Source: Gekko japonicus (taxonomy: Eukaryota). Taken from it: 64,000 nucleotides of DNA. The notes beneath the pieces were generated by a model. The model searched no databases and was not told where the DNA came from. It saw only the letters and a list, made by a program, of their open reading frames with translations. Where the stretch lies: assembly GCF_001447785.1 (NCBI RefSeq), contig NW_015168111.1, positions 100,354 through 164,353 of the forward strand, read 5' to 3'. Numbering within the stretch: position 1 is the first letter of the stretch; each line of letters begins with the position of its first letter. The position numbers were made by a program, and so were the translations under genes. Of this stretch, positions 1 through 64,000 are shown in pieces.

Positions 1-107
1 GGACTCCTATTGGTTACATTAGGATCCTAGCCCAGGCTGAAGCTTAACATTAGGTTTCAATTAGGCGATTCGCATGTCAGTATTTACATTCAAGTCAATA
101 CATAACA
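1..107 (-). mobile_element. Possible LTR end abutting or inserted in a hAT MITE
   Basis: Ends CATAACA (TGTTATG on minus) right before MITE sequence. Contains CCTATTGGTT, as does the LTR-like element at about 61290. Truncated by the window edge. Confidence 0.3.
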
Positions 108-535
108 ATTAGCATAACTCATTAGCATATGCCACACCCCCTGACATCACCAGAAGTGTGTCATAAGGCCACACCCCCTGACATCACTGGAAGTGTGTCA
201 TAAGGCCACACACCCCGCCCCCAACGGTCCCGGCCGCCACCGCCAGCCTTGCTGCTCCACTGCCGAGCCCCATGAGGGGCCCAGCGGTGGACCTGCAAGG
301 CCAGCAGGAGTGCAAGGAAGCCCTGGAAGGCCCTCCCTGGCCCCAGGCAGGCAGGGGTGGGGAGAGGCAGGGAGGAAGCAACTTACCCTCCCTCTTCTCC
401 TGCCTCCTCCTGGCTGAATGAGGGCCGGAAGCAGGGCGGATGGAAGCAGGGGGCGGGGCTTTGTCATGTGCCCCGCCCCCCCACCTCACCCGGTGGAACT
501 GCGTTCCCCTGCGTTCCCCCCCGAAATGACCTCTG
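108..535 (+). mobile_element. Partial non-autonomous hAT-type DNA transposon (related to 3336-3712)
   Basis: ATTAGCATA and GGCCACACCC subterminal motifs shared with 3336-3712. Right end ...TGCGTTCC...GAAATGACCTCTG (CAG-type terminus). Internal 37-bp tandem repeat at 131-167/168-204. Confidence 0.6.
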
Positions 536-1974
536 GTTACAGCATCCCTAGACTGGATCTGTGGATGCCATTGCAGAGATGCATTTGGCCATTTAGAAAG
601 GCTGTGGGGGCCCAATGGCATGGTGGGACTAGGTGAACTTGGCCCTAATGCCTTTTTAAGTGCCAATTCAGGTGAAGGACATTTTAAAATGGAATTAGCA
701 TCCACAGGCTGGACTTGTGGATGCTGTAGTTTGTGGATGCAGTAGTTTGGCCCTGTGTGGGACTGTTCTGTGCTATTATAATGCAGATTTATGGGTCACT
801 CCACCAAATGTATAAAACTATTCATGGGGGGTTGTAAAGGAAATATGGTCACATAGGAAAGTTAGCAATTTTCATTGTTTACTGTATGTGATTTTATTGC
901 ATCACCATATCTAATGTTCAACTTGCATCCAGCTGTACTCAAGAGACTGCAGTCATGAGCAGATAAGACAGCTCTTTCTGCAAAGCCTCAGGTTTGCAGA
1001 CAAATCTGATTTTTTAAAAAAGGATCAACTCAGTTACCAAATATTTAAAAAGCACCTCTACCTGTACCTTTAGGAAACGAACGCCCTCTGTGATCTCAGT
1101 GGCCATTGGGGTTGCTAGGCAATCATAATAATATATCTAGCCTTCAAAGTCTGATTTCTGTTCATAAAAGGCAAGGGGAGGGCCCTTTTCAGAGGTATTT
1201 TTACCTTCCATTCCCCTCGTTTTCCTTTCCCTGCTGTCTTCAGGCAGGCATCACTGGGGCCACACCAAGAAGCAACTAACAGGCAACTTGCTATGATGTA
1301 ATTTGCACAATTCATCTAGGTGCAGCAGTAGATAGCAGAAACTAGATGCCACTCAACTCACCTGGGCCCAGTGGCTGCCTCCACACAATTTTTACTTCTT
1401 CGCTGTGCCTGGTAGTGGCCAACATATTACTTAGCTGAGTGACTTGCTATTCTATTACTTTCATAATTTCTCCAGATTTCCCCAGGGACAGGCTGGGAGT
1501 GGGGAGAGAAACTGAAAGTCATTGTAAAACGGTGTTTACAGTATGGCTAGGATCTGGTAGACCTAGTTTCAGATCCCTAATCTGCCATGCAGTTTGCCTA
1601 GTTAACCTTGCAAAAGTCAACCTTGGGTTAGTCACCCTCTCTCAGCCGACTATAACTCACACTGAAAGGGACCAGAAGCTTAAATTTCTATGGAATATCT
1701 GTGAATTTAGAGGAACTAGTAGAGTGTGGCACTGGATGGCTATAATGTCATTTCTCAATAGTAAAATAGCAATTACTGATTTTTTTAAAGCCATCAAAAA
1801 GCCTCCAGTGGCAGGCTAGGGACACATGAAGAGAAAGTGGCAGCTGATGGAAGAAAATTTGCACAAAACTCCCAGTGCTGTATGCACGGCACTGATGACA
1901 AGGAAATGGAGAAACCATGCCATGTTGATGCAGCCAGATACACAGCCAGAGGTCGTTCTCATCACGAAGCACTA

Positions 1975-2056
1975 CATCCTTTTAAATAGAGATGGTGGAG
2001 ACTGACCCTGGGACTTTACCTATGCAAAGCTGATGCTACACCACTGAGCCACATCC
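1975..2056 (-). mobile_element. tRNA-derived SINE head fragment
   Basis: Reverse complement gives GTGGCTCAGTGGTGTAGCATCAGCTTTGCATAGG...CCCAGGGTCAGTCTCC, homologous to the head of 6465-6674. Confidence 0.6.
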
Positions 2057-2211
2057 TGTCCTCAAGTGTAATTAACCACATGCAATGGCATTTCAGTGCA
2101 GTCTTCCTTGGCGTCATGGGTGCCCATTCTGCAGTTCTTGCCCTGTCTTGTTCTGCTTGTATTAGTAGTTCTTCTCCCAGAGATTCAGAGCAAAAAAAAT
2201 TAGTCTAGAGT

Positions 2212-2757
2212 ATGTCCTTTGTTATGTTGCAGTATGCTACCCACCACATTACCACGTGATAATGAACAAGACACAATGTCCCAGAATGGTAGGAGGTTCT
2301 TGGATTATCAGCATTCTTTGTGCATGACCGCACATTGTGGACATCATTTGCTTTTTTTGTGAGCCAAATAAGATCAGTCAATTATTCTGTGACATCTTGC
2401 AACTGCTAAAGCTTGCCTGCATCAACACATTTGGCAATGAAATGACAATCCTTGTTATGTGGCATAATTTTGGGTTAGTCTTCTGCTCTTCAATCATTGT
2501 ATTCTATGTTAAGTTATTTCCACAATCTGAAGAATTCAGTTTTCACGAAGCAAGTTCAAAGCTAGTTTGCCCCAACTCATGATTTTTTTGTTTGTTGACA
2601 TTAACTAGGATGTTTACATACATCAAGATCAGAGTCTTCAATCTCTGAGGAAATAATGGTAGCTCTGTTGTATTCTATGGTGTAGCCGGTAGCAAACCCA
2701 GTCATTTACAGTCTGAGCCAAAAGGACATCAGGAAAGCTCTTTTAAAGCTGATTTTT
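2212..2757 (+). pseudogene. Degraded olfactory receptor pseudogene (TM3-TM7 remnant)
   Basis: Across frameshifts and stops it reads MSF/YVAVCYPPHYHVIMNK...GGSW...FCEPNKISQLFCDILQLLKLACINT...MVALLYSMV*PVANPVIYSLSQKDIRKAL. These are relics of the MAYDRYVAIC, HFFCD-LLKLAC and PMLNPxIYSLRN motifs. Confidence 0.9.
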
Positions 2758-2774
2758 GTGTGTGTGTGTGTGTG
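2757..2774. repeat. (TG)n microsatellite
   Basis: Visible directly at the pseudogene 3' end. Confidence 0.9.
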
Positions 2775-3335
2775 AACAAGATACCTTTAGCAATGTGCAG
2801 GGACAAAGAGACAGGACAATATTTTCCAGTTTAAATATGATTTTATGATAGAAGCAGCGTGCATGTGTTTAGAGCATCCACAGTAACAGGGTCCTTGGAT
2901 TACTCATTTGGGGGAAAGAATGTGTGAAATATTGAATTTTGTTGGTGAATAAACATTATAGCTGACCTTTTGGCCCACAAAGCTTAATATTTCATTCTGA
3001 GGATGATGAACATATTTGATGGTTGGCAGTTTAGTCTGCATTTTAAAGGATCATATTTTAATTAAAATATCTTGAATCTAACAATTAAACACGAGAAATT
3101 ATTTTGCATCCCTAATTATACATTTTTATTTTAAACAATATTAAGAAAAACATATTTAAACAACAACAATACATATAAAAGTGCAGAATACATGTGGAAT
3201 ATTTGTAGGAGAATGTATAACAATCCTAATTATGCATTTTTAAATGATGCTGCTGGTCACAGAGCAACCTTTGACAGCTTATAATGCTCATAATAGCCAC
3301 ATTTTCCCCTTCTGGTTTGCATTAATATATTTGAA

Positions 3336-3712
3336 TAGGGCTTTTTTGTAGAAAAATCCCAGCAGGAACTAATTAGCATAACAGGCCACACCCAACAGCA
3401 GAAACTCATTAGCATATTAGGTCACACCCCATGCCTTCCCTAGGCTTGCCTGGGTCCCCCGTGGCTGCAGGGTGCCCGGGCAAGCTGGCCCTTGGACAGG
3501 CCGGGGAATGCACTGGGAGGCATTTAAATGCCCCCCGATCCTTCCAGGGGTTCCTCTGGCCCACCCACCTCGGAGTCGCCGGGTGGGGGGGTCGCTCTCC
3601 ATGCTTTCCCTCTGTAGCCATGCATGCAGAGGTTTTGGCTGTAGTGGGCATGGCTAACTCTGAAGCCAGCCGGAACTCTTTTCCTGTGCGTTCCTGCCCA
3701 AAAATAGCCCTG
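3336..3712 (+). mobile_element. Non-autonomous hAT DNA transposon (MITE)
   Basis: Imperfect TIRs TAGGGCTTTTTT...AAAATAGCCCTG. Perfect 8-bp TSD TATTTGAA at 3328-3335 and 3713-3720. Confidence 0.85.
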
Positions 3713-5121
3713 TATTTGAACCAATGTAGAATTCCCTTCCTTTCTACAGCCTCTTCTCTCCTCTTCTCCTCTCCCTCCCAACCACACTTCCTGCCACTTT
3801 GCTGCACCTGTGACACCTGGTCAAGTTGGTGTCAGTTTGTAAAGCAGGTGATCTGCCAGTCAGCTTGCCACTGGGTGGTCTGGCAGAGATAATCTCTCCC
3901 TCCCTTCCTCCATATCCTTCCTCCCACTTTTCCTGATTCTGTTTTGGAAGCCTCGGGGATGCTGGACTTCAGGATACTCTGGGAAATGTAGTCCTCAGGG
4001 TGCTTTATATTACAAAAACATACATCTTGAGGACTACACTTCCCAGGGTGAACCTAAGGGCTGAACGTAATGCTATAGCATCTGCCAGTCTGTCAGGGGG
4101 ACTTGCCATCATTTAGGAGCTGAGATTCCCCAGTGGGAACAGCACTGTTAGAGCCCAATTTGGCTTGAGATCATGGTGTGGGAGAAGGAGGAGGGGTTCC
4201 TGCTTCCCCCCCCTGCTGTTTTCCCAAGCTGAAATAAAACCAGGGATGGGGTATTATTTACCCTGCTGCAGAGGCCTCATAATGTCCCTGGCACCATTTT
4301 GGCTAAGAAAACAGCATGGAGAGCCTCCCCCCATGCTGTAGACCCACACCAGGTTAAAGTCCAAAATGGTAGTGAGTCCTGTGGTGGTTCTAAGTGATAG
4401 GGAAGGAAAGAGAGATTCCTTCTGCCCATCTACCTTTCGGTTGCCTAGCTGATCAGCTAGCTACCTACATAGCTGTTGCCTCCAATCTCTGGCTGCACAG
4501 TAAACTGTGGGGGAGAACAGAAGGGAGCGAGGGGCAGTCTTTTTATCGAGTTTGAATTTGGGCTCAGAAACAAATAGGCATTTGCTAACAAATAACTCAG
4601 TTGTTGTTTTTTCCCCTGATTCCAATTATAAAGTCAGTCAAGAGGGTCAAATCCATCCCTGGTTTTCCAAACCTTAGTGAATTATCTCCTAATTGAATTA
4701 TCTCCAATTTTGCTCAACAAATACTGGCTCCAATGCAATATTTCATAAACATTATCTCTGCCACAATTATGTTGGAATAAACATTATTTAAAAAAGGAGT
4801 TCTTTTCTTCATATTGCCTAACTTACCGTATCTCTTCTCCTGGCAGCCGGGAACATTATCAGTGTCAGGTCTACATGTGTCCACTGATATGGGGTGGGAT
4901 TCAACCAGCTTCTGCTCTGGTGAAAATGAAAGGTGTTCACTGTGACCACCTTTTAAAAAAAATACTATGCTGGGAGTCATTGAAAAAGCCACATGGGACA
5001 GAGAAGTAGAAGTAGAGTAAGCAGTAGAATTTATTGAAACTGACTGAAAAAGCTGGCTTTCCCCCCAAAAAAAATTAGGAAATCTCCATGCTATAACATC
5101 CATGTAAAAAACAAACAAACA

Positions 5122-6066
5122 CTATACAGTCTGCGAGAAGAGTTTCCAACCTAGAGTTCTCTTCAGGGATTCCCTCACTTCATAGTTCCTCAGAGCATAG
5201 ACAATGGGATTTAGCATAGGAGTGACAACTGTGTAGAACAAAGACAGTATTTTTTTGACTTCGGGTGAATAGTTGGATTTGGGTCTTAGATAGACGAGGC
5301 TCCCACTTCCATAGAACAAAATCACCACAATGAGATGAGATGAGCAAGTTGAGAAGGCCTTGCTTCTACCCTCTACTGTAGACATTCTGAGCATGGTGGT
5401 GATGATACGGGTATAGGAGATCAGGATGAGCACAAAAGGGAACATGAGGAAAACAAGGGTGGAGGCTATGGATTGCATTTCATATTGGTGGGTGTCTGTA
5501 CAGACCAGCTTCAACACTGGTGGGGCGTCACAAAAGAAATGATTGATTTTGTTATGACCACAAAAAGGAAGATTGAAGATCCAAGCTGCTTGCAGCAGTG
5601 AGACGGGGATTCCAATCACCCAGACTCCACCCATCAACTTGTAGCAGAAGGTCCTATTCATAACAGTGGCATAGCGCAGGGGGTTGCAGATGGCAACATA
5701 GCGATCATAGGACATAGCAGCTAAAAGAAAACACTCTGCACATCCAAAGTGGAAGAAGCAGTACATTTGAATGGCACAGCCGACGAAGGAGATAGTTTTG
5801 TCCTTCACCAGCAGGTTGATGAGCATTAGAGGGACTGTGTCCAAAGTGAAGCAGATCTCAATGAAAGCCAGGTTTCTCAGAAAGAAGTACATGGGAGACT
5901 GGAGGGCAGCATCCACCATGATGATGACAATAATGAGGATGTTCCCAGTCACTGTAGCAATGTACATTACCAAAACTAGAGGGAACAGAAACAACTCTAT
6001 GTTTGGCATGCTGGAAAATCCAACCAGGATAAATTCCTTCACCAAACTTTGGTTTCTCCACTTCAT
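5122..6066 (-). CDS. Olfactory receptor, family 10A (OR10A7-like), 314 aa
   Basis: Intact ORF with NQS glycosylation site, LQSPMYFFL, MSYDRYVAIC, HFFCD, KAFSTCSSH and PMLNPIVY. YEMQSIASTLVFLMFPF resembles OR10A7. Start placed at MKWRNQS because the upstream extension is a polypyrimidine tract ending in AG. Confidence 0.96.
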   Translation of the reverse strand: MKWRNQSLVKEFILVGFSSMPNIELFLFPLVLVMYIATVTGNILIIVIIMVDAALQSPMYFFLRNLAFIEICFTLDTVPLMLINLLVKDKTISFVGCAIQMYCFFHFGCAECFLLAAMSYDRYVAICNPLRYATVMNRTFCYKLMGGVWVIGIPVSLLQAAWIFNLPFCGHNKINHFFCDAPPVLKLVCTDTHQYEMQSIASTLVFLMFPFVLILISYTRIITTMLRMSTVEGRSKAFSTCSSHLIVVILFYGSGSLVYLRPKSNYSPEVKKILSLFYTVVTPMLNPIVYALRNYEVRESLKRTLGWKLFSQTV

Positions 6067-6464
6067 TTCTTCGAAAGGATTTCTGTTAGAAGATGTAGTA
6101 AGAAGAAGGAGATAGAAGAGGAAATCCATTCAGAAAGTCAATATTATGTAACTCTAATAGTGAGATAGAATCCCCCCTTTCCATTCCTTTATAGTTCCAT
6201 GTTTGCTGTGTTTCACATTCTACACCTTATTGTTGATGTAACTTCAACCACTGCTGTAATGTATTACTTACACTCAGGCCTCTCAGCAGTCCAGAGGGAC
6301 CCAGGCCAATTCCAGCTTTTAAGACACTTAAAAAAGTGTCAACATGTGATCTGCATTAAAAACATCAGTGAAATTTAATAAATCGGCAAGTATCTAATCT
6401 GAGGCCACCTTTGAGGCCCAATGCCCCCCCCCCCCGAATGACCATGGTTAGAGTATTATGGATA

Positions 6465-6674
6465 GGGGCTGTGGCTCAGTGGTACAGCATCTGCTTGGTA
6501 TACAGAAGGTTCCAGGTTCAATCATCGGCATCTCCAGTTAAAAGGACCAGGCAGTATGTGTTGTGAAAGACCTCTGCCTAAGACCCTGGAGAACTGCTGC
6601 CAGTCTGAGTAGACAATACTGACCTTGATGGACCAATGGTCTGATTCAGTATAAGGCATCATCATGTGTGTTCA
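6465..6674 (+). mobile_element. tRNA-derived SINE with CR1-type 3' tail
   Basis: A box TGGCTCAGTGG, B box GGTTCAATC, tail GATGGACCAATGGTCTGATTCAGTATAAGGCA...ATGTGTTCA. Homologous copies at 24031 and 57678. Confidence 0.8.
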
Positions 6675-6986
6675 CTAGGGTACAGGGAATCTGTTCAAAT
6701 CCCCACTCTTTCAGGAACCATGGCCAGTCACGATCTCTCGGCACATTTAACCTCACATACTTCTTATACTGTGAGTTCACTGGGGGAAAGATGGAATTAA
6801 AATTTTCTAGACTAAAATAAACTTAATTTCAGCACAGTTTGCCATAGTTTCTAGTGCCTCCAGTCCAGTCACACTAGTTATTCCTTATTTCTATATCATT
6901 GCTCAAATTTAAACGAATAAAATACTACCTTGATTTGGGGGTTTTGTATGATTACATCTAGATGGTTTTCACACACAAGAACAAAG

Positions 6987-7197
6987 ATTGCCAACTCTGA
7001 CTGGGGAAATTCCTGCATATTGGGGGCATTATCATGGTAGGGCAGAGGTTTTTTGGGGGGGAGAGTTTGGCAGTGGTGTGATGCCATAGTCCACCCCCCA
7101 AAGCTGTCATTTCCTCCAGAGGAAGTGATCTTTGTCATCTGGAGATCCGCTGTGTACATCAGAGAACTCCAGGCTGCACCTGGAGGCTGTTAAAACT
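6987..7197 (-). mobile_element. hAT-like repeat (TAGGGTTGCCA-terminus family)
   Basis: Reverse-complement homology to 48776-48988. Confidence 0.6.
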
Positions 7198-7560
7198 AGA
7201 AAACATCTCCGAGGGCATTTTTAGAGTACTGTCTAAAATAATTTTTGTACAACCCTACAGTGATGTGTGAGTAGAAAGGGAAATGTACGTAGCACAACCA
7301 GAAGTGCAGTGACTGCAGCAACGCCAAGAACCTCAATATGATTTTTTAAATAAAATAACACTCAAACGGAACATTGGAATGTACAGCAGTCCACATAGTT
7401 TAATTTAATTTGATTTTGAAGTTGTACAAGAAGAAATATCCCATGCTATGTATAACAGCCAGTGGAGATACAGTGGATGGATCCAGCACAAAATCTTTAA
7501 TTGCATGAGACACAAGCATCTAGGTTAAGCTAGATTTTAGTAATAGCTGCCCAACATCAG

Positions 7561-7584
7561 CACACACACACACACACACACACA
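7561..7584. repeat. (CA)12 microsatellite
   Basis: Seen directly. Confidence 0.95.
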
Positions 7585-8200
7585 ATCCATAACTTTTGAA
7601 TGTGGGTTGTAAATTAATAGGGCTGCCTACCACAGCTACTAGCATTTTGGGTAAACCTACACTGTCTTCAAACCTGACAAATGTTGCTGCTGGCCTTTAA
7701 AACTCTAGCCTGCACACAAAACAGTTCTGAGAGATGCTATGTCATATCTTCCTTCCCCTACATGCTACTCAAGCTTGGGGCTGTCCCCCTCTTCCCATCC
7801 ACCTGGCCACTCAAGTCAATGATGGGATGGTTGGAGAACAACCTTTTTTCCATAGATGCCTCAAGGTGCTTGCCAGTGGTCTAGCCTATGTCATAAAAAC
7901 AACCCATTGCAAAGATGACTATGCCTTAACTAGTCTAAAAACCAGGCTGAATGAAATTCTATGCCAACGCTGGCTGGAGAAAGTGAAAAATGAAGCCCAC
8001 AATATTCTTACTTTATCCCATTAATGGTAACCAACTATTCCTTTGTGTAGGTGAGCCAACAAGCAGAAAGCCTGCTGAAGGGTGGGAAATACAGCTTAAA
8101 TAGCTATTGCAATCCTTTGACCATCAGCTTGTCCAGCAGGAGGCATTCCGCTTTGACAATGACCTTTTTCAGCTTCATTCGAAAATTGACTACAACAAAA

Positions 8201-8280
8201 CTATACCTTACAACTAATGATATGCCAATAAAGGTCAATGAATGAATGAATGAATGAATGAATGAATGAATGAATGAATG
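8201..8280 (+). mobile_element. Very short 5'-truncated LINE 3' end with (AATG)11 tail
   Basis: TATGCCAATAAAGGT followed by (AATG)n, flanked by the 14-bp direct repeat TGACTACAACAAAA (8187-8200, 8279-8292). Confidence 0.7.
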
Positions 8281-9942
8281 ACTACAACAAAATGCATCCC
8301 AGTCCTGTTCACACTGGAAACTGGATCTTGAGATTTCTACAGAAAATATCACATTGCTTGTTTAGGGGCCTTGGTTGTTAACCGCCCTCACTGTAAGTGC
8401 TGGAGGTCAATAAAGTCAAATAATGATAATTCCTCCTTCTTCTAGCAGTTCCTTTGTTTAGGCAGGTGCACACAACATCCCGTGTCTTGTTGTAATTGGT
8501 CCTACACCCTGTATTAGGCTTCCTACAGATATGGACAACCTCCTCCCCCTTTCATTTTGTGGCTGTGCCTACAAAACGGCTTTGTATAAGGGAGCCTTTG
8601 AGGCTTTCCATGAGGGGACGGGAAAATCAAGAACTGCCCTATGCAGATGCCACATTGCATTTGAAGTGGTGTTATGTCTACAACATGGCCTCAGGCAGAA
8701 GCAGCTTGTGCCTTCTAATAAAAGTGGTCTATACATTTTAAAATAAATACTAAGATAAACCAATTTGGTAAGTTAGAAGTAATGAGTAGTACCAGCAAAA
8801 ATATTTTCCTGCTTCAACATTTCCCTCCAAGAATACTTAAAACTCCATGTCTCCTATTCAAGGAATGCCATACCTACCTCAAACATTCAGAAGGTAACCA
8901 ATGGTGATTACGTAGGCTGGGTATGCTAACTTTTTATGGTGGTGGTTGAAAAAGTAATTTCCTAGAAATTTTAAAGTGGTGAAAAGAAAAAAGAAAAGAA
9001 AAACTATTGTGATGTTTCCCAAGCATCGAACAGTTGTTGTATGCATGTCTTCCTTCCATGTAAAGTGCTATGTTTAGCTCAATGGTAGCATGACTGCTAC
9101 TTTCAGGAAGAGCTTAGTAAAAGCCATGGTGAGGTAGTATGCTCTCTTTCTGATTTTTAATTAGAACTTTATCTATGGTGTTTTAAAGAACAGAGCTTTG
9201 TTGCATTAATCCCAAGTAACCCATGTACCATTAGGGAATATATTTATTCCTTAGTAGGGAAAACATCTGGGAGTTGCTGACTTCCTCCATCTGTGTTATC
9301 TCTTAACTACAATAGAGTGCTAGCATATGTATGTCCCACAATATGGTTAGAAGGCACCCAGTACAGCAGTCTCACTACACCTAAACAATTCTATGTTTGG
9401 TGAGCTCCTAGCACCAGCCTTGGGTGCCAGAGATGGACATAATCCAACCATGAGAATTTTATAGTTTCGGTGTCATGACCTAGAAAACCATATTGTAGGA
9501 TGCCTCCTAATCTGTTCTCTATAAGCAAGCCCAGTCAAGTCTTCCCTGAAGCAGTGCCCGCAAGGTCTAGATAGCAGGAAGGGTTGACAGGAACTGAAGG
9601 CAAGGACCAGCAACACAACCTTATGCCTAACAGACCAGTTGACCCAGCAAAGCAGTCTTCCCAAGCCTGAGCATAAATTAGTTTGGAGGTAATCAGGTTC
9701 AGCTGGCAGGGGTTGAGCTACTGTGGCTGTGCTGAGCTTTGAGAAGGATCCTGCGAAGAAGTAGCAGTTTCACTGCATGGCTCTTGGATGGGGCTGCATG
9801 CAGCCAGTCTGGCACCATTTCTATTGGGCTGCTTCAGCCTAGCCTATCTGCTGCCCCTGTTCCTGCAGAGAAGGGATGGGGTCCAGGGGTGCTGTGGGCC
9901 CTGGTTTGATATCTCCACAATGGAAGCACAGTGGCTATCTCA

Positions 9943-10008
9943 GAGAGCCACTTTGGTGTAATGGTTAGGAGTACGGATTCTAATCTGGGAGAACCGGGTT
10001 CCTCCTCC
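9943..10008 (+). mobile_element. Squam3-type SINE head fragment
   Basis: GAGAGCCACTTTGGTGTAATGGTTAG...CTGGGAGAACCGGGTT matches the head of 33259-33546. Confidence 0.75.
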
Positions 10009-10009
10009 T

Positions 10010-10542
10010 GATGCGGTGATGTCATGCAGAAGTGACATCATCATCATAATTGGGGACGTTGCATGGCAATGCTCTGCATCTTGGACAAAGCCCTATTTTT
10101 TTGGCCTAAAACCATAGAGTGTTGCCCCAAAAGCAGAGCATTGCCATGCAACGTCCTGACATGATGAGGTCACTTCTGTGTGATGTCATCACATTGTGGA
10201 TGTCACTGTGCAATTTCCCTGTTTGGGGGTGAGGCTTCCCCCACCAACCAGTTGGCCAGTGGTGGGCAGAAGCCTGAAAAATCAGGGGAACCTCCACCTG
10301 GACCAGGGGTCTGGCAACCCTAACTACAACTGATCTCCGGACTACAGAGATCAGTCCTCCTGGGGGGAAATAGCTATTTGGAGGGTGGGCTCTAAGGCAT
10401 TATGCCCTGCTGAGGACCCTCCCCAAATTCCTCCCTTCTCAGGCTCTACCCTCAAATATCCAGAGTTGACAGCACAATACTGGTCTAATCTCAGAAGGCA
10501 GGAGCACTTGAAACAGGGCTAATACATTGGCCTTTGGCAACC
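10010..10542 (+). mobile_element. hAT-like repeat pieces (TAGGGTTGCCA family)
   Basis: Two TGGCAACC(C)TA termini (about 10312-10322 and 10534-10543) and the GATCAGT.C.CCTGG...GGAGGGTGG core shared with 48776-48988. Confidence 0.6.
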
Positions 10543-10805
10543 TAGGCCAGCCATAAACTGAGTGTGCCAGCCCACCCAGGCATATGTGAACTGTCTCAAT
10601 CTGGGCACACCCACCTTGCTGCAACCCCAGCTATCATGGACCTGGGCAAGCTGGTGCCTGCTGGTTCTTCATCCCCACTCCCTCCCTCATGGTGGGAGGT
10701 TTGCTCAGATGACCCTAGTGGTCAGATATGTTTAGGAGCATTTCTTTCTGCTTTATGTCGCTCCAGAATATGATACAAATAGACCTAATCTCTGCACTGA
10801 TTGAT

Positions 10806-10995
10806 GGTGGAAAGTGCCATGAAGTCACAGCTGACTTATGGCGACCCTGTAGCGTTTTCAAGGCAAGAGATGTTCATAGGCGGTTTGCCATGGCTTGCCT
10901 CCATGCCATGCCCCTGGTATTCCTTGGAGGTCTCCCATTCAAATACTAGCCAGGGTCATCCCTGCTTAATTTCCGAGATCTGATGAAACTGGACT
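10806..10995 (-). mobile_element. 5S rRNA-derived SINE with RTE-type tail
   Basis: Minus strand has 5S-like ATCAGATCTCGGAAATTAAGCAGGG...TAGTATTTGAATGGGAGACC and tail GGGTCGCCATAAGTCAGCTGTGACTT...GGCACTTTCCACC. Confidence 0.85.
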
Positions 10996-11601
10996 GATTA
11001 AGCCATAACTAATTATGGCAGGAATAGGGTGGGTTGCTCAGTATATGTAGGATGAATAGATGTGTATCAAGAAGCAACAGATGATATAGGGCTGTTACTG
11101 CAGCTTGCAATTCCTATTAGGATCCTATTGGGAATAATTAGTAGGACAGAGGTGTTGTGTGGTCACTGCTGATAAGGTGCTACTAAGTAGGTAGATAGCA
11201 TTTATTGTGTGGGGCCAAAAGCCATTGAAATAATCATGGGCTAATGGTGCTATCCTATGCATCCAATTTTTATTCTTTGCTATAACCTTGCTGATCAGCT
11301 CCCAAGTGGTGTCATTAAACATCAAGGGTGCTGCATTGTCAGTTTTCCCATAGGAGAAGTGAGGACACAATAGCTGCTTTAAAGACAGCTTGCAACAAGA
11401 ATCACCTAGGAGTCACAGCCAGTTTCTGAGCTAACACCCCCCCCCCATTAACCACAAAGAAAAAGGGGGGGACTCTGAAGCTCTTACATTTTCTATAATA
11501 GAAACATTCAGTAATTAGAGATTCCAATGCAAATACCTTTCCCCCAATGTGAACTGCAAAAAAGGGCTACTGTTTTTGTGCAGCTCATAAGAGAACGGTG
11601 A

Positions 11602-11746
11602 TACTAAATAATCCACTAAATACTAAATAATCCACTTTCAATGCACTTTCCAACCGGATTTTACTGTGTGAACTTGGCATGATCCTGTTGGAAAGTGCAC
11701 TGAAAGTGGATGGAAAGTGGATTATTTCGCATGTGTGACTGCAGCC
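11602..11746. mobile_element. Palindromic MITE (GGCTGCAGTCACAC family), left end lost
   Basis: Homologous to 47317-47426 and 52102-52221; internal inverted repeat. Confidence 0.75.
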
Positions 11747-12447
11747 ACAGTCTGCCAATGACTTTTTTTATTTCCATGAGCTCTCTCAGCACATAAAAAT
11801 AAATTGTCTGGAATGTCTTCATTCTTCTGATTGTGCCGATAGTTGCTTGTGTAACCTTGCAGTTGTGCTACTATAACACAGTGTATATGGACCGCCTCTT
11901 AAATATAAATTGGAAACTCCAATAACACTGCAGTGATCCATTTGTTGTTGAAGGTGGCAAGTGTGGAGACATTACACTTGTGTTTAAAAAGATGTATCTA
12001 TTGCTAATTTGTTTATGAGGTCAATTCATGGTACTGATCCTTGTCTTCTCAACCGGTGAGTCATGTGTTTAAAAGCTTTAACTCTACTTTGAAGAACCTG
12101 TGCACCAGCTGTGCTCATCCATCTGACTACTATTTTTTATTTCCCTTTTCAAGTTGTCCACCCTTTCTGTCAAAGCCCATGTCTCTTCTGTTAAGGCAAC
12201 TTCACTGTGGAAAATTTCCTAGAGGAGGTAAGAACTCGTCTTGTGCATTTGCAAGAAAAGGGGTGAATCTGTTGTATTTTCTAGGGTTGTTAATGATTGT
12301 TATTGTGTATGTGGTTTTATTTTCTATCCTTTGCTTTTTATTGTTTGCTTTTATTTTTCATTGTTTTATAGATTCCGTAAAGTTTCTTCTTGTAAGCTTG
12401 TTAGGTAGGCTCTGAATGTTTAATGAATCATAAAGTTGGCTCTGGTC

Positions 12448-12657
12448 CAGTGTTCCTTCTAAGCTGAGTTAGTATGAACTAGCTCACAGTTTTTTAGCCT
12501 CTGGCTCACACATTTTTGTCTTAGCTCAGGAAGGATGGCTCCAGAGCAAACTAATCTATGTAGTAGCCAACTCACTCACTCGCTCGCAATTCTAATGCCA
12601 GTAGCTCAAAAAGTAGAATTTTTGCTCACAAGACTCCACAACTTAGAGGGAGCATTG
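12448..12657 (+). mobile_element. hAT MITE (CAGTGTTCCCTCTAAG family)
   Basis: TIRs CAGTGTTCCTTCTAAG / CTTAGAGGGAGCATTG. Perfect 8-bp TSD CTCTGGTC (12440-12447, 12658-12665). Confidence 0.9.
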
Positions 12658-13057
12658 CTCTGGTCATATCTGTTCCAGTAATAAAACTGGAGATGCATGT
12701 ATCTTGTCATAGGACCTGGGAAACATAGAGAGCTGGAGAAAAACCACTCAACAAAATCAAGAGATCTACTCAAATACGTCAAAAATCGCCAAGCAGCATG
12801 AGAGATATTGTTAGAGACCAGTCAAAGAGAATTCTTGAACATGGGCAATTATGATCTGTTTGTACTTGGCAAACTGTTGCTTTTGAAATTTGTGATGGGA
12901 GAACAGAGAAAACTTGTAAATGGAGAATAAAAATCAGAAACCTCAGGAGTTTCAGTGGCAGTGGTATCATGGATCCATATAAGGAGTAAGAAATAGGTGA
13001 GGTTCTATCAGAATCCTGTCCAGAACTATCATTTCCAGTAAAAATGGAAACATTTCC

Positions 13058-13284
13058 CTGACCTTGGCAGCCCAGGCAAGCCCAATCTCATCAGATCTTG
13101 GAAGCGATGCAGGACCAACCCTGGCAAGTACTTTGAAGGGAGACCTCCAAGGAATACCAGGGCTGGGGCGCAGAAGCAGACAGTAGTAAAGTAACTCTGA
13201 AACATCCATGCCTGCTAGGGGTCAGTAGAAATCAACCACATGCACATGCACAATACTCAACAAAGATATATTTTTTTTTAAAAA
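13058..13284 (+). mobile_element. 5S rRNA-derived SINE (diverged tail)
   Basis: 5S-like CCCAATCTCATCAGATCTTGGAAGC...GTACTTTGAAGGGAGACC. 12-bp direct repeat GGAAACATTTCC at 13046-13057 and 13285-13296. Confidence 0.8.
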
Positions 13285-13489
13285 GGAAACATTTCCAGAG
13301 TTAATGGGGACATTTTGCTTGTCAATGGCTTTTAGGTCCATTCTTGAAATTAACAGAGGCTGTCAGCTCAGGAAAGTAAAGATGTTTTCATTTGCCCCTT
13401 CCTTGCCTCACAAGCCTTGGGGCAGTGACTAGAGCAGCCTACAGACTACCTATGATTATGCTATTTTTTTAAAAAAACAATATTTTAAC

Positions 13490-13699
13490 CAGTGTTCCCT
13501 CTAAGCTTAGTGTGAGCTAGCTCATAGATTTTTTTTTTAAGCTTCTAGGACACACATTTTTGTCTTAGCTCAGGAAGGATGGCTCCAGAGCAAATTAATT
13601 AATGCAGTAGCCAAATCACTTGCTCGCAACTTCAATGCCAGTAGCTCACAAAGTAGATTTTTTTTGCTCACAAGACTCCACAGTTTAGAGGGAGCTCTG
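13490..13699 (+). mobile_element. hAT MITE (CAGTGTTCCCTCTAAG family)
   Basis: Full-length homology to 12448-12657, with degenerate TTTTAAC flanks. Confidence 0.85.
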
Positions 13700-13900
13700 C
13701 AGTTTTAACAGTTTTAACTGCTACTTTCTTCTTCTCCTCCTCCTTGATCAAATGAGTCGCTTCCACTAACATTAGTGAGTTAAGTTTAAGTCGCAAGCTT
13801 TTATAGTGGTATGGGTCAAATGTGTACATTATGTAGCTAAACCAGGCTCAAATGCTGCAAAGGTGTTCCAGTTTTATTTGCTTCCTATTTGTTGATCACT

Positions 13901-14428
13901 GGCCCCATTCACACAGAGCATTTGCTGCGCTAAAGATACGGATGATAGGTGGATTTTCCGGGCGCGATCACACTGCAACATCTGGGAAATGTATTGGACC
14001 CGTGACTAACGCGTGGCTTTGTGCCAAAGATAAAGAGTAAAAAACTAGTACTTACGATGTACTAGTTTCCAGAAAACGCGGGGCAAGGGCGGGCATCTGA
14101 TCGCGTCCCGTCCTAGTCCTGTCGCAAGCCGGTTAGTTTTTTAAAAAAAAGTCTTCACAGGATGCGCACAAACGATCATGTGCATGCTCACCTTTTGGTG
14201 AGAAAAAAAAATTCCCGTTGGCCACGGAAGCGGCGCCTAGCGATTGCTGGTGTGATCGTGCCGCACCACTTCTTTGCCGCACTGCAGGATAGTCATGTGA
14301 TCGGCACCTCACTCCCTAACCATGGGTCTTTGACAGGACGTGTGATCGGGCGGTCACAAGTTATTTTGCTTTGGGGGAAATAGCCATGCTTCCCCCCCCC
14401 CCATTTTCTGGCCAGTGTGACCGGGGCC
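13901..14428 (+). mobile_element. CpG-rich PIF/Harbinger-type non-autonomous element
   Basis: TIRs GGCCCCATTCACAC / GTGTGACCGGGGCC and 3-bp direct repeat ACT. Shares GGGCGCGATC.CAC.GCAACATCTGGGAA with the 15626 element. Confidence 0.75.
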
Positions 14429-14932
14429 ACTGAGTATTTTATAGTTATTTTATTGGATTGATGACATCTATTACCATTTTTCCTTAGTATAAAAATATTT
14501 GTGATTGATGTTATATTGATCTGTGTAGGAAATTGTTGCCACTTTCTAATAGATGAGACCTTTTAACCAGAAAGGACAGGGATTAAACCCAAGACGGTCT
14601 ATATGCAAAGCATGTGTTTCTTCATAGAGCCACAGAACTTCCCTGATTAAGTCAGATCATTGGTCTCTAGATCAGGCTTGTCTTCAGTGGCTGGCAGCAG
14701 GTATCCAAATCTCAGGCCAAGAAAATCTCATAGCTCACATCCTTTAACTGGAAAGGACTGATTCTCTGACCTACAGCAAAGCATGCAATCTACCATTGAG
14801 CCATAACCTCTTGTTTTCATTTTTTATGTAATGTTTTGCCTGTCATTATATTGTGATTGCATTTTATATCATTTGTCTTGTGGAAAACTGTTTAATTATT
14901 GGAGATTGTATGAAATAGCTATATATGTAAAA

Positions 14933-15303
14933 CATAGAATCATAGAGTTGGAAGGGACCTCCAGGGTCATCTAGTCCAACCCCCTTCACAAAGCAGGAAA
15001 TTCACAAATACCTCCCCCACACACACCCAGTGACCCTTGCTCCATGCCCAGAAGATGGCAAAAAACCCTCCAGGATCTTTGGCCAAACTGGCCTGGAGAA
15101 AAATTGCTTCCTGACCCCAAAGTGGCAATCAGCATTTCCCTGGGCGTGTAAGAAAGGGCCATGAGAACTAAACACTGATGCAACCCTCCCTGCCCTCCCT
15201 TCTTGGGATCTGCCTAATTTCACAGAATCAGCATAGCAGTCAGAGGGCCATCTAGCATCTGTTTAAAAACCTCCAAAGAAGGAGAGCCCGCCACCTCTTG
15301 AGG
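14933..15303 (-). mobile_element. CR1 LINE 3' end
   Basis: CATAGAATCATAGAGTTGGAAGGGACC...GGTCATCTAGTCCAACCCC is the reverse complement of the CR1 hairpin plus (ATTCTATG)n tail. TTTAAAAACCTCCAAAGAAGGAGAG corresponds to the ORF2 end. Confidence 0.9.
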
Positions 15304-15425
15304 GAGAAACAGTGGGAGAAATGTGGGAGAAACAGTGAGAACAAAGTCTTTCCCTGGCAGAAGGACTTAGTTATGTTGGAGGCAGGCTTGTCACTTATTG
15401 GAGTCACTGGATCCTATCTATTATG

Positions 15426-15600
15426 AGTGGAATCCAAACAGTTTTTCCTCTGAAGAACAATGAAGGAGTGGTTCTGATCACCAGAAATGGCTATGCTGGA
15501 GATCATGGGATCTTACATGGACAAAAGCCAAGTGGAATGGGGGCTGCTTTAAGGAAGACAATTGGGTAAGACTAAGCAAAAAGGCTTACTGGAACCAGAC
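15426..15600 (+). mobile_element. Old MITE (GGATCCAAC-terminus family)
   Basis: TTTTCC...TGAAGG...GA.CACCA.AAA..GCTATGCTGG..ATCATGG core shared with 26838-27013, 51727-51908 and 57085-57246. Confidence 0.5.
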
Positions 15601-15625
15601 TATCTTCTTATTATTAGTTTACTGA

Positions 15626-16077
15626 GGCCCCGGTCACACGGAGGATTTTGGCCTGGGAGAGGGACGGATCGGGGGCGCAGCAAACGGGCGCGATCTCACC
15701 GCAACATCTGGGAAGCAGCGCGCACCCGTCCCTGATCCCGCCCTAAACCCGGAAAAGCTGCTGCAAAAAAGAACCTCCTACAGAGGAGGACTTACCTGAC
15801 GCACCGCAGCAAGCGTGGCCGTGGGATCGCCGCTGTGCCCGTCGTCCAGAGCAATCCAGGCTCCCTGCCGAACTGCGCACGCGCACACATGTGCAGTTCG
15901 GCAGCCTCGCTCTCCTTTCAGTAGCTTCCCCCCCAGCAACTGATCGTGCCAGGGAGGAACTGTGCGGCGGCTCAGGGGATCTATGTGATCCCGCCGCCNN
16001 NNNNNNNNNNNNNNNNNNNNNNNNNNNNNNNNNNNNNCCTTGGGCCTTCCCCCCCCCCCCCCCGTGTGGCAGGAGCC
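15626..16077 (+). mobile_element. CpG-rich PIF/Harbinger-type element spanning an assembly gap
   Basis: TIRs GGCCCCGGTCACAC / GTGTGGCAGGAGCC with TGA/TCA flanks. Internal hairpin CTGCCGAACTGCGCA...TGTGCAGTTCGGCAG. Reverse-complement homolog at 49569-50054. Confidence 0.75.
15999..16037. other. Assembly gap
   Basis: Run of N. Confidence 1.
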
Positions 16078-16712
16078 TCAGTTAGTTTTAATCTGGTAAT
16101 TTTATAATAGATTTGGGATACAACAATCTGATTATATTCTTGTATTGTATTTTTGTGAACCACTTCAAGGATTTTGTTTATGAGGCAGTCAAAAGATGAC
16201 CATTTAAAATAACATTTTTTTACAAGTTTCAGTAGCAGATGCCAGTTGCCCTGTAGTAGAATGATAAACAATTGATGTGTTATCATTGTATCTTTGGAAG
16301 GATAACTATAAAACTATGAGGGTGATACCTATAGAGCAGGTAGTTTGAACATTTATTAATTTTAAGGTCACTAACAGTGATTTTTTTCTTTTTCAAATTT
16401 ATCCAGAATTCATTTGTTGTTGGAAAACAAGCTAATTCATTTTCCAGAGGTCTTTGCCTGATAACATGGGAAAAAGAATAAAAGGAATACTTCAAAGTAG
16501 CAAGCAGGAAAGAAAGATTTCTACATATTTTCCCTGAAACAATCAATACAGCTAAAGTAAAGAACTCCAAGAATTTTCTCTGCAGCAAACTCAGGAAAAA
16601 AATCTATAAGGAAAGAATTCTGTACCTGAACATAATCTGTAATTACTCACAGTATTGGTTTGTGTGTTATTTCCAAGACTGTATTTTAAATATTTGGTCC
16701 TAGTTATAAATC

Positions 16713-17645
16713 ATGACTGGATCTAATGAGACTGTAGTCAGTGAATTTATTCTTTTGGGCTTTTCTAATTTAGGACAACTCCAGATTCTCCTCTTTGGTG
16801 TATTTCTTGTTGTCTACCTGGCAACTCTGACAGGAAACACCCTCATCATCATTTTAACAAAAACAGACCCTGCTTTGCACAGCCCTATGTACTTCTTCCT
16901 CAGAAACCTGTCCTTTGCAGAAGTTGGCTTTGTGTCATCTACTGTCCCAAAGATGCTTGTGAACCTCCTCTCAGAGAAAAAGACCATCTCTTTGTTAGGA
17001 TGCCGAGCGCAGACATATTTTGTCTTCTTCTTTGGGACTATGGAGTGCTTCCTTTTAATTGCAATGGCGTATGACCGCTTTGTTGCCATATGCAAGCCTC
17101 TGAGGTATCCAGCTGTAATGAACAAGAAGATCTGTAGGCTGATGGCATTGGCGGCTTGCGCCTCAGGCTTTCCAGTTGGGACAGTACAGAGCTCATGGCT
17201 TTTTAGTTTTCCATTTTGCAGGACCAATGTAATCCCCCATTTCTTCTGTGATACTCCACCACTTCTTGAGTTGGTCTGTGGAGACACTTCTAAGTTTGAG
17301 CTATTTTCTCTCATTGGCACCTTTATCATAATATTGGCTCCCTTCACACTGATCCTTATCTCTTATATTCGTATTATAAGCACAATTTTAAGGATGCCTT
17401 CTACTGAAGGGAAGCAGAAAGCCTTCTCCACTTGTTCTTCACATATTATGGCAGTGACTCTGTTTTATGGCACATCCAGTTTGACTTACTTTCGGCCGAG
17501 GTCAAACTATACTCCAGAGATCAAACAACTGCTTTCTCTCTCATATACCATTCTCGTACCCATGTTAAACCCAATCATCTATAGTTTACGGAACAAGGAG
17601 ATGAAGGGTGCATTCACTAGACTGCTGAGGAGAAAAATGAGTTGA
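16713..17645 (+). CDS. Olfactory receptor, family 10A-like, 310 aa
   Basis: NET site, LHSPMYFFLRNL, MAYDRFVAIC, KAFSTCSSH, PMLNPIIYSLRN; intact. Confidence 0.97.
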   Translation: MTGSNETVVSEFILLGFSNLGQLQILLFGVFLVVYLATLTGNTLIIILTKTDPALHSPMYFFLRNLSFAEVGFVSSTVPKMLVNLLSEKKTISLLGCRAQTYFVFFFGTMECFLLIAMAYDRFVAICKPLRYPAVMNKKICRLMALAACASGFPVGTVQSSWLFSFPFCRTNVIPHFFCDTPPLLELVCGDTSKFELFSLIGTFIIILAPFTLILISYIRIISTILRMPSTEGKQKAFSTCSSHIMAVTLFYGTSSLTYFRPRSNYTPEIKQLLSLSYTILVPMLNPIIYSLRNKEMKGAFTRLLRRKMS

Positions 17646-17785
17646 TGGATGTACAGTCTTTTTCACATTACAAAAGTTTGAATTAAAAAAAAGAATGATG
17701 CTACAAGAAACTACTGAATATTGCATAAATTGTTCTTTTGTGTCCTTTGGGGAAATTATTTATAAGCATTTCCATAGAAGACAAT

Positions 17786-17868
17786 ATGAGAGATGATTTT
17801 TTTTACAATGTCCTACAATGAATGCAATGAGAGATGATTTTTTTTTACAATGTCCTACAATGAATGCA
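17786..17868. repeat. About 41-bp tandem duplication
   Basis: ATGAGAGATGA(T)nACAATGTCCTACAATGAATGCA twice, differing only in T-run length. Confidence 0.9.
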
Positions 17869-18050
17869 GCAATGGCAGCTTTCATGTACATTTTCTCTCT
17901 CCACATGAACCTTCCTCTGTCGGTCTCTCGTTGAGTGGTGTTTCTTTGACTGTTATGTTTACCAGTTTGTGTATAGGTAGGGAATGCTGAGCTGAAAATT
18001 CGTAAAGAGGAAAGTGGTTGTGTTATGTTATGTTGTAAGGATAGCTGTGC

Positions 18051-18266
18051 CCTGAGCATGATGGCCTAGGCTATTCCAATCTTGTCAGAGCTTATAAACT
18101 GATCAGGGTCAGCCCTGGGTTAGTACTTGGATGGGAGACCTCCAAGGAATACTCCAGTCATGACATGGAGGCAGGCAATAGCAAACCACCTCTGAATGTA
18201 TCTTGCCTTAAAGACCCTGTTGGGTCCTCATGAGTCAGCAGTGACTTGTTGGCACTTTCCTCCACC
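18051..18266 (+). mobile_element. 5S rRNA-derived SINE, full length
   Basis: GGTTAGTACTTGGATGGGAGACC (exact 5S internal control region sequence), RTE-like tail, and perfect 14-bp TSD AAGGATAGCTGTGC (18037-18050, 18267-18280). Confidence 0.9.
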
Positions 18267-18464
18267 AAGGATAGCTGTGCATCATACTGTTAAAAGTGAT
18301 GTGAAAAATCAGGACTAAATTCATTATCACACATGGTTAGGGAAGGGATGGGCTTAACTACAAAGTTCAGGTTTTGTTATTTTTTCTGCTGCTCGTGGAT
18401 GTCTCATGAAGGGCCTGAAACCTCAGCTTGCTCTTTGATCAGCCCATTCTTGAAGAATACTATC

Positions 18465-18745
18465 AAGAAAAGGAAGAGATTGGATTATACCCTGCCCTTC
18501 ACTACTCGAAGGAGTCTCAGAGTGGCTTACAATTACTTTCCCTTCCCCTCCCCACAACAGACACCCTATGAGGTAGGTGGGGCTGAGAGGGTTCTCTTGA
18601 GAACTGCCCTTGAGTGAACAGCTTTGAAAGAACTTATAACTGACCCAAGGTCACAACAGCAGCTGCATGTGGAGGAGTGGGGAATCAAACCTGGTTCTCC
18701 CAGATTACAGTCCGCACTCCTAACCATTACACTGAACTGGCTCTC
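18465..18745 (-). mobile_element. Squam3-type (MIR/Ther1-derived) SINE
   Basis: Reverse-complement homolog of 33259-33546 with tRNA head and (TTC)-rich tail. Confidence 0.88.
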
Positions 18746-19258
18746 TAGTATTTTATGGTTTATGTTGCAGAACATGGCACCCTAGTGATGTGCGATTACC
18801 ATTCCACTTTGGACCCTCTGAGATGCTGAGACACTCAATGTTTGTCCCGATTCCCCACCCACAGTGCACTGCTCTCTTGAGTGTACTCAGCTCCTGGAGG
18901 GGTCCTTGTGTCTCTCTGGGTATCTGTGCTGCGACCAGCTGGTCTATTAGAGTATTTCCTGCGGAGAGGCCAGCACTCCTAGTACTCCATTTGTGTCACC
19001 ATTTACAGGCTCTGCCTAGTGCCCACATCACCCACTTTCACTCCAACTAGACTTCATGGGGACAACTTTTAAATCATTTGTGCCCTTCCGATGATCTAGC
19101 AGTCTATTGACCAACTGACTCTTTTAGCAATGTCTTTGAGTGGAGCATATTGTGGGCTCTTTTCACATTACCATTCTAAACTGGATGTTATTCATTCTTG
19201 GCCTATCGTCAAGTTAAGCAATACAGGGATGGGGGTTTCACATAGCGATTTTGGGATA

Positions 19259-20074
19259 TGTAACGATTCCTTGTTTATGTGTGTGTGTCTCTTTAAAAGT
19301 TTGGTTGCATGTTAGATAGTCTAGAGTGCTTGAAGAGACAAGTGTGGTGTGATTGGTGATTGACAGAGAGGGGGAGGGGTTTTGGGAAGTGTTTCTGAGT
19401 GGATGAATATTTATGTCTGTCAGGAGTGACAGTTAGGAGGTTTGACAGTTGATAAAGACAGTTGTTAAGTTCTGATTTCTGTGAGAGAAGCAGAAGTTCA
19501 GTTAATTTGTGTGGATGAGAGGAGTGAGACACATCCCTGTGTGGGATAAGTTCATTCTGAGGTCTGAGGGAGAGAGACAGTCTTGTGTGCGATACAAGAG
19601 ATTAAGTTCTGTGTATGAAGAAAAGTTGAATGTATAAGGAAACAAAAGTTAAATGAAAGTCTGAGTGACAGACTGGAGAGAAATAGGAAACGTATATGAC
19701 CCTGAGTAATGAGTTAAAAAGTTACTTGAAAAATCCCTGTCAGAAAGGGAGCAGATCTTGTGCGAGACACAACAAAATTGTTACAATTATTCACATTACT
19801 GGTTACATTGTTCTACACTTTTATTTATGAACTGTTTCAATAAATCTACTCTTATTTAAGCATACCAGCTCTGAAAGACATACTTCCTCAGGCACCACAT
19901 TAGTACCTCGAAAGCCTAAAACCTCAACCTACCTACCCAGTGATAGCCAAAAGAAAGTATAAAGGTTTGGAAAGCCTAAAATTTCCTGGTGGCAGCCGGA
20001 TATACCCAGTAGAACAAAACATAAAGAACACTTTTAAAGGGAAACCAGACCTCCCCAGATAAGGGGTCATCACA
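19259..20074 (+). mobile_element. Putative solo LTR
   Basis: TGTAACGA...TCATCACA termini (TG...CA), AATAAA at about 19839, TGGTGGCAGC at about 19987. No clean TSD. Confidence 0.45.
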
Positions 20075-21249
20075 GAAGCGCTTTGGTCATTTCAAACAGT
20101 GTTACTTCCCCCCCCCTGCCCCTTTTGCCAACGTGTGATCTTCCTATAAGGGTTTTTTAAATGTTCTATAGTGAGCACTATCTCGCTGAACCAATCTCTC
20201 ACTTTACCACTTCAGCGACCCCATTGAGATGCTTGAACTCTCATCCTCCTTTGCGTTGCCTCTTTTCCTTGGAATACATGGGGAAAGTGTAAACATCCTT
20301 ACCTGCAGATTTACATGAGACTGCTTCAGTACATATACTTTTGAGTCAATCACGGGAGGCTCTCAAACAGCAACTCTGAAGCAGAAAACCCTTTTTCTGC
20401 TAACACAGTTAGAGAGACAGTCTTGTGTGCGATACAAGAGATTAAGTTCTGTGTATGAAGAAAAGTTGAATGTATAAGGAAACAAAAGTTAAATGAAAGT
20501 CTGAGTGACAGACTGGAGAGAAATAGGAAACGTATATGACCCTGAGTAATGAGTTAAAAAGTTACTTGAAAAATCCCTGTCAGAAAGGGAGCAGATCTTG
20601 TGCGAGACACAACAAAATTGTTACAATTATTCACATTACTGGTTACATTGTTCTACACTTTTATTTATGAACTGTTTCAATAAATCTACTCTTATTTAAG
20701 CATACCAGCTCTGAAAGACATACTTCCTCAGGCACCACATTAGTACCTCGAAAGCCTAAAACCTCAACCTACCTACCCAGTGATAGCCAAAAGAAAGTAT
20801 AAAGGTTTGGAAAGCCTAAAATTTCCTGGTGGCAGCCGGATATACCCAGTAGAACAAAACATAAAGAACACTTTAAAAGGGAAACCAGACCTCCCCAGAT
20901 AAGGGGTCATCACAGAAATGCTTTGGTCATTTCAAACAGTGTTACTCCCCCCCCTGCCCTTTTTGCCCAATGTGTGATATTCCTATAAGGGTTTTTTTAA
21001 TGTTCTATAGTGAGCACTATCTCGCTGAACCAATCTCTCACTTTACCACTTCAGCGACCCCATTGAGATGCTTGAACTCTCATCCTCCTTTGCGTTGCCT
21101 CTTTTCCTTGGAATACATGGGGAAAGTGTAAACATCCTTACCTGCAGATTTACATGAGACTGCTTCAGTACATATACTTTTGAGTCAATCACGGGAGGCT
21201 CTCAAACAGCAACTCTGAAGCAGAAAACCCTTTTTCTGCTAACACAGTT
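19571..21249. repeat. About 840-bp tandem duplication (19571-20410 / 20411-21249)
   Basis: Both units start AGAGAGACAGTCTTGTGTGCG and end AACACAGTT; identical except for one cluster of differences. Confidence 0.97.
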
Positions 21250-21291
21250 TGCATGGGGGGAAGTTTCAATTTGTGTGTGGGAAAGTGTTAA

Positions 21292-21463
21292 CCAGACTAC
21301 AGAGATCAGTTCCCCTGGAGAAAATGAATGCATTGGAAGGTGGACTGTATAGTATTCATCGTACCCCACTGAGGTCTCCTGTCTTCCCTAGGTGCCAAAT
21401 CTCCAGGAGTTTCCCTGTCTGGAACTGGCAACCCCACTAATCCGAGAAGGACCTGGCAACCCT
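21292..21463 (+). mobile_element. hAT-like repeat (TAGGGTTGCCA family), right part
   Basis: GATCAGTTCCCCTGGAGAAAATG...CTCCAGGAGTTTCCC...CTGGCAACCC. Confidence 0.7.
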
Positions 21464-21661
21464 TCCAAGCACACTGGATTGTAATCTGACTTGTTATTAG
21501 GATTGTTATTTTTTCCTTTTATGGACATAAATAAAAATTTATCTTGCAATTACAAGATATTTTCAAATTCTCTTGCATTTGTGTGTTTGTGTATGCACGC
21601 GTGCTCACTCATTGCAATCCAGGTCTGATAACAATCCAGTGTGCTTGGAAGGGTTGTCAGG
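21452..21661. repeat. Inverted repeat, 39-bp arms
   Basis: 21452-21490 matches the reverse complement of about 21623-21661 at 36/39. Confidence 0.9.
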
Positions 21662-22379
21662 GCCTAATACATTAATTAAAAAAATACACTATTCCTCACA
21701 TAAGCTTTGTTACTCCTCGGAGGTGTAAAGTGCTTTTGATGTTTAATGATAAGCTCTAATATAGAATTATTAAAGAAAGATTACATGAACTTTACTCTCT
21801 GATGAAGAAATGAAATGCCTGAGACTACCTGGGATTTACATTAGTAGTACATCATTTTAAAGAGTTTAAGGGATTGTCACACCTATGTGGATGTATTGTG
21901 GAGTTCTAAGCCTTGCCAAGTTCATTTTGGCACATAGTGGATGTTCCATGGCTTCTGAAAATATTGATCCAGTTCAAGATCTGTAACTTTATTGATACCA
22001 TTGTTTAAAAAGGACCTTTTCCCACTTTGGTGACTTTGTAAATACACACCTTTGTTTTGTAATCCATGAGCTCTCTATCTTGTGATTGGCTTATCTTATT
22101 GTTTTTTTCTTCATTGTGTATGTATGAAACAATAGAAAAGTGGATATTAGAATACTTATGAATATTTCATAATACAAAAACAGAAAAACCCTTAGATTTG
22201 ATACTGAATATTTATTGTTTAAAAAGCATACAGTATTTAGTTTAGGCTATTAGATTAGGGCCTAACACATTGCAGTACAGGACATAGTCTGCCTTCAGAC
22301 TGGCAGTTTGGCCTGATATAGCTGTGTTCCCTAATGGATTAAACTGGCAGGGTCACACAGCCACATCTGTCACCCATTC

Positions 22380-22760
22380 CCCAGTCCTACTCACCCTGTT
22401 GTATGACAAGTTGGAAATAATGTGGTATTTTTGGTTCCCTGTGCATTCATCATGCATGGCTGGATGTCTGAATATGGGGGAGTGCACGGAGAATGGATTT
22501 GCAGTCTGAACCATTTCTGCCACTGGGTTGGGGTTTTTTTGGGGTGGGGAGTTTCTGCCTATATGGGCATACACCCAACTGCATTTAAAAAAAATGACCA
22601 GGCAGTGTGCTCCGTGGCTGAGGGGCTGCAGCAATGTAGATGAGTGCCCATGGGACAGCTGTGCGGGTGACCCACAGCAGGTTGTGCCATCTCGTTGGTA
22701 TGCCCTGCAATACTTCAAAGAGCTACAATTAGAGGTAGTGCCATATCGTTCCAAGCCATC
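22380..22760 (-). mobile_element. Possible decayed PIF/Harbinger transposase catalytic core
   Basis: Minus frames give MGTHLHCCSP (like DGTHIxIxxP), HFF*MQLGVCPYR (like HSxNxQxVCDxR) and FSVHSPIF (like FILRxSxIF), in the expected order. Confidence 0.35.
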
Positions 22761-23264
22761 AGTCTGACCATAGCCATACAATACTAATCATACACTCCCT
22801 GTGCTTCACCAGTAAATAAATAAATAAATAAATGCAAAGCTGCTTATCCTGTTAGGATTCATAGTGTGGGAAACAAGCACCTTCTACAACAGTCAGGGAA
22901 GCCATGGGTTCTCCAATGGGGATCATAATTAGCAGAAGTGCTGGTATATTCTGGCCTTTGCTTATCAGTTGCTGGCAATGGCCCTCTGACTTGTCTTCCT
23001 TGTTATTCTCAGAGCAATTATCTCACAGTAGTTAAGATCCAAGAGAGACGCTATGTCAGATTTTTCATGGGGGAAGAGAAATAATAAATAGTCACAGGTA
23101 GCATTCCAAAAGTAGTTTTCATTGGACATCACTGTGGAGCCACTACCCATAAAAAAGCCAGGTAAGGAATTCAAAGCTCTTAAACTTTATAAGAGATACA
23201 TGATTTAGGAGCTAGAGTCTCCAAAGCATAAAAACAAGTTAAGGCAAAGACATTTTTCTGCAAC

Positions 23265-23405
23265 NNNNNNNNNNNNNNNNNNNNNNNNNNNNNNNNNNNN
23301 NNNNNNNNNNNNNNNNNNNNNNNNNNNNNNNNNNNNNNNNNNNNNNNNNNNNNNNNNNNNNNNNNNNNNNNNNNNNNNNNNNNNNNNNNNNNNNNNNNNN
23401 NNNNN
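23265..23405. other. Assembly gap
   Basis: Run of N. Confidence 1.
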
Positions 23406-24030
23406 AATGATTTTCAGAAATAATTAGTAGTTTTATGAATTGCTTCATAAAACTGAAGCAATGATTTTCGATCTCAGCCGTTTGTACTTCTTGGCTTATT
23501 TCTGTTTGCACAGAACAGTGGTAAATATTTTTAGGAAGGAAACTTTTTATCAATGACCACAAATAAGCGGCTTTACTATATTGCTCAAATCTTCTCTAAG
23601 GAAGCTTTGAAAAATCCCCTGTCTCCCAAATTTCCCATGAATTTTGAGATTCCAAAGTGGCATTTACAATTTAATTGTGTCATACTTTTGGAAATCTAGT
23701 TACACCAGGTTTTTGGCATTTTGTCTCTGTCCTCCTTCCACACCAAGCATTATGGATTATAAGAAAATTCCTTTCATGAAATCTGATCAATGTTCATGAA
23801 CTGTATTATCTGTCATTACTATAGTGGGGGGAAATAAGATGTGAATTAACTAGAATCTAAGGCTAATGTCAACTGCATACACGTACGTTCTGAAAACTGA
23901 TTTTTGAGATTCTCTATGCTAAAAGCAGAAAAAAATCAGTTCAAGGAGAATTCTGGAGAACTGCACAAGAAGAATGGAATGGGGAAAATTAGTGCTCACA
24001 GGTTTCATACCTTAATTGGGGAGATTCATT

Positions 24031-24242
24031 GGGGAGGGACTGTGGCTCACTGGAAGAGCCTCTGTTTGCTATGCAGAATGTCCCAGGTTCAATCCCTGGC
24101 ATCTCCAGTTGAAAGGATCAGGGAGTAAGTGATATGAAAGATCTTTACTGAGTCCCTGAGAAGCTGTTGTCAGTCTGAGTGAGCAATACTGACAGTGATG
24201 GGCCTATGGTATGACTCAGTATAAGGCAGCTTCATGTGTTCA
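24031..24242 (+). mobile_element. tRNA-derived SINE with CR1-type tail
   Basis: B box GGTTCAATCC and tail GACTCAGTATAAGGCAGCTTCATGTGTTCA; homologous to 6465-6674. Confidence 0.8.
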
Positions 24243-24490
24243 TTATTACTTGTCTTGAAGTACACATCTCCATGGAGTGTAATGTTCATTTTTATTGCAA
24301 TTGCTCTCCTGGAACATTCCAGATTAGCTCTGCATATATGTAGAATGTGTAAATATTTGTACTGACCGCATAAACTAATACAAGTTCAAGTATAACTATA
24401 CAGATTGCCTTAAACTGTGTTGTGGAAAGCTCAGGAAGCTTCAGAACTTCAGAGGAAAAGAAGAAGCAGCAGCAGCTATGCAATATCAGA

Positions 24491-24873
24491 GGCCAAGTTC
24501 AGACTGGCAGGTTGAAGCGGGAGGGAGTCATGGCAAAAAAGACCCAGAACAAACTGTTTCAGGTTTTCCCATTCACACTGCAGTGACTGATGCGGGAGCA
24601 TACCGGGAGGAGGTGCAAGAGAGCGTTCACACTGTTGGCCCGCCCCTTTTTAGTAATCTGGAGATATGCACTTATGCGCATAAGCGCACAAGAAGAAACC
24701 GTGGTTTTCGGCGTGCACACTTTGTTGGTGTGGGACGGACATGGGATAATCATGCTTTCCAGGGTTTGATACCACTTTCACCTGGTATCTTTTAAACTCG
24801 GGAGGGAAGCGTTACGAGACGGGTTGAGTACGGCTGGGGAACGCTGGACAGATGTGCCTGTGTGAATGGCCCC
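24491..24873. mobile_element. CpG-rich PIF/Harbinger-type element
   Basis: Degenerate TIRs GGCCAAGTTCAGAC / GTGTGAATGGCCCC; central palindrome GC(A)CTTATGCGCATAAGCGC. Confidence 0.55.
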
Positions 24874-25584
24874 TTTAATCCGTTTGTGAAATGTTTCTGG
24901 CTCGTGCCTATATTGGGGCAAACTGCCGGTCTGAACTCGGCCAGAGATCTCCTAACCAAGCTCTTTTCCCTTACTCCATTTTTATGCTCTTCTTTAGCCA
25001 CGATGAGCAAAAATAGAGATGAAAGGAAAGAGTCTTACCACTCCCAAACCTCAGTGTCAGTAATATGATTCTGAAAGTGGGGAGTTTAACCACCAATAGA
25101 GAAACTCTGCTCATGTGTATGGTATCTCAGTGGCCTTGGGAGAAAAAGTTTACCTGTGGATTTGTAGAATCCAAATGCCTAGTACTGGAGTGCTAAGTAA
25201 TTAAGTTGCTATCTTCCAATAGCCTGATTTGAAAATGCTACTATTGAACACAGTACAACCAAGATTGTCAGATAAGACATAGGAGAATTGCTAATTTGTG
25301 ATGGATCCGAAATATCACTTGAATTATTTTTTACCAGCTATTGTGTTTTCCGGGTCTCTTTGATAGCCCTATGAATCTTAAATTATGATATCATAAACTG
25401 AGATAAAAGAACATTTTGAAGTGATAATGGAAGATCATGATTTTGTACCTTTTTTTTTTGCTTAGAAATCAACAATGCGCTGATGTCATGGAAAATACTA
25501 AGAATGCTCTCTACACTGAGATAAGGCAGACACACAAGGCTGAGAAAACAATATAATTGCTAGTGTTGGTTAAAATTGTAATTT

Positions 25585-25780
25585 TGGATTTAGATTCTAT
25601 TTCTTTTCTGCTCAAACTGTTCACTTTGCCTCCCTTCTTCACAGCATCCCCACATCACACATGGCTTTTGTTTTTACAGATTCCACAATTCCTGCGGAAG
25701 TCTTTTTGGTGGTCAAAAGGGGGGCTTCCTTCATCTTTCACCAAAGGAAAAGCTGATAGAATCTTCCTCAAGTAGGATCT
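25585..25780 (-). mobile_element. Old MITE (GGATCCAAC family)
   Basis: Reverse complement aligns with 26838-27013 (TTTTCC...TGAAGG...ACCACCAAAAA...GGAAT..TGGAA). Confidence 0.5.
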
Positions 25781-25850
25781 CCAGAAAGACAGCATGGACA
25801 TTTTCTAAATAAACATACAAACATTTTTTAAAAAAATTGGGACATAAACA

Positions 25851-26822
25851 ATGGTCTGGTCAAATCAGACTGGGATAAAAGAATTCAATCTTTTGGGGTT
25901 TTCCAACCTAGGCCAGCTCCAGACTCTCCTCTTTGTTGTGTTTTTTCTTATCTACATGGCGACTCTGATGGGAAACACCCTTATCATCTTGATAACAAGA
26001 ATAGACACTGCCTTGCACAGTCCTATGTACTTCTTTCTCCAAAATCTGGCTTTTGCAGAAGTTGGCTTCATAACACTAATTGTCCCCAAAATGCTTGTGA
26101 ACCTTCTTGTAGAGAAAAAGACCATTTCCTGGTCAGGATGCAGGTTACAGATTTTTGGTGTTGTCTACTTTGTTACCATGGAGTGTTTCCTATTCATTGC
26201 CATGGCTTATGACCGGTTTGTGGCCATATGCAATCCTCTAAGGTACACTGTCATAATGAATAGGAAGTTCTGTATGCTTCTGGTAATTGCAGTGTGGGCC
26301 TCAGGATTTCCTGTTGGGACACTACAGGTTACATGGCTGTTTAGTTTCCCATTCTGTGGGTCCCTTACAGTTCCCCATTTCTTTTGTGATGGTCCACCAA
26401 TTCTACACTTGGTCTGTGCAGACACTTCCAACTTTGAACTATATTCTCTCATAGGTACTCTTCTAATTATACTGTGTCCTTTCTTACTGCTTCTGGGCTC
26501 TTATACCCATATTATCAACACCATCTTCAGAATGCCTTCGGCTGAGGGGAGACGGAAAGCCTTCTCCACTTGCTCTTCACATATGATTGTAGTGACTCTG
26601 TTTTATGGCTCAACCAGTCTGACTCACTTCCGACCTAAATCAAGCTATTCCCCAGGAACCAGACAGTTGCTTTCTCTCTCCTACACTGTTTTCACACCCA
26701 TGCTGAACCCTCTTATCTATAGCTTGAGGAACAAGGAAATGAGGGCTGCCTTGAATCGGTTGCTGAGTCAGAAAAGGAAATGTATTGGGGTGTCCAAGAG
26801 CTTTCAAATCTCAAAACCTTAA
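25851..26822 (+). CDS. Olfactory receptor, family 10A-like, 323 aa
   Basis: NQT site, LHSPMYFFL, MAYDRFVAIC, KAFSTCSSH, PMLNPLIYSLRN; closest paralog is 16713-17645. Confidence 0.97.
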   Translation: MVWSNQTGIKEFNLLGFSNLGQLQTLLFVVFFLIYMATLMGNTLIILITRIDTALHSPMYFFLQNLAFAEVGFITLIVPKMLVNLLVEKKTISWSGCRLQIFGVVYFVTMECFLFIAMAYDRFVAICNPLRYTVIMNRKFCMLLVIAVWASGFPVGTLQVTWLFSFPFCGSLTVPHFFCDGPPILHLVCADTSNFELYSLIGTLLIILCPFLLLLGSYTHIINTIFRMPSAEGRRKAFSTCSSHMIVVTLFYGSTSLTHFRPKSSYSPGTRQLLSLSYTVFTPMLNPLIYSLRNKEMRAALNRLLSQKRKCIGVSKSFQISKP

Positions 26823-26837
26823 AAGTAAGGAAGAGAA

Positions 26838-27013
26838 TTTGATCCAACTAAATTTTCCACCAGTGAATGAAGGAGATGGGAGTCTCCTTTTACCACCAAA
26901 AAAGCTATGCTAGGAATCATGGAACATGCATGGGTGAATGGTATGTAGAAGGGGTACTATACTAAATAGTGGTAATAGACACTATTGAGTGAAATATCTG
27001 GCTGAATCCAACC
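26838..27013 (+). mobile_element. Old MITE (GGATCCAAC family)
   Basis: Termini TTTGATCCAAC...GCTGAATCCAACC and the family core. Confidence 0.55.
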
Positions 27014-27154
27014 AGGGTTTTTTTAAAATAGTTTACAGGATTTCACTCTCTGTGGCTTTGACCCCAAAATACAATGTATTAAAGCTCTCCTTTAGTAGCT
27101 ATTGGGGCTGATAATAGTTTACAGTTCATGCAAACAATAAAGCAATGTCCATCC

Positions 27155-27396
27155 TACAGTTTTTCCATATTTCTAGTATCTGCCCATAACATTATGAAAA
27201 TATATCCATATACAAATTACTAGAATTACTGCATAATAATACAGAAGTTCCTCTGCCAATATCCAATTGTTACAGTACAGTTTTTCCATATGTCTAGTAT
27301 CTGCCCATAATATTATGAAAATATATCCATACACAAATTACTAGAATTACTTCATAATAATACAAAAGTTCCTCTGCCAATATCCAATTGTTACAG
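27155..27396. repeat. 121-bp tandem duplication
   Basis: 27155-27275 vs 27276-27396, about 5 substitutions; each unit begins and ends with TACAG. Confidence 0.95.
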
Positions 27397-28208
27397 AAAA
27401 CCAAACAAAACAGAGTAATCAGCTATTCAAAAGTCCTAAAAAACTGAAGTTTTATTCACGGCCCTGAAAATCAATAAGGTTTGTGCAAATATCTTCTGAA
27501 AGTGTTCCAAAAAAGGACAGTGGTGATTGGAAAAGCACAACATTTTGTGGATGCAAAGAATCATAGATGAGACAGAGGCCTTTTATATATGGGTGTTTTC
27601 CCTCACTTTTACTGTGCATGTCTGTCAGATTTTCTTTATTGTTCTGCATTTTACCTCACTTTCACCCTGCATTGGGTTTTATTTTTCATTATGCAATGAT
27701 TCCCCCCCCCCGCCACCTTCAGCATTCATATCATTTTCCAGTCACTGTTTCCCAAGGGTTTCTGAGAATGGTTTTGTGTTGATTTTCCCTTGCTTTGATT
27801 TTTTGAGATAAAGGTAATTCAAAAGCATACAGATTCCATTGGATTTTCCTCCCACCTCCTTTCCTGCCCCTCGAAGGTCTCTCCACTGCCCACGTGGAGG
27901 TCATTCCACCCAATCTGCCATCATTCATAACTGTGCAAGCTCCTTTGTCCCTTATTTTACATTTTTTTTACAAGTAGCATGAGTCTAGCATTAATCTCCT
28001 AATGTTAGACTCACACTGCTTGTAAAAAAATTAAATGTGAAACAATGAGGGAAAATGTGGAGCTTGCATATCGATGAATGGCAGAGGAGGCAAAGTGGGC
28101 AGAATGACCTTATTTTACATTTGTTTAAAGTGGCATGAGAAGCTCTAGGATTCACCACTGCAATTCCCATCACCATCCTGAAGTGGATGGCACCAGAGCA
28201 TATAGTTT

Positions 28209-28910
28209 CGGGGTGCGCACAAAAAAAATAAATCAGTGTTTTCTGGAGTTGGTATACAAAACCCGAAAAATATTGTTATACACTGATATACTGATAGGGA
28301 AATAATTGGTCTTGCTGAATTTATTCGGCTCCATACCTTCCCTTCCCTCCCCGAGTTGTGCTGCAGCAGTGGCATGCCTAAGTGACAGAAAGAAACACAT
28401 TTAAAGAGACTGCAATCTCTTTAAATACATTCCTGCCCCTTGCTGAGGTGTGCAGCCACTGCAGTGTGACTCAGGGTGATTCAGTGTGACTCCCTCCCCA
28501 AGTCATACTGCAGTGGTGAATCACCTTAGCAAAGAAATGGAAGGCTTTGAATGCCTTCCCTTCACTTGCTGATGCGTTCCCCCTCTTTCCCCCAGAAGTG
28601 GTGTGAGTTCACCTGGAACTTGCAGTGAGTGAACTTGTACCACCTCAGCTGATCTTTCCCTTTAAATGGCTTTTGCAAAGCCAAGCCACATGCAAGGAAC
28701 CCAGAAGTGGTGTGAGTTCACTTGGAACTTGCAGTGAGTGAACTTGCACCACCTCAGCTGAGCCCAAATAAAAGCTGGATAATATTGGGTTTTATTCAGG
28801 TTCAACTGGATTGGTAGCCAAATTAGATTAGAAAATCTAATTTGGCTGAATAAATACCCCAAAAAAACTGATAAGGTATTTTCAGGCATTTATTCACCTT
28901 ACTACACTTG
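28209..28910 (+). mobile_element. hAT-like non-autonomous element (GGGGTG(C/T)GCA-terminus family)
   Basis: Left end GGGGTGCGCAC; right part homologous to 62560-62717, which ends TGCACACCCCTA. Internal 62-bp hairpin unit repeated at 28591-28652 and 28700-28761. Confidence 0.45.
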
Positions 28911-29796
28911 CTTTTTATCTTCCAATAAAGATACCCCCCATCCCCCTGAACTTTGCAGCAGCCATTCCCCTGACCTTCCTTCCTACTGTCCCTATGTAGG
29001 TTGAACCCAGGACCCTTGGAGATGGAGATCTTGAGCTAGATTTGATATCTGCCCTACTTTTTCTTTTTTTGCTTTTCTCCAAGGGATCTAGGATTGCCAG
29101 TCTCCAAGTGGATTCTGGATATCACCCAGAATTAAAAACTGCTCTCCAGATGACAGAGATCAGTTCACTTGGACAAAATGGCTGCTTTGGATAGTAGACT
29201 CTCTGGCATTATACCCTGATAAAGTCACTTCCCACTCCAGACCTCACCTTCCCAAGGCTCCACCCCCAACTGAGCCCAAATAAAAGCTGGATAATATTGG
29301 GTTTTATTCAGGTTCAACTGGATTGGTAGCCAAATTAGATTAGAAAATCTGATTTGGCTGAATAAATACCCCAAAAAAACTGATAAGGTATTTTCAGGTA
29401 TTTATTCACCTTAGTACACTTGCTTTTTATCTTCCAATATGTTTACAGTATAAAGATAGCCCCCCCATCCCCCTGAACTTTGCAGCAGCCATTCCCCTGA
29501 CCTTCCTTCCTACTGTCCCTATGTAGGTTGAACCCAGGACCCTTGGAAATGGAGATCTTGAGCTAGCTTTGATCTCTGCCCTACTTTTTTCTTTTTTTGC
29601 TTTCCTCCAGGGGACCTAGGATTGCCAGCCTCCAAGTGGACTCTGGATATCACCCAGAATTAAAAACTGCTCTCCAAATGACAGAGATCAGTTCACTTAG
29701 ACAAAATGGCTGCTTTGGAGAGTAGACTCCCTGGCATTATACCCTGATTAAGTCACTTCCCTCTCCAGACTTCACCTTCCCAAGGCTCCACCCCCA
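28758..29796. repeat. About 512-bp tandem duplication (28758-29269 / 29270-29796)
   Basis: Both units start CTGAGCCCAAATAAAAGCTGG; scattered substitutions and a short insertion in copy 2. Confidence 0.95.
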
Positions 29797-29916
29797 CATC
29801 TCCAGGAATTTTCCAACTTGGTGCTGGCAACCCTAAGAGCAACTTATCTCTATAGATGGGTGATCTGTTATGATTCCTTGAAATCTCCAGGTCCCACCTG
29901 GGGGATGGCAACCTTA
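29617..29916 (+). mobile_element. hAT-like repeat (TAGGGTTGCCA family)
   Basis: TAGGATTGCCA...TGGCAACCCTA; a truncated duplicate lies at 29089-29269. Confidence 0.75.
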
Positions 29917-30337
29917 GAAAGAGAGGAAGCAGGAAAATGGGGAAGGCTATCGGGGCTTTCAGGAAAAGGAAAGAGGAAATAGTGGAGGAGGGGGAAATGA
30001 GATGCCAATAACTATATATTACATATCTTTTAGACTATGTATTTATGGTGTTTGTGGTATGTGTGTACCCAGACAGTAATAAACAGAAGAGTTTGTCCTC
30101 TCTGTGCACCTAAAGCCAGAAAATGTAATGTGTCCATCATATATACCTCCATCCATATACTATTAGCCACATGTGGCCCCCATCTGGGGATATCTAAATC
30201 TGCAGATCGGGGCCATATGGATGCTAAAGAGATTTTTCTGCAATGCTGGGGTACCCCCTAAGTTTGCAGGGCACTCTTAAATATTAAAAAAAACTATACA
30301 GAGGGGTAATTCCCCCAAAATTAAAGTAGCATTCTCT

Positions 30338-30697
30338 AGCATGCCAACCGGACGGAAGCAAGCTACACTACCTCCTTACTTCTCGAGATTCGGAGATTAT
30401 TGACCATGGCAACACAGCCAAGAAGCCTTGCTGGGACCAGCAGCCATGCAGCTCGGGAACCCCAATCGGCCCATCAGCAGCCTCAAAGCCTGGGAGAGTT
30501 ATGGGGCATGTGGCCATTTAATTCAAGGTTTTGTGGTTGGGCAAAATTTTATCTTGCTATAATTTAAGCTCATATAAATAGACATACCTTTGCAATGCTT
30601 TTAGACGTTATTTATTTTCCATAATTTTTTTGGATTGTTTTACCCTAATGGCAACTGTCTAATATTTTATGCCAATAAAAGGTATTTGTTTGTTTGT
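30338..30697 (+). mobile_element. 5'-truncated LINE insertion containing a copy of flanking DNA
   Basis: 14-bp TSD AAGTAGCATTCTCT (30324-30337, 30698-30711); end TATGCCAATAAAAGGT + (TTTG)n; 30404-30516 duplicates 30784-30896. Confidence 0.75.
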
Positions 30698-31310
30698 AAG
30701 TAGCATTCTCTGATGAAGCACAGAGAATGCATTTACCTTCAGTGTTCACTGGCAGGACAGGGAAGCCTTTTTGGGCCCAGCAGCCATGGCCAAACAGCCA
30801 AGAAGCCTTGCTGGGCCCAGCAGCCATGCAGCTCAGGAACCCTGATCGGCCCAGCAGCAGCCTCACAGCCTGGGAGAGTTATGGGGCATGTGGCCAACCC
30901 TGTGAGTTGTGCTGGGCCTGGTAGCGGTGGCACAGCTTGGGGGTACGGCTGTGCCTGACAGTGATGGCTGCAAAGCCTAACAAAGCCCCTGAGTCGCACT
31001 GGGCTTGGCATTGAAGTGGAAGGGTGGGAGTACCCCTGAGAGTATTGTGGCCCCACATTTGAGCAGCTCCCAGACAACACCATGTGGGAGGGAGAGACAG
31101 CCTTGGAATACCCACCCGGAGCAGCTCTGGATGAGCCACCAAAAACCAGGATGGGGGAAGAAAGTCTCAGTGAGCCCACCTGGAGCCACTCTGGATAAGC
31201 CATTGAGAGTAGGAGGGGGGAAGGTGGTGGGAGCAGTGGCTGCAGGGAACCTCGGGACCATGCTAAGGCCAGTAAGAAAGTGAGGGGAGATGGGATTCCC
31301 CCCCCACAAG

Positions 31311-31525
31311 CAATGTCCCTCTAAACGTGGAGTCTTGTGAGCAAAAATTCTACTTTGTGAGCTACTGGCATTAGAGTTGGTGAGCAAGCCATTTGGCTAC
31401 TGCATACATTAGTTTGCTGTGGAGCCATCCTTCTTGATCTAGGACAAAAATGTGCAAGCCGGAGGCAAAAAACCCCACAAACCCTGTGAGCTAGCTCATG
31501 CCAGCTCAGCTTAGAGGGAACACTG
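31311..31525 (-). mobile_element. hAT MITE (CAGTGTTCCCTCTAAG family)
   Basis: TIRs; TSD CCCACAAG/CCAACAAG (7/8). Confidence 0.9.
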
Positions 31526-31542
31526 CCAACAAGTATTGTCAG

Positions 31543-31748
31543 CAATGTTCCCTCTAAGCTGTGGAGTCTTGTGAGCAAAACTTCTGCTTTGTGAGCTACT
31601 GGCATTAAAGTTGTGAGCAGGCAATTTGGCTACTGCATAAATTACTTTGCTCTGGAATAATCATTCCTGAGCTAAGACAAAAATGTGTGAGCCAGAGACG
31701 AAAAAACTGTGAGGCAGCTCACACTAACTCAGTTTAGAGGGAACACTG
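31543..31748 (-). mobile_element. hAT MITE (CAGTGTTCCCTCTAAG family)
   Basis: TIRs; perfect TSD ATTGTCAG (31535-31542, 31749-31756). Confidence 0.9.
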
Positions 31749-31903
31749 ATTGTCAGGGCTGTTTTTGGGCAGGAACGCACAGGACTGGATGAGCCATTGA
31801 GAGTGGGAGGGGGGAAGGTGGTGGGAGCAGTGGCTGCAGGGAACCTCGGGACCATGCCAAGGCCAGTAAGAAAGTGAGGGGAGATGGAATTCCCCCCCAC
31901 AAG

Positions 31904-32115
31904 CAATGTTCCTCTAAACGTGGAGTCTTGTGAGCAAAAATTCTACTTTGTGAGCTACTGGCATTAGAGTTGTGAGCGAGCAATTTGGCTACTGCGTACA
32001 TTAGTTTGCTGTGGAGCCATCCTTCTTGATCTAGGACAAAAATGTGCGAGCCGGAGGCAAAAAAACACACACCCTGTGAGCTAGCTCATGCCAGCTCAGC
32101 TTAGAGGGAACACTG
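31904..32115 (-). mobile_element. hAT MITE, duplicate of 31311-31525
   Basis: Same flanks as the 31311 copy; part of the duplication 31191-31539 / 31785-32129. Confidence 0.9.
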
Positions 32116-32248
32116 CCAACAAATATTGTGAACCTCCACTTGTGCATTACTACTTGCTTATTTCTCCCATCACCATTTTGAAGTATGCCACTGTAATTTC
32201 CATGAAGGCTTTGTTGTCCTGTTGTTGGGGTTTTTTGTTTTTGTTTTG

Positions 32249-32368
32249 CTGTCAAGTCACAGCTGACTTATGACAGCCCCGCAGGGTTTTCAAGGCTAGA
32301 GACATTAGTGGTTTGCCATTGCCTGCCTCTGTGCCATTACACTGGTATTCCTTGGTGGTCTCCCATCT
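32249..32368 (-). mobile_element. 5S-derived SINE, 3' part
   Basis: GTCAAGTCACAGCTGACTTATG...TTTTCAAGGC...GGTATTCCTTGGTGGTCTCCCATC. Confidence 0.8.
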
Positions 32369-33258
32369 CCTGAGCCAGCCTTGGCTGGGAGGCTGGGGTA
32401 GAAATTTAATAAATCAAATCAAAATACTGCCTAATACTAATTAGAGAGTAGTTGAAACACATAACTAACATTTCCTGGTGGGACTTATATATTTTATCCC
32501 CATTGGAGGAAACTCAGGTAAATGCATTCATCCACGTTCTGTCCAATTACTGTGGTATCATCTTCTCATTTCTGCAACAGGTAAGGGCTTAGATGGGATG
32601 GGCTTGCTGCAGATTTGTAAGTGCAAAATTTCTACTCACAGCCCTATTTCACTTAGGGTATGATAAAATCTGCTCCACTCAATCCAGCAGAAAGAATAGA
32701 CTGTAATGCTCCTGAAACAGCAGGCTGTAAACATCACAGAACTGCTTTATGAACTCTTAGAAATGGGAAACTAGGAACACTGAAACTGAATTGGAGGAGG
32801 AAATTGTGAGGAAATTACAGTGTTCTACTTGTTTGTGCAGCATAATCTTTACTACAATTGTTCCTGTGACATCCTATTTCAAGACTACTCCCAGCACATT
32901 AAAACTGAAGGCTGATGCAGTCTTTTTCAAATGTTCTAAATTCAGCCCACTCTTTTAAAACTTACTCTCTGTGAAACCCCTCTCCTCACTTCTCATGAGA
33001 GCCCCCAAGTCTGATCCCCAGTCCCCTCTTAGTTGTTTTGAAGGCCACCCACCTGAAAGCCTAAGTGTGATGGGGATCCCTGGGATGAGTCTCAGATAAC
33101 ACACATGGTCTGTCATGACCCAGGCACATTCTGTCACAGAGACAGGATATTGCTGGTATGCATAAAGCATTTACGTGCCCCCAGCTCCATGGCATGAATA
33201 CTACAAGCATCTCCCTTGCTTCAAAGGATGCTTCATCAAAGCAATATGAACCACTGGT

Positions 33259-33546
33259 GGGAGAGCCAGTTTGGTGTAGTGGTTAAGTGTGCGGATTCTA
33301 ATCTGGGAGAACCGGGTTTGATTCCCCACTCCTCCACTTGCAGCTGCTGATGTGACCTTGGGTCAGTCACAAGCTCTGGCACAGCTGTCCTTGAAAAAGA
33401 ACAGTTTGTGTCAGAGTTCTCTCAGCCCCACCCACCTCACAGGGTGTCTGTTGTGGGGAGGGGAAGGGAAAGGAGTTTGTAAGCCGCTCTGAGACTCCAA
33501 GTGAAGGGCGGGGTATAAATCCAATCTCTTCTTCTTCTTCTTCTTC
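33259..33546 (+). mobile_element. Squam3-type SINE, full length
   Basis: tRNA head TGGTGTAGTGGTTAAG...GGTTTGATTCCC, MIR-core-like TGTGACCTTGGG, L2-like end GTAAGCCGCTCTGAG...TATAAAT, (TTC)n tail. Confidence 0.9.
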
Positions 33547-34247
33547 ACTTCCAGGTAATTGGCACCCCTTATTTATCACCTCCCATCCATTGCTCAAAGC
33601 AGCCTAACATCTGATCTACACAGAATGAGCCATCGAGAAGACAGTTTTACCATCTTTTCATATCCGATTCTTTGTTAAGATGCTAAATCCATCCATTGGT
33701 CGCCCCACCTTGGAATGTCAGGTGTTACCTCCTTATCTTCCTACCAGATTTGTACAGCAGTTACTTTCAAGCTACCCAGTCAAATTCAAACTTCATTTCT
33801 TGGGCAAATGCCAATCCTGGGAAAGTGGGGTTTCATGTCTAGACATGGGGCTGTTCCCCATATAAGGACCAGCCTAGGTCAGTGAAATGTGCACCAGGTT
33901 CTCCTATTACCTGGATACTCCTGCAACTGCTTCACAAGGGTACTCTCTCTGTCTCCCCCTCAATACTCTTCCGTCTGGGACTTCTCCTGCAAAGACTTCT
34001 CACAATTCTCAACCTCTCGTACACCTTGGATCAGGTAGTATCACCCATCTGAATGTCCTTCCTTTTGTCTCCTTGTCTCATCCCTCATCCTTCTCCCACC
34101 CTAAGGAACAATGTGGATATGCCTCCTATGAAAAGTCTGTGTGACGACAGCAGTTCAATACTTTTCTCCCCCCCCCCTTTTATTTTGTTTTCCTTTCTGC
34201 AAAGGAAAACATAGCAATAGTAATTAACTGGATAATAAGGAGAATGT

Positions 34248-34575
34248 GGTTAAGACGCTGAACTGCAGGCTGTGGAAGGTCAGTAGTTCAGAAGTTTGAG
34301 ACCCAGGTGCCTCATGACGGAGTGAGCTCCCATCTCTAGTTCCAGCTCCTGCCAACCTAGCAGTTCGAAAGCAAGAAATTGCAAGTAGATAAATAGGTAC
34401 CACTTTGGTGGGAAGGTAACAGCGTTCCGTGCACCTTGGTGTTTAGTCATGCCACCCACATGACCACGGAAACGTCTTCGGACAGCCCTGTCTCTTCGGC
34501 TTTGAAACGGCGATGAGCACCGCAACCCTAGAGTCGGATTCGACTGGCTTTCGAGCAAGGGAACCTTTACCCTTT
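34248..34575 (+). mobile_element. Sauria SINE
   Basis: CTGCCAACCTAGCAGTTCGAAAGCA...GTAGATAAATAGGTACCAC core, ACCTTTACC tail, 12-bp TSD TAAGGAGAATGT. Confidence 0.93.
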
Positions 34576-34882
34576 TAAGGAGAATGTAAACTTGTGATTT
34601 GATGTGCAAGATGTCATAGTTCTTCAGTACTGACCCTGTTCATCATGAATCTTCTCAAGATGACCAGTTGGAAGTGACACTGCAGTACTCCAACCACAGT
34701 ACTCCTTAACCATACTAGAAGCTGTATGCTTAAGATATGGCTGGCATTTTTCTTGTTCCCTAAACCCTTCAGAATTATTGTGTTTCTAAGTGTGACTTTT
34801 CCCACTCTAACATTGCAGGAACACCAGAGCAAGAAAAAAAATTAACTATGTCCCTTCTTGACTTTTCAGCAATTACACAGGA

Positions 34883-35836
34883 ATGACCTGGGCAAACAAC
34901 AGTATTGTCACTGAGTTTATTTTGTTTGGATTTTCTGATCTTCTTCAGCTGCAGCTTCTGCTTTTTGTGATATTTCTGATTATGTATTTTGCCATGCTGT
35001 TGGGAAACATCTTCATCGTCTTACTCACAACCACAGATCCAGCTCTTCAAAACCCCATGTATTTCTTTCTCAGGAATCTCTCCCTTTTAGAGCTATGTCT
35101 CACTTTAGTTATTGTCCCTAAAATGCTGGTGAATCTCCTGTCAGAGAACAAAGCCATCTCCTTTCCTGGTTGTGCAATGCAGATGTTTTTCTTCTTTTTC
35201 TTTGGAAGCACAGAGTGTTTTCTCTTAGCTACCATGGCTTATGACCGCTATGCAGCCATATGCAACCCCCTGCATTATACTGTAATTATGAACAAGAGGT
35301 TTTGTGTCCAGCTGGCTCTGTTCTCTTGGTTCTCAGGAATCCCAGTGGGGACAGTCCAGACAACATGGCTGTTTAGTTTCCCATTCTGTGGCCCTAATGA
35401 GGTAAATCACTTTTTCTGTGACAGCCCACCAGTACTAAAATTGGTATGTGGAGATACGTATCTGTTTGAGATATATGCAATCACTGGAACTATTTTAGTA
35501 GTACTCTCTCCATTTATGCTCATTCTGGTCTCCTATGCCCGCATCATCGTCACCATCTTGAGGATGCCCTCAGTTACAGGCAGGCACAAGGCCTTCTCCA
35601 CTTGCTCCTCACATCTGATTGTGGTGACTTTGTTCTACGGCACAATTGGACTCACATATTTCCGACCAAAATCCAGTTATTCTGCAAACACCAAGAAGTT
35701 ACTGTCATTATTTTACACAGTCTTCACCCCCATGCTGAATCCCATCATCTACAGCTTGAGGAACAAGGAAGTGAAAGGAGCCATGAGGCGATTGTGGCAC
35801 AAAAAAAATCAGTGCAATTGCAGCTGTGAGCCATGA
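34883..35836 (+). CDS. Olfactory receptor, family 10A (OR10A2/5-like), 317 aa
   Basis: NNS site, PMYFFLRNLS, MAYDRYAAIC, TVQTTWLFSFPFC, HFFCDSPPVLKLVC, FEIYAITGTILVV, KAFSTCSSH, PMLNPIIYSLRN. Confidence 0.97.
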   Translation: MTWANNSIVTEFILFGFSDLLQLQLLLFVIFLIMYFAMLLGNIFIVLLTTTDPALQNPMYFFLRNLSLLELCLTLVIVPKMLVNLLSENKAISFPGCAMQMFFFFFFGSTECFLLATMAYDRYAAICNPLHYTVIMNKRFCVQLALFSWFSGIPVGTVQTTWLFSFPFCGPNEVNHFFCDSPPVLKLVCGDTYLFEIYAITGTILVVLSPFMLILVSYARIIVTILRMPSVTGRHKAFSTCSSHLIVVTLFYGTIGLTYFRPKSSYSANTKKLLSLFYTVFTPMLNPIIYSLRNKEVKGAMRRLWHKKNQCNCSCEP

Positions 35837-35968
35837 AAGAGTATGAGGACCCTGTTTGTGTGGAAAGGTGGCACAGAAATGTTTTAAATAAAATGAAGTA
35901 ATACATAATGCCTGAGAGGATTATAGAGATTCATCAGTTTCTTAAGGAATTATGCTGCAGTATAGTTG

Positions 35969-36133
35969 CCCTGGATAGTCCATGGTAGTCCGATCTCATC
36001 AAATCTTGGAAGCTAAGCAGGGCTGACCCTGGCTATGCAGAGGCAGGCCATGGCCAACCACCTCTGAACGTCTCTTGCCTTGAAAACCCCACGGGGTCAC
36101 TAGTGTGACTTGATGGCACTTTCCACCACCACC
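35969..36133 (+). mobile_element. 5S-derived SINE (internal deletion)
   Basis: CCGATCTCATCAAATCTTGGAAGCTAAGCAGGG (5S A-box region); tail GACTTGATGGCACTTTCCACCACC. Confidence 0.85.
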
Positions 36134-36281
36134 CTTTCTTCAGCTGCTTGTTTTTAATACAGCTCATTGGAATTAAAGCTTTGACTTTCCTGTAACTCTC
36201 TCTGATTTGAAAATACCAGCTAAAAGTCAGGTATGAAGTTTGGCTTTTTTTAAACTGGTACTGCCTTGAAGAGTGAACAGG

Positions 36282-36487
36282 GAAAGTACCATCGAGTCAT
36301 AACCAGCTTAAGGCAACCTTGTAGGTTTTTCAAGGCAAGAGATGTTCAGAGGTGTTTACCGATGCCTGTTTCTGCACAGCAACTCTGGACTTTCTTGGTG
36401 GGCTCCCATCCAAGTACTAAACAGTGATGGATCTGTTTAGCTTACAAGATCTGATGAGATTAGACTAGCCTGGGCCACGCAGGTCAG
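36282..36487 (-). mobile_element. 5S-derived SINE
   Basis: CTCCCATCCAAGTACTAA is the reverse complement of 5S TTAGTACTTGGATGGGAG. Confidence 0.85.
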
Positions 36488-39177
36488 GTTTTGAAGAAAG
36501 TAGTGAATAGACGATATTTGAAAATCTTGAGATCCTTAAGCAACAGTTAGTTCTGAGGATCTAAGTTGGTATCCAGGGTAACTGAAGAAGCCCTTCTGTG
36601 ATCACAAGTCTCTTTTAATTTCAGGACATCTTTTGAATCAATAGCATTGTCAGATGGCATCCAACAAGTCATGTATTTATTTATTTATTTATAACTAGAT
36701 CTTTTTATTAGAAACAAACAAAAAGAGAGTGATGCATTCATTTTTTTTTAAAAAAAATCCTGTATGGTACAAAATGATTCCATCTGGCAATGAAAGTACA
36801 AAGAGGAAATATCCCCAACTTTTTTCAAATAATAGTAAATTCCTGCTACCTATTGTCTTCTGAAAGAAAACATACTGTACCATTAAAAATGAATGGGGAC
36901 ATCAGGAAACCTTCCTGTTTACAGGCAAAAGGAATCAGATAACATGGGCTCTTGGTTGGTTGGAGCCCAAAGAGCCATTATGCATATGGTGGGAGCTGGA
37001 TGCAACCCCTGTCTTCTCAATCCAAGCTTACTTAGAATGTGGGGAGATATTAAATCACACCATGCTTTTGATTTCAGGTGTAGTAGCACTCCACAGTTTT
37101 AACACAAACATATGGTGGGTCAGAAGGTTGTCAGTTCTCTTATGCTGGTACAGAGAATGAAAATGATTCAGCAATGGAAAGCAGCTCATCTCCACAAGGC
37201 CAAAATATTGTTAATGTTCAAAGGATTATTTCGTGCCAGGAGGCATTGTGGAATTATGTTCTGTTGTCCCACATGGATTGAATCAAAACATGGGTCTTAC
37301 CTGTTTTTATAAGAATGTAACACATTAGATGTAATGTCATGCTAATTTGTATTGATTTCATGCTGAATGGTTAATGGTAGCACATATCTCTTTAAATGTG
37401 GAATATGATGAAATGATTGCACACACCTGCAGGAAACCAATTCAGCATTTTAAATGTGATGGGTGATCAGATTGTCTCAGAGAACTGCACCTCTGGAACT
37501 GTCAATCTTGGAAGGCTTTTTCAGCCATTTATTGAGGGTGAGAATAAACAATGGGTAGGTATTTTAATTGGAATGGGATATAGTCAATTTTATATATTTT
37601 TTTTGATCATTGGTTGGTTTCCTGTTGGGGGACATTTCCACGTTGAGAATGTTTTTTGTATTTGTTAGTTCCAGTGTAAGAATGTAACACCATTCAAGAA
37701 GCTGTTGTATACTGTGAAGCTATTCTTACTTTGAAAAGAGGGACATTTGAAATGATCTTGTAAGTTGGCCTGCTTGTCAGCTGGAACAGCTGGAACTTGG
37801 GGAATCTTGTGCTGGAACTTTGGAAACTTTTGGGAGGCATTCTACCCAGTTGAACTTTATGAAGATTGTTTATGAGGATACCATCAACAGTCATTTCGGA
37901 CACATACCTTTATGAAAAAGTTCTGCTACTATATTTTGTGGCTTGTATTTGAAAGGTTGAATGTGCATCATGTTCTTTTTTGATGGCATTATAGACTTTA
38001 AAGTAATTGTTGTAAGTTCATGTATTGTTGATTAGATGATACAACACATACTGGAATATTGACAATTTATTTATTTATTATACATAGTTCATATTCACTA
38101 ATTATTGTCACAGGGGTTGTAGGGTTGTGGGCTTTTTTGTTTGTTTTTTGGGGGGGTTTGGTAGTGCTATAATCATGCTTCTGTCTTTTTATTGCTTATC
38201 TCCCAAATGTAAGCAGGCAGAATAAAAATGGAGGGTTTTTTCATGGAAAAAATCCACCAAAGAAAAGAAGCTATCAAACTGAATTAGTCAAACCAGATTA
38301 ACAAGTAATAGCCCTCTAAAGGTGGAAATACATGTCTCACAGATACAAGAACTCCCATGTCTCAAGATCCTTCAAGGAGGTGTTATTACCTAGCTATATA
38401 TTTCTATATCATTATTGTAAAACATAATGTTGATTATTGGGGCAGATGGGAGGAATGGCTCTGGTAAAGGATCCTGTTCCCTGCCCACTCTGACCCTGCA
38501 CCCCCAAGGGTGGGGGGAGCGCCTGCTCAGCCAGCTCAGAGCAAGAGGTGCCTGACCATGGCAGCTGGGCAAGGAGAGGCCAACAGCCCTCTCTTTCACT
38601 GCAGCAAGATAAGGCTGGGTGGAGCAACCCCATCCCATCCCTCACTGTGGCAAGCCTGGGTGTGATGGTTTCTCCCTGCAGCTAGGTCAGTTGACCCCAT
38701 CTCTTTCCACAGTGAGGTTGGGCAATACAGCCCCATTTCTCAGAGCACTGGGGTAACCCTTTCCTTCTTTTTACACTAGGGTGGTCCTGGACAAGGGTAG
38801 CCCTTGGGACCAAATGGCCCCAGTGTGTGTTAGGGGGCAGCCCACAAGCCTATTGGGACTCTTCCTGGTAGCCTTAATGGCAAACTCCTGCTGATTGTAG
38901 TGGTGATTTCTATTAGACATGGCAAATAAAATAGAATTGCAGTGCCTCCTGAAAATATCTAGAGAGTGTCCACCTCACCTCCTCATTTTATTGAATGTGC
39001 ACTAGGGCATCTTTGGCTATGTCCACCATACAAAGATGGACCTAAAAAAGGAAACATTCCATTCCAGAAATCTCTGACCAGAAACAGTGCCACAAAGCTG
39101 TTGCTGCTCTTGGAAGTGTACAGGCAACTAATCCTATGAAAATAAGGCTGTATGTGAGTGACCTGGGACCACTTAAG

Positions 39178-39643
39178 GGCTGTGACAGCAGCCATGAAAT
39201 TAAAAGACGCCTGCTCCTTGGGAGGAAAGTGATGGCGAACCTAAACAGCATGATAAAAAGTAGAGACATCCCCCTGCCAACAAAAGTCCGCATGGTCAAA
39301 GCAATGGTGTTCCCAGTAGTCATGTATGGCTGCGAGAGTTGGACTATAAGGAAGGCCAAGCGCCGAAGAATAGATTCTTTTGAACTATGAAACTGAAGCT
39401 CAAATACTTTGGCCACCAAATGAGAAGGGAGCACTCACTGGAGAAGACCCTGATGCTGGGAAAGATTGAAGGTCAAAGAAGACGGGGATTGCAAAGGATG
39501 AGATGGTTAGACAGTGTCATAGATGCAATGAACATGAAACTGAGCAAACTTCAGAGGACGGCTGAAGAGAGGAGGGCCTGGCGTGATCTTGTCCATGGGG
39601 TTGCGAAGAGTCAGACTCGACTGTGCGACTGAACAACAACAAA
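39178..39643 (+). mobile_element. BovB (RTE) LINE 3' fragment with internal deletion
   Basis: DSSHEIKRRLLLGRKVMANL...KAMVFPVVMYGCESWTI...RRIDSFEL / LKLKYFGH...SLEKTLMLGKIEG.RRRG.QRMRWLD...VHGVAKSQTRL, then CTGAA(CAA)n tail. Confidence 0.95.
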
Positions 39644-40507
39644 CTCCCAAATGAATTTACTCCTCAAAATGATGGCAGAGTCCTTCTCAGTAAACTTCAA
39701 AATTTAGAGAACTGGGTACCAAAGAGGTAGAAATGTTGGATGAGAACACTTTTAATAAATAAGTAGTAAATAACTCTAGACATAGATTATTTATTCATTT
39801 TCCACCTTTCTTGCAGAGACTCAATGCAATTTGCAATTTTTAAATGCAATCAGATAGTATAAGACAGGACAAATGATGCATCCCCCCTATACTATAGAAA
39901 TTAGATACATGACAGTGAAGATAATATATACAGTAAACAGTACAATAAGTTACAGCCCTTTATAGAAGCATCATCTTGAAGAATCCATTTTACTTCATGA
40001 TACAGTATCATCAATCCTCTCTTATGGCCAGGGGACCAGAACAGGAGAAATAGCCTCACTGTACCAATATCCTAAAGTAAGGAGCAACCCTAAACAAGTC
40101 TACTCAGAAGTAAGCCCAATGTTTGTCAATGGTGCATACTCCCAGGAGGCTGTTTTTAGTTTTACACTGAATCTCAGGATCTTAAAACTGTGCATGTAAT
40201 TATTGATTCTATTCTTTCTGAAAGGTAAATAATAGCTTAACAAGCTATTTCACAATTATTGTTAATGGCTCCAGGGAGGTAGTGAATGAGGACAATCAAA
40301 TCCCCAAAGTGACTAAAGGCAAATGATATAATGAAACTGAGTCATCAATGCAAAATCTTTCCCCATCAAAGTGGCTCTTCTATGCCTTCAGAGGTAGGTG
40401 AATCATTTATTCATCTTTCTTTGCCCAAACCCTGCCATTTAGCCTGGAGGGTGAAATGGAATAGATTCGGTTTACAGAGAGGCTATGTCATTGCATCAAA
40501 TCCTGAT

Positions 40508-40900
40508 TAGGGATGGGCATGAACTGGTTTACGAGCCAAAATTTGGCTCGTACTTAGCCCGGTTTGGAGCATCCACACTGATGTTTGGAGTAAGCACCTT
40601 CCCTGAACATTTACCAGACTTTTGTCCAGTTCAGTTTGGCTGCTCAGGCTATTTAAACCTAATAGCTGAGTGACACAGGTCTGCAGCTCACCTGTTAGGT
40701 TTAAATGGCTGCGAGCCATTTCACTAGTCGGTTTTGCTTCCCCCACCTTTGAAGCGAGGGAAAACAAAATGGACGGTGGAAATGACTGCCAGCAATTTCA
40801 GCCTAACAGTGAATGGGTGCACCCACTTCAAAGCAGGGGAAAATGAAACAGATGACTGCCAACCATTTAACACTTCCCGGGTCATCCTCCTGTTTCTTCT
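40508..40900 (+). mobile_element. hAT-like element, left part
   Basis: TAGGGATGGGCA terminus followed by GGTTT/GTTTGG subterminal repeats; right boundary uncertain. Confidence 0.4.
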
Positions 40901-42212
40901 GGCTGCAGCAAGTTCAACAGGAGCTCTAGTAAGGAATGGTATTGGGTAAGATTGAGAGGAAAATATGGCTGTAGCCTAATGTTCATTCTGTAGCATGGTA
41001 TATGGACTGAAGTGTGGGCTCCCTCTGGAGGGCTCAAAATCTATACTAGTGCGTATGACAAAGAATGGAGGAAAAGATCAAAGATGGGCAAATGAGTAAG
41101 CTCTAGTCAGTGCCTGCAGCAGAATTAGATAAGAATCTGGTACAGTTCTAGGGGAAGGAAGAATGGATGATAATACCTCGGCAGCTGTGTAACTATCTGT
41201 CCTGGTATCCACCCTCAGCATTCTAATGCATTCTGGTGCATGTGTAGCATTGGAAGCTAAGAAAAGCCACATGACTGTAGAAGTGGTAGCAAAGTGAGTC
41301 TGGGAGAGGTGTTGCTAAATACTTGGGTCATCTAGAAGAAGGATAAAAAAAGAAGGGTGCAAAAGCACCTACAGTAATGTGGATTTATCACAAGTGAGAT
41401 TGTGCAAAGCAGGCTACATAGGAAAAAGGAAAGAGCTAATGAGAATGACAAACAGCTGTCAGTAGGAAGGCTGAAATGGATTTGTAGATCAAGAAGGTGA
41501 AGAGTTATACAGAGATTTTTTGACATATTTATGCTGTCTGGGGAGATACTCCATATTGGGAGGGGAAATGAATTCACACATGCACATGCATATTACCTAG
41601 AAGCCATCTAAAACCAGAAGCACTAAGAATATAATGAATTAAGGTCTAATAAACACCCCATATCATTTTATTTAAAACTGAAAGATAATCTCAGCAGTGG
41701 AATGGCAAATTGATCATTGTGTTAACTCCTTCTCCTGCCACTGTTTCTCCACTCAAAAATGGCATACCTATTTTTTTAAAAAATCCATAGAGAAAGAACA
41801 GTAGGGTCTGAGACACCTTTTTCACTCTATTTCACCAAATTCTGTTCATTTCTGCATCCTCAATCCCACATGATTTTTGTTCATGCAGTTCCCATAGTCC
41901 CTAGCATTGCCTTTTCCAGTGATCAAAGGGGACATCCTCTCATCTTTCTCATTGCCATAGAGGTTGTTTGGATTCATCCCCATATTTTTTACCCTATAGG
42001 TGGTGGAGGAACTGGGGTGAAATGCATTGGGGAAATGACAGGAAAGGAAAATAATAAACATACACTCTTTTCAGTTAAAAAAAAATCAGCAAACAACTCA
42101 TGTTTTGCCTCCATATCATATGGTTTGATCTCTGGGAGAAGATGTTCAAAAGCACAGCACCCCCACAACATGAAGTTTCTCTTATATTTTTTGCGCATAG
42201 TAACCATTTAAC

Positions 42213-42549
42213 TGGAGCTGCAGTGGCTCAAGTGTTAAGACACTGAACTGCAGGCTGTGGAAGGTCAGTAGTTCAGCAGTTCAAGACCCGTGTTGCCGCA
42301 TGACAGAGTGAGCTCCCGTCTCTAGTTCCAGCTACTGCCAACCTAGCAGTTCGAAAGCAAGAAATTGCAAGTAGATAAATAGGTACCACTTCAGTGGGAA
42401 GGTAACAGCATTCCATGCGCCTTGGTGTTTAGTCATGCCGGCCACATGACGTCTTCGGACAGCGCTGGCTCTTCGGCTTTGAAATGGAGATGAGCACCGC
42501 TACCCTAGACTCGGACTCGACTGGCTTTCGAGCAAGGGAACCTTTACCT
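42213..42549 (+). mobile_element. Sauria SINE, full length
   Basis: tRNA head GGAGCTGCAGTGGCTCAAGTGTTAAG, family core, ACCTTTACC tail; 12-bp TSD TAACCATTTAAC. Confidence 0.95.
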
Positions 42550-42799
42550 TAACCATTTAACCACACATTTGAGTTCAATTTATAGCTAGGGGGAATGCTT
42601 AAAACCTGTCACCAGTAAGTCTAAAACACCTGACCCTCCAAAGAATCCTTAAACAGATGAAGTGTGAGAATTATGGCATGCAGGATAGCAAAGAAAAATG
42701 TTGCCATGGAAATGGCAAGTGGGCAATATTTAGAAATCCACACCATATTTTCTAGTAGATCTGGTACACTAGCATCTGGAGGAGTTCTAATCCAGGTTT

Positions 42800-43200
42800 T
42801 ACTTATGGCTCAGGTTATGGCTCTCTGCAAGCTGAAGCTGGCCATCAACCATGGGAAACTTTGTTAGGCATAATCCAACATATATGTTTAAGAGCCTTTC
42901 TTCTAATTAAAGCCCCAGACCATTGCCTGCATATTGCAAGATCTTTCAAGAAGGTCCATTTGAAGGAGAAAACAATTCCACTGAGGCACACACAGACATT
43001 TCTGTGCTGGGTCTGAGTAGTCTCTCCAGCTGAATATTTCTGTGCTGGGTCTGAGTAGTCTCTCCAGCTGAATATTCTGTGTTTGGATGTCCAAGATGTC
43101 TTTGCTCAGGATTGGTGGGAGTGGGAACAAGTATAATGGTCCTCCCCTGCTTGCAAGCAGGCACTTTCCCCCCATCCCCTATTGTGTTCCTGGTCATACA
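42800..43200 (-). mobile_element. Possible decayed PIF/Harbinger transposase C-terminal region
   Basis: Minus frames give IGDGG...PTPTNPEQRH, SVE, then LDY/PNKVSH...AC../HNLS, resembling LGDSGY...P.NP...E.RYN, VER and LQYSPEK..HII.ACCVLHN. Confidence 0.35.
42998..43082. repeat. 38-bp tandem repeat (2 units plus a partial)
   Basis: ATTTCTGTGCTGGGTCTGAGTAGTCTCTCCAGCTGAAT twice. Confidence 0.95.
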
Positions 43201-45074
43201 GCTGACATTAACAAGCTCTCCACAGTTGGGCAAATGCATGTAGGAGGCATGATGGCTCATTTTCACTCCCCTGTATGCACCTTATCGTGAAGACAGATTC
43301 AGCAGTACAGACAATGTTTATTTTTTAAAGGTTCCTTTTTGTTGTTGCTGTTCTTGTTATGTGATAATATATTGGCAGGCAGGAAAAGTATTGCTGGAAG
43401 GATGAAGATTGGTTTCTGGACATGTGTGTTCACATTTTGCATGGGGATGTAATGGCATTATTACAAAAGTATTGCTGAACCCTAGACAATAATTTTAATA
43501 CATCAACCAATTGTATTTGGAGAAAAATGCCCCTGCAAGTTTAGACCCACTGAAAATTTCCTCTGCCGGAAAGGATATCTGCCAGTGGAGTTCAACTGTT
43601 CCATTTTTCCTCTTTGTGTTGTAGCCCAAAATGTTCTGCAAATCCTATTCCTGGAGGACAGGGGGAAGATGGATGTCTACGGTGGGAAAGGGAATGGGTA
43701 AAAATCACCTCCCTTTCATCCATGGACATTTTAGTAGGCCCAGGCCAAGAATGGATGATACTACCTCGGCAGCTGTGTTTTTAATTAGCATTTAACAAGG
43801 AGTATTGTACTTCTGCAGAGGGCAAGTGAAAAAAATGCACTATACAGCATAAAGAGCTGATGAAATACAGTGATTTCCTTTTTTGATAAATAAAAAAATT
43901 ATGAAGAAGGAAAAAACCTTAACTGAAAAGAAATTATTAATTTGCTCCTACATGTGTTTATCAATTTTAAGTTAACTGGTAACAAACAGCTAACAACTGC
44001 ACACCGGTAAACATTCTGTTCAGCATACTTTATCAAATAAAAAAACACTGTGATAAAAATGACATTGGCATTTAATAAATCCTATGAACATCAATTTGTA
44101 CATTATTACTAAGGAAATTCTAACATTCTCAAGGAAAAGTCCAACATCCTCAATGAGCACTCAGTTATAAACTCATTTCACCAGTCTTCCTCAGGAGTAA
44201 TCCTATTATGTTGGAAGGTGTCAGCCTCTTGATACAGCTTAACTTCTTTTTTACTTTCTTCAAATTATTGCAGCTTAATTTCTTTTTTAATTTCTTCAAA
44301 TTATCTTCTAGTTCCCTTTCAAGTGTTTGAATTAGGAGCAAGCCAGTTAATTAATTTCTAGTAGTAGCAACCGTTCCTCTTTTCTATCTGGCTAAAAGCC
44401 TTCTTTTTTCAAATTGGCTGGTAATTGCTCTCTATCTCACGTTGCTGGCTCAATTGCTCTCTAGTTGTTTATAGGACTGGCATTTCAGTCTTCTTTTCTA
44501 TCCAGCTGGATACTTTATCCCCATAAATACAGACTGATGACAACAGCCATGTGCTGCCAAAGCAGATAGTGCTGAATGTCTATTGCGATATGAAGAAGAT
44601 AAATTTAGAAGTGGAACATTTATGTTATATAGATCCTGTATTGACTCACATTTCATGTATCCATTTAAGATGCTGTTAGTGAAGCAACATAGCGTAGAAG
44701 CATTATGTTTTTAATGGATTTTCCTGCACTTACCATAAAAAGATAATACCTTTCATTAAAAATGTTCTTCGCAAGGGAGTGAATAGATCTCCATCCAACC
44801 CTCCAATATGCTTATTTTTTTTTTGTTTATGTGAAGTATGGGTGCAAGGGATTACTATCACATTGTGGTAGAAGAGAAGGAGAAAAGTAATGAGAAAAAG
44901 ATAAATAGATCCCACCTCTCCATATTGTCCATCTCTGAAATTATTCTTGGTTGGTTACTGTAACATGCATTAACAGAAATGTGGAAGGTGAATAGATAAT
45001 GAAAGGTAGAGGTATGCTGCCACATTTTGGAAAATTGCCAGCACAATAAACCATTTATCATCCCTCCAGACAGT

Positions 45075-46034
45075 ATGAGACAGACAGAAAAAATTGAAGA
45101 GAATCAGACCAGTGTCACAGAATTCATTCTTGTGGGGTTTTCTAATCATCCTGAACTCCAAGCTCCCCTTTTCCTCATCTTCCTTCTGGTGTACACCGTA
45201 ACTCTGACTGGAAATGTCCTCATCATTCTCATCACAACATTGGACTCTGCCCTTCAGAGCCCCATGTACTTCTTCCTCCGGAACCTGTCTTCCTTGGAAA
45301 TCTGCTTCAATTTGGTCATTGTCCCCAAGATGTTGGTGGACTTCCTCAGAGAGAACAAGACCATCTCCTATTCTGGTTGTGCTGCACAAATGTATTTCTT
45401 CTTCTTCTTTGGTGCCGCTGAGTGCTGCCTTCTGGCTGCGATGGCGTATGACCGTTACGTTGCCATCTGCAACCCGTTACGCTATCCCGACATCATGAAC
45501 CGAAGAGCTTGCTTCCAACTGGCTGGTGCTTCATGGTTCTCAGGTTTCCCCGTGTCTACTGTCCAGACCACATGGATATTCAGCTTGCCATTTTGTGGAC
45601 CCAACATAGTCAATCACTTTTTTTGTGACAGTCCTCCAGTACTAGAACTGGCCTGCGCTGATACCCACATGTTTGAAATTGAAGCTCTCACAGCCACAGT
45701 GCTCTTCATCATGTTTCCTTTCCTCTTGATTCTGCTCACTTATGTCCGCATCATCACTACCATTCTGAGAATGCCATCAGCAGAGGGCAGGCACAAAGCC
45801 TTCTCAACGTGTTCATCTCACCTTGTGGTGGTGACTCTGTTCTATGGCACAGCCACATCGACCTACTTCAGACCCAAATCTACCTACACTCCGGACACAA
45901 AGAAGATCCTCTCTCTCTCCTACACTGTCATCACCCCCATGTTAAATCCCATCATCTACAGCTTGAGAAACAAGGAGGTAAAAGGTGCATTGAAGCGAAC
46001 ACTGGGCAGGAGAATATTTGCATACCAAAAATAA
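45075..46034 (+). CDS. Olfactory receptor, family 10A (OR10A4-like), 319 aa
   Basis: NQT site, ALQSPMYFFLRNLS, FNLVIVPKM, GAAECCLLAAMAYDRYVAIC, FEIEALTATV, KAFSTCSSH. First ATG is 45075; the track start at 45027 is TTG. Confidence 0.97.
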   Translation: MRQTEKIEENQTSVTEFILVGFSNHPELQAPLFLIFLLVYTVTLTGNVLIILITTLDSALQSPMYFFLRNLSSLEICFNLVIVPKMLVDFLRENKTISYSGCAAQMYFFFFFGAAECCLLAAMAYDRYVAICNPLRYPDIMNRRACFQLAGASWFSGFPVSTVQTTWIFSLPFCGPNIVNHFFCDSPPVLELACADTHMFEIEALTATVLFIMFPFLLILLTYVRIITTILRMPSAEGRHKAFSTCSSHLVVVTLFYGTATSTYFRPKSTYTPDTKKILSLSYTVITPMLNPIIYSLRNKEVKGALKRTLGRRIFAYQK

Positions 46035-46371
46035 TTTTGTTTTGTGATCGTGCTGGCTGTGCTAATTCTGTTTTCTTAGTGTTAAGTTGTATTGTGCTTA
46101 TTTCATTGCTGTTACCCACCTTGGGTCCAGTATTAAGAAAATGTGCTTATCACTTAATAGCTGCAAACAAAAACAGTGAAGGTGTTGAGCCAACACTGAA
46201 TGCTGGGTGTCACACATGAACCATTACAAGTATGCTTGTTTTGCTCTGCTCACCAATGCCATAGCTTGCTGCGCTCACAATAATTAATACTTTGAATACT
46301 TAATCATGTTTCCTTTTCCCTTGATTCTGCTCACTTATGTTCACTACTTTTTTTTTTGAAACTGTAGCCAA

Positions 46372-46592
46372 AATTAGATTTATCATAAATGTCCTACCCC
46401 ACCTTTCTTTCCAATGGGGACCAAAAGCGGCTCACTTGTTTTCCTCTCCTCAGTTTTATCCTGACAACCGACTTATGAGGTAGGAGTGGCTGAAAGTGTG
46501 TGAATGGCACAAAGGTCAACCAGCAACTTTCAGATGCCAACCTGAATCTCCTTAATCCTATTTAGGGGTTCTAATTACACACTACACTGACT
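46372..46592 (-). mobile_element. Older Squam3/MIR-like SINE
   Basis: CCAATGGGGACCAAAAGCGGCT...TGAGGTAGG...GCTGA...AAGGTCA.CCAGCAA...ACTACACTG; diverged. Confidence 0.6.
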
Positions 46593-46622
46593 GATAGCTT
46601 CAGGGATATTCTTAAACACTCT

Positions 46623-46900
46623 GGCCGAATCTGCATTTGTCGTTCCCACCGGTGTCCCAGCTTTCTGACTCCATCTTCAAAAAAGCTGTCTACATTTGGT
46701 TTCGTTTTCATACCTCAACAGTGCTAGCATACTTTTGCATGTCTGCATATGTTTATCACCCTCCCGTGGCGGCTCCACTATCATTGTGCCTCCACAGTGC
46801 TTTAAAAGAATCTTCTCCAAACAACTTTCAAACAAGCATAGAGAAAGACGATGTCGCAGCAGTATGAAACTGATTTAAAAATGCAAATGCAGATTCAACC
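46623..46900. mobile_element. PIF/Harbinger-type MITE
   Basis: TIRs GGCCGAATCTGCATTTG / CAAATGCAGATTCAACC; 3-bp direct repeat TCT. Confidence 0.75.
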
Positions 46901-47316
46901 TCTCTCTTTTGAAAAGGAAGAGTTATTTTCCACCCTTCATGTCTTGTGCTGCCTTCACCTTCCCTGTCTGTGCTGCCTGCCATTCTGACTTCTCATGAGT
47001 AAACCTTTGCTTCCATTGCAAATAACAGAGAGGTGTCTGAGAGCTAAACTGTGCTAGGAGGTTCCAGTTCCCTTCATTTTTGGCACTGCATGTCCCACCA
47101 TCATTCTAAAGTTGGTGGCCAATTATGGGACTCCCACCTTAATTTGATAATGAGTTATGGCTGTCACAAATGAAGAACCCAAGCTTCCATAACAAATAGC
47201 TTGGGGATGGGAGTCTCAAGGTTACTTGGGGCAGGATGTTCCATTCTGCCTTAAAAAAAAAAAAAAAAAAAGACTGCAAGTCCCATCGTCATCCTGAAGC
47301 AGGTAGCCATGGCTGA

Positions 47317-47426
47317 GGCTGCAGTCACACATGCTAAATTTTTACTATTTAAACTGGCAAAATCCAGTCGGAAAGTGCATTGAAAATGGATTGAAAGTGG
47401 ATTATTTAGCGTGTGTGACCACAGCC
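47317..47426. mobile_element. Palindromic PIF/Harbinger-type MITE
   Basis: TIRs GGCTGCAGTCACAC / GTGTGACCACAGCC; TSD TGA. Confidence 0.85.
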
Positions 47427-47566
47427 TGAGATTCCTAGTTTTATTTTCTGGCAAGTTCTATCTTTAAAGATTCAGTCTCCTCACTAATATATGATGGGAG
47501 CTTGGGGGGTATTTAAGCTGGATTTAACTGGGTCTTCCATTCTGTGTCTGCATGTGTGTGCATGTA

Positions 47567-47745
47567 AAAGGCCATCATGTCACAGCCAACTCACAGCAGC
47601 CCCACCCCAGGGCTTTCAAGGCAGGTGAGAAGCAGAGGTGGTATACCATTGACTTCCTCTATGGAGTCTTCTTTGGGGGTCTCACTTTCACATACCGGCC
47701 TTGCTTAACTTCTGATATCTGACAAGATCAGGCTACATCATGCTG
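47567..47745 (-). mobile_element. 5S-derived SINE (diverged)
   Basis: GTCACAGCCAACT...TTCAAGGCA...GAGGTGGT...TGCTTAACTTCTGATATCTGACAAGATCAGGCT. Confidence 0.7.
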
Positions 47746-47904
47746 CCTGCCCTCCCAGTTTTCCATACTACAGTGATACGTAATAAATGTACATAATAAA
47801 ATATTGAGTTATTACTACATTGTGCTGTATTTCATTTTTTTTAAAGTGTGTTACTAGACTCTTATAATTTCAACTGTTGAGGATAATAGCAATGCTAATA
47901 GCAT

Positions 47905-48048
47905 TGGTGCTTAGTCATGCCGACCACACGACCACGGAAACGTCTTCGGACAGCGCTGGCTCTTCGGCTTTGAAATGGAGATGAGCACTGCAACTCTAGA
48001 GTCAGACTCGACTGGCTTTCAAGCAAGGGAACCTTTACCTTTACCTTT
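47905..48048 (+). mobile_element. Sauria SINE, 3' part
   Basis: TTAGTCATGCCG.CCACA...GGAACCTTTACCTTTACCTTT. Confidence 0.92.
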
Positions 48049-48775
48049 TTATAAACTTGTTCATGAATGTAGAAATTGAGGTTATTTTCCCCCCAACACT
48101 CTACCCTTTTAAAGCAGTGGCTTGAGATTGTGACAGCTCTAACACTTAGTGTTATATTGCAAATGCTGGCTTGTTTTCAAAATGTTCACTTTGGTGTAAC
48201 AACTTGGTTGTTTGACCATTTTTTAATCTACAAAAACATTAAAAATCTACCTTAAAAACGACAAAGAAAACCAAAGTAACCTTAATGGCCTAACCAAAAT
48301 CTAAGAGAAACTTTTCTATGTAGATTTTGCATCTACCACACAAATTACAAAAAGACAAAAAGAAAGAAAGAAAGGTCTTTATAATATACTTGGTCATATT
48401 TATTGTCCACAAAACACAGATGTAAACATAGAAGACTGCAAGCATTCAAATGAATTGATTATAAGTATTAGCACAAACCAAGGGCAATCATTCAAAATAG
48501 AATCCATTCCTGATGATTCATTGATATCATAGATACTATTAGTCAGGGCAAAGCTCCTGAACATATCTTTCACAGGGGAGATAGTTTCAAAGAATCTGGA
48601 CAACAGTTGTGAGTCAGCCCCTTACAATACTTAACCAGCCCTGCATACCTTCACCTGTAGTCTATTGAGCTAAGAGGCAGGAAAGGATTCAACAACAGAC
48701 CTAATACTAACCCCCCCACCTTTCTACACTTCTGTCAAAGACTGCCTCAAAGTCACATCACTCATTCTATTCTTG

Positions 48776-48988
48776 TAGAGTTTCAACATCCAGGTAAGGC
48801 CTGGAGATCTTCTAGAATTACAATTGATTCCAGACAACAGTGATCAGTTCCCCTGGAGAAAACAGCTGCTTTGGTGGTGGACTCTATGGCCTTATACTCT
48901 GCTGAGGTCCATCCCCTTCCTAAACCCCATCAGCCCCAGCCTCTACCCCCAAATCTCCAGGAATCTCCCAACAGTGTTGGCAACCCTA
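48776..48988 (+). mobile_element. hAT-like repeat (TAGGGTTGCCA family)
   Basis: Degenerate left end TAGAGTTTCAA, right end TGGCAACCCTA, family core. Confidence 0.75.
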
Positions 48989-49035
48989 GGCACCTGTACC
49001 TGATATTGTCACCCATGTTTTAACAGAGCTGTCTC

Positions 49036-49071
49036 TTCCTTCCTTCCTTCCTTCCTTCCTTCCTTCCTTCC
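49036..49071. repeat. (CTTC)n microsatellite
   Basis: Seen directly. Confidence 0.95.
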
Positions 49072-49170
49072 TGTCTGCCAAGTAAATCCTGAACATCTTC
49101 CATGAGGTCGCCACATTGTAGAGGATTCATTTGTTGGGGGTCAACTGTGAGCCTCCTGAGCCTCATCTTT

Positions 49171-49380
49171 TTATTTTCCATCAAGTCACAGCAAACGCAC
49201 GTTGACCCCATGTAGTTTCCAGACAAGATACACTTAGAGGTGGTTTGCCATTTCCTGCCTCTGCACAACAACCCTGGACATCCTTGGTGGTCTCTCATCC
49301 AAGTACCAATCAGGGCTGTCCCAGCTTAACTTCCCAAAGCTGCTGAAATCAGGCTCACCTGGGCTATCCAGGTCAGGGCA
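49171..49380 (-). mobile_element. 5S-derived SINE
   Basis: GGTCTCTCATCCAAGTACCAA...GCTTAACTTCC; degenerate TSD AGCCTCATCTTT/AGCCTTATCATT. Confidence 0.8.
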
Positions 49381-49568
49381 AGCCTTATCATTACTAAGAA
49401 TTAAGACTGGTGGTATTCTTCTTTAAGTTAGAATAACGTCCTCCAGCCCATGAATATTTTCTTCAGCTTAAGCAGATCTCATATTGGAAGAAGCGTCCTT
49501 TAAACTGGAATGAGTCTCCTTAGGATGGAGGAAGGCATCAGACTTTGCTTAGCAGAGTGGTAAACTAC

Positions 49569-50054
49569 TGGCCATTCTCACTAGGACATATCTTACATCC
49601 ACCTGCAGCTTTGTGTTACAAAGGCCCCTGCCAAACGGCAGGGAAAACACCCGGCAAATAGAGCCGCACCAAAAAAGAGACGTGCGGGCGGGATCCCACA
49701 GATACCATGCACCGCGCGCCGTTGCTCCCCGGCACGATCAGATGCCGGGGAGGTAGGGACGCTCGGGAGGGGGAGGCTGCCAAACTGCGCATGCTCACAC
49801 ATGCGCAGTTCGGCTGGGGGCCGGGGATGCGCCGGTGGCAAGACGCACCGCCGATCCCACGGCCAGCGATGATATGGACCAAACGGATGAACCACCTAGG
49901 TAGGTGGTTCAGTTTTGAAGCGCTTCATCGGAGGAAGGGCTGGATCGGAGACGGGAGCACAATGCCAGCCAGATGTTGACGTGGGATCGCGCCCGTTTGC
50001 TGTGCTTCCAATCCGGCCCACTCCCGGCCCAAAACGCCTCATATGAACAGGGCC
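49569..50054 (-). mobile_element. CpG-rich PIF/Harbinger-type element
   Basis: Reverse-complement homolog of the 15626 element (CAGCAAACGGGCGCGATC, CAACATCTGG) with the same internal hairpin. Confidence 0.75.
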
Positions 50055-50208
50055 AAAGAAAGTCAGTTGTAGTAGATTTGTTGTCTTCAGGGAAGCTCAT
50101 CAAATGTTACTGTTCTCACTGACAGTGATTCCATTGTGGAGGAATTCCTAGTCTACCAAGAACACTGGCTGAATGATACATATTTCAAAAGTCTGATGCT
50201 GAATGTTA

Positions 50209-51198
50209 TCACAAATGGAATTCCTTTGACAACTCAAGTTCTTTTCTATTAAAATTCATTTTCAGAATTATTTTTTTCAAGGCTGTTTTCATATCCTGGT
50301 TCCTTAAAGTGTAGATCATTGGGTTGAGCATTGGTGTGACAACACTGTACACCACAGCTATGATTTTGTTCATGTTAAAGGAAGAACGGGTGGTTGGACT
50401 TACATACATGAAAATCACTGTCCCATAGTACAGAGAGACAACAGTCAGATGAGAAGCGCAGGTGGAGAAAGCTTTGTGACGTCCATGAGAGGATGGTATT
50501 TTCAATATGGTTACAGTAATGTAGATGTAGGAGACCACTGTGGACAGGAATGTGCTCAGAATCACCATAGCAGAGAGTAGAAACACAGTCTTCTGAGTAA
50601 TAGATGTGTCTATGCAAGCCAGACTTAATAGTGGGGGAATGTCACAAAAGAAATGGTTTATTACATTGGGCCCACAAAATGGTAAGTTAATCACCACAAT
50701 GGCAGCCACTAAAGGGGACAGGCAGCCCCCTGCCCAGCAACCAATCACTAGAAGCACACACACTCTTTTATTCATGATTGTGGAATATCTGAGAGGGTAG
50801 CATATGGCAACATACCGGTCATAAGCCATAATTGCAAGGAGGAAGCATTCAGCTGACCCAAGGAAGAAGAAGCAGTAGGACTGCAACAAGCACCCAGCAA
50901 AGCTAATGGTGTGCACATTTGTCAACAAGATGGATAGCAGTTTGGGAACAGTGGAAGAGGTATATCCTATATCCAGCAGTGATAGGTTCCCTAAAAAGAA
51001 GTACATGGGAGTTTGAAGGTGGCTGTCAGTCTTAACTGTGATGATTATGATCATGTTGCCCATCAGTGTAAAAAGGTACATCATGAGGAAGAGAGAAAAC
51101 AGTGACATTTCTACTTTCCTAGTATTAGGAAAGCCCAGGATAATGAACTTTGTAACTATAGTATGGTTCCAATGTTCTTCAGGCCACTTTTCCAACAT
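50209..51198 (-). CDS. Olfactory receptor, family 6/11-like, 329 aa
   Basis: NHT site, HLQTPMYFFLGNLS, MAYDRYVAICYPLRY, HFFCDIPPLLSLAC, KAFSTCASHLTVV, MNKIIAVVYSVVTPMLNP. Confidence 0.96.
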   Translation of the reverse strand: MLEKWPEEHWNHTIVTKFIILGFPNTRKVEMSLFSLFLMMYLFTLMGNMIIIITVKTDSHLQTPMYFFLGNLSLLDIGYTSSTVPKLLSILLTNVHTISFAGCLLQSYCFFFLGSAECFLLAIMAYDRYVAICYPLRYSTIMNKRVCVLLVIGCWAGGCLSPLVAAIVVINLPFCGPNVINHFFCDIPPLLSLACIDTSITQKTVFLLSAMVILSTFLSTVVSYIYITVTILKIPSSHGRHKAFSTCASHLTVVSLYYGTVIFMYVSPTTRSSFNMNKIIAVVYSVVTPMLNPMIYTLRNQDMKTALKKIILKMNFNRKELELSKEFHL

Positions 51199-51726
51199 CT
51201 ATAAGAGGTAGGAAACAGTATTTTAATACTTAGGTGTTGTTTTTTTAAAGGGGGGAGCCAATACAGAAATGAAAATGAAATTAAATATGCACCTCCCCCC
51301 CCCACACACACAATTAAAGAACAAATTCCACACACTTAGTAAGGGGCAAAAACTGGAAATGTGGATTGATTTATTCTTAGTAAAGAATCTTCCACTGGTA
51401 AAAAAGCTTTAGTAATTGAGGGGAAAGTTCTTTCCTCTAATGGGGTGAGTCTAACAAAAAAAAAATTCTCAGTGTAAAGAACTGTTGGACTCAGTCCTTG
51501 AGGTCTGAAGTCTAAAAATAAAGCAAAAAGAGAAGTTGGTATCAAGGAACTATTTACCCCAGAACAGTTTAAATTGTCCTAAAATTTTGAATGGAATTTA
51601 ATTTGACATCAAATTTTAGTGCTTCTCCACGCTGGAAAGACCTAAAGAATTTTGAATGATAAACAGAGATTTGGATCATATGACCCCCTCTTCTGCTAAT
51701 ACATTTGTTTATTTGATAGATATTAG

Positions 51727-51908
51727 GGGTTGAATCCAGCCTTTCTTTTCTATGTAGTTTTATCCGGTTAACCTCTTCATTACTAGTCCCCAACACACAT
51801 GGCTTTTGTCAAGGTAGATCCTATGATTCCCAGTATATTCTTTTAGGTGACCAAAGGAGACTTCCTCCTGACCTTTTTTACTAAGAAAAAAGCTCACTGG
51901 ATCCAATC
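51727..51908 (-). mobile_element. Old MITE (GGATCCAAC family)
   Basis: GGGTTGAATCCAG...CTGGATCCAATC termini. Confidence 0.55.
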
Positions 51909-52101
51909 ATTAATGTTGTCTTTTGATATTAAACAGGCCCCAAACAAGCTACATGCTTGTTCTAGATTAAAATGCTGCTTTCTCCTCTTTCTAACTTACT
52001 GGAAGACAGTGATAAGATCAGATAACATTAGGGCTAAACTACATGTTATGTTTTTGGTAAATTGGGGTAGAGTTTCTCTGGAAACCATATGCTTTCTTTA
52101 T

Positions 52102-52221
52102 GGCTGCAGTCACACACTTTCAATCCACTTTCAGTCCACTTTCAGTGCATTTTCCGACTGGATCTCACTGCGTGAACTGGCAAAATCCAGGTGGGAAGTG
52201 CATGTATGTGTGACCACAGCC
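52102..52221. mobile_element. Palindromic PIF/Harbinger-type MITE
   Basis: Same TIRs as 47317; TSD TAT. Confidence 0.85.
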
Positions 52222-52829
52222 TATATCAATTTAGAAATACACATCAAGTATGCAAATAAACAGCCTGCTGGGGCTGTTTTGGCTTGGGGGAAATTCCATG
52301 GAAGTGAAAGCAGGATCCTTTCCTCTCCTCACTCTGGAATTCTAGCCAGAATTGAGCTCCTGTGGACTTCAGAAATGTCTTTCCCACAGCTGCAGCATGA
52401 CTGCAGGGAAAGCATGTCAGGTCCAAGGGAACCCCAACCAAACTCACTAAATAAATGAAACCTATCGTTTAGCCCTCAGTGAAATTTCTCTTAGTGGGGA
52501 TTGAGGTAATCTGAAGATCTCTGCCTTAATAATGAGATTCACCTAGGGTAAAATATTAAACAAAATTCAGAAGTTCCTCTTCTAGTAAATTATTTAAACA
52601 TGTGAAAGCAGAAGAAAGATCCATGGCATTGTTCAGAAAAGTTCTTATATCTAAATATACAAGTAAAACCTGATTTCCCACTTGTTTCCCACTAATTCTG
52701 AGAAACCTTCCACCAAAATACGCAGGACTTTTGTGATATCTCTGCCCCAAGACTCCTACGTTTGAGAACTACTGCTACACAGATACATCCACATATATTA
52801 GGTTTTATAACATATACCAGGTGATGGGG

Positions 52830-53035
52830 CCTTATCTTGATGGCCCAGGCTACCCTGATCTCAGAGGCTAAGCAGGGTTGGTTCTGGTTAGTACTTTGGA
52901 CAGGAGACTTCCGAGGAAGTCCAGGTTTGCTATGCGGAGGCAGGCAATGGCAGACCTCCTCTGAATGCCTCTTGACTTGAATACCATACGATGTCATCAT
53001 GAGTCAGCTATGACTTTCTGGCACTTTACACACAC
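52830..53035 (+). mobile_element. 5S-derived SINE
   Basis: GATCTCAGAGGCTAAGCAGGG...CTGGTTAGTACTTTGGACAGGAGAC; tail GAGTCAGCTATGACTT...GGCACTTTACACAC. Confidence 0.85.
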
Positions 53036-55181
53036 ATTCTATATGATGGTGCCAGAAATAAATTAGCAGGAACTTGCTTTGTAAAGCTCATTCACTCTTC
53101 TATCTGCTTCGGGCCTATTGTGCAACTTAACTAAATACTGCAAAATATTTATCATTGCCTTTTGTCTACTTCCCACATAAACTCCTCAACTATATGGAAA
53201 TGTGGGAGTGCTAATGGCAATATTTTCCAGTTCACAGTGGCTTTCTACATTATCTCTCAAGGTATTGCAATTATTTTTGAAATCCTTGGCTGGGCATAGA
53301 CAGTTTGATTTTTTGACCATCTAAGGATTTCTATACACATCTAAATGATATGTCTTTTTTCTAGAGGAAGGACTTTTACATGGGTCAAAACCATATGTCA
53401 TAGGGGTCTACTGAGAAGGAGAATTAGGCTAAATTGATCAAAAAAGCTGGCTTATTCTGAGTATGGTTAGGATTGACTTCCATTTCTTGCAGTGCATTGA
53501 AAAGTGATCATGTTAGAAAATGAGTCCTATGTCATATTCACTACATAAAAAAAGAAAGTAAACTTACCTTATTGGCCCCAAATAAAAGAGGCATGTGGAG
53601 GGTGTCTGCTTTTATTTTTATCCTTTGTGTATGTTGTAAAAATACAAACAATAACAATGGGGGGTTAAAATAAAATATCGTTATACAAAGTTACAAAATT
53701 AATAAACCAACTTATTTTTATTTAATAAGATATAACGTGATAAAATAGAGGATAGGCTTGGTTTGTTTGTTTCTAAATCTTTGCCTTGGACTACATCCTT
53801 AAATTTCCCCAAGAAAGTAAGCACTGGCTCCAATGCCATTTGAAATGAGTAGTAGTATCTCTGAGACTGTTATGTGTCTCTTGGGTTTTGATGGAATTAG
53901 CCTCAAGTGAGCATATGTGTAGATCTGGAAAAAGCTGAGAAAGATAATGTGCTCATTTCAGTAAATGGATGCATAATCCCAAATGACAGTGTGCTGTTCT
54001 ATGATGCAGGCCTGGCACTACGGGGTGATGAAGTTGAACATTTGCAGAGCTCCAAGGATGTACTCCCTTAAGTGCTGACACTCACAGTTTGCACATGGCA
54101 TCCAAAAAGAGCAAGAAAAGCAAGAGATAATTCTCACTTGACAATTCCTGTTTCTTTCAGACTAAGGGTAGCTTTATCCCCTCATGAATTCCAGGTGATG
54201 GACACAGTGATGCACTGGGATAGCATAGTGACTAATAGAATGAACTGAGATCCAATGAGATTGGAAGTTCTGATCTCATTCACAAATTTACAAGGGGATC
54301 ATAGCCAAGCCACTCCCTTTCAGCATTGGGTCCCCCACATCCAATATAGCAAACATAATCCTGACAGCTGTAATTATTACTGTGATTAACCATGTATGTG
54401 GAATACATTAAATGTAAAATGTACCATAAAACTCTATGTTATTTCTAAATGGCACTTGTCTTGATCATTGATCTATATTAATTTAGTGAGCCAAAATTGC
54501 TAGGTTTTGTGTTTGTGTATGTCTGTGTGAATATTTTCAACAACATTTAAAGTTGTCTCTAACATGAATGGCAGCATACACTGCAAAATAGTAAAGGCAA
54601 AGTAGAGACATGGTGACTTTTACATCCTCCTTTGCATCAATCTGTCTTTGTTGGCAACCCTAGGCCTGCCAGAACTCTCAGAGTGACTTCATGCCTCCTG
54701 ACTGGCATTACTTCACTAGCCCTGGCTGCTTGCTCCTGTTCAATAGGAGCTTCCCTATGGAAACTGCCTGGGTGATTTCAGACCAGCCACAGACTGTCTG
54801 CCTAACTTACTTTGCTGGGTTGCTGTATAGATCACAAAGTGGAAGAGGAGAATGAAGTAAGCTGCTTTGCTTCCCACTAACAAGAAAGACAAAACTTTGC
54901 CTAGGAAGAGGCTGCTGAGAGGGGAGGAGATAAAGTTGCCAACTTTAGGTACAGAAATTCCTGGAGATTTTAGGCGTGGGGCCTGGAGAGGGTGGGACCT
55001 CAGACAGGTACAGTGCCACAGACACCACACTAAGAAACTGTTAATGTGTCCAGGAGTGGTTGATATTACTCAATGATTCTATGACAGAAGGGGGGGACAG
55101 TAGTTCCTATGAGGGGAATTAGTTCCTTCGTTCCTCCTCCTCCTCTTAAATCAAACAAATATCATTTAGTTATTTTACCAT

Positions 55182-55469
55182 GAAGAAGAAGAAGAGAAGA
55201 CATTGGATTTATACCCCACCCTTCACTACCCAAAGGAGTCTCAGAGCGGCTTACAATCTCCTTTCCCTTCCCCTCCCCACAACAGACACCCTGTGAGGTA
55301 GGTGGGGCTGAGAGAGCTCTGACAGAAACTGCTCTTTTTCAAGAACAGCTGTGCCAGAACTACGGCTTGTGCAAGGTCATCCAGCCAGGTGCAAGTGGAG
55401 GAGTGGGGAATCAAACCCGGTTCTCCCAGTTTAGAGCCCACATACTTAACCACTACACCAAACTGGCTC
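55182..55469 (-). mobile_element. Squam3-type SINE
   Basis: Reverse-complement homolog of 33259-33546. Confidence 0.9.
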
Positions 55470-55689
55470 ACCAAACTGGGAGATTCTACTCCCTCCTCTT
55501 TCCACTCCTTCAGTCTTCTGCTTTCCACCCAAGCCCCCTTCCACAAGCCAGCACAGTTGCCCTCCAGCTCTTTCTGTTGTCTCACTTTAAAATTGCTGCT
55601 CTTATTCACTTCAACCATCTCTTGCACTCCTGAAAAAACATGCCTGTGGGCCCATATTGGGCCCCTGTGAACCACCACTTGCACTATGT

Positions 55690-55880
55690 TCACCACCTGA
55701 CACATTACAGATTGAACAGAGCTGTGATCCACCAATTATTCCTACACTCGGCCAACAATTTTGGCTTAAAACTGACAGAGCTTCCACATCTTTGGTGGGT
55801 CACGCACCTTCCACTGCACTTATACAAGTTGCAACACTGTTGACCTTCCTAATCTCCACAACCCTTCTGAACTTCCCTTA
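55690..55880 (+). mobile_element. Possible decayed Harbinger transposase N-terminal HTH region
   Basis: HYRLNRAVIHQL then, after a frameshift, KTDRAST...HAPSTALIQVATLLTFLIS; resembles RYRLSRxxIxxL...TxRSHALxxxxQVLxxLxFLAS. Confidence 0.3.
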
Positions 55881-57084
55881 GTGAAGAAAGGCACCACCGT
55901 ATCATTGCCTGAGAACACCCCAATGGTTTCCCATCACAAGCAACTTCCAGGCCAGAGATGAAAACTTACAGCTGTTTTTGCACATGGACAACTTTATGTG
56001 GCTTTCCAGGATCTCAGAGTTCACATAACTGATGGGCCCAAGCAAGGAAGACTACTACCCCATTCTGACAAAGTCTTCACCAGAAATGTTGTCAACAAAG
56101 AGGTCCTTCAGTCATCATGGTATTTTCTAATGTGATTTCACTGTTTCTCTGTAGATCTGCCTACAGGGACTAATGTGTAACAAGTCGTCACCAAAACATG
56201 CTACTTTATGCTTCTAATTGCAGCCAGTACGTTCTGAATGCATGTACACTATCCAGTCACTACCCACTGCTTAGGCATACCTTTACTGCCTCTACCTCCT
56301 GACCCACAACAAACACCAACAACACACTGCCACTATGCCTTCTGTCAGGTGCCAGTTAACAACTCCCACTGTTTTTAGCACAAATACTTATACGGCCACA
56401 TTCCTCTTCTAACTTCACTTCTGTCCTGACCTCTACGATTACCTCTGACCTTGACCACTTCCATCAACACCTGTTCTCACACAGGGGACATGCGACGACC
56501 ACTTGCTCAGACATGCAAAAGAGACACCAGATGACTTTGCAAAATGCACAGATGCAGAACTTATTGAATGCTGCACCCTGTCACAGCTTTTCCAGCCCTA
56601 CGCATCCCAAAATCCATTCACCAACACTGTGATTATGGGCACTGCAACCTTACATCGTAAGACCATGGACAACAGTTACTCTCTAATACCATAAGGTATG
56701 CTGTTCTTCACTCCCACATTAGTTCTTTACACTGCAAAGCACTACTATGTCTTTACTCTGCCTGCAAGATACAAAATCATTGACCCCACCCACTTTCTAG
56801 ATTCTGTAGTATCCTCCCCACAATGGGCCTTATTCCTTGCCCTTGTTTAATTGCATCATATATATAAAATTAATTTCATGTCACTCACATCCATATCACA
56901 TTGTAAGTAGACAACTTCACACAGCTGTATCCGTAGTCCATGGGAAAATATGTTTTCAGAGCTTCAAAGGATCATGCCCATGGTCCATTCTTATAGTTTA
57001 GTATATTTGAACAGCTTGCTTCATTTTTTTTTTAAAGTCTGTTACATCCACACCACCCAGGTTTTCCCCCACCACCACATTAAG

Positions 57085-57246
57085 TGGGATTGTGCGGGCT
57101 TTCCCTCTTAATCTTATCTAATTCTTCCCACTGAAGCTCCCATTCCTATGGCTTTTGTGGAGTGTTGGTCCTATGATCACTAGCATAGCCTTTTTGGACT
57201 GTCCCCACTCTGTCTTCTTTATCCATGAAAAAGCTGACTGGATCTC
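57085..57246 (-). mobile_element. Old MITE (GGATCCAAC family)
   Basis: ATGGCTTTTGT...CTATGATC..TAGCATAGCCTTTTTGG...AAAAAGCTGACTGGATC. Confidence 0.5.
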
Positions 57247-57677
57247 TCCCATCTTACTCATTATAACATGTTAAATCTGAAGATAAAGCTTGTATGTATT
57301 TGTCAGTGTAAATATTCTGACAGTAACCCAGAAAGATCAAGTTACAAATGAGAGAACAAAATGGAAGACTAAAAAAATAAATAAATCACATTTTGCTATA
57401 TTTGTCCTAGACCCATATGTTCATGATGTAGGGACACAGCGGAACTCCCGTGTACCTGTGAGACTGATCTATAATTTTTTTAAAAGCCCTTCAGGTTCTG
57501 AAGAAACACATGAGTATAGGAAATTATGAGCAATCGTATCTAGAAGATGGCGGGGGGGGGGGGTTTAATATGACTCAAAATTAAGGAGAATGAAAATTAA
57601 GCATAACAACCACTGCAGCATCTGCAGTAATCATCTTTCCCTGGCTTGCTTCACATAATTAATACATTCAGCATGAT

Positions 57678-57832
57678 AGCACAGTGGTAGAACACATACT
57701 CTGAGTGTTGACGGTCTCACCTGGCACTTTCAGCTGGAAGACACCCAACCTTGGAGAGCTGCTGCCAATCAGAATATACTGTACTGTGCTAAATGGGCCA
57801 ATGGTCAGACTCAGTATAGGGCAGCTTCATAC
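57678..57832 (+). mobile_element. tRNA-derived SINE with CR1-type tail (diverged)
   Basis: GGAGAGCTGCTGCCA...CCAATGGTCAGACTCAGTATAGGGCAGCTTCAT. Confidence 0.7.
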
Positions 57833-58639
57833 ATTATTAATCACCCAATTCTGTGAGAAGTCCATTAAAGCTGACCCTACAACTGTGTCTTTCAGATTCT
57901 AGTCAACTCAGCACACTGTTGCATGGTTTTAGTTGCAGTTTTATGTAACACATCAGGTAGAATCCCTTATCAATGGCTTTTCTCCAACAGCACAACAATG
58001 CATGAGTAAATGAATACACATTCATATGTGATATTGTTGAAAGGTTTGTGGAGGGGAAGAAAGATCATATCAGAAAATTTTAAACATATTAGTCTCAGTG
58101 AGAGAGTTTGTGTCCCTGAGAACTCCTTGGCAATGTATCCCACAGGATATCTGACAGAACTAACATAATAATGAAAGGTGGTGTGAGATTATGTGGAAAA
58201 AAATAAATTGTAATTTTTGGAAAGGTGGGTATATGAAGTGTCAGGAATGGGGACACAATATTGTATAGTACTGCTAATAAATGGCTTCAAGGTGGACAGA
58301 AATATTAAGTGTTTATTTAACTACTGATTACACTTTCATACTGCTCTTCTTCTGAATAGCTCATAATAACTTCCCTTTGGTGCCCCAATGGCCTCAAACT
58401 AGCACTATACAGAGAAAGACAGAATTAGCTTCACTGAAAAAAGTGGCCATGTGCCTCAAGCTCATTCCTTGTCCTATTGTTACCTGACTTTTTAATCCTC
58501 AAGAAACCCACCACAAAAAAATTAAACAAAAAGTGAGCTTCAGAACATACTCTGACATACTATAACCATTATTTTACAGTTTACTGGGGTGTGTTTAATT
58601 GAAAGGATTCCACAGAGGTCCCTCACTCTTAAATATTTA

Positions 58640-59572
58640 TCATTTTGAAGACATTAACTTTAACACTGTCCTCTTGAGAGCCTTCTTAACATCCTTGTTC
58701 CTCAGACTGTAGATAATGGGATTCAATATCGGGGTAATAACTGAATAGAAAAGAGAGAGGAGTTTGTCCACATTCAGAGAGTAACTAGATTTGGGGCGTA
58801 TGTATATGAAAATGGCTGTGCCGTAGAATAAGGAGACCACAATGAGGTGTGAGGAGCAGGTGGAGAAAGCCTTCTGTTGGCTTTTGGCTGATTTCATCCT
58901 TAGGATGGTGGCAATGATATGGAAATAGGACAAAAGTATCAGCATGAAGGGCATCAGGATCACAAACGCAGCTGCCCCAATGATTTGGATTTCATTCCAG
59001 TAGGTGTCCCCACACACCAGCTTCAACACTGGCTGGATTTCACAGAAGAAATGGTTGATGACATTGGAGTCACAAAAAGGAAGGGTGAAGATGAAGGTGG
59101 TATGACCCACAGCCACTAGGCTGCCACAAGTCCAAGATAGGGCAGCCAGCTGAACACACACACTCTTTCTCATGATGACTGGGTAACACAATGGATTGCA
59201 TATAGCAACGTAGCGATCGTAGGCCATAAAGGCTAGGAGGCAGCATTCGGTGGCACCAAAGAAGAGGAAGAAATACATTTGAGTGGCACAGGCATGTAAG
59301 GAGATGGTTTTATCCCGAGCTAGGATGTTATCCAGCAATTTGGGAATGGTGACAGAAGTGTAGCAGATCTCTAAGAAAGACAAGTTTCTGAGGAAGAAGT
59401 ACATAGGAGTGGAGAGGGCAGAGTCAACATTAATGAGGACAATAATGAGGAGATTGCCAAGTACTGTGGCAATGTAAATGCACAGGAAGATGACAAAAAA
59501 GAGGATTTGCCAATGTGGGGCATTAGAGAAGCCCAGTAAAATAAAAGTCTTCACTGAGGTGACATTTTCCAT
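58640..59572 (-). CDS. Olfactory receptor, OR10C1-like, 310 aa
   Basis: NVT site, FFLFFGATECCLLA, GHT.FIF.LPFC, FFCEIQPVLKLVCGDT..NEIQII, FYGTAIFIYIRPK, TPILNPIIYSLRN. Start placed at MENVTS; the track start at 59677 is non-ATG and crosses acceptor-like tracts. Confidence 0.96.
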   Translation of the reverse strand: MENVTSVKTFILLGFSNAPHWQILFFVIFLCIYIATVLGNLLIIVLINVDSALSTPMYFFLRNLSFLEICYTSVTIPKLLDNILARDKTISLHACATQMYFFLFFGATECCLLAFMAYDRYVAICNPLCYPVIMRKSVCVQLAALSWTCGSLVAVGHTTFIFTLPFCDSNVINHFFCEIQPVLKLVCGDTYWNEIQIIGAAAFVILMPFMLILLSYFHIIATILRMKSAKSQQKAFSTCSSHLIVVSLFYGTAIFIYIRPKSSYSLNVDKLLSLFYSVITPILNPIIYSLRNKDVKKALKRTVLKLMSSK

Positions 59573-60154
59573 TATTTCTTCTTCTGCAGGCTGACTGGTT
59601 GGGAAGAGATGGAAACATATGACCCTTGATCTGAAAATAAATGTTAAAAGAAAATTGTCCATATTCTTTTCAGTCAATGCAGAGGAAGTGCAGGACCATA
59701 TTATGCATGCTGAAGTCTTTCCTACCTCTGAAATAAATGTTGGTGGCTCCTTTGGCTCTTTTCCAGTAGACTGAGTCAGGGCTGGAATCAGGGCCTTTTA
59801 ATAACTCCCGCAGCCCCCCATGAGACCAAATCCTTGGTGAGCTATAGGAGTTTGTTTGCTAATCACACTGAGGCAAATCCAAAGATGTTTTATGAGTGAA
59901 CAAGAGATGAATGTAATACAGGAGTGTGTTTATTTGCACTAGATCTGGAGACCCAGATTTATATCCTCACTCTGCCAAGGAAGCTGGATGAGTGACCTGG
60001 GGCAAGTCACTGTCTCAGCTAGGGTTGCCAACTCCAATGTGGTAAATTCTTGCAGATTTATGGGCAGTGCCTTCTGAAGGTAGAATTTGGGGAAGGCAGG
60101 GAGCTCATCATGGATATGATGTCACAGAGTGCACTTCCAAACTTTCCATGGAGG

Positions 60155-60690
60155 CTCATGGATCCTTCTGGATTCCAAAGTGCTATGGATGATGTTAGGA
60201 TTTCAGACACATCTTCTTTTGAGGTTGTAGTGGGATCTTGGAATGTGAAGCTCCTCAAAGCTCTGGACAAGACTGCTTTTTATTGATCTGCCCTTGGGGC
60301 AGAATCCAGTACTGTGGTCTTCTGTAGATCTGGATGACCTAAAGAGGGTTGGAAAATATCTGGAAAGACACTGGTTGAAAACTCACACTAAATCCAACAG
60401 GACATGCTATAGAGCCCATAGGAAGACTTATGAAGTGGTGGCAACAGCAGCTAAGAAATGTTATTTCTCCATCACCATTGCATAAAATAGATCATGACCA
60501 TCAGAATTGTTTAAGGTATCTTGANNNNNNNNNNNNNNNNNNNNNNNNNNNTTCAGGAACAGACAGTAGGTGTGACACCATTGTAATGTTGTTGTTGTGG
60601 GGTTTTTTGCTGACACTCTCATCTGGATGCTGACAGTAACAGAGGCCAAGCAGAAGAGCTGCTTAATACACAATATGGTGTGCTTATCAA
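60155..60690 (+). mobile_element. L2 LINE ORF2 fragment (EN-RT linker)
   Basis: LMDPSGFQ...WN..L..ALD...W...L..LK......ERHW.KT...R..YRA....Y......AKK.YFS..IA....P.ELF.V. Confidence 0.75.
60525..60551. other. Assembly gap
   Basis: Run of N. Confidence 1.
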
Positions 60691-60708
60691 CCATCTTGAC
60701 CAAGTTAC

Positions 60709-61661
60709 TGTGATGGATATTGATAGGGTGTTAGCCGAATTGCTTTATTTACAGCAATTGGCAATTTATAAATGGGTTCTTGCCAATGTATACCAAGGTC
60801 CTGATCCCACCTTGGGTGACCAGCAAAGGATTCTGAGGCTGTTGTAGTTAAAATAGATGTCTTTTACTAGAAATATATCTCATACAAACAATACTGATGC
60901 ACTCACACATTCAATCAAGGTCCTAAGAATTAAAGTAGGAAATAAGCACAATTGCATTAGCAGGTAGGGGTGATGACGGGTGATACTTATCTGTCTTGAT
61001 GGGATGGATGGGAAGAAATGGAAAAACAAATGAAGTCCACACGACCAGAACCAGCTGGAACGCGTGGGTCTCTTAACTGCAGATCAAGAGATCAATAGTA
61101 GAGGCAAGGGTTGGGGGATAGCAAGGGAGACTCAAGGGGACTAAAAGCAGACAGGGGTTGTCTTGGAGGAATGCTAGCTAGGAGGAGCCGGGTGACTGGT
61201 TCTCTCCTTTTATAGGAGGTCCAAGAGGTGGGTGGTAACTGTGCCAACCTCTTGACCCACCTACCTGTTAGTCCATCCCAAAAACAATCCTATTGGTTGC
61301 AGGTAGGTAGGGAGGTTACCTAAGAAGGATGGCCAATATTGTAACCTAAAACCTTAATCGAAGGATTGGCATCTGAGCAGGTGTGAAATCCAGGCTTCAG
61401 GATGCTTCCTTGTAGTGCTGATGAAGTTGGCCAGTTCCATCTGGCAGGAAATGCCAGCTCAGGAACAACGCAGTTACATGGCAATGGGTGATACGTGACC
61501 AGCAAGCAGCTTTGCCATGGTGGCTGTTTCTTCCCAAAGTTGTTGCTTCATTGCTAACAATAATGGAGATTTGTGCTTCTTCACCAGGCTGTGCAACTGT
61601 GTTGCTGATACCTTATTTACATGTAAGGTATGTGCAGGCACCCTCTATGTGTGTCATCACA
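60709..61661 (-). mobile_element. Putative solo LTR
   Basis: Perfect 7-bp inverted ends TGTGATG...CATCACA. On minus: CCAAT (about 61293), TATAAAA (about 61208), then AATAAA (about 60744). No clear TSD. Confidence 0.55.
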
Positions 61662-61728
61662 ACAGGTGACCTAAAGTACAGTTCTCTGAGCCCTTGTGTA
61701 TGTGCACAGTCCATTGTGTAGCAATAAG

Positions 61729-62049
61729 GTAAAGGTAAAGGTTCCCTTGCTCGAAAGCCAGTCGAATCCAACTCTAGGGTTGCGGTGCTCATCTCCGTTT
61801 CAAAGCCGAAGAGCCAGCGCTGTCCGAAGACGTTTCCGTGGTCATGTGGCCGGCATGACTAAACGCCAAGGCGCACGGAACGCTGTTACCTTCCCACCGA
61901 AGTGGTACCTATTTATCTACTTGCAATGTCTTGCTTTCGAACTGCTAGGTTGGCAAGGAGCTGGAACTAGAGACGGGAGCTCACTCCGTCTTGCAGCACC
62001 CGGGTCTCGAACTGCTGAACTACTGACCTTCCACAGCCTGCAATTCAGA
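61729..62049 (-). mobile_element. Sauria SINE
   Basis: (AAAGGT)n tail on plus, family core; 10-bp TSD TAGCAATAAG. Confidence 0.95.
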
Positions 62050-62094
62050 TAGCAATAAGCAATCCATAAAACAAATATCAGGCTTGTTCCCTAA

Positions 62095-62220
62095 TAAGGG
62101 TTCTGGTATCTGTGAAGGCCACCAGGTGTGACCTGGATGCTTGTCTATTCTAGCTGCTAAAATAATGGATGAACCACATTAATAAGCTCTTAATGGCACT
62201 GGAGCCTTTCCTTCCCCAGT
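62095..62220 (+). mobile_element. L2 ORF2 continuation
   Basis: VLVSVKATRCDLDACLF*LLK resembles L2 TTCxLDPCPSWLxK. Confidence 0.6.
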
Positions 62221-62229
62221 GCTCTACTT

Positions 62230-62717
62230 CTGGTCAGTTTCACACCCAGCGGATCAGCTGGGGAGTGAAATTGGCCAGCAGAAGCAGCTGGGCAGCAGAG
62301 GAAGGAAAGACCGGGGGTCATGTTTAAATGTCCCCCTTTTTTCCCCAGCCTGCCTGCCTTCCCAGATCAGCTTCCCCAGGCACCCCATGGCTGCAGGGTG
62401 CCTGGAGAAGCCAAGGAAAGGCAGTTTAAACTGACTTCCCTCCAAAGATCGGCTTTCCCAGGCTCACCATGGCTGCGGGGCATCTGGGGAAAAGAAGGGA
62501 AGGCAGAGAGGGTTAGTTTCACTGAAACTGATGCCTTCCCTACCTGACTTGGGCCCAATTAACACCAAATAAGATCAGCTTTTATTCAGGAACACCTTAT
62601 CGGGCAACTGAATCAGATTAGACAATCTGATCCAGTTTAACAAAAAAACCCCAACCCAATAGGGTATTTTTAGGGTTTTTTTTTTTCCAATTTGACAAAT
62701 CTGAATGCACACCCCTA
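62230..62717 (+). mobile_element. hAT-like non-autonomous element, right part
   Basis: Ends TGCACACCCCTA; GC-rich core similar to the interior of 3336-3712. Confidence 0.5.
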
Positions 62718-62855
62718 GTTAAGACAAAGTGATTTAAGTAGAAATGGTAGCCCAGAGTCTATATTTAAATGTTAGCATTCAATACAGTTTTTCATATGGT
62801 ATCTTATCAAATGCAACCTGGAAACCAATAAAGGCCACATTCAAAATATTTCCAT

Positions 62856-62965
62856 GGTCACAGGGTGTCTGTTGTGGGGAGGGAAAGGGAATGGAGTTTG
62901 TAAGCCGCTCTGAGACTCTGAGTGAAGGATGGGGTATAAATCCAATCTTTTCTTGTTCTTTGTCT
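62856..62965 (+). mobile_element. Squam3-type SINE 3' fragment
   Basis: TCACAGGGTGTCTGTTGTGGGG...GTAAGCCGCTCTGAGACTC...GGGGTATAAATCCAATCT. Confidence 0.85.
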
Positions 62966-63188
62966 TTGACATGTTTATTTATAATAAAGTTACTATGGCA
63001 ATCTCACCCTCTTTCCTCTCTCACATGCAGGATTTTCCCTCAGGTTTTTTTTCTTTATTTCTAAATGAGCAGCCCCTTTATCTATTTTCTTCTTATTTGA
63101 AGGTTTATGGCTGTTCGACATTATTATATTTTGATGCTAGCTCAGCCCAGGGACTTGAGGGAAGAGACAAGATCACCTCTTCAACTTA

Positions 63189-63363
63189 GGGCTCTTCCGC
63201 ATTCTCATTTTTGTCACTTGTTTGTCCCTATTGCTTTGCCCCCCCTTTTCCACATGTGTTTTGCTTCCTCTGGGACTATTAGAGAGAGCAAAACACATTG
63301 GGGGGGGGAGCCCTGAAGCAATAGGGACAAACAAGTGACAAAAATGACAATGTGGAAGAGCCC
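63189..63363. mobile_element. Tourist/Harbinger-type hairpin MITE
   Basis: About 50-bp near-perfect TIRs GGGCTCTTCCGCATT... / ...AATGTGGAAGAGCCC; canonical TTA TSD. Confidence 0.9.
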
Positions 63364-64000
63364 TTATACTTCTGAAAATGGCACATTGCAGGCTTTTGAC
63401 ATTTCAAAAAGAAACAAAAATATTTTATTTAACATAGAGGGGAAAGGGTTAGTGTAATTGGGGGAAAATGTCTGAGGGGAATCAATAATAACTCTGAGGT
63501 TACTTAGTAATTTCACCAACTACAGTTAATATCTTTCCAGCGAGTAAGAGTTTTAGCTTTTTCAAAGCTGAATAATAGAGATGAGAGGCTTTGGTTCCAG
63601 CATCTTCTAGACACTCCAAAATACATTCTTGAATTTAAATGACTCTTCAGGTTTCAGAAGGCAGGGATATACTACCAAGTACCCAAAATCCTTCTCTAAA
63701 CAAATCAGGAATCACTCCATGCTTTCGAGTTATCTCCCCTTTCAACTGGGCAGAAAATCACAACTCTAAAATAGAAGAGCTGTCCCTTTTTCTTGCCCAA
63801 ATGGGGGTGTTTAGTGATTCTCCCACTCCTCCTTGCCAACCTCCCAGTCCTTAGTCAGTGTTAAACTGAATTATCTCCAGCAGTCAATTCCCAGCTCTTT
63901 CTTTTCAACTGATGCTATCCAATGAAATTTGTTTAAGCGGCCTGTCACTCAAAGGCTCTCTGGCTCTGTGAGGCATTACCCTTTCAGAGTCTATCACGTT

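What the first reader, a model, noticed from the sequence alone, without database searches (positions are those of the whole stretch)
18037..18280. Abundant 5S rRNA-headed, RTE-tailed SINE (9 copies in 64 kb)
Seen: copies at 10806(-), 13058(+), 18051(+), 32249(-), 35969(+), 36282(-), 47567(-), 49171(-) and 52830(+), about 200-220 bp. The head matches 5S rRNA (CCCGATCTCGTC.GATCTCGGAAGCTAAGCAGGG...GGTTAGTACTTGGATGGGAGACC), keeping the A box, intermediate element and C box, but the 5S 5' and 3' ends are replaced. A short body (GAGGCAGGCAATGGCAAACCACCTCTGAA) follows. The tail GGGGTCGCCATAAGTCAG...GACTT resembles the BovB end in this window (GGGGTTGCGAAGAGTCAGACTCGACT). TSDs of 14 bp (this copy) and 12 bp (13058) indicate target-primed retroposition. 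Established: 5S-derived SINEs are rare; 5S-Sauria of Anolis and Ped-1 are known 5S/RTE chimeras. This one lacks the Sauria core seen in the Sauria SINEs here, so it may be a separate family. It is the best candidate for an undescribed system, and it would scatter TFIIIA/Pol III type-1 promoters through an OR cluster.
Basis: partly seen in the sequence, partly recalled or inferred. Interest (0 to 1): 0.7.

Follow-up and report, generated by a model that had tools for sequence, protein, structure and literature searches.

The report
Lizard 5S-headed SINE with RTE partner
A 210-base jumping element, built from the front of a 5S ribosomal RNA gene plus two pieces of a LINE retrotransposon from the same lizard genome, has an estimated 100,000-270,000 copies and is likely copied by that LINE's enzyme; the design is already known from python and coelacanth, but one branch spread after losing the middle part of the usual 5S promoter.

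Summary
Confirmed. All nine copies exist and both stated target-site duplications are present. Sampling 381 kb of G000 gives about 1-2.7 x 10^5 copies. The parts are a 25-nt non-5S leader, 5S +27..+110 (72 of 84 identical), about 60 nt of 'body', a 40-nt tail with a hairpin, and a microsatellite. I found the partner: a BovB-related RTE LINE, distinct from the window's BovB. Its 5'UTR supplies the 'body' and its 3' end the tail. This 5S-RTE5'-RTE3' design is published (SINE-1_Pmo, CoeSINE5, Ped-1), so it is no new system. I found no description of this family in nine paper searches, but Repbase, Dfam and SINEBase could not be searched. Two further branches turned up. Subfamily B (window copy 47553) lacks 5S +65..74, the whole intermediate element, yet retrotransposed (2,093 versus 8,913 exact diagnostic 22-mers; duplications in 9 of 27). 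Subfamily C has swapped the RTE tail for another. Enrichment in the olfactory-receptor cluster is weak (P about 0.04-0.08) and no window copy has an intact promoter. Transcription was not tested.

The parts
18037..18048 (+). left target-site duplication (12 bp; the match runs on 2 bases into the element)
18049..18073 (+). 25-nt leader of subfamily A, not 5S-derived; puts the 5' end 48 nt before the A box (49 in 5S)
18074..18158 (+). 5S rRNA-derived head (5S +27..+110): A box 18097-18107 (3 of 11 mismatched in this copy), IE 18114-18119 (1 mismatch, 1-nt insertion), C box 18128-18138 (intact)
18164..18221 (+). 'body' = piece of the partner RTE LINE's 5'UTR that ends about 25 nt before the LINE's ORF start
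18220..18258 (+). 3' end of the partner RTE LINE, with a 6-bp-stem/4-nt-loop hairpin at 18232-18247
18259..18266 (+). (CCA)n microsatellite tail
18267..18278 (+). right target-site duplication
10805..11008 (-). subfamily A copy, leader degraded
13054..13284 (+). subfamily A copy with diverged 3' part; duplication at 13046-13057 and 13285-13296
32248..32367 (-). 5'-truncated copy starting at the C box
35967..36128 (+). subfamily A copy with internal deletion of the C box region
36280..36489 (-). subfamily A copy
47553..47758 (-). subfamily B copy: purine-rich leader, 10-nt deletion of the intermediate element, (CA)n tail
49173..49380 (-). subfamily A copy
52830..53032 (+). subfamily A copy

Best explanation
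This is a 5S rRNA-headed SINE (SINE3) made of a 5S promoter region joined to the 5'UTR piece and the 3' end of a BovB-related RTE LINE of the same genome, and it was likely transcribed by RNA polymerase III and likely copied by that LINE's reverse transcriptase. Shown: the modular make-up, the two LINE-derived segments, high interspersed copy number, target-site duplications, three subfamilies. Inferred steps: (1) TFIIIA/TFIIIC bind the internal boxes of a few master copies and Pol III starts about 46-48 nt before the A box; (2) the LINE protein binds the 3' hairpin, nicks DNA at T|A sites and primes reverse transcription on the microsatellite tail (target-primed retroposition); (3) the family arose when a 5S sequence fused to an internally deleted ('bipartite') RTE. 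Subfamily B went on retrotransposing after losing 5S +65..74; subfamily C replaced the RTE tail by a different one. The window's copies are old (75-84% identical to the consensus) and most likely inert passengers.
For: Linked modules: 30 of 30 loci picked by a 21-nt body word lie in such elements or their truncations, read by eye; 10,764 exact matches, 0 for the reversed control. Density: 28 insertions (30 hits) in 380,631 non-N bases of 40 arbitrary regions, 0 in the reversed control; bootstrap 94,000-270,000. Duplications of 8-15 bp in 23 of 90 full-length copies versus 0.77 in shuffled pairings (max 4 of 300); T|A at the duplication start in 8 of 23 (p=7e-4), as reported for RTE-driven SINEs (PMC6007223 passages). 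Partner: 568 exact hits of a LINE-end pattern; 20 of 20 examined end in the same ~40-nt tail plus a CA-rich run; stepping upstream gave 3 near-complete copies whose 5'UTR matches SINE profile positions 107-179 (E 3e-7 to 3e-10), just before the ORF start; RVT_1 E 3e-15; about 60% identity to bovid, lizard and rotifer RTE proteins, while the window's BovB is 72-84% identical to a BovB-type protein that the partner matches at only 35-57%. SINE and LINE tails differ mainly in the hairpin loop; in SINE copies the outer stem pair is G-C or A-U in 28 of 35 (Fisher p=0.004; LINE p=0.63; copies are related, so this is suggestive only). 5' ends lie 48 (A) and 46 (B) nt before the A box, against 49 in 5S and about 50 expected for type 1 promoters (PMC12409998 passage).
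Against: No transcript, start site or TFIIIA binding was shown. 67 of 90 full-length copies show no exact duplication of 8 bp or more (expected with age, but not proof). All partner LINE copies seen are broken by stops and frameshifts, so mobilisation is inferred from shared ends. T enrichment near -10 is weak (p=0.03). Subfamily B lacks the IE, and 14 of 30 B copies carry a T>A change in the C box (counted by eye); most C copies also have altered C boxes. Dependence on TFIIIA is therefore less sure for B and C than for A.
Confidence: 0.9

Rival explanations
1. The copies are processed 5S rRNA pseudogenes or chance 5S-LINE template-switch chimeras, each made independently.
For: G000 does hold dispersed full-length 5S retrocopies, some with flanking repeats. 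The head is 86% identical to 5S.
Against: Copies share a non-5S leader, diagnostic substitutions, one fixed 5S/LINE junction and one fixed 5'UTR/3'-end junction, and fall into subfamilies with shared indels. SINEBase separates SINEs from pseudogenes on exactly these grounds.
Confidence: 0.01
2. It is a SINE, but BovB (the window's other RTE) mobilised it.
For: BovB has the same type of terminal hairpin and a similar end word; related RTE enzymes might cross-mobilise (inference).
Against: Tail alignment scores 57 (A) and 80 (B) against the other RTE versus 24 against the one BovB end tested. The body also comes from the other RTE, and B shares its (CA)n tail.
Confidence: 0.05
3. The masters of B (and C) no longer used a TFIIIA-dependent internal promoter; they were driven by flanking or read-through promoters at one or two source loci, and the 5S boxes were decaying remnants.
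For: B has lost the whole IE; C-box changes are fixed in about half of B and in most C copies. [quoted passage not shown] No B-box word is in either consensus (by eye).
Against: B's 5' end is fixed 46 nt before the A box. A box and C box stay recognisable while leader and IE changed. The deletion is exactly 10 nt, about one helical turn, which keeps A and C boxes in phase (inference).
Confidence: 0.3
4. The family is the local branch of an already catalogued squamate SINE3 (SINE-1_Pmo or an entry in Repbase/Dfam), so nothing about the family is new.
For: SINE-1_Pmo has the same modules; by eye it shares a 19-nt word in the RTE 5' part with subfamily B, a similar leader and a few non-5S substitutions. 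The RTE half also resembles Anolis SINE2-2_ACar. A gecko genome paper lists a '5s-Deu-L2' SINE class, which may be these copies under another label (inference).
Against: SINE-1_Pmo (241 nt) has about 28 extra nt between 5S and RTE parts and a different tail, by eye. Nine paper searches and two squamate SINE surveys name no gecko 5S SINE.
Confidence: 0.4

Closest known systems
SINE-1_Pmo (python; Kojima 2018, PMC5786205, text parts 1-3 of 5 and supplement passages read)
   Same: Squamate SINE3 with 5S head, replaced 5' end, RTE 5'UTR piece and RTE 3' end; same conserved RTE 5' word (compared by eye).
   Different: 241 nt with an extra ~28-nt spacer; different tail sequence and T-rich end; keeps the IE. 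Here 205-217 nt, (CCA)n or (CA)n ends, and the partner LINE is identified in the same genome.
CoeSINE5 (coelacanth), HaSE3 (moth), Ped-1 (springhare)
   Same: 5S head plus RTE-derived segments; CoeSINE5 is labelled 5S-RTE5'-RTE3'; Ped-1 is listed as 5S-headed, bipartite, BovB-partnered.
   Different: Other lineages and other RTE donors; the CoeSINE5 RTE part is unrelated by eye. Ped-1 and HaSE3 sequences were not seen.
SINE2-2_ACar (Anolis; tRNA-CORE-RTE5'-RTE3')
   Same: Its 3' half closely resembles the body and tail here, by eye, so both likely drew on related RTE donors.
   Different: tRNA/CORE head instead of 5S; longer spacer between the RTE pieces; (CAA)n end.
5S-Sauria (Anolis; Piskurek 2009, seen only as table entries)
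   Same: Lizard SINE with a 5S promoter head.
   Different: 348 nt against about 210 here; the element here shares nothing with the Sauria-type copies of the window. Its sequence was not seen.
SINE-derived satellites of squamates (PMC10702118, passages read)
   Same: Tandem arrays of SINE fragments with 104-127-nt units occur here too.
   Different: Published ones come from tRNA SINEs Squam1-3; 'rRNA' does not occur in that paper's main text.

Membership tests
SINE (SINEBase definition) | short (<1 kb), interspersed, at least 100 copies | tested here: met
   205-217 nt; 10,764 exact 21-mers; density estimate 94,000-270,000
SINE (SINEBase definition) | at least 60% identity to tRNA, 5S or 7SL over at least 60 nt | tested here: met
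   72 of 84 identical to G000's own 5S gene L025
SINE (SINEBase definition) | distinct from RNA pseudogenes: own body and shared diagnostic changes | tested here: met
   shared leader, body, tail and junctions
SINE | target-site duplications from retroposition | tested here: met
   23 of 90 versus 0.77 shuffled; subfamily C 7 of 17 versus 0.16
SINE3 | type 1 promoter: A box, IE, C box at 5S spacing (subfamily A consensus) | tested here: met
   A box to C box distance 35 nt as in 5S
SINE3 | type 1 promoter complete in subfamily B | tested here: not met
   5S +65..74 deleted, distance 25 nt
SINE3 | transcription by Pol III with TFIIIA | not testable with these tools
   no reads were laid; needs bench or small-RNA data
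bipartite RTE SINEs (Kojima 2018) | middle from an RTE 5'UTR | tested here: met
   matches the 5'UTR of 3 of 4 long LINE copies fetched (the fourth, L205, showed no 5'UTR match), just before the ORF start
bipartite RTE SINEs (Kojima 2018) | 3' end from the same RTE (subfamilies A, B) | tested here: met
   subfamily C lacks it (0 of 30)
SINE-1_Pmo family | full-length colinear sequence match | tested here: inconclusive
   by-eye comparison with the printed consensus only: same modules, different spacer and tail; no alignment was computed
5S-Sauria | 348-nt length with Sauria body | tested here: not met
   length 205-217; no match to the Sauria-type window copies (their naming as Sauria is recalled)
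Ped-1 | sequence match and BovB partner | not tested
   sequence not available; the partner here is not the window's BovB
Repbase/Dfam/SINEBase entries | full-length match to a catalogued consensus | not testable with these tools

The most novel reading that the evidence does not exclude
An uncatalogued gecko-type SINE3 family of over 100,000 copies is a natural mutagenesis of the 5S promoter: subfamily B reached tens of thousands of copies from a Pol III type 1 promoter shortened by one helical turn and lacking the intermediate element, which would show that TFIIIA finger-5 contacts are dispensable in vivo when A and C boxes stay in phase. Subfamily C jumped to a second LINE and spread a CTCF-like word.
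Probability: 0.35. Interest if true: 0.6.

Novelty: new member of a known kind. Interest (0 to 1): 0.35.

Why it matters
5S-derived SINEs are few, and one with roughly 10^5 copies (about 1% of the genome by estimate) would be among the larger ones and a missing item in lizard repeat libraries and phylogenetic marker sets. Finding both donor segments in one resident LINE gives a direct case of the bipartite-LINE model of SINE birth. Subfamily B offers a ready test of which parts of the type 1 promoter are needed, and subfamily C a clean case of tail exchange. For the olfactory-receptor cluster itself the copies are probably inconsequential.

Tried and rejected
1) One search was meant to catch LINE ends by excluding the SINE's upstream bases; it returned mostly subfamily B and satellites. 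2) Searches used wrong coordinates or strand and are uninformative, so the youngest copies were not searched for; the best identity to consensus seen was 93%. 3) Expression: one search lists 2 RNA and 4 RNA-guessed contig sets with shares 0.29-0.41 of 17 words and 3 unindexed raw RNA runs; none was laid, so they are no evidence. 4) Leader derived from the 5S 5' end: rejected (p=0.38 for A, 0.25 for B). 5) Window copies duplicated along with OR genes: rejected, their upstream flanks are unrelated. 6) OR-cluster enrichment: not significant once clustering is allowed (P=0.078 bootstrap, 0.04-0.07 Poisson). 7) Pfam found nothing for 4 of 5 LINE fragments. 8) The source LINE of the subfamily C tail was not found: none of 30 hits extends upstream beyond the SINE. 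9) Earlier-findings look-ups by sequence and by words were empty. 10) Paper searches found no description of a gecko 5S SINE or of an IE-less SINE3; one search was swamped by irrelevant papers. The originals on 5S-Sauria and Ped-1 were not in the library, and the SINEBase supplement could not be read.

Full report
Observation. BLAST of 18037-18280 against the window recovers the eight other copies, and a profile built from 48 copies finds exactly nine. The 14-bp and 12-bp direct repeats are at 18037/18267 and 13046/13285. Rfam scores two copies above the 5S gathering threshold. The window holds seven olfactory-receptor-type ORFs (recognised by recalled motifs) and several other repeat families. 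The host is a squamate, likely a gecko; this is inferred from recalled repeat types and is not shown by a call.

Anatomy. G000's own 5S genes (L025, L026 with a T-run terminator) allowed a direct comparison. Subfamily A has a 25-nt leader no closer to the 5S 5' end than shuffles (p=0.38), then 5S +27..+110 at 72 of 84 identity with A box, IE and C box at native spacing. About 60 nt of body, a 40-nt tail and (CCA)n or (CA)n follow. The consensus has no internal run of four T, as a Pol III transcript requires (established knowledge).

Copy number and retroposition. Forty 10-kb regions chosen without regard to hits (380,631 non-N bases) hold 30 profile hits, 28 insertions after I merged two split ones; the reversed control holds none. 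A bootstrap over regions gives 94,000-270,000 copies. Consistent with this, one 21-nt body word occurs 10,764 times and in 2 of the sampled copies, and the Rfam first look listed about 238,000 rough candidates. Exact duplications of 8-15 bp flank 23 of 90 full-length copies against 0.77 in shuffled pairings (duplicate loci and satellite repeats were dropped first). T|A begins the duplication in 8 of 23 (p=7e-4), resembling the RTE signature in PMC6007223 (passages); the upstream T excess is weak (p=0.03). Unselected A copies are 79% identical to the consensus (n=14; the consensus leans to a younger branch), so most copies are old. Fourteen DNA data sets from 10 coded organisms in 6 studies hold 71-82% of 17 sampled words. 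That exceeds what the 5S part alone could give (inference) and suggests a family shared among relatives, but one set may be the source and none was laid.

Partner LINE. A pattern for an RTE ORF end followed by the tail word gave 568 exact hits. All 20 examined end in the same tail and a CA-rich run, with an RT C-terminus upstream. Two upstream steps led to near-complete copies; in L203, L204 and L206 (3 of 4 fetched) the 5'UTR matches the SINE body, and the alignment runs up to the point where the SINE switches to the tail. tblastn puts the ORF start about 25 nt downstream of that segment. The RT (Pfam RVT_1) is about 60% identical to bovid, lizard and rotifer proteins. The window's BovB fragment (39184-39629) is 72-84% identical to BovB-type P0029, while the partner reaches 35-57%, so they are different families. 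The SINE tail scores 57-80 against the partner's end and 24 against the BovB end. SINE and LINE share a 6-bp stem and differ in its 4-nt loop; among SINE copies the outer pair is G-C or A-U in 28 of 35 (p=0.004), with no such link in the LINE. Both changes are CpG-type and copies are related, so this is only suggestive.

Subfamilies. B has a purine-rich leader, lacks 5S +65..74 including the whole IE, and ends in (CA)n. Diagnostic 22-mers number 2,093 (B, including satellite units) against 8,913 (A), and 4 of 30 sampled hits are B, which suggests 2-4 x 10^4 copies. Duplications flank 9 of 27 full-length B copies, so B moved as a unit after the deletion. Its 5' end is 46 nt before the A box (A 48, 5S 49); type 1 starts are set about 50 bp before the A box, and TFIIIA finger 5 reads the IE (PMC12409998 passages). 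In 14 of 30 B loci the C box also carries a T>A change (by eye). C keeps the A-type head and the RTE 5'UTR piece but ends in an unrelated ~105-nt segment plus (ATT)n: 27 of 30 hits to that segment have the SINE 5' part directly upstream, none keeps the RTE tail word, and 7 of 17 full-length copies have duplications against 0.16 shuffled. C is absent from the window.

Mechanism. Shown: composition, donors, interspersion, duplications, subfamilies. Inferred: Pol III transcription from the internal 5S promoter of a few masters, recognition of the 3' hairpin by the partner's protein, and target-primed reverse transcription; origin by fusion of 5S to an internally deleted RTE. For B and C a flanking-promoter rival stays open (0.3). 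None of the nine window copies has three perfect boxes, and their density exceeds the genome mean by at most twofold (P about 0.04-0.08), so a role in OR regulation is unsupported.

Comparison with what is known. Kojima 2018 (PMC5786205; parts 1-3 of 5 and supplement passages) lists SINE-1_Pmo and CoeSINE5 as 5S-RTE5'-RTE3', names Ped-1 as bipartite, and describes tail exchange. The element works like these; by eye it is not the same family as SINE-1_Pmo, and by length and body not 5S-Sauria. Divergence upstream of the promoter is also reported for other SINE3 (PMC10886601 passages). Squamate SINE surveys (PMC7983390 parts 1-2 of 4; PMC10702118 passages and supplement search; PMC13295347 passages) did not mention it in what I read. 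PMC10946416, PMC3531059, PMC3747384 and PMC10776941 were seen as passages only. Repeat databases could not be searched, so the family may already be catalogued (0.4).

Verdict. A real, very abundant SINE3 of a known architecture: new member of a known kind, interest 0.35. The IE-less subfamily is the part worth a bench test.

Noticed in passing
L238-L266 (G000); also L091, L109, L127, L229: Subfamily C: same 5S head and RTE 5'UTR piece, but a different ~105-nt 3' end plus (ATT)n; tail donor not found. The tail carries CCACCTAGTGG in 25 of 30 loci, which resembles the CTCF core motif (recalled, not scored).
   Followed up: partly
L203 (LINE 5'UTR), also L204 and L206: A 13-nt word identical to 5S +67..79 lies in the partner LINE's 5'UTR right before the segment taken into the SINE (1-2 mismatches in the other two copies); 1 of 200 shuffled 5S sequences reaches 13 nt against the whole L203 copy. 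Post hoc; might have helped the original fusion.
   Followed up: partly
L047:1153-1877, L059:1323-1768: Tandem arrays made from subfamily B fragments (125 nt x 5.8, 104 nt x 4.3; 95-96% matches); more with 99-145-nt spacing. L047 also holds a 126-nt array of another SINE next to it.
   Followed up: partly
L021-L032: Of 12 full-length 5S matches read, only L025 and L026 end in a T-run and share flanks; the other 10 look like dispersed retrocopies, some with flanking repeats.
   Followed up: no
window 5122-6129(-), 16710-17645(+), 25848-26822(+), 34862-35836(+), 45003-46034(+), 50209-51198(-), 58640-59797(+): Seven intact olfactory-receptor-type ORFs. SINE copies at 18049 and 35967 lie about 400 and 130 bp behind two of them, perhaps in 3'UTRs.
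   Followed up: no
window 39184-39645(+): 5'-truncated BovB fragment with an internal deletion.
   Followed up: yes
window 34249-34574, 42234-42567, 47901-48050, 61715-62048; 18465-18745, 33260-33547, 55181-55472, 62858-62966; 6464-6669, 24035-24239: Three other SINE-like families (about 330, 285 and 205 bp), by recall Sauria-, Squam3- and Squam2-type; the last has Rfam tRNA hits.
   Followed up: no
window 12447-12659, 13477-13695, 31309-31525, 31541-31751, 31902-32129: A ~210-bp repeat, five copies, with short inverted ends, probably a non-autonomous DNA transposon.
   Followed up: no
window 19571-21249, 28752-29796, 27155-27396: Near-identical tandem duplications (840 bp at 98.8%, 517 bp at 93%, 121 bp at 96%); the first may be an assembly artefact.
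   Followed up: no
window 63197-63355, 10025-10182: Long palindromes giving sub-threshold miRNA-family hits in Rfam, likely MITE-type hairpins.
   Followed up: no
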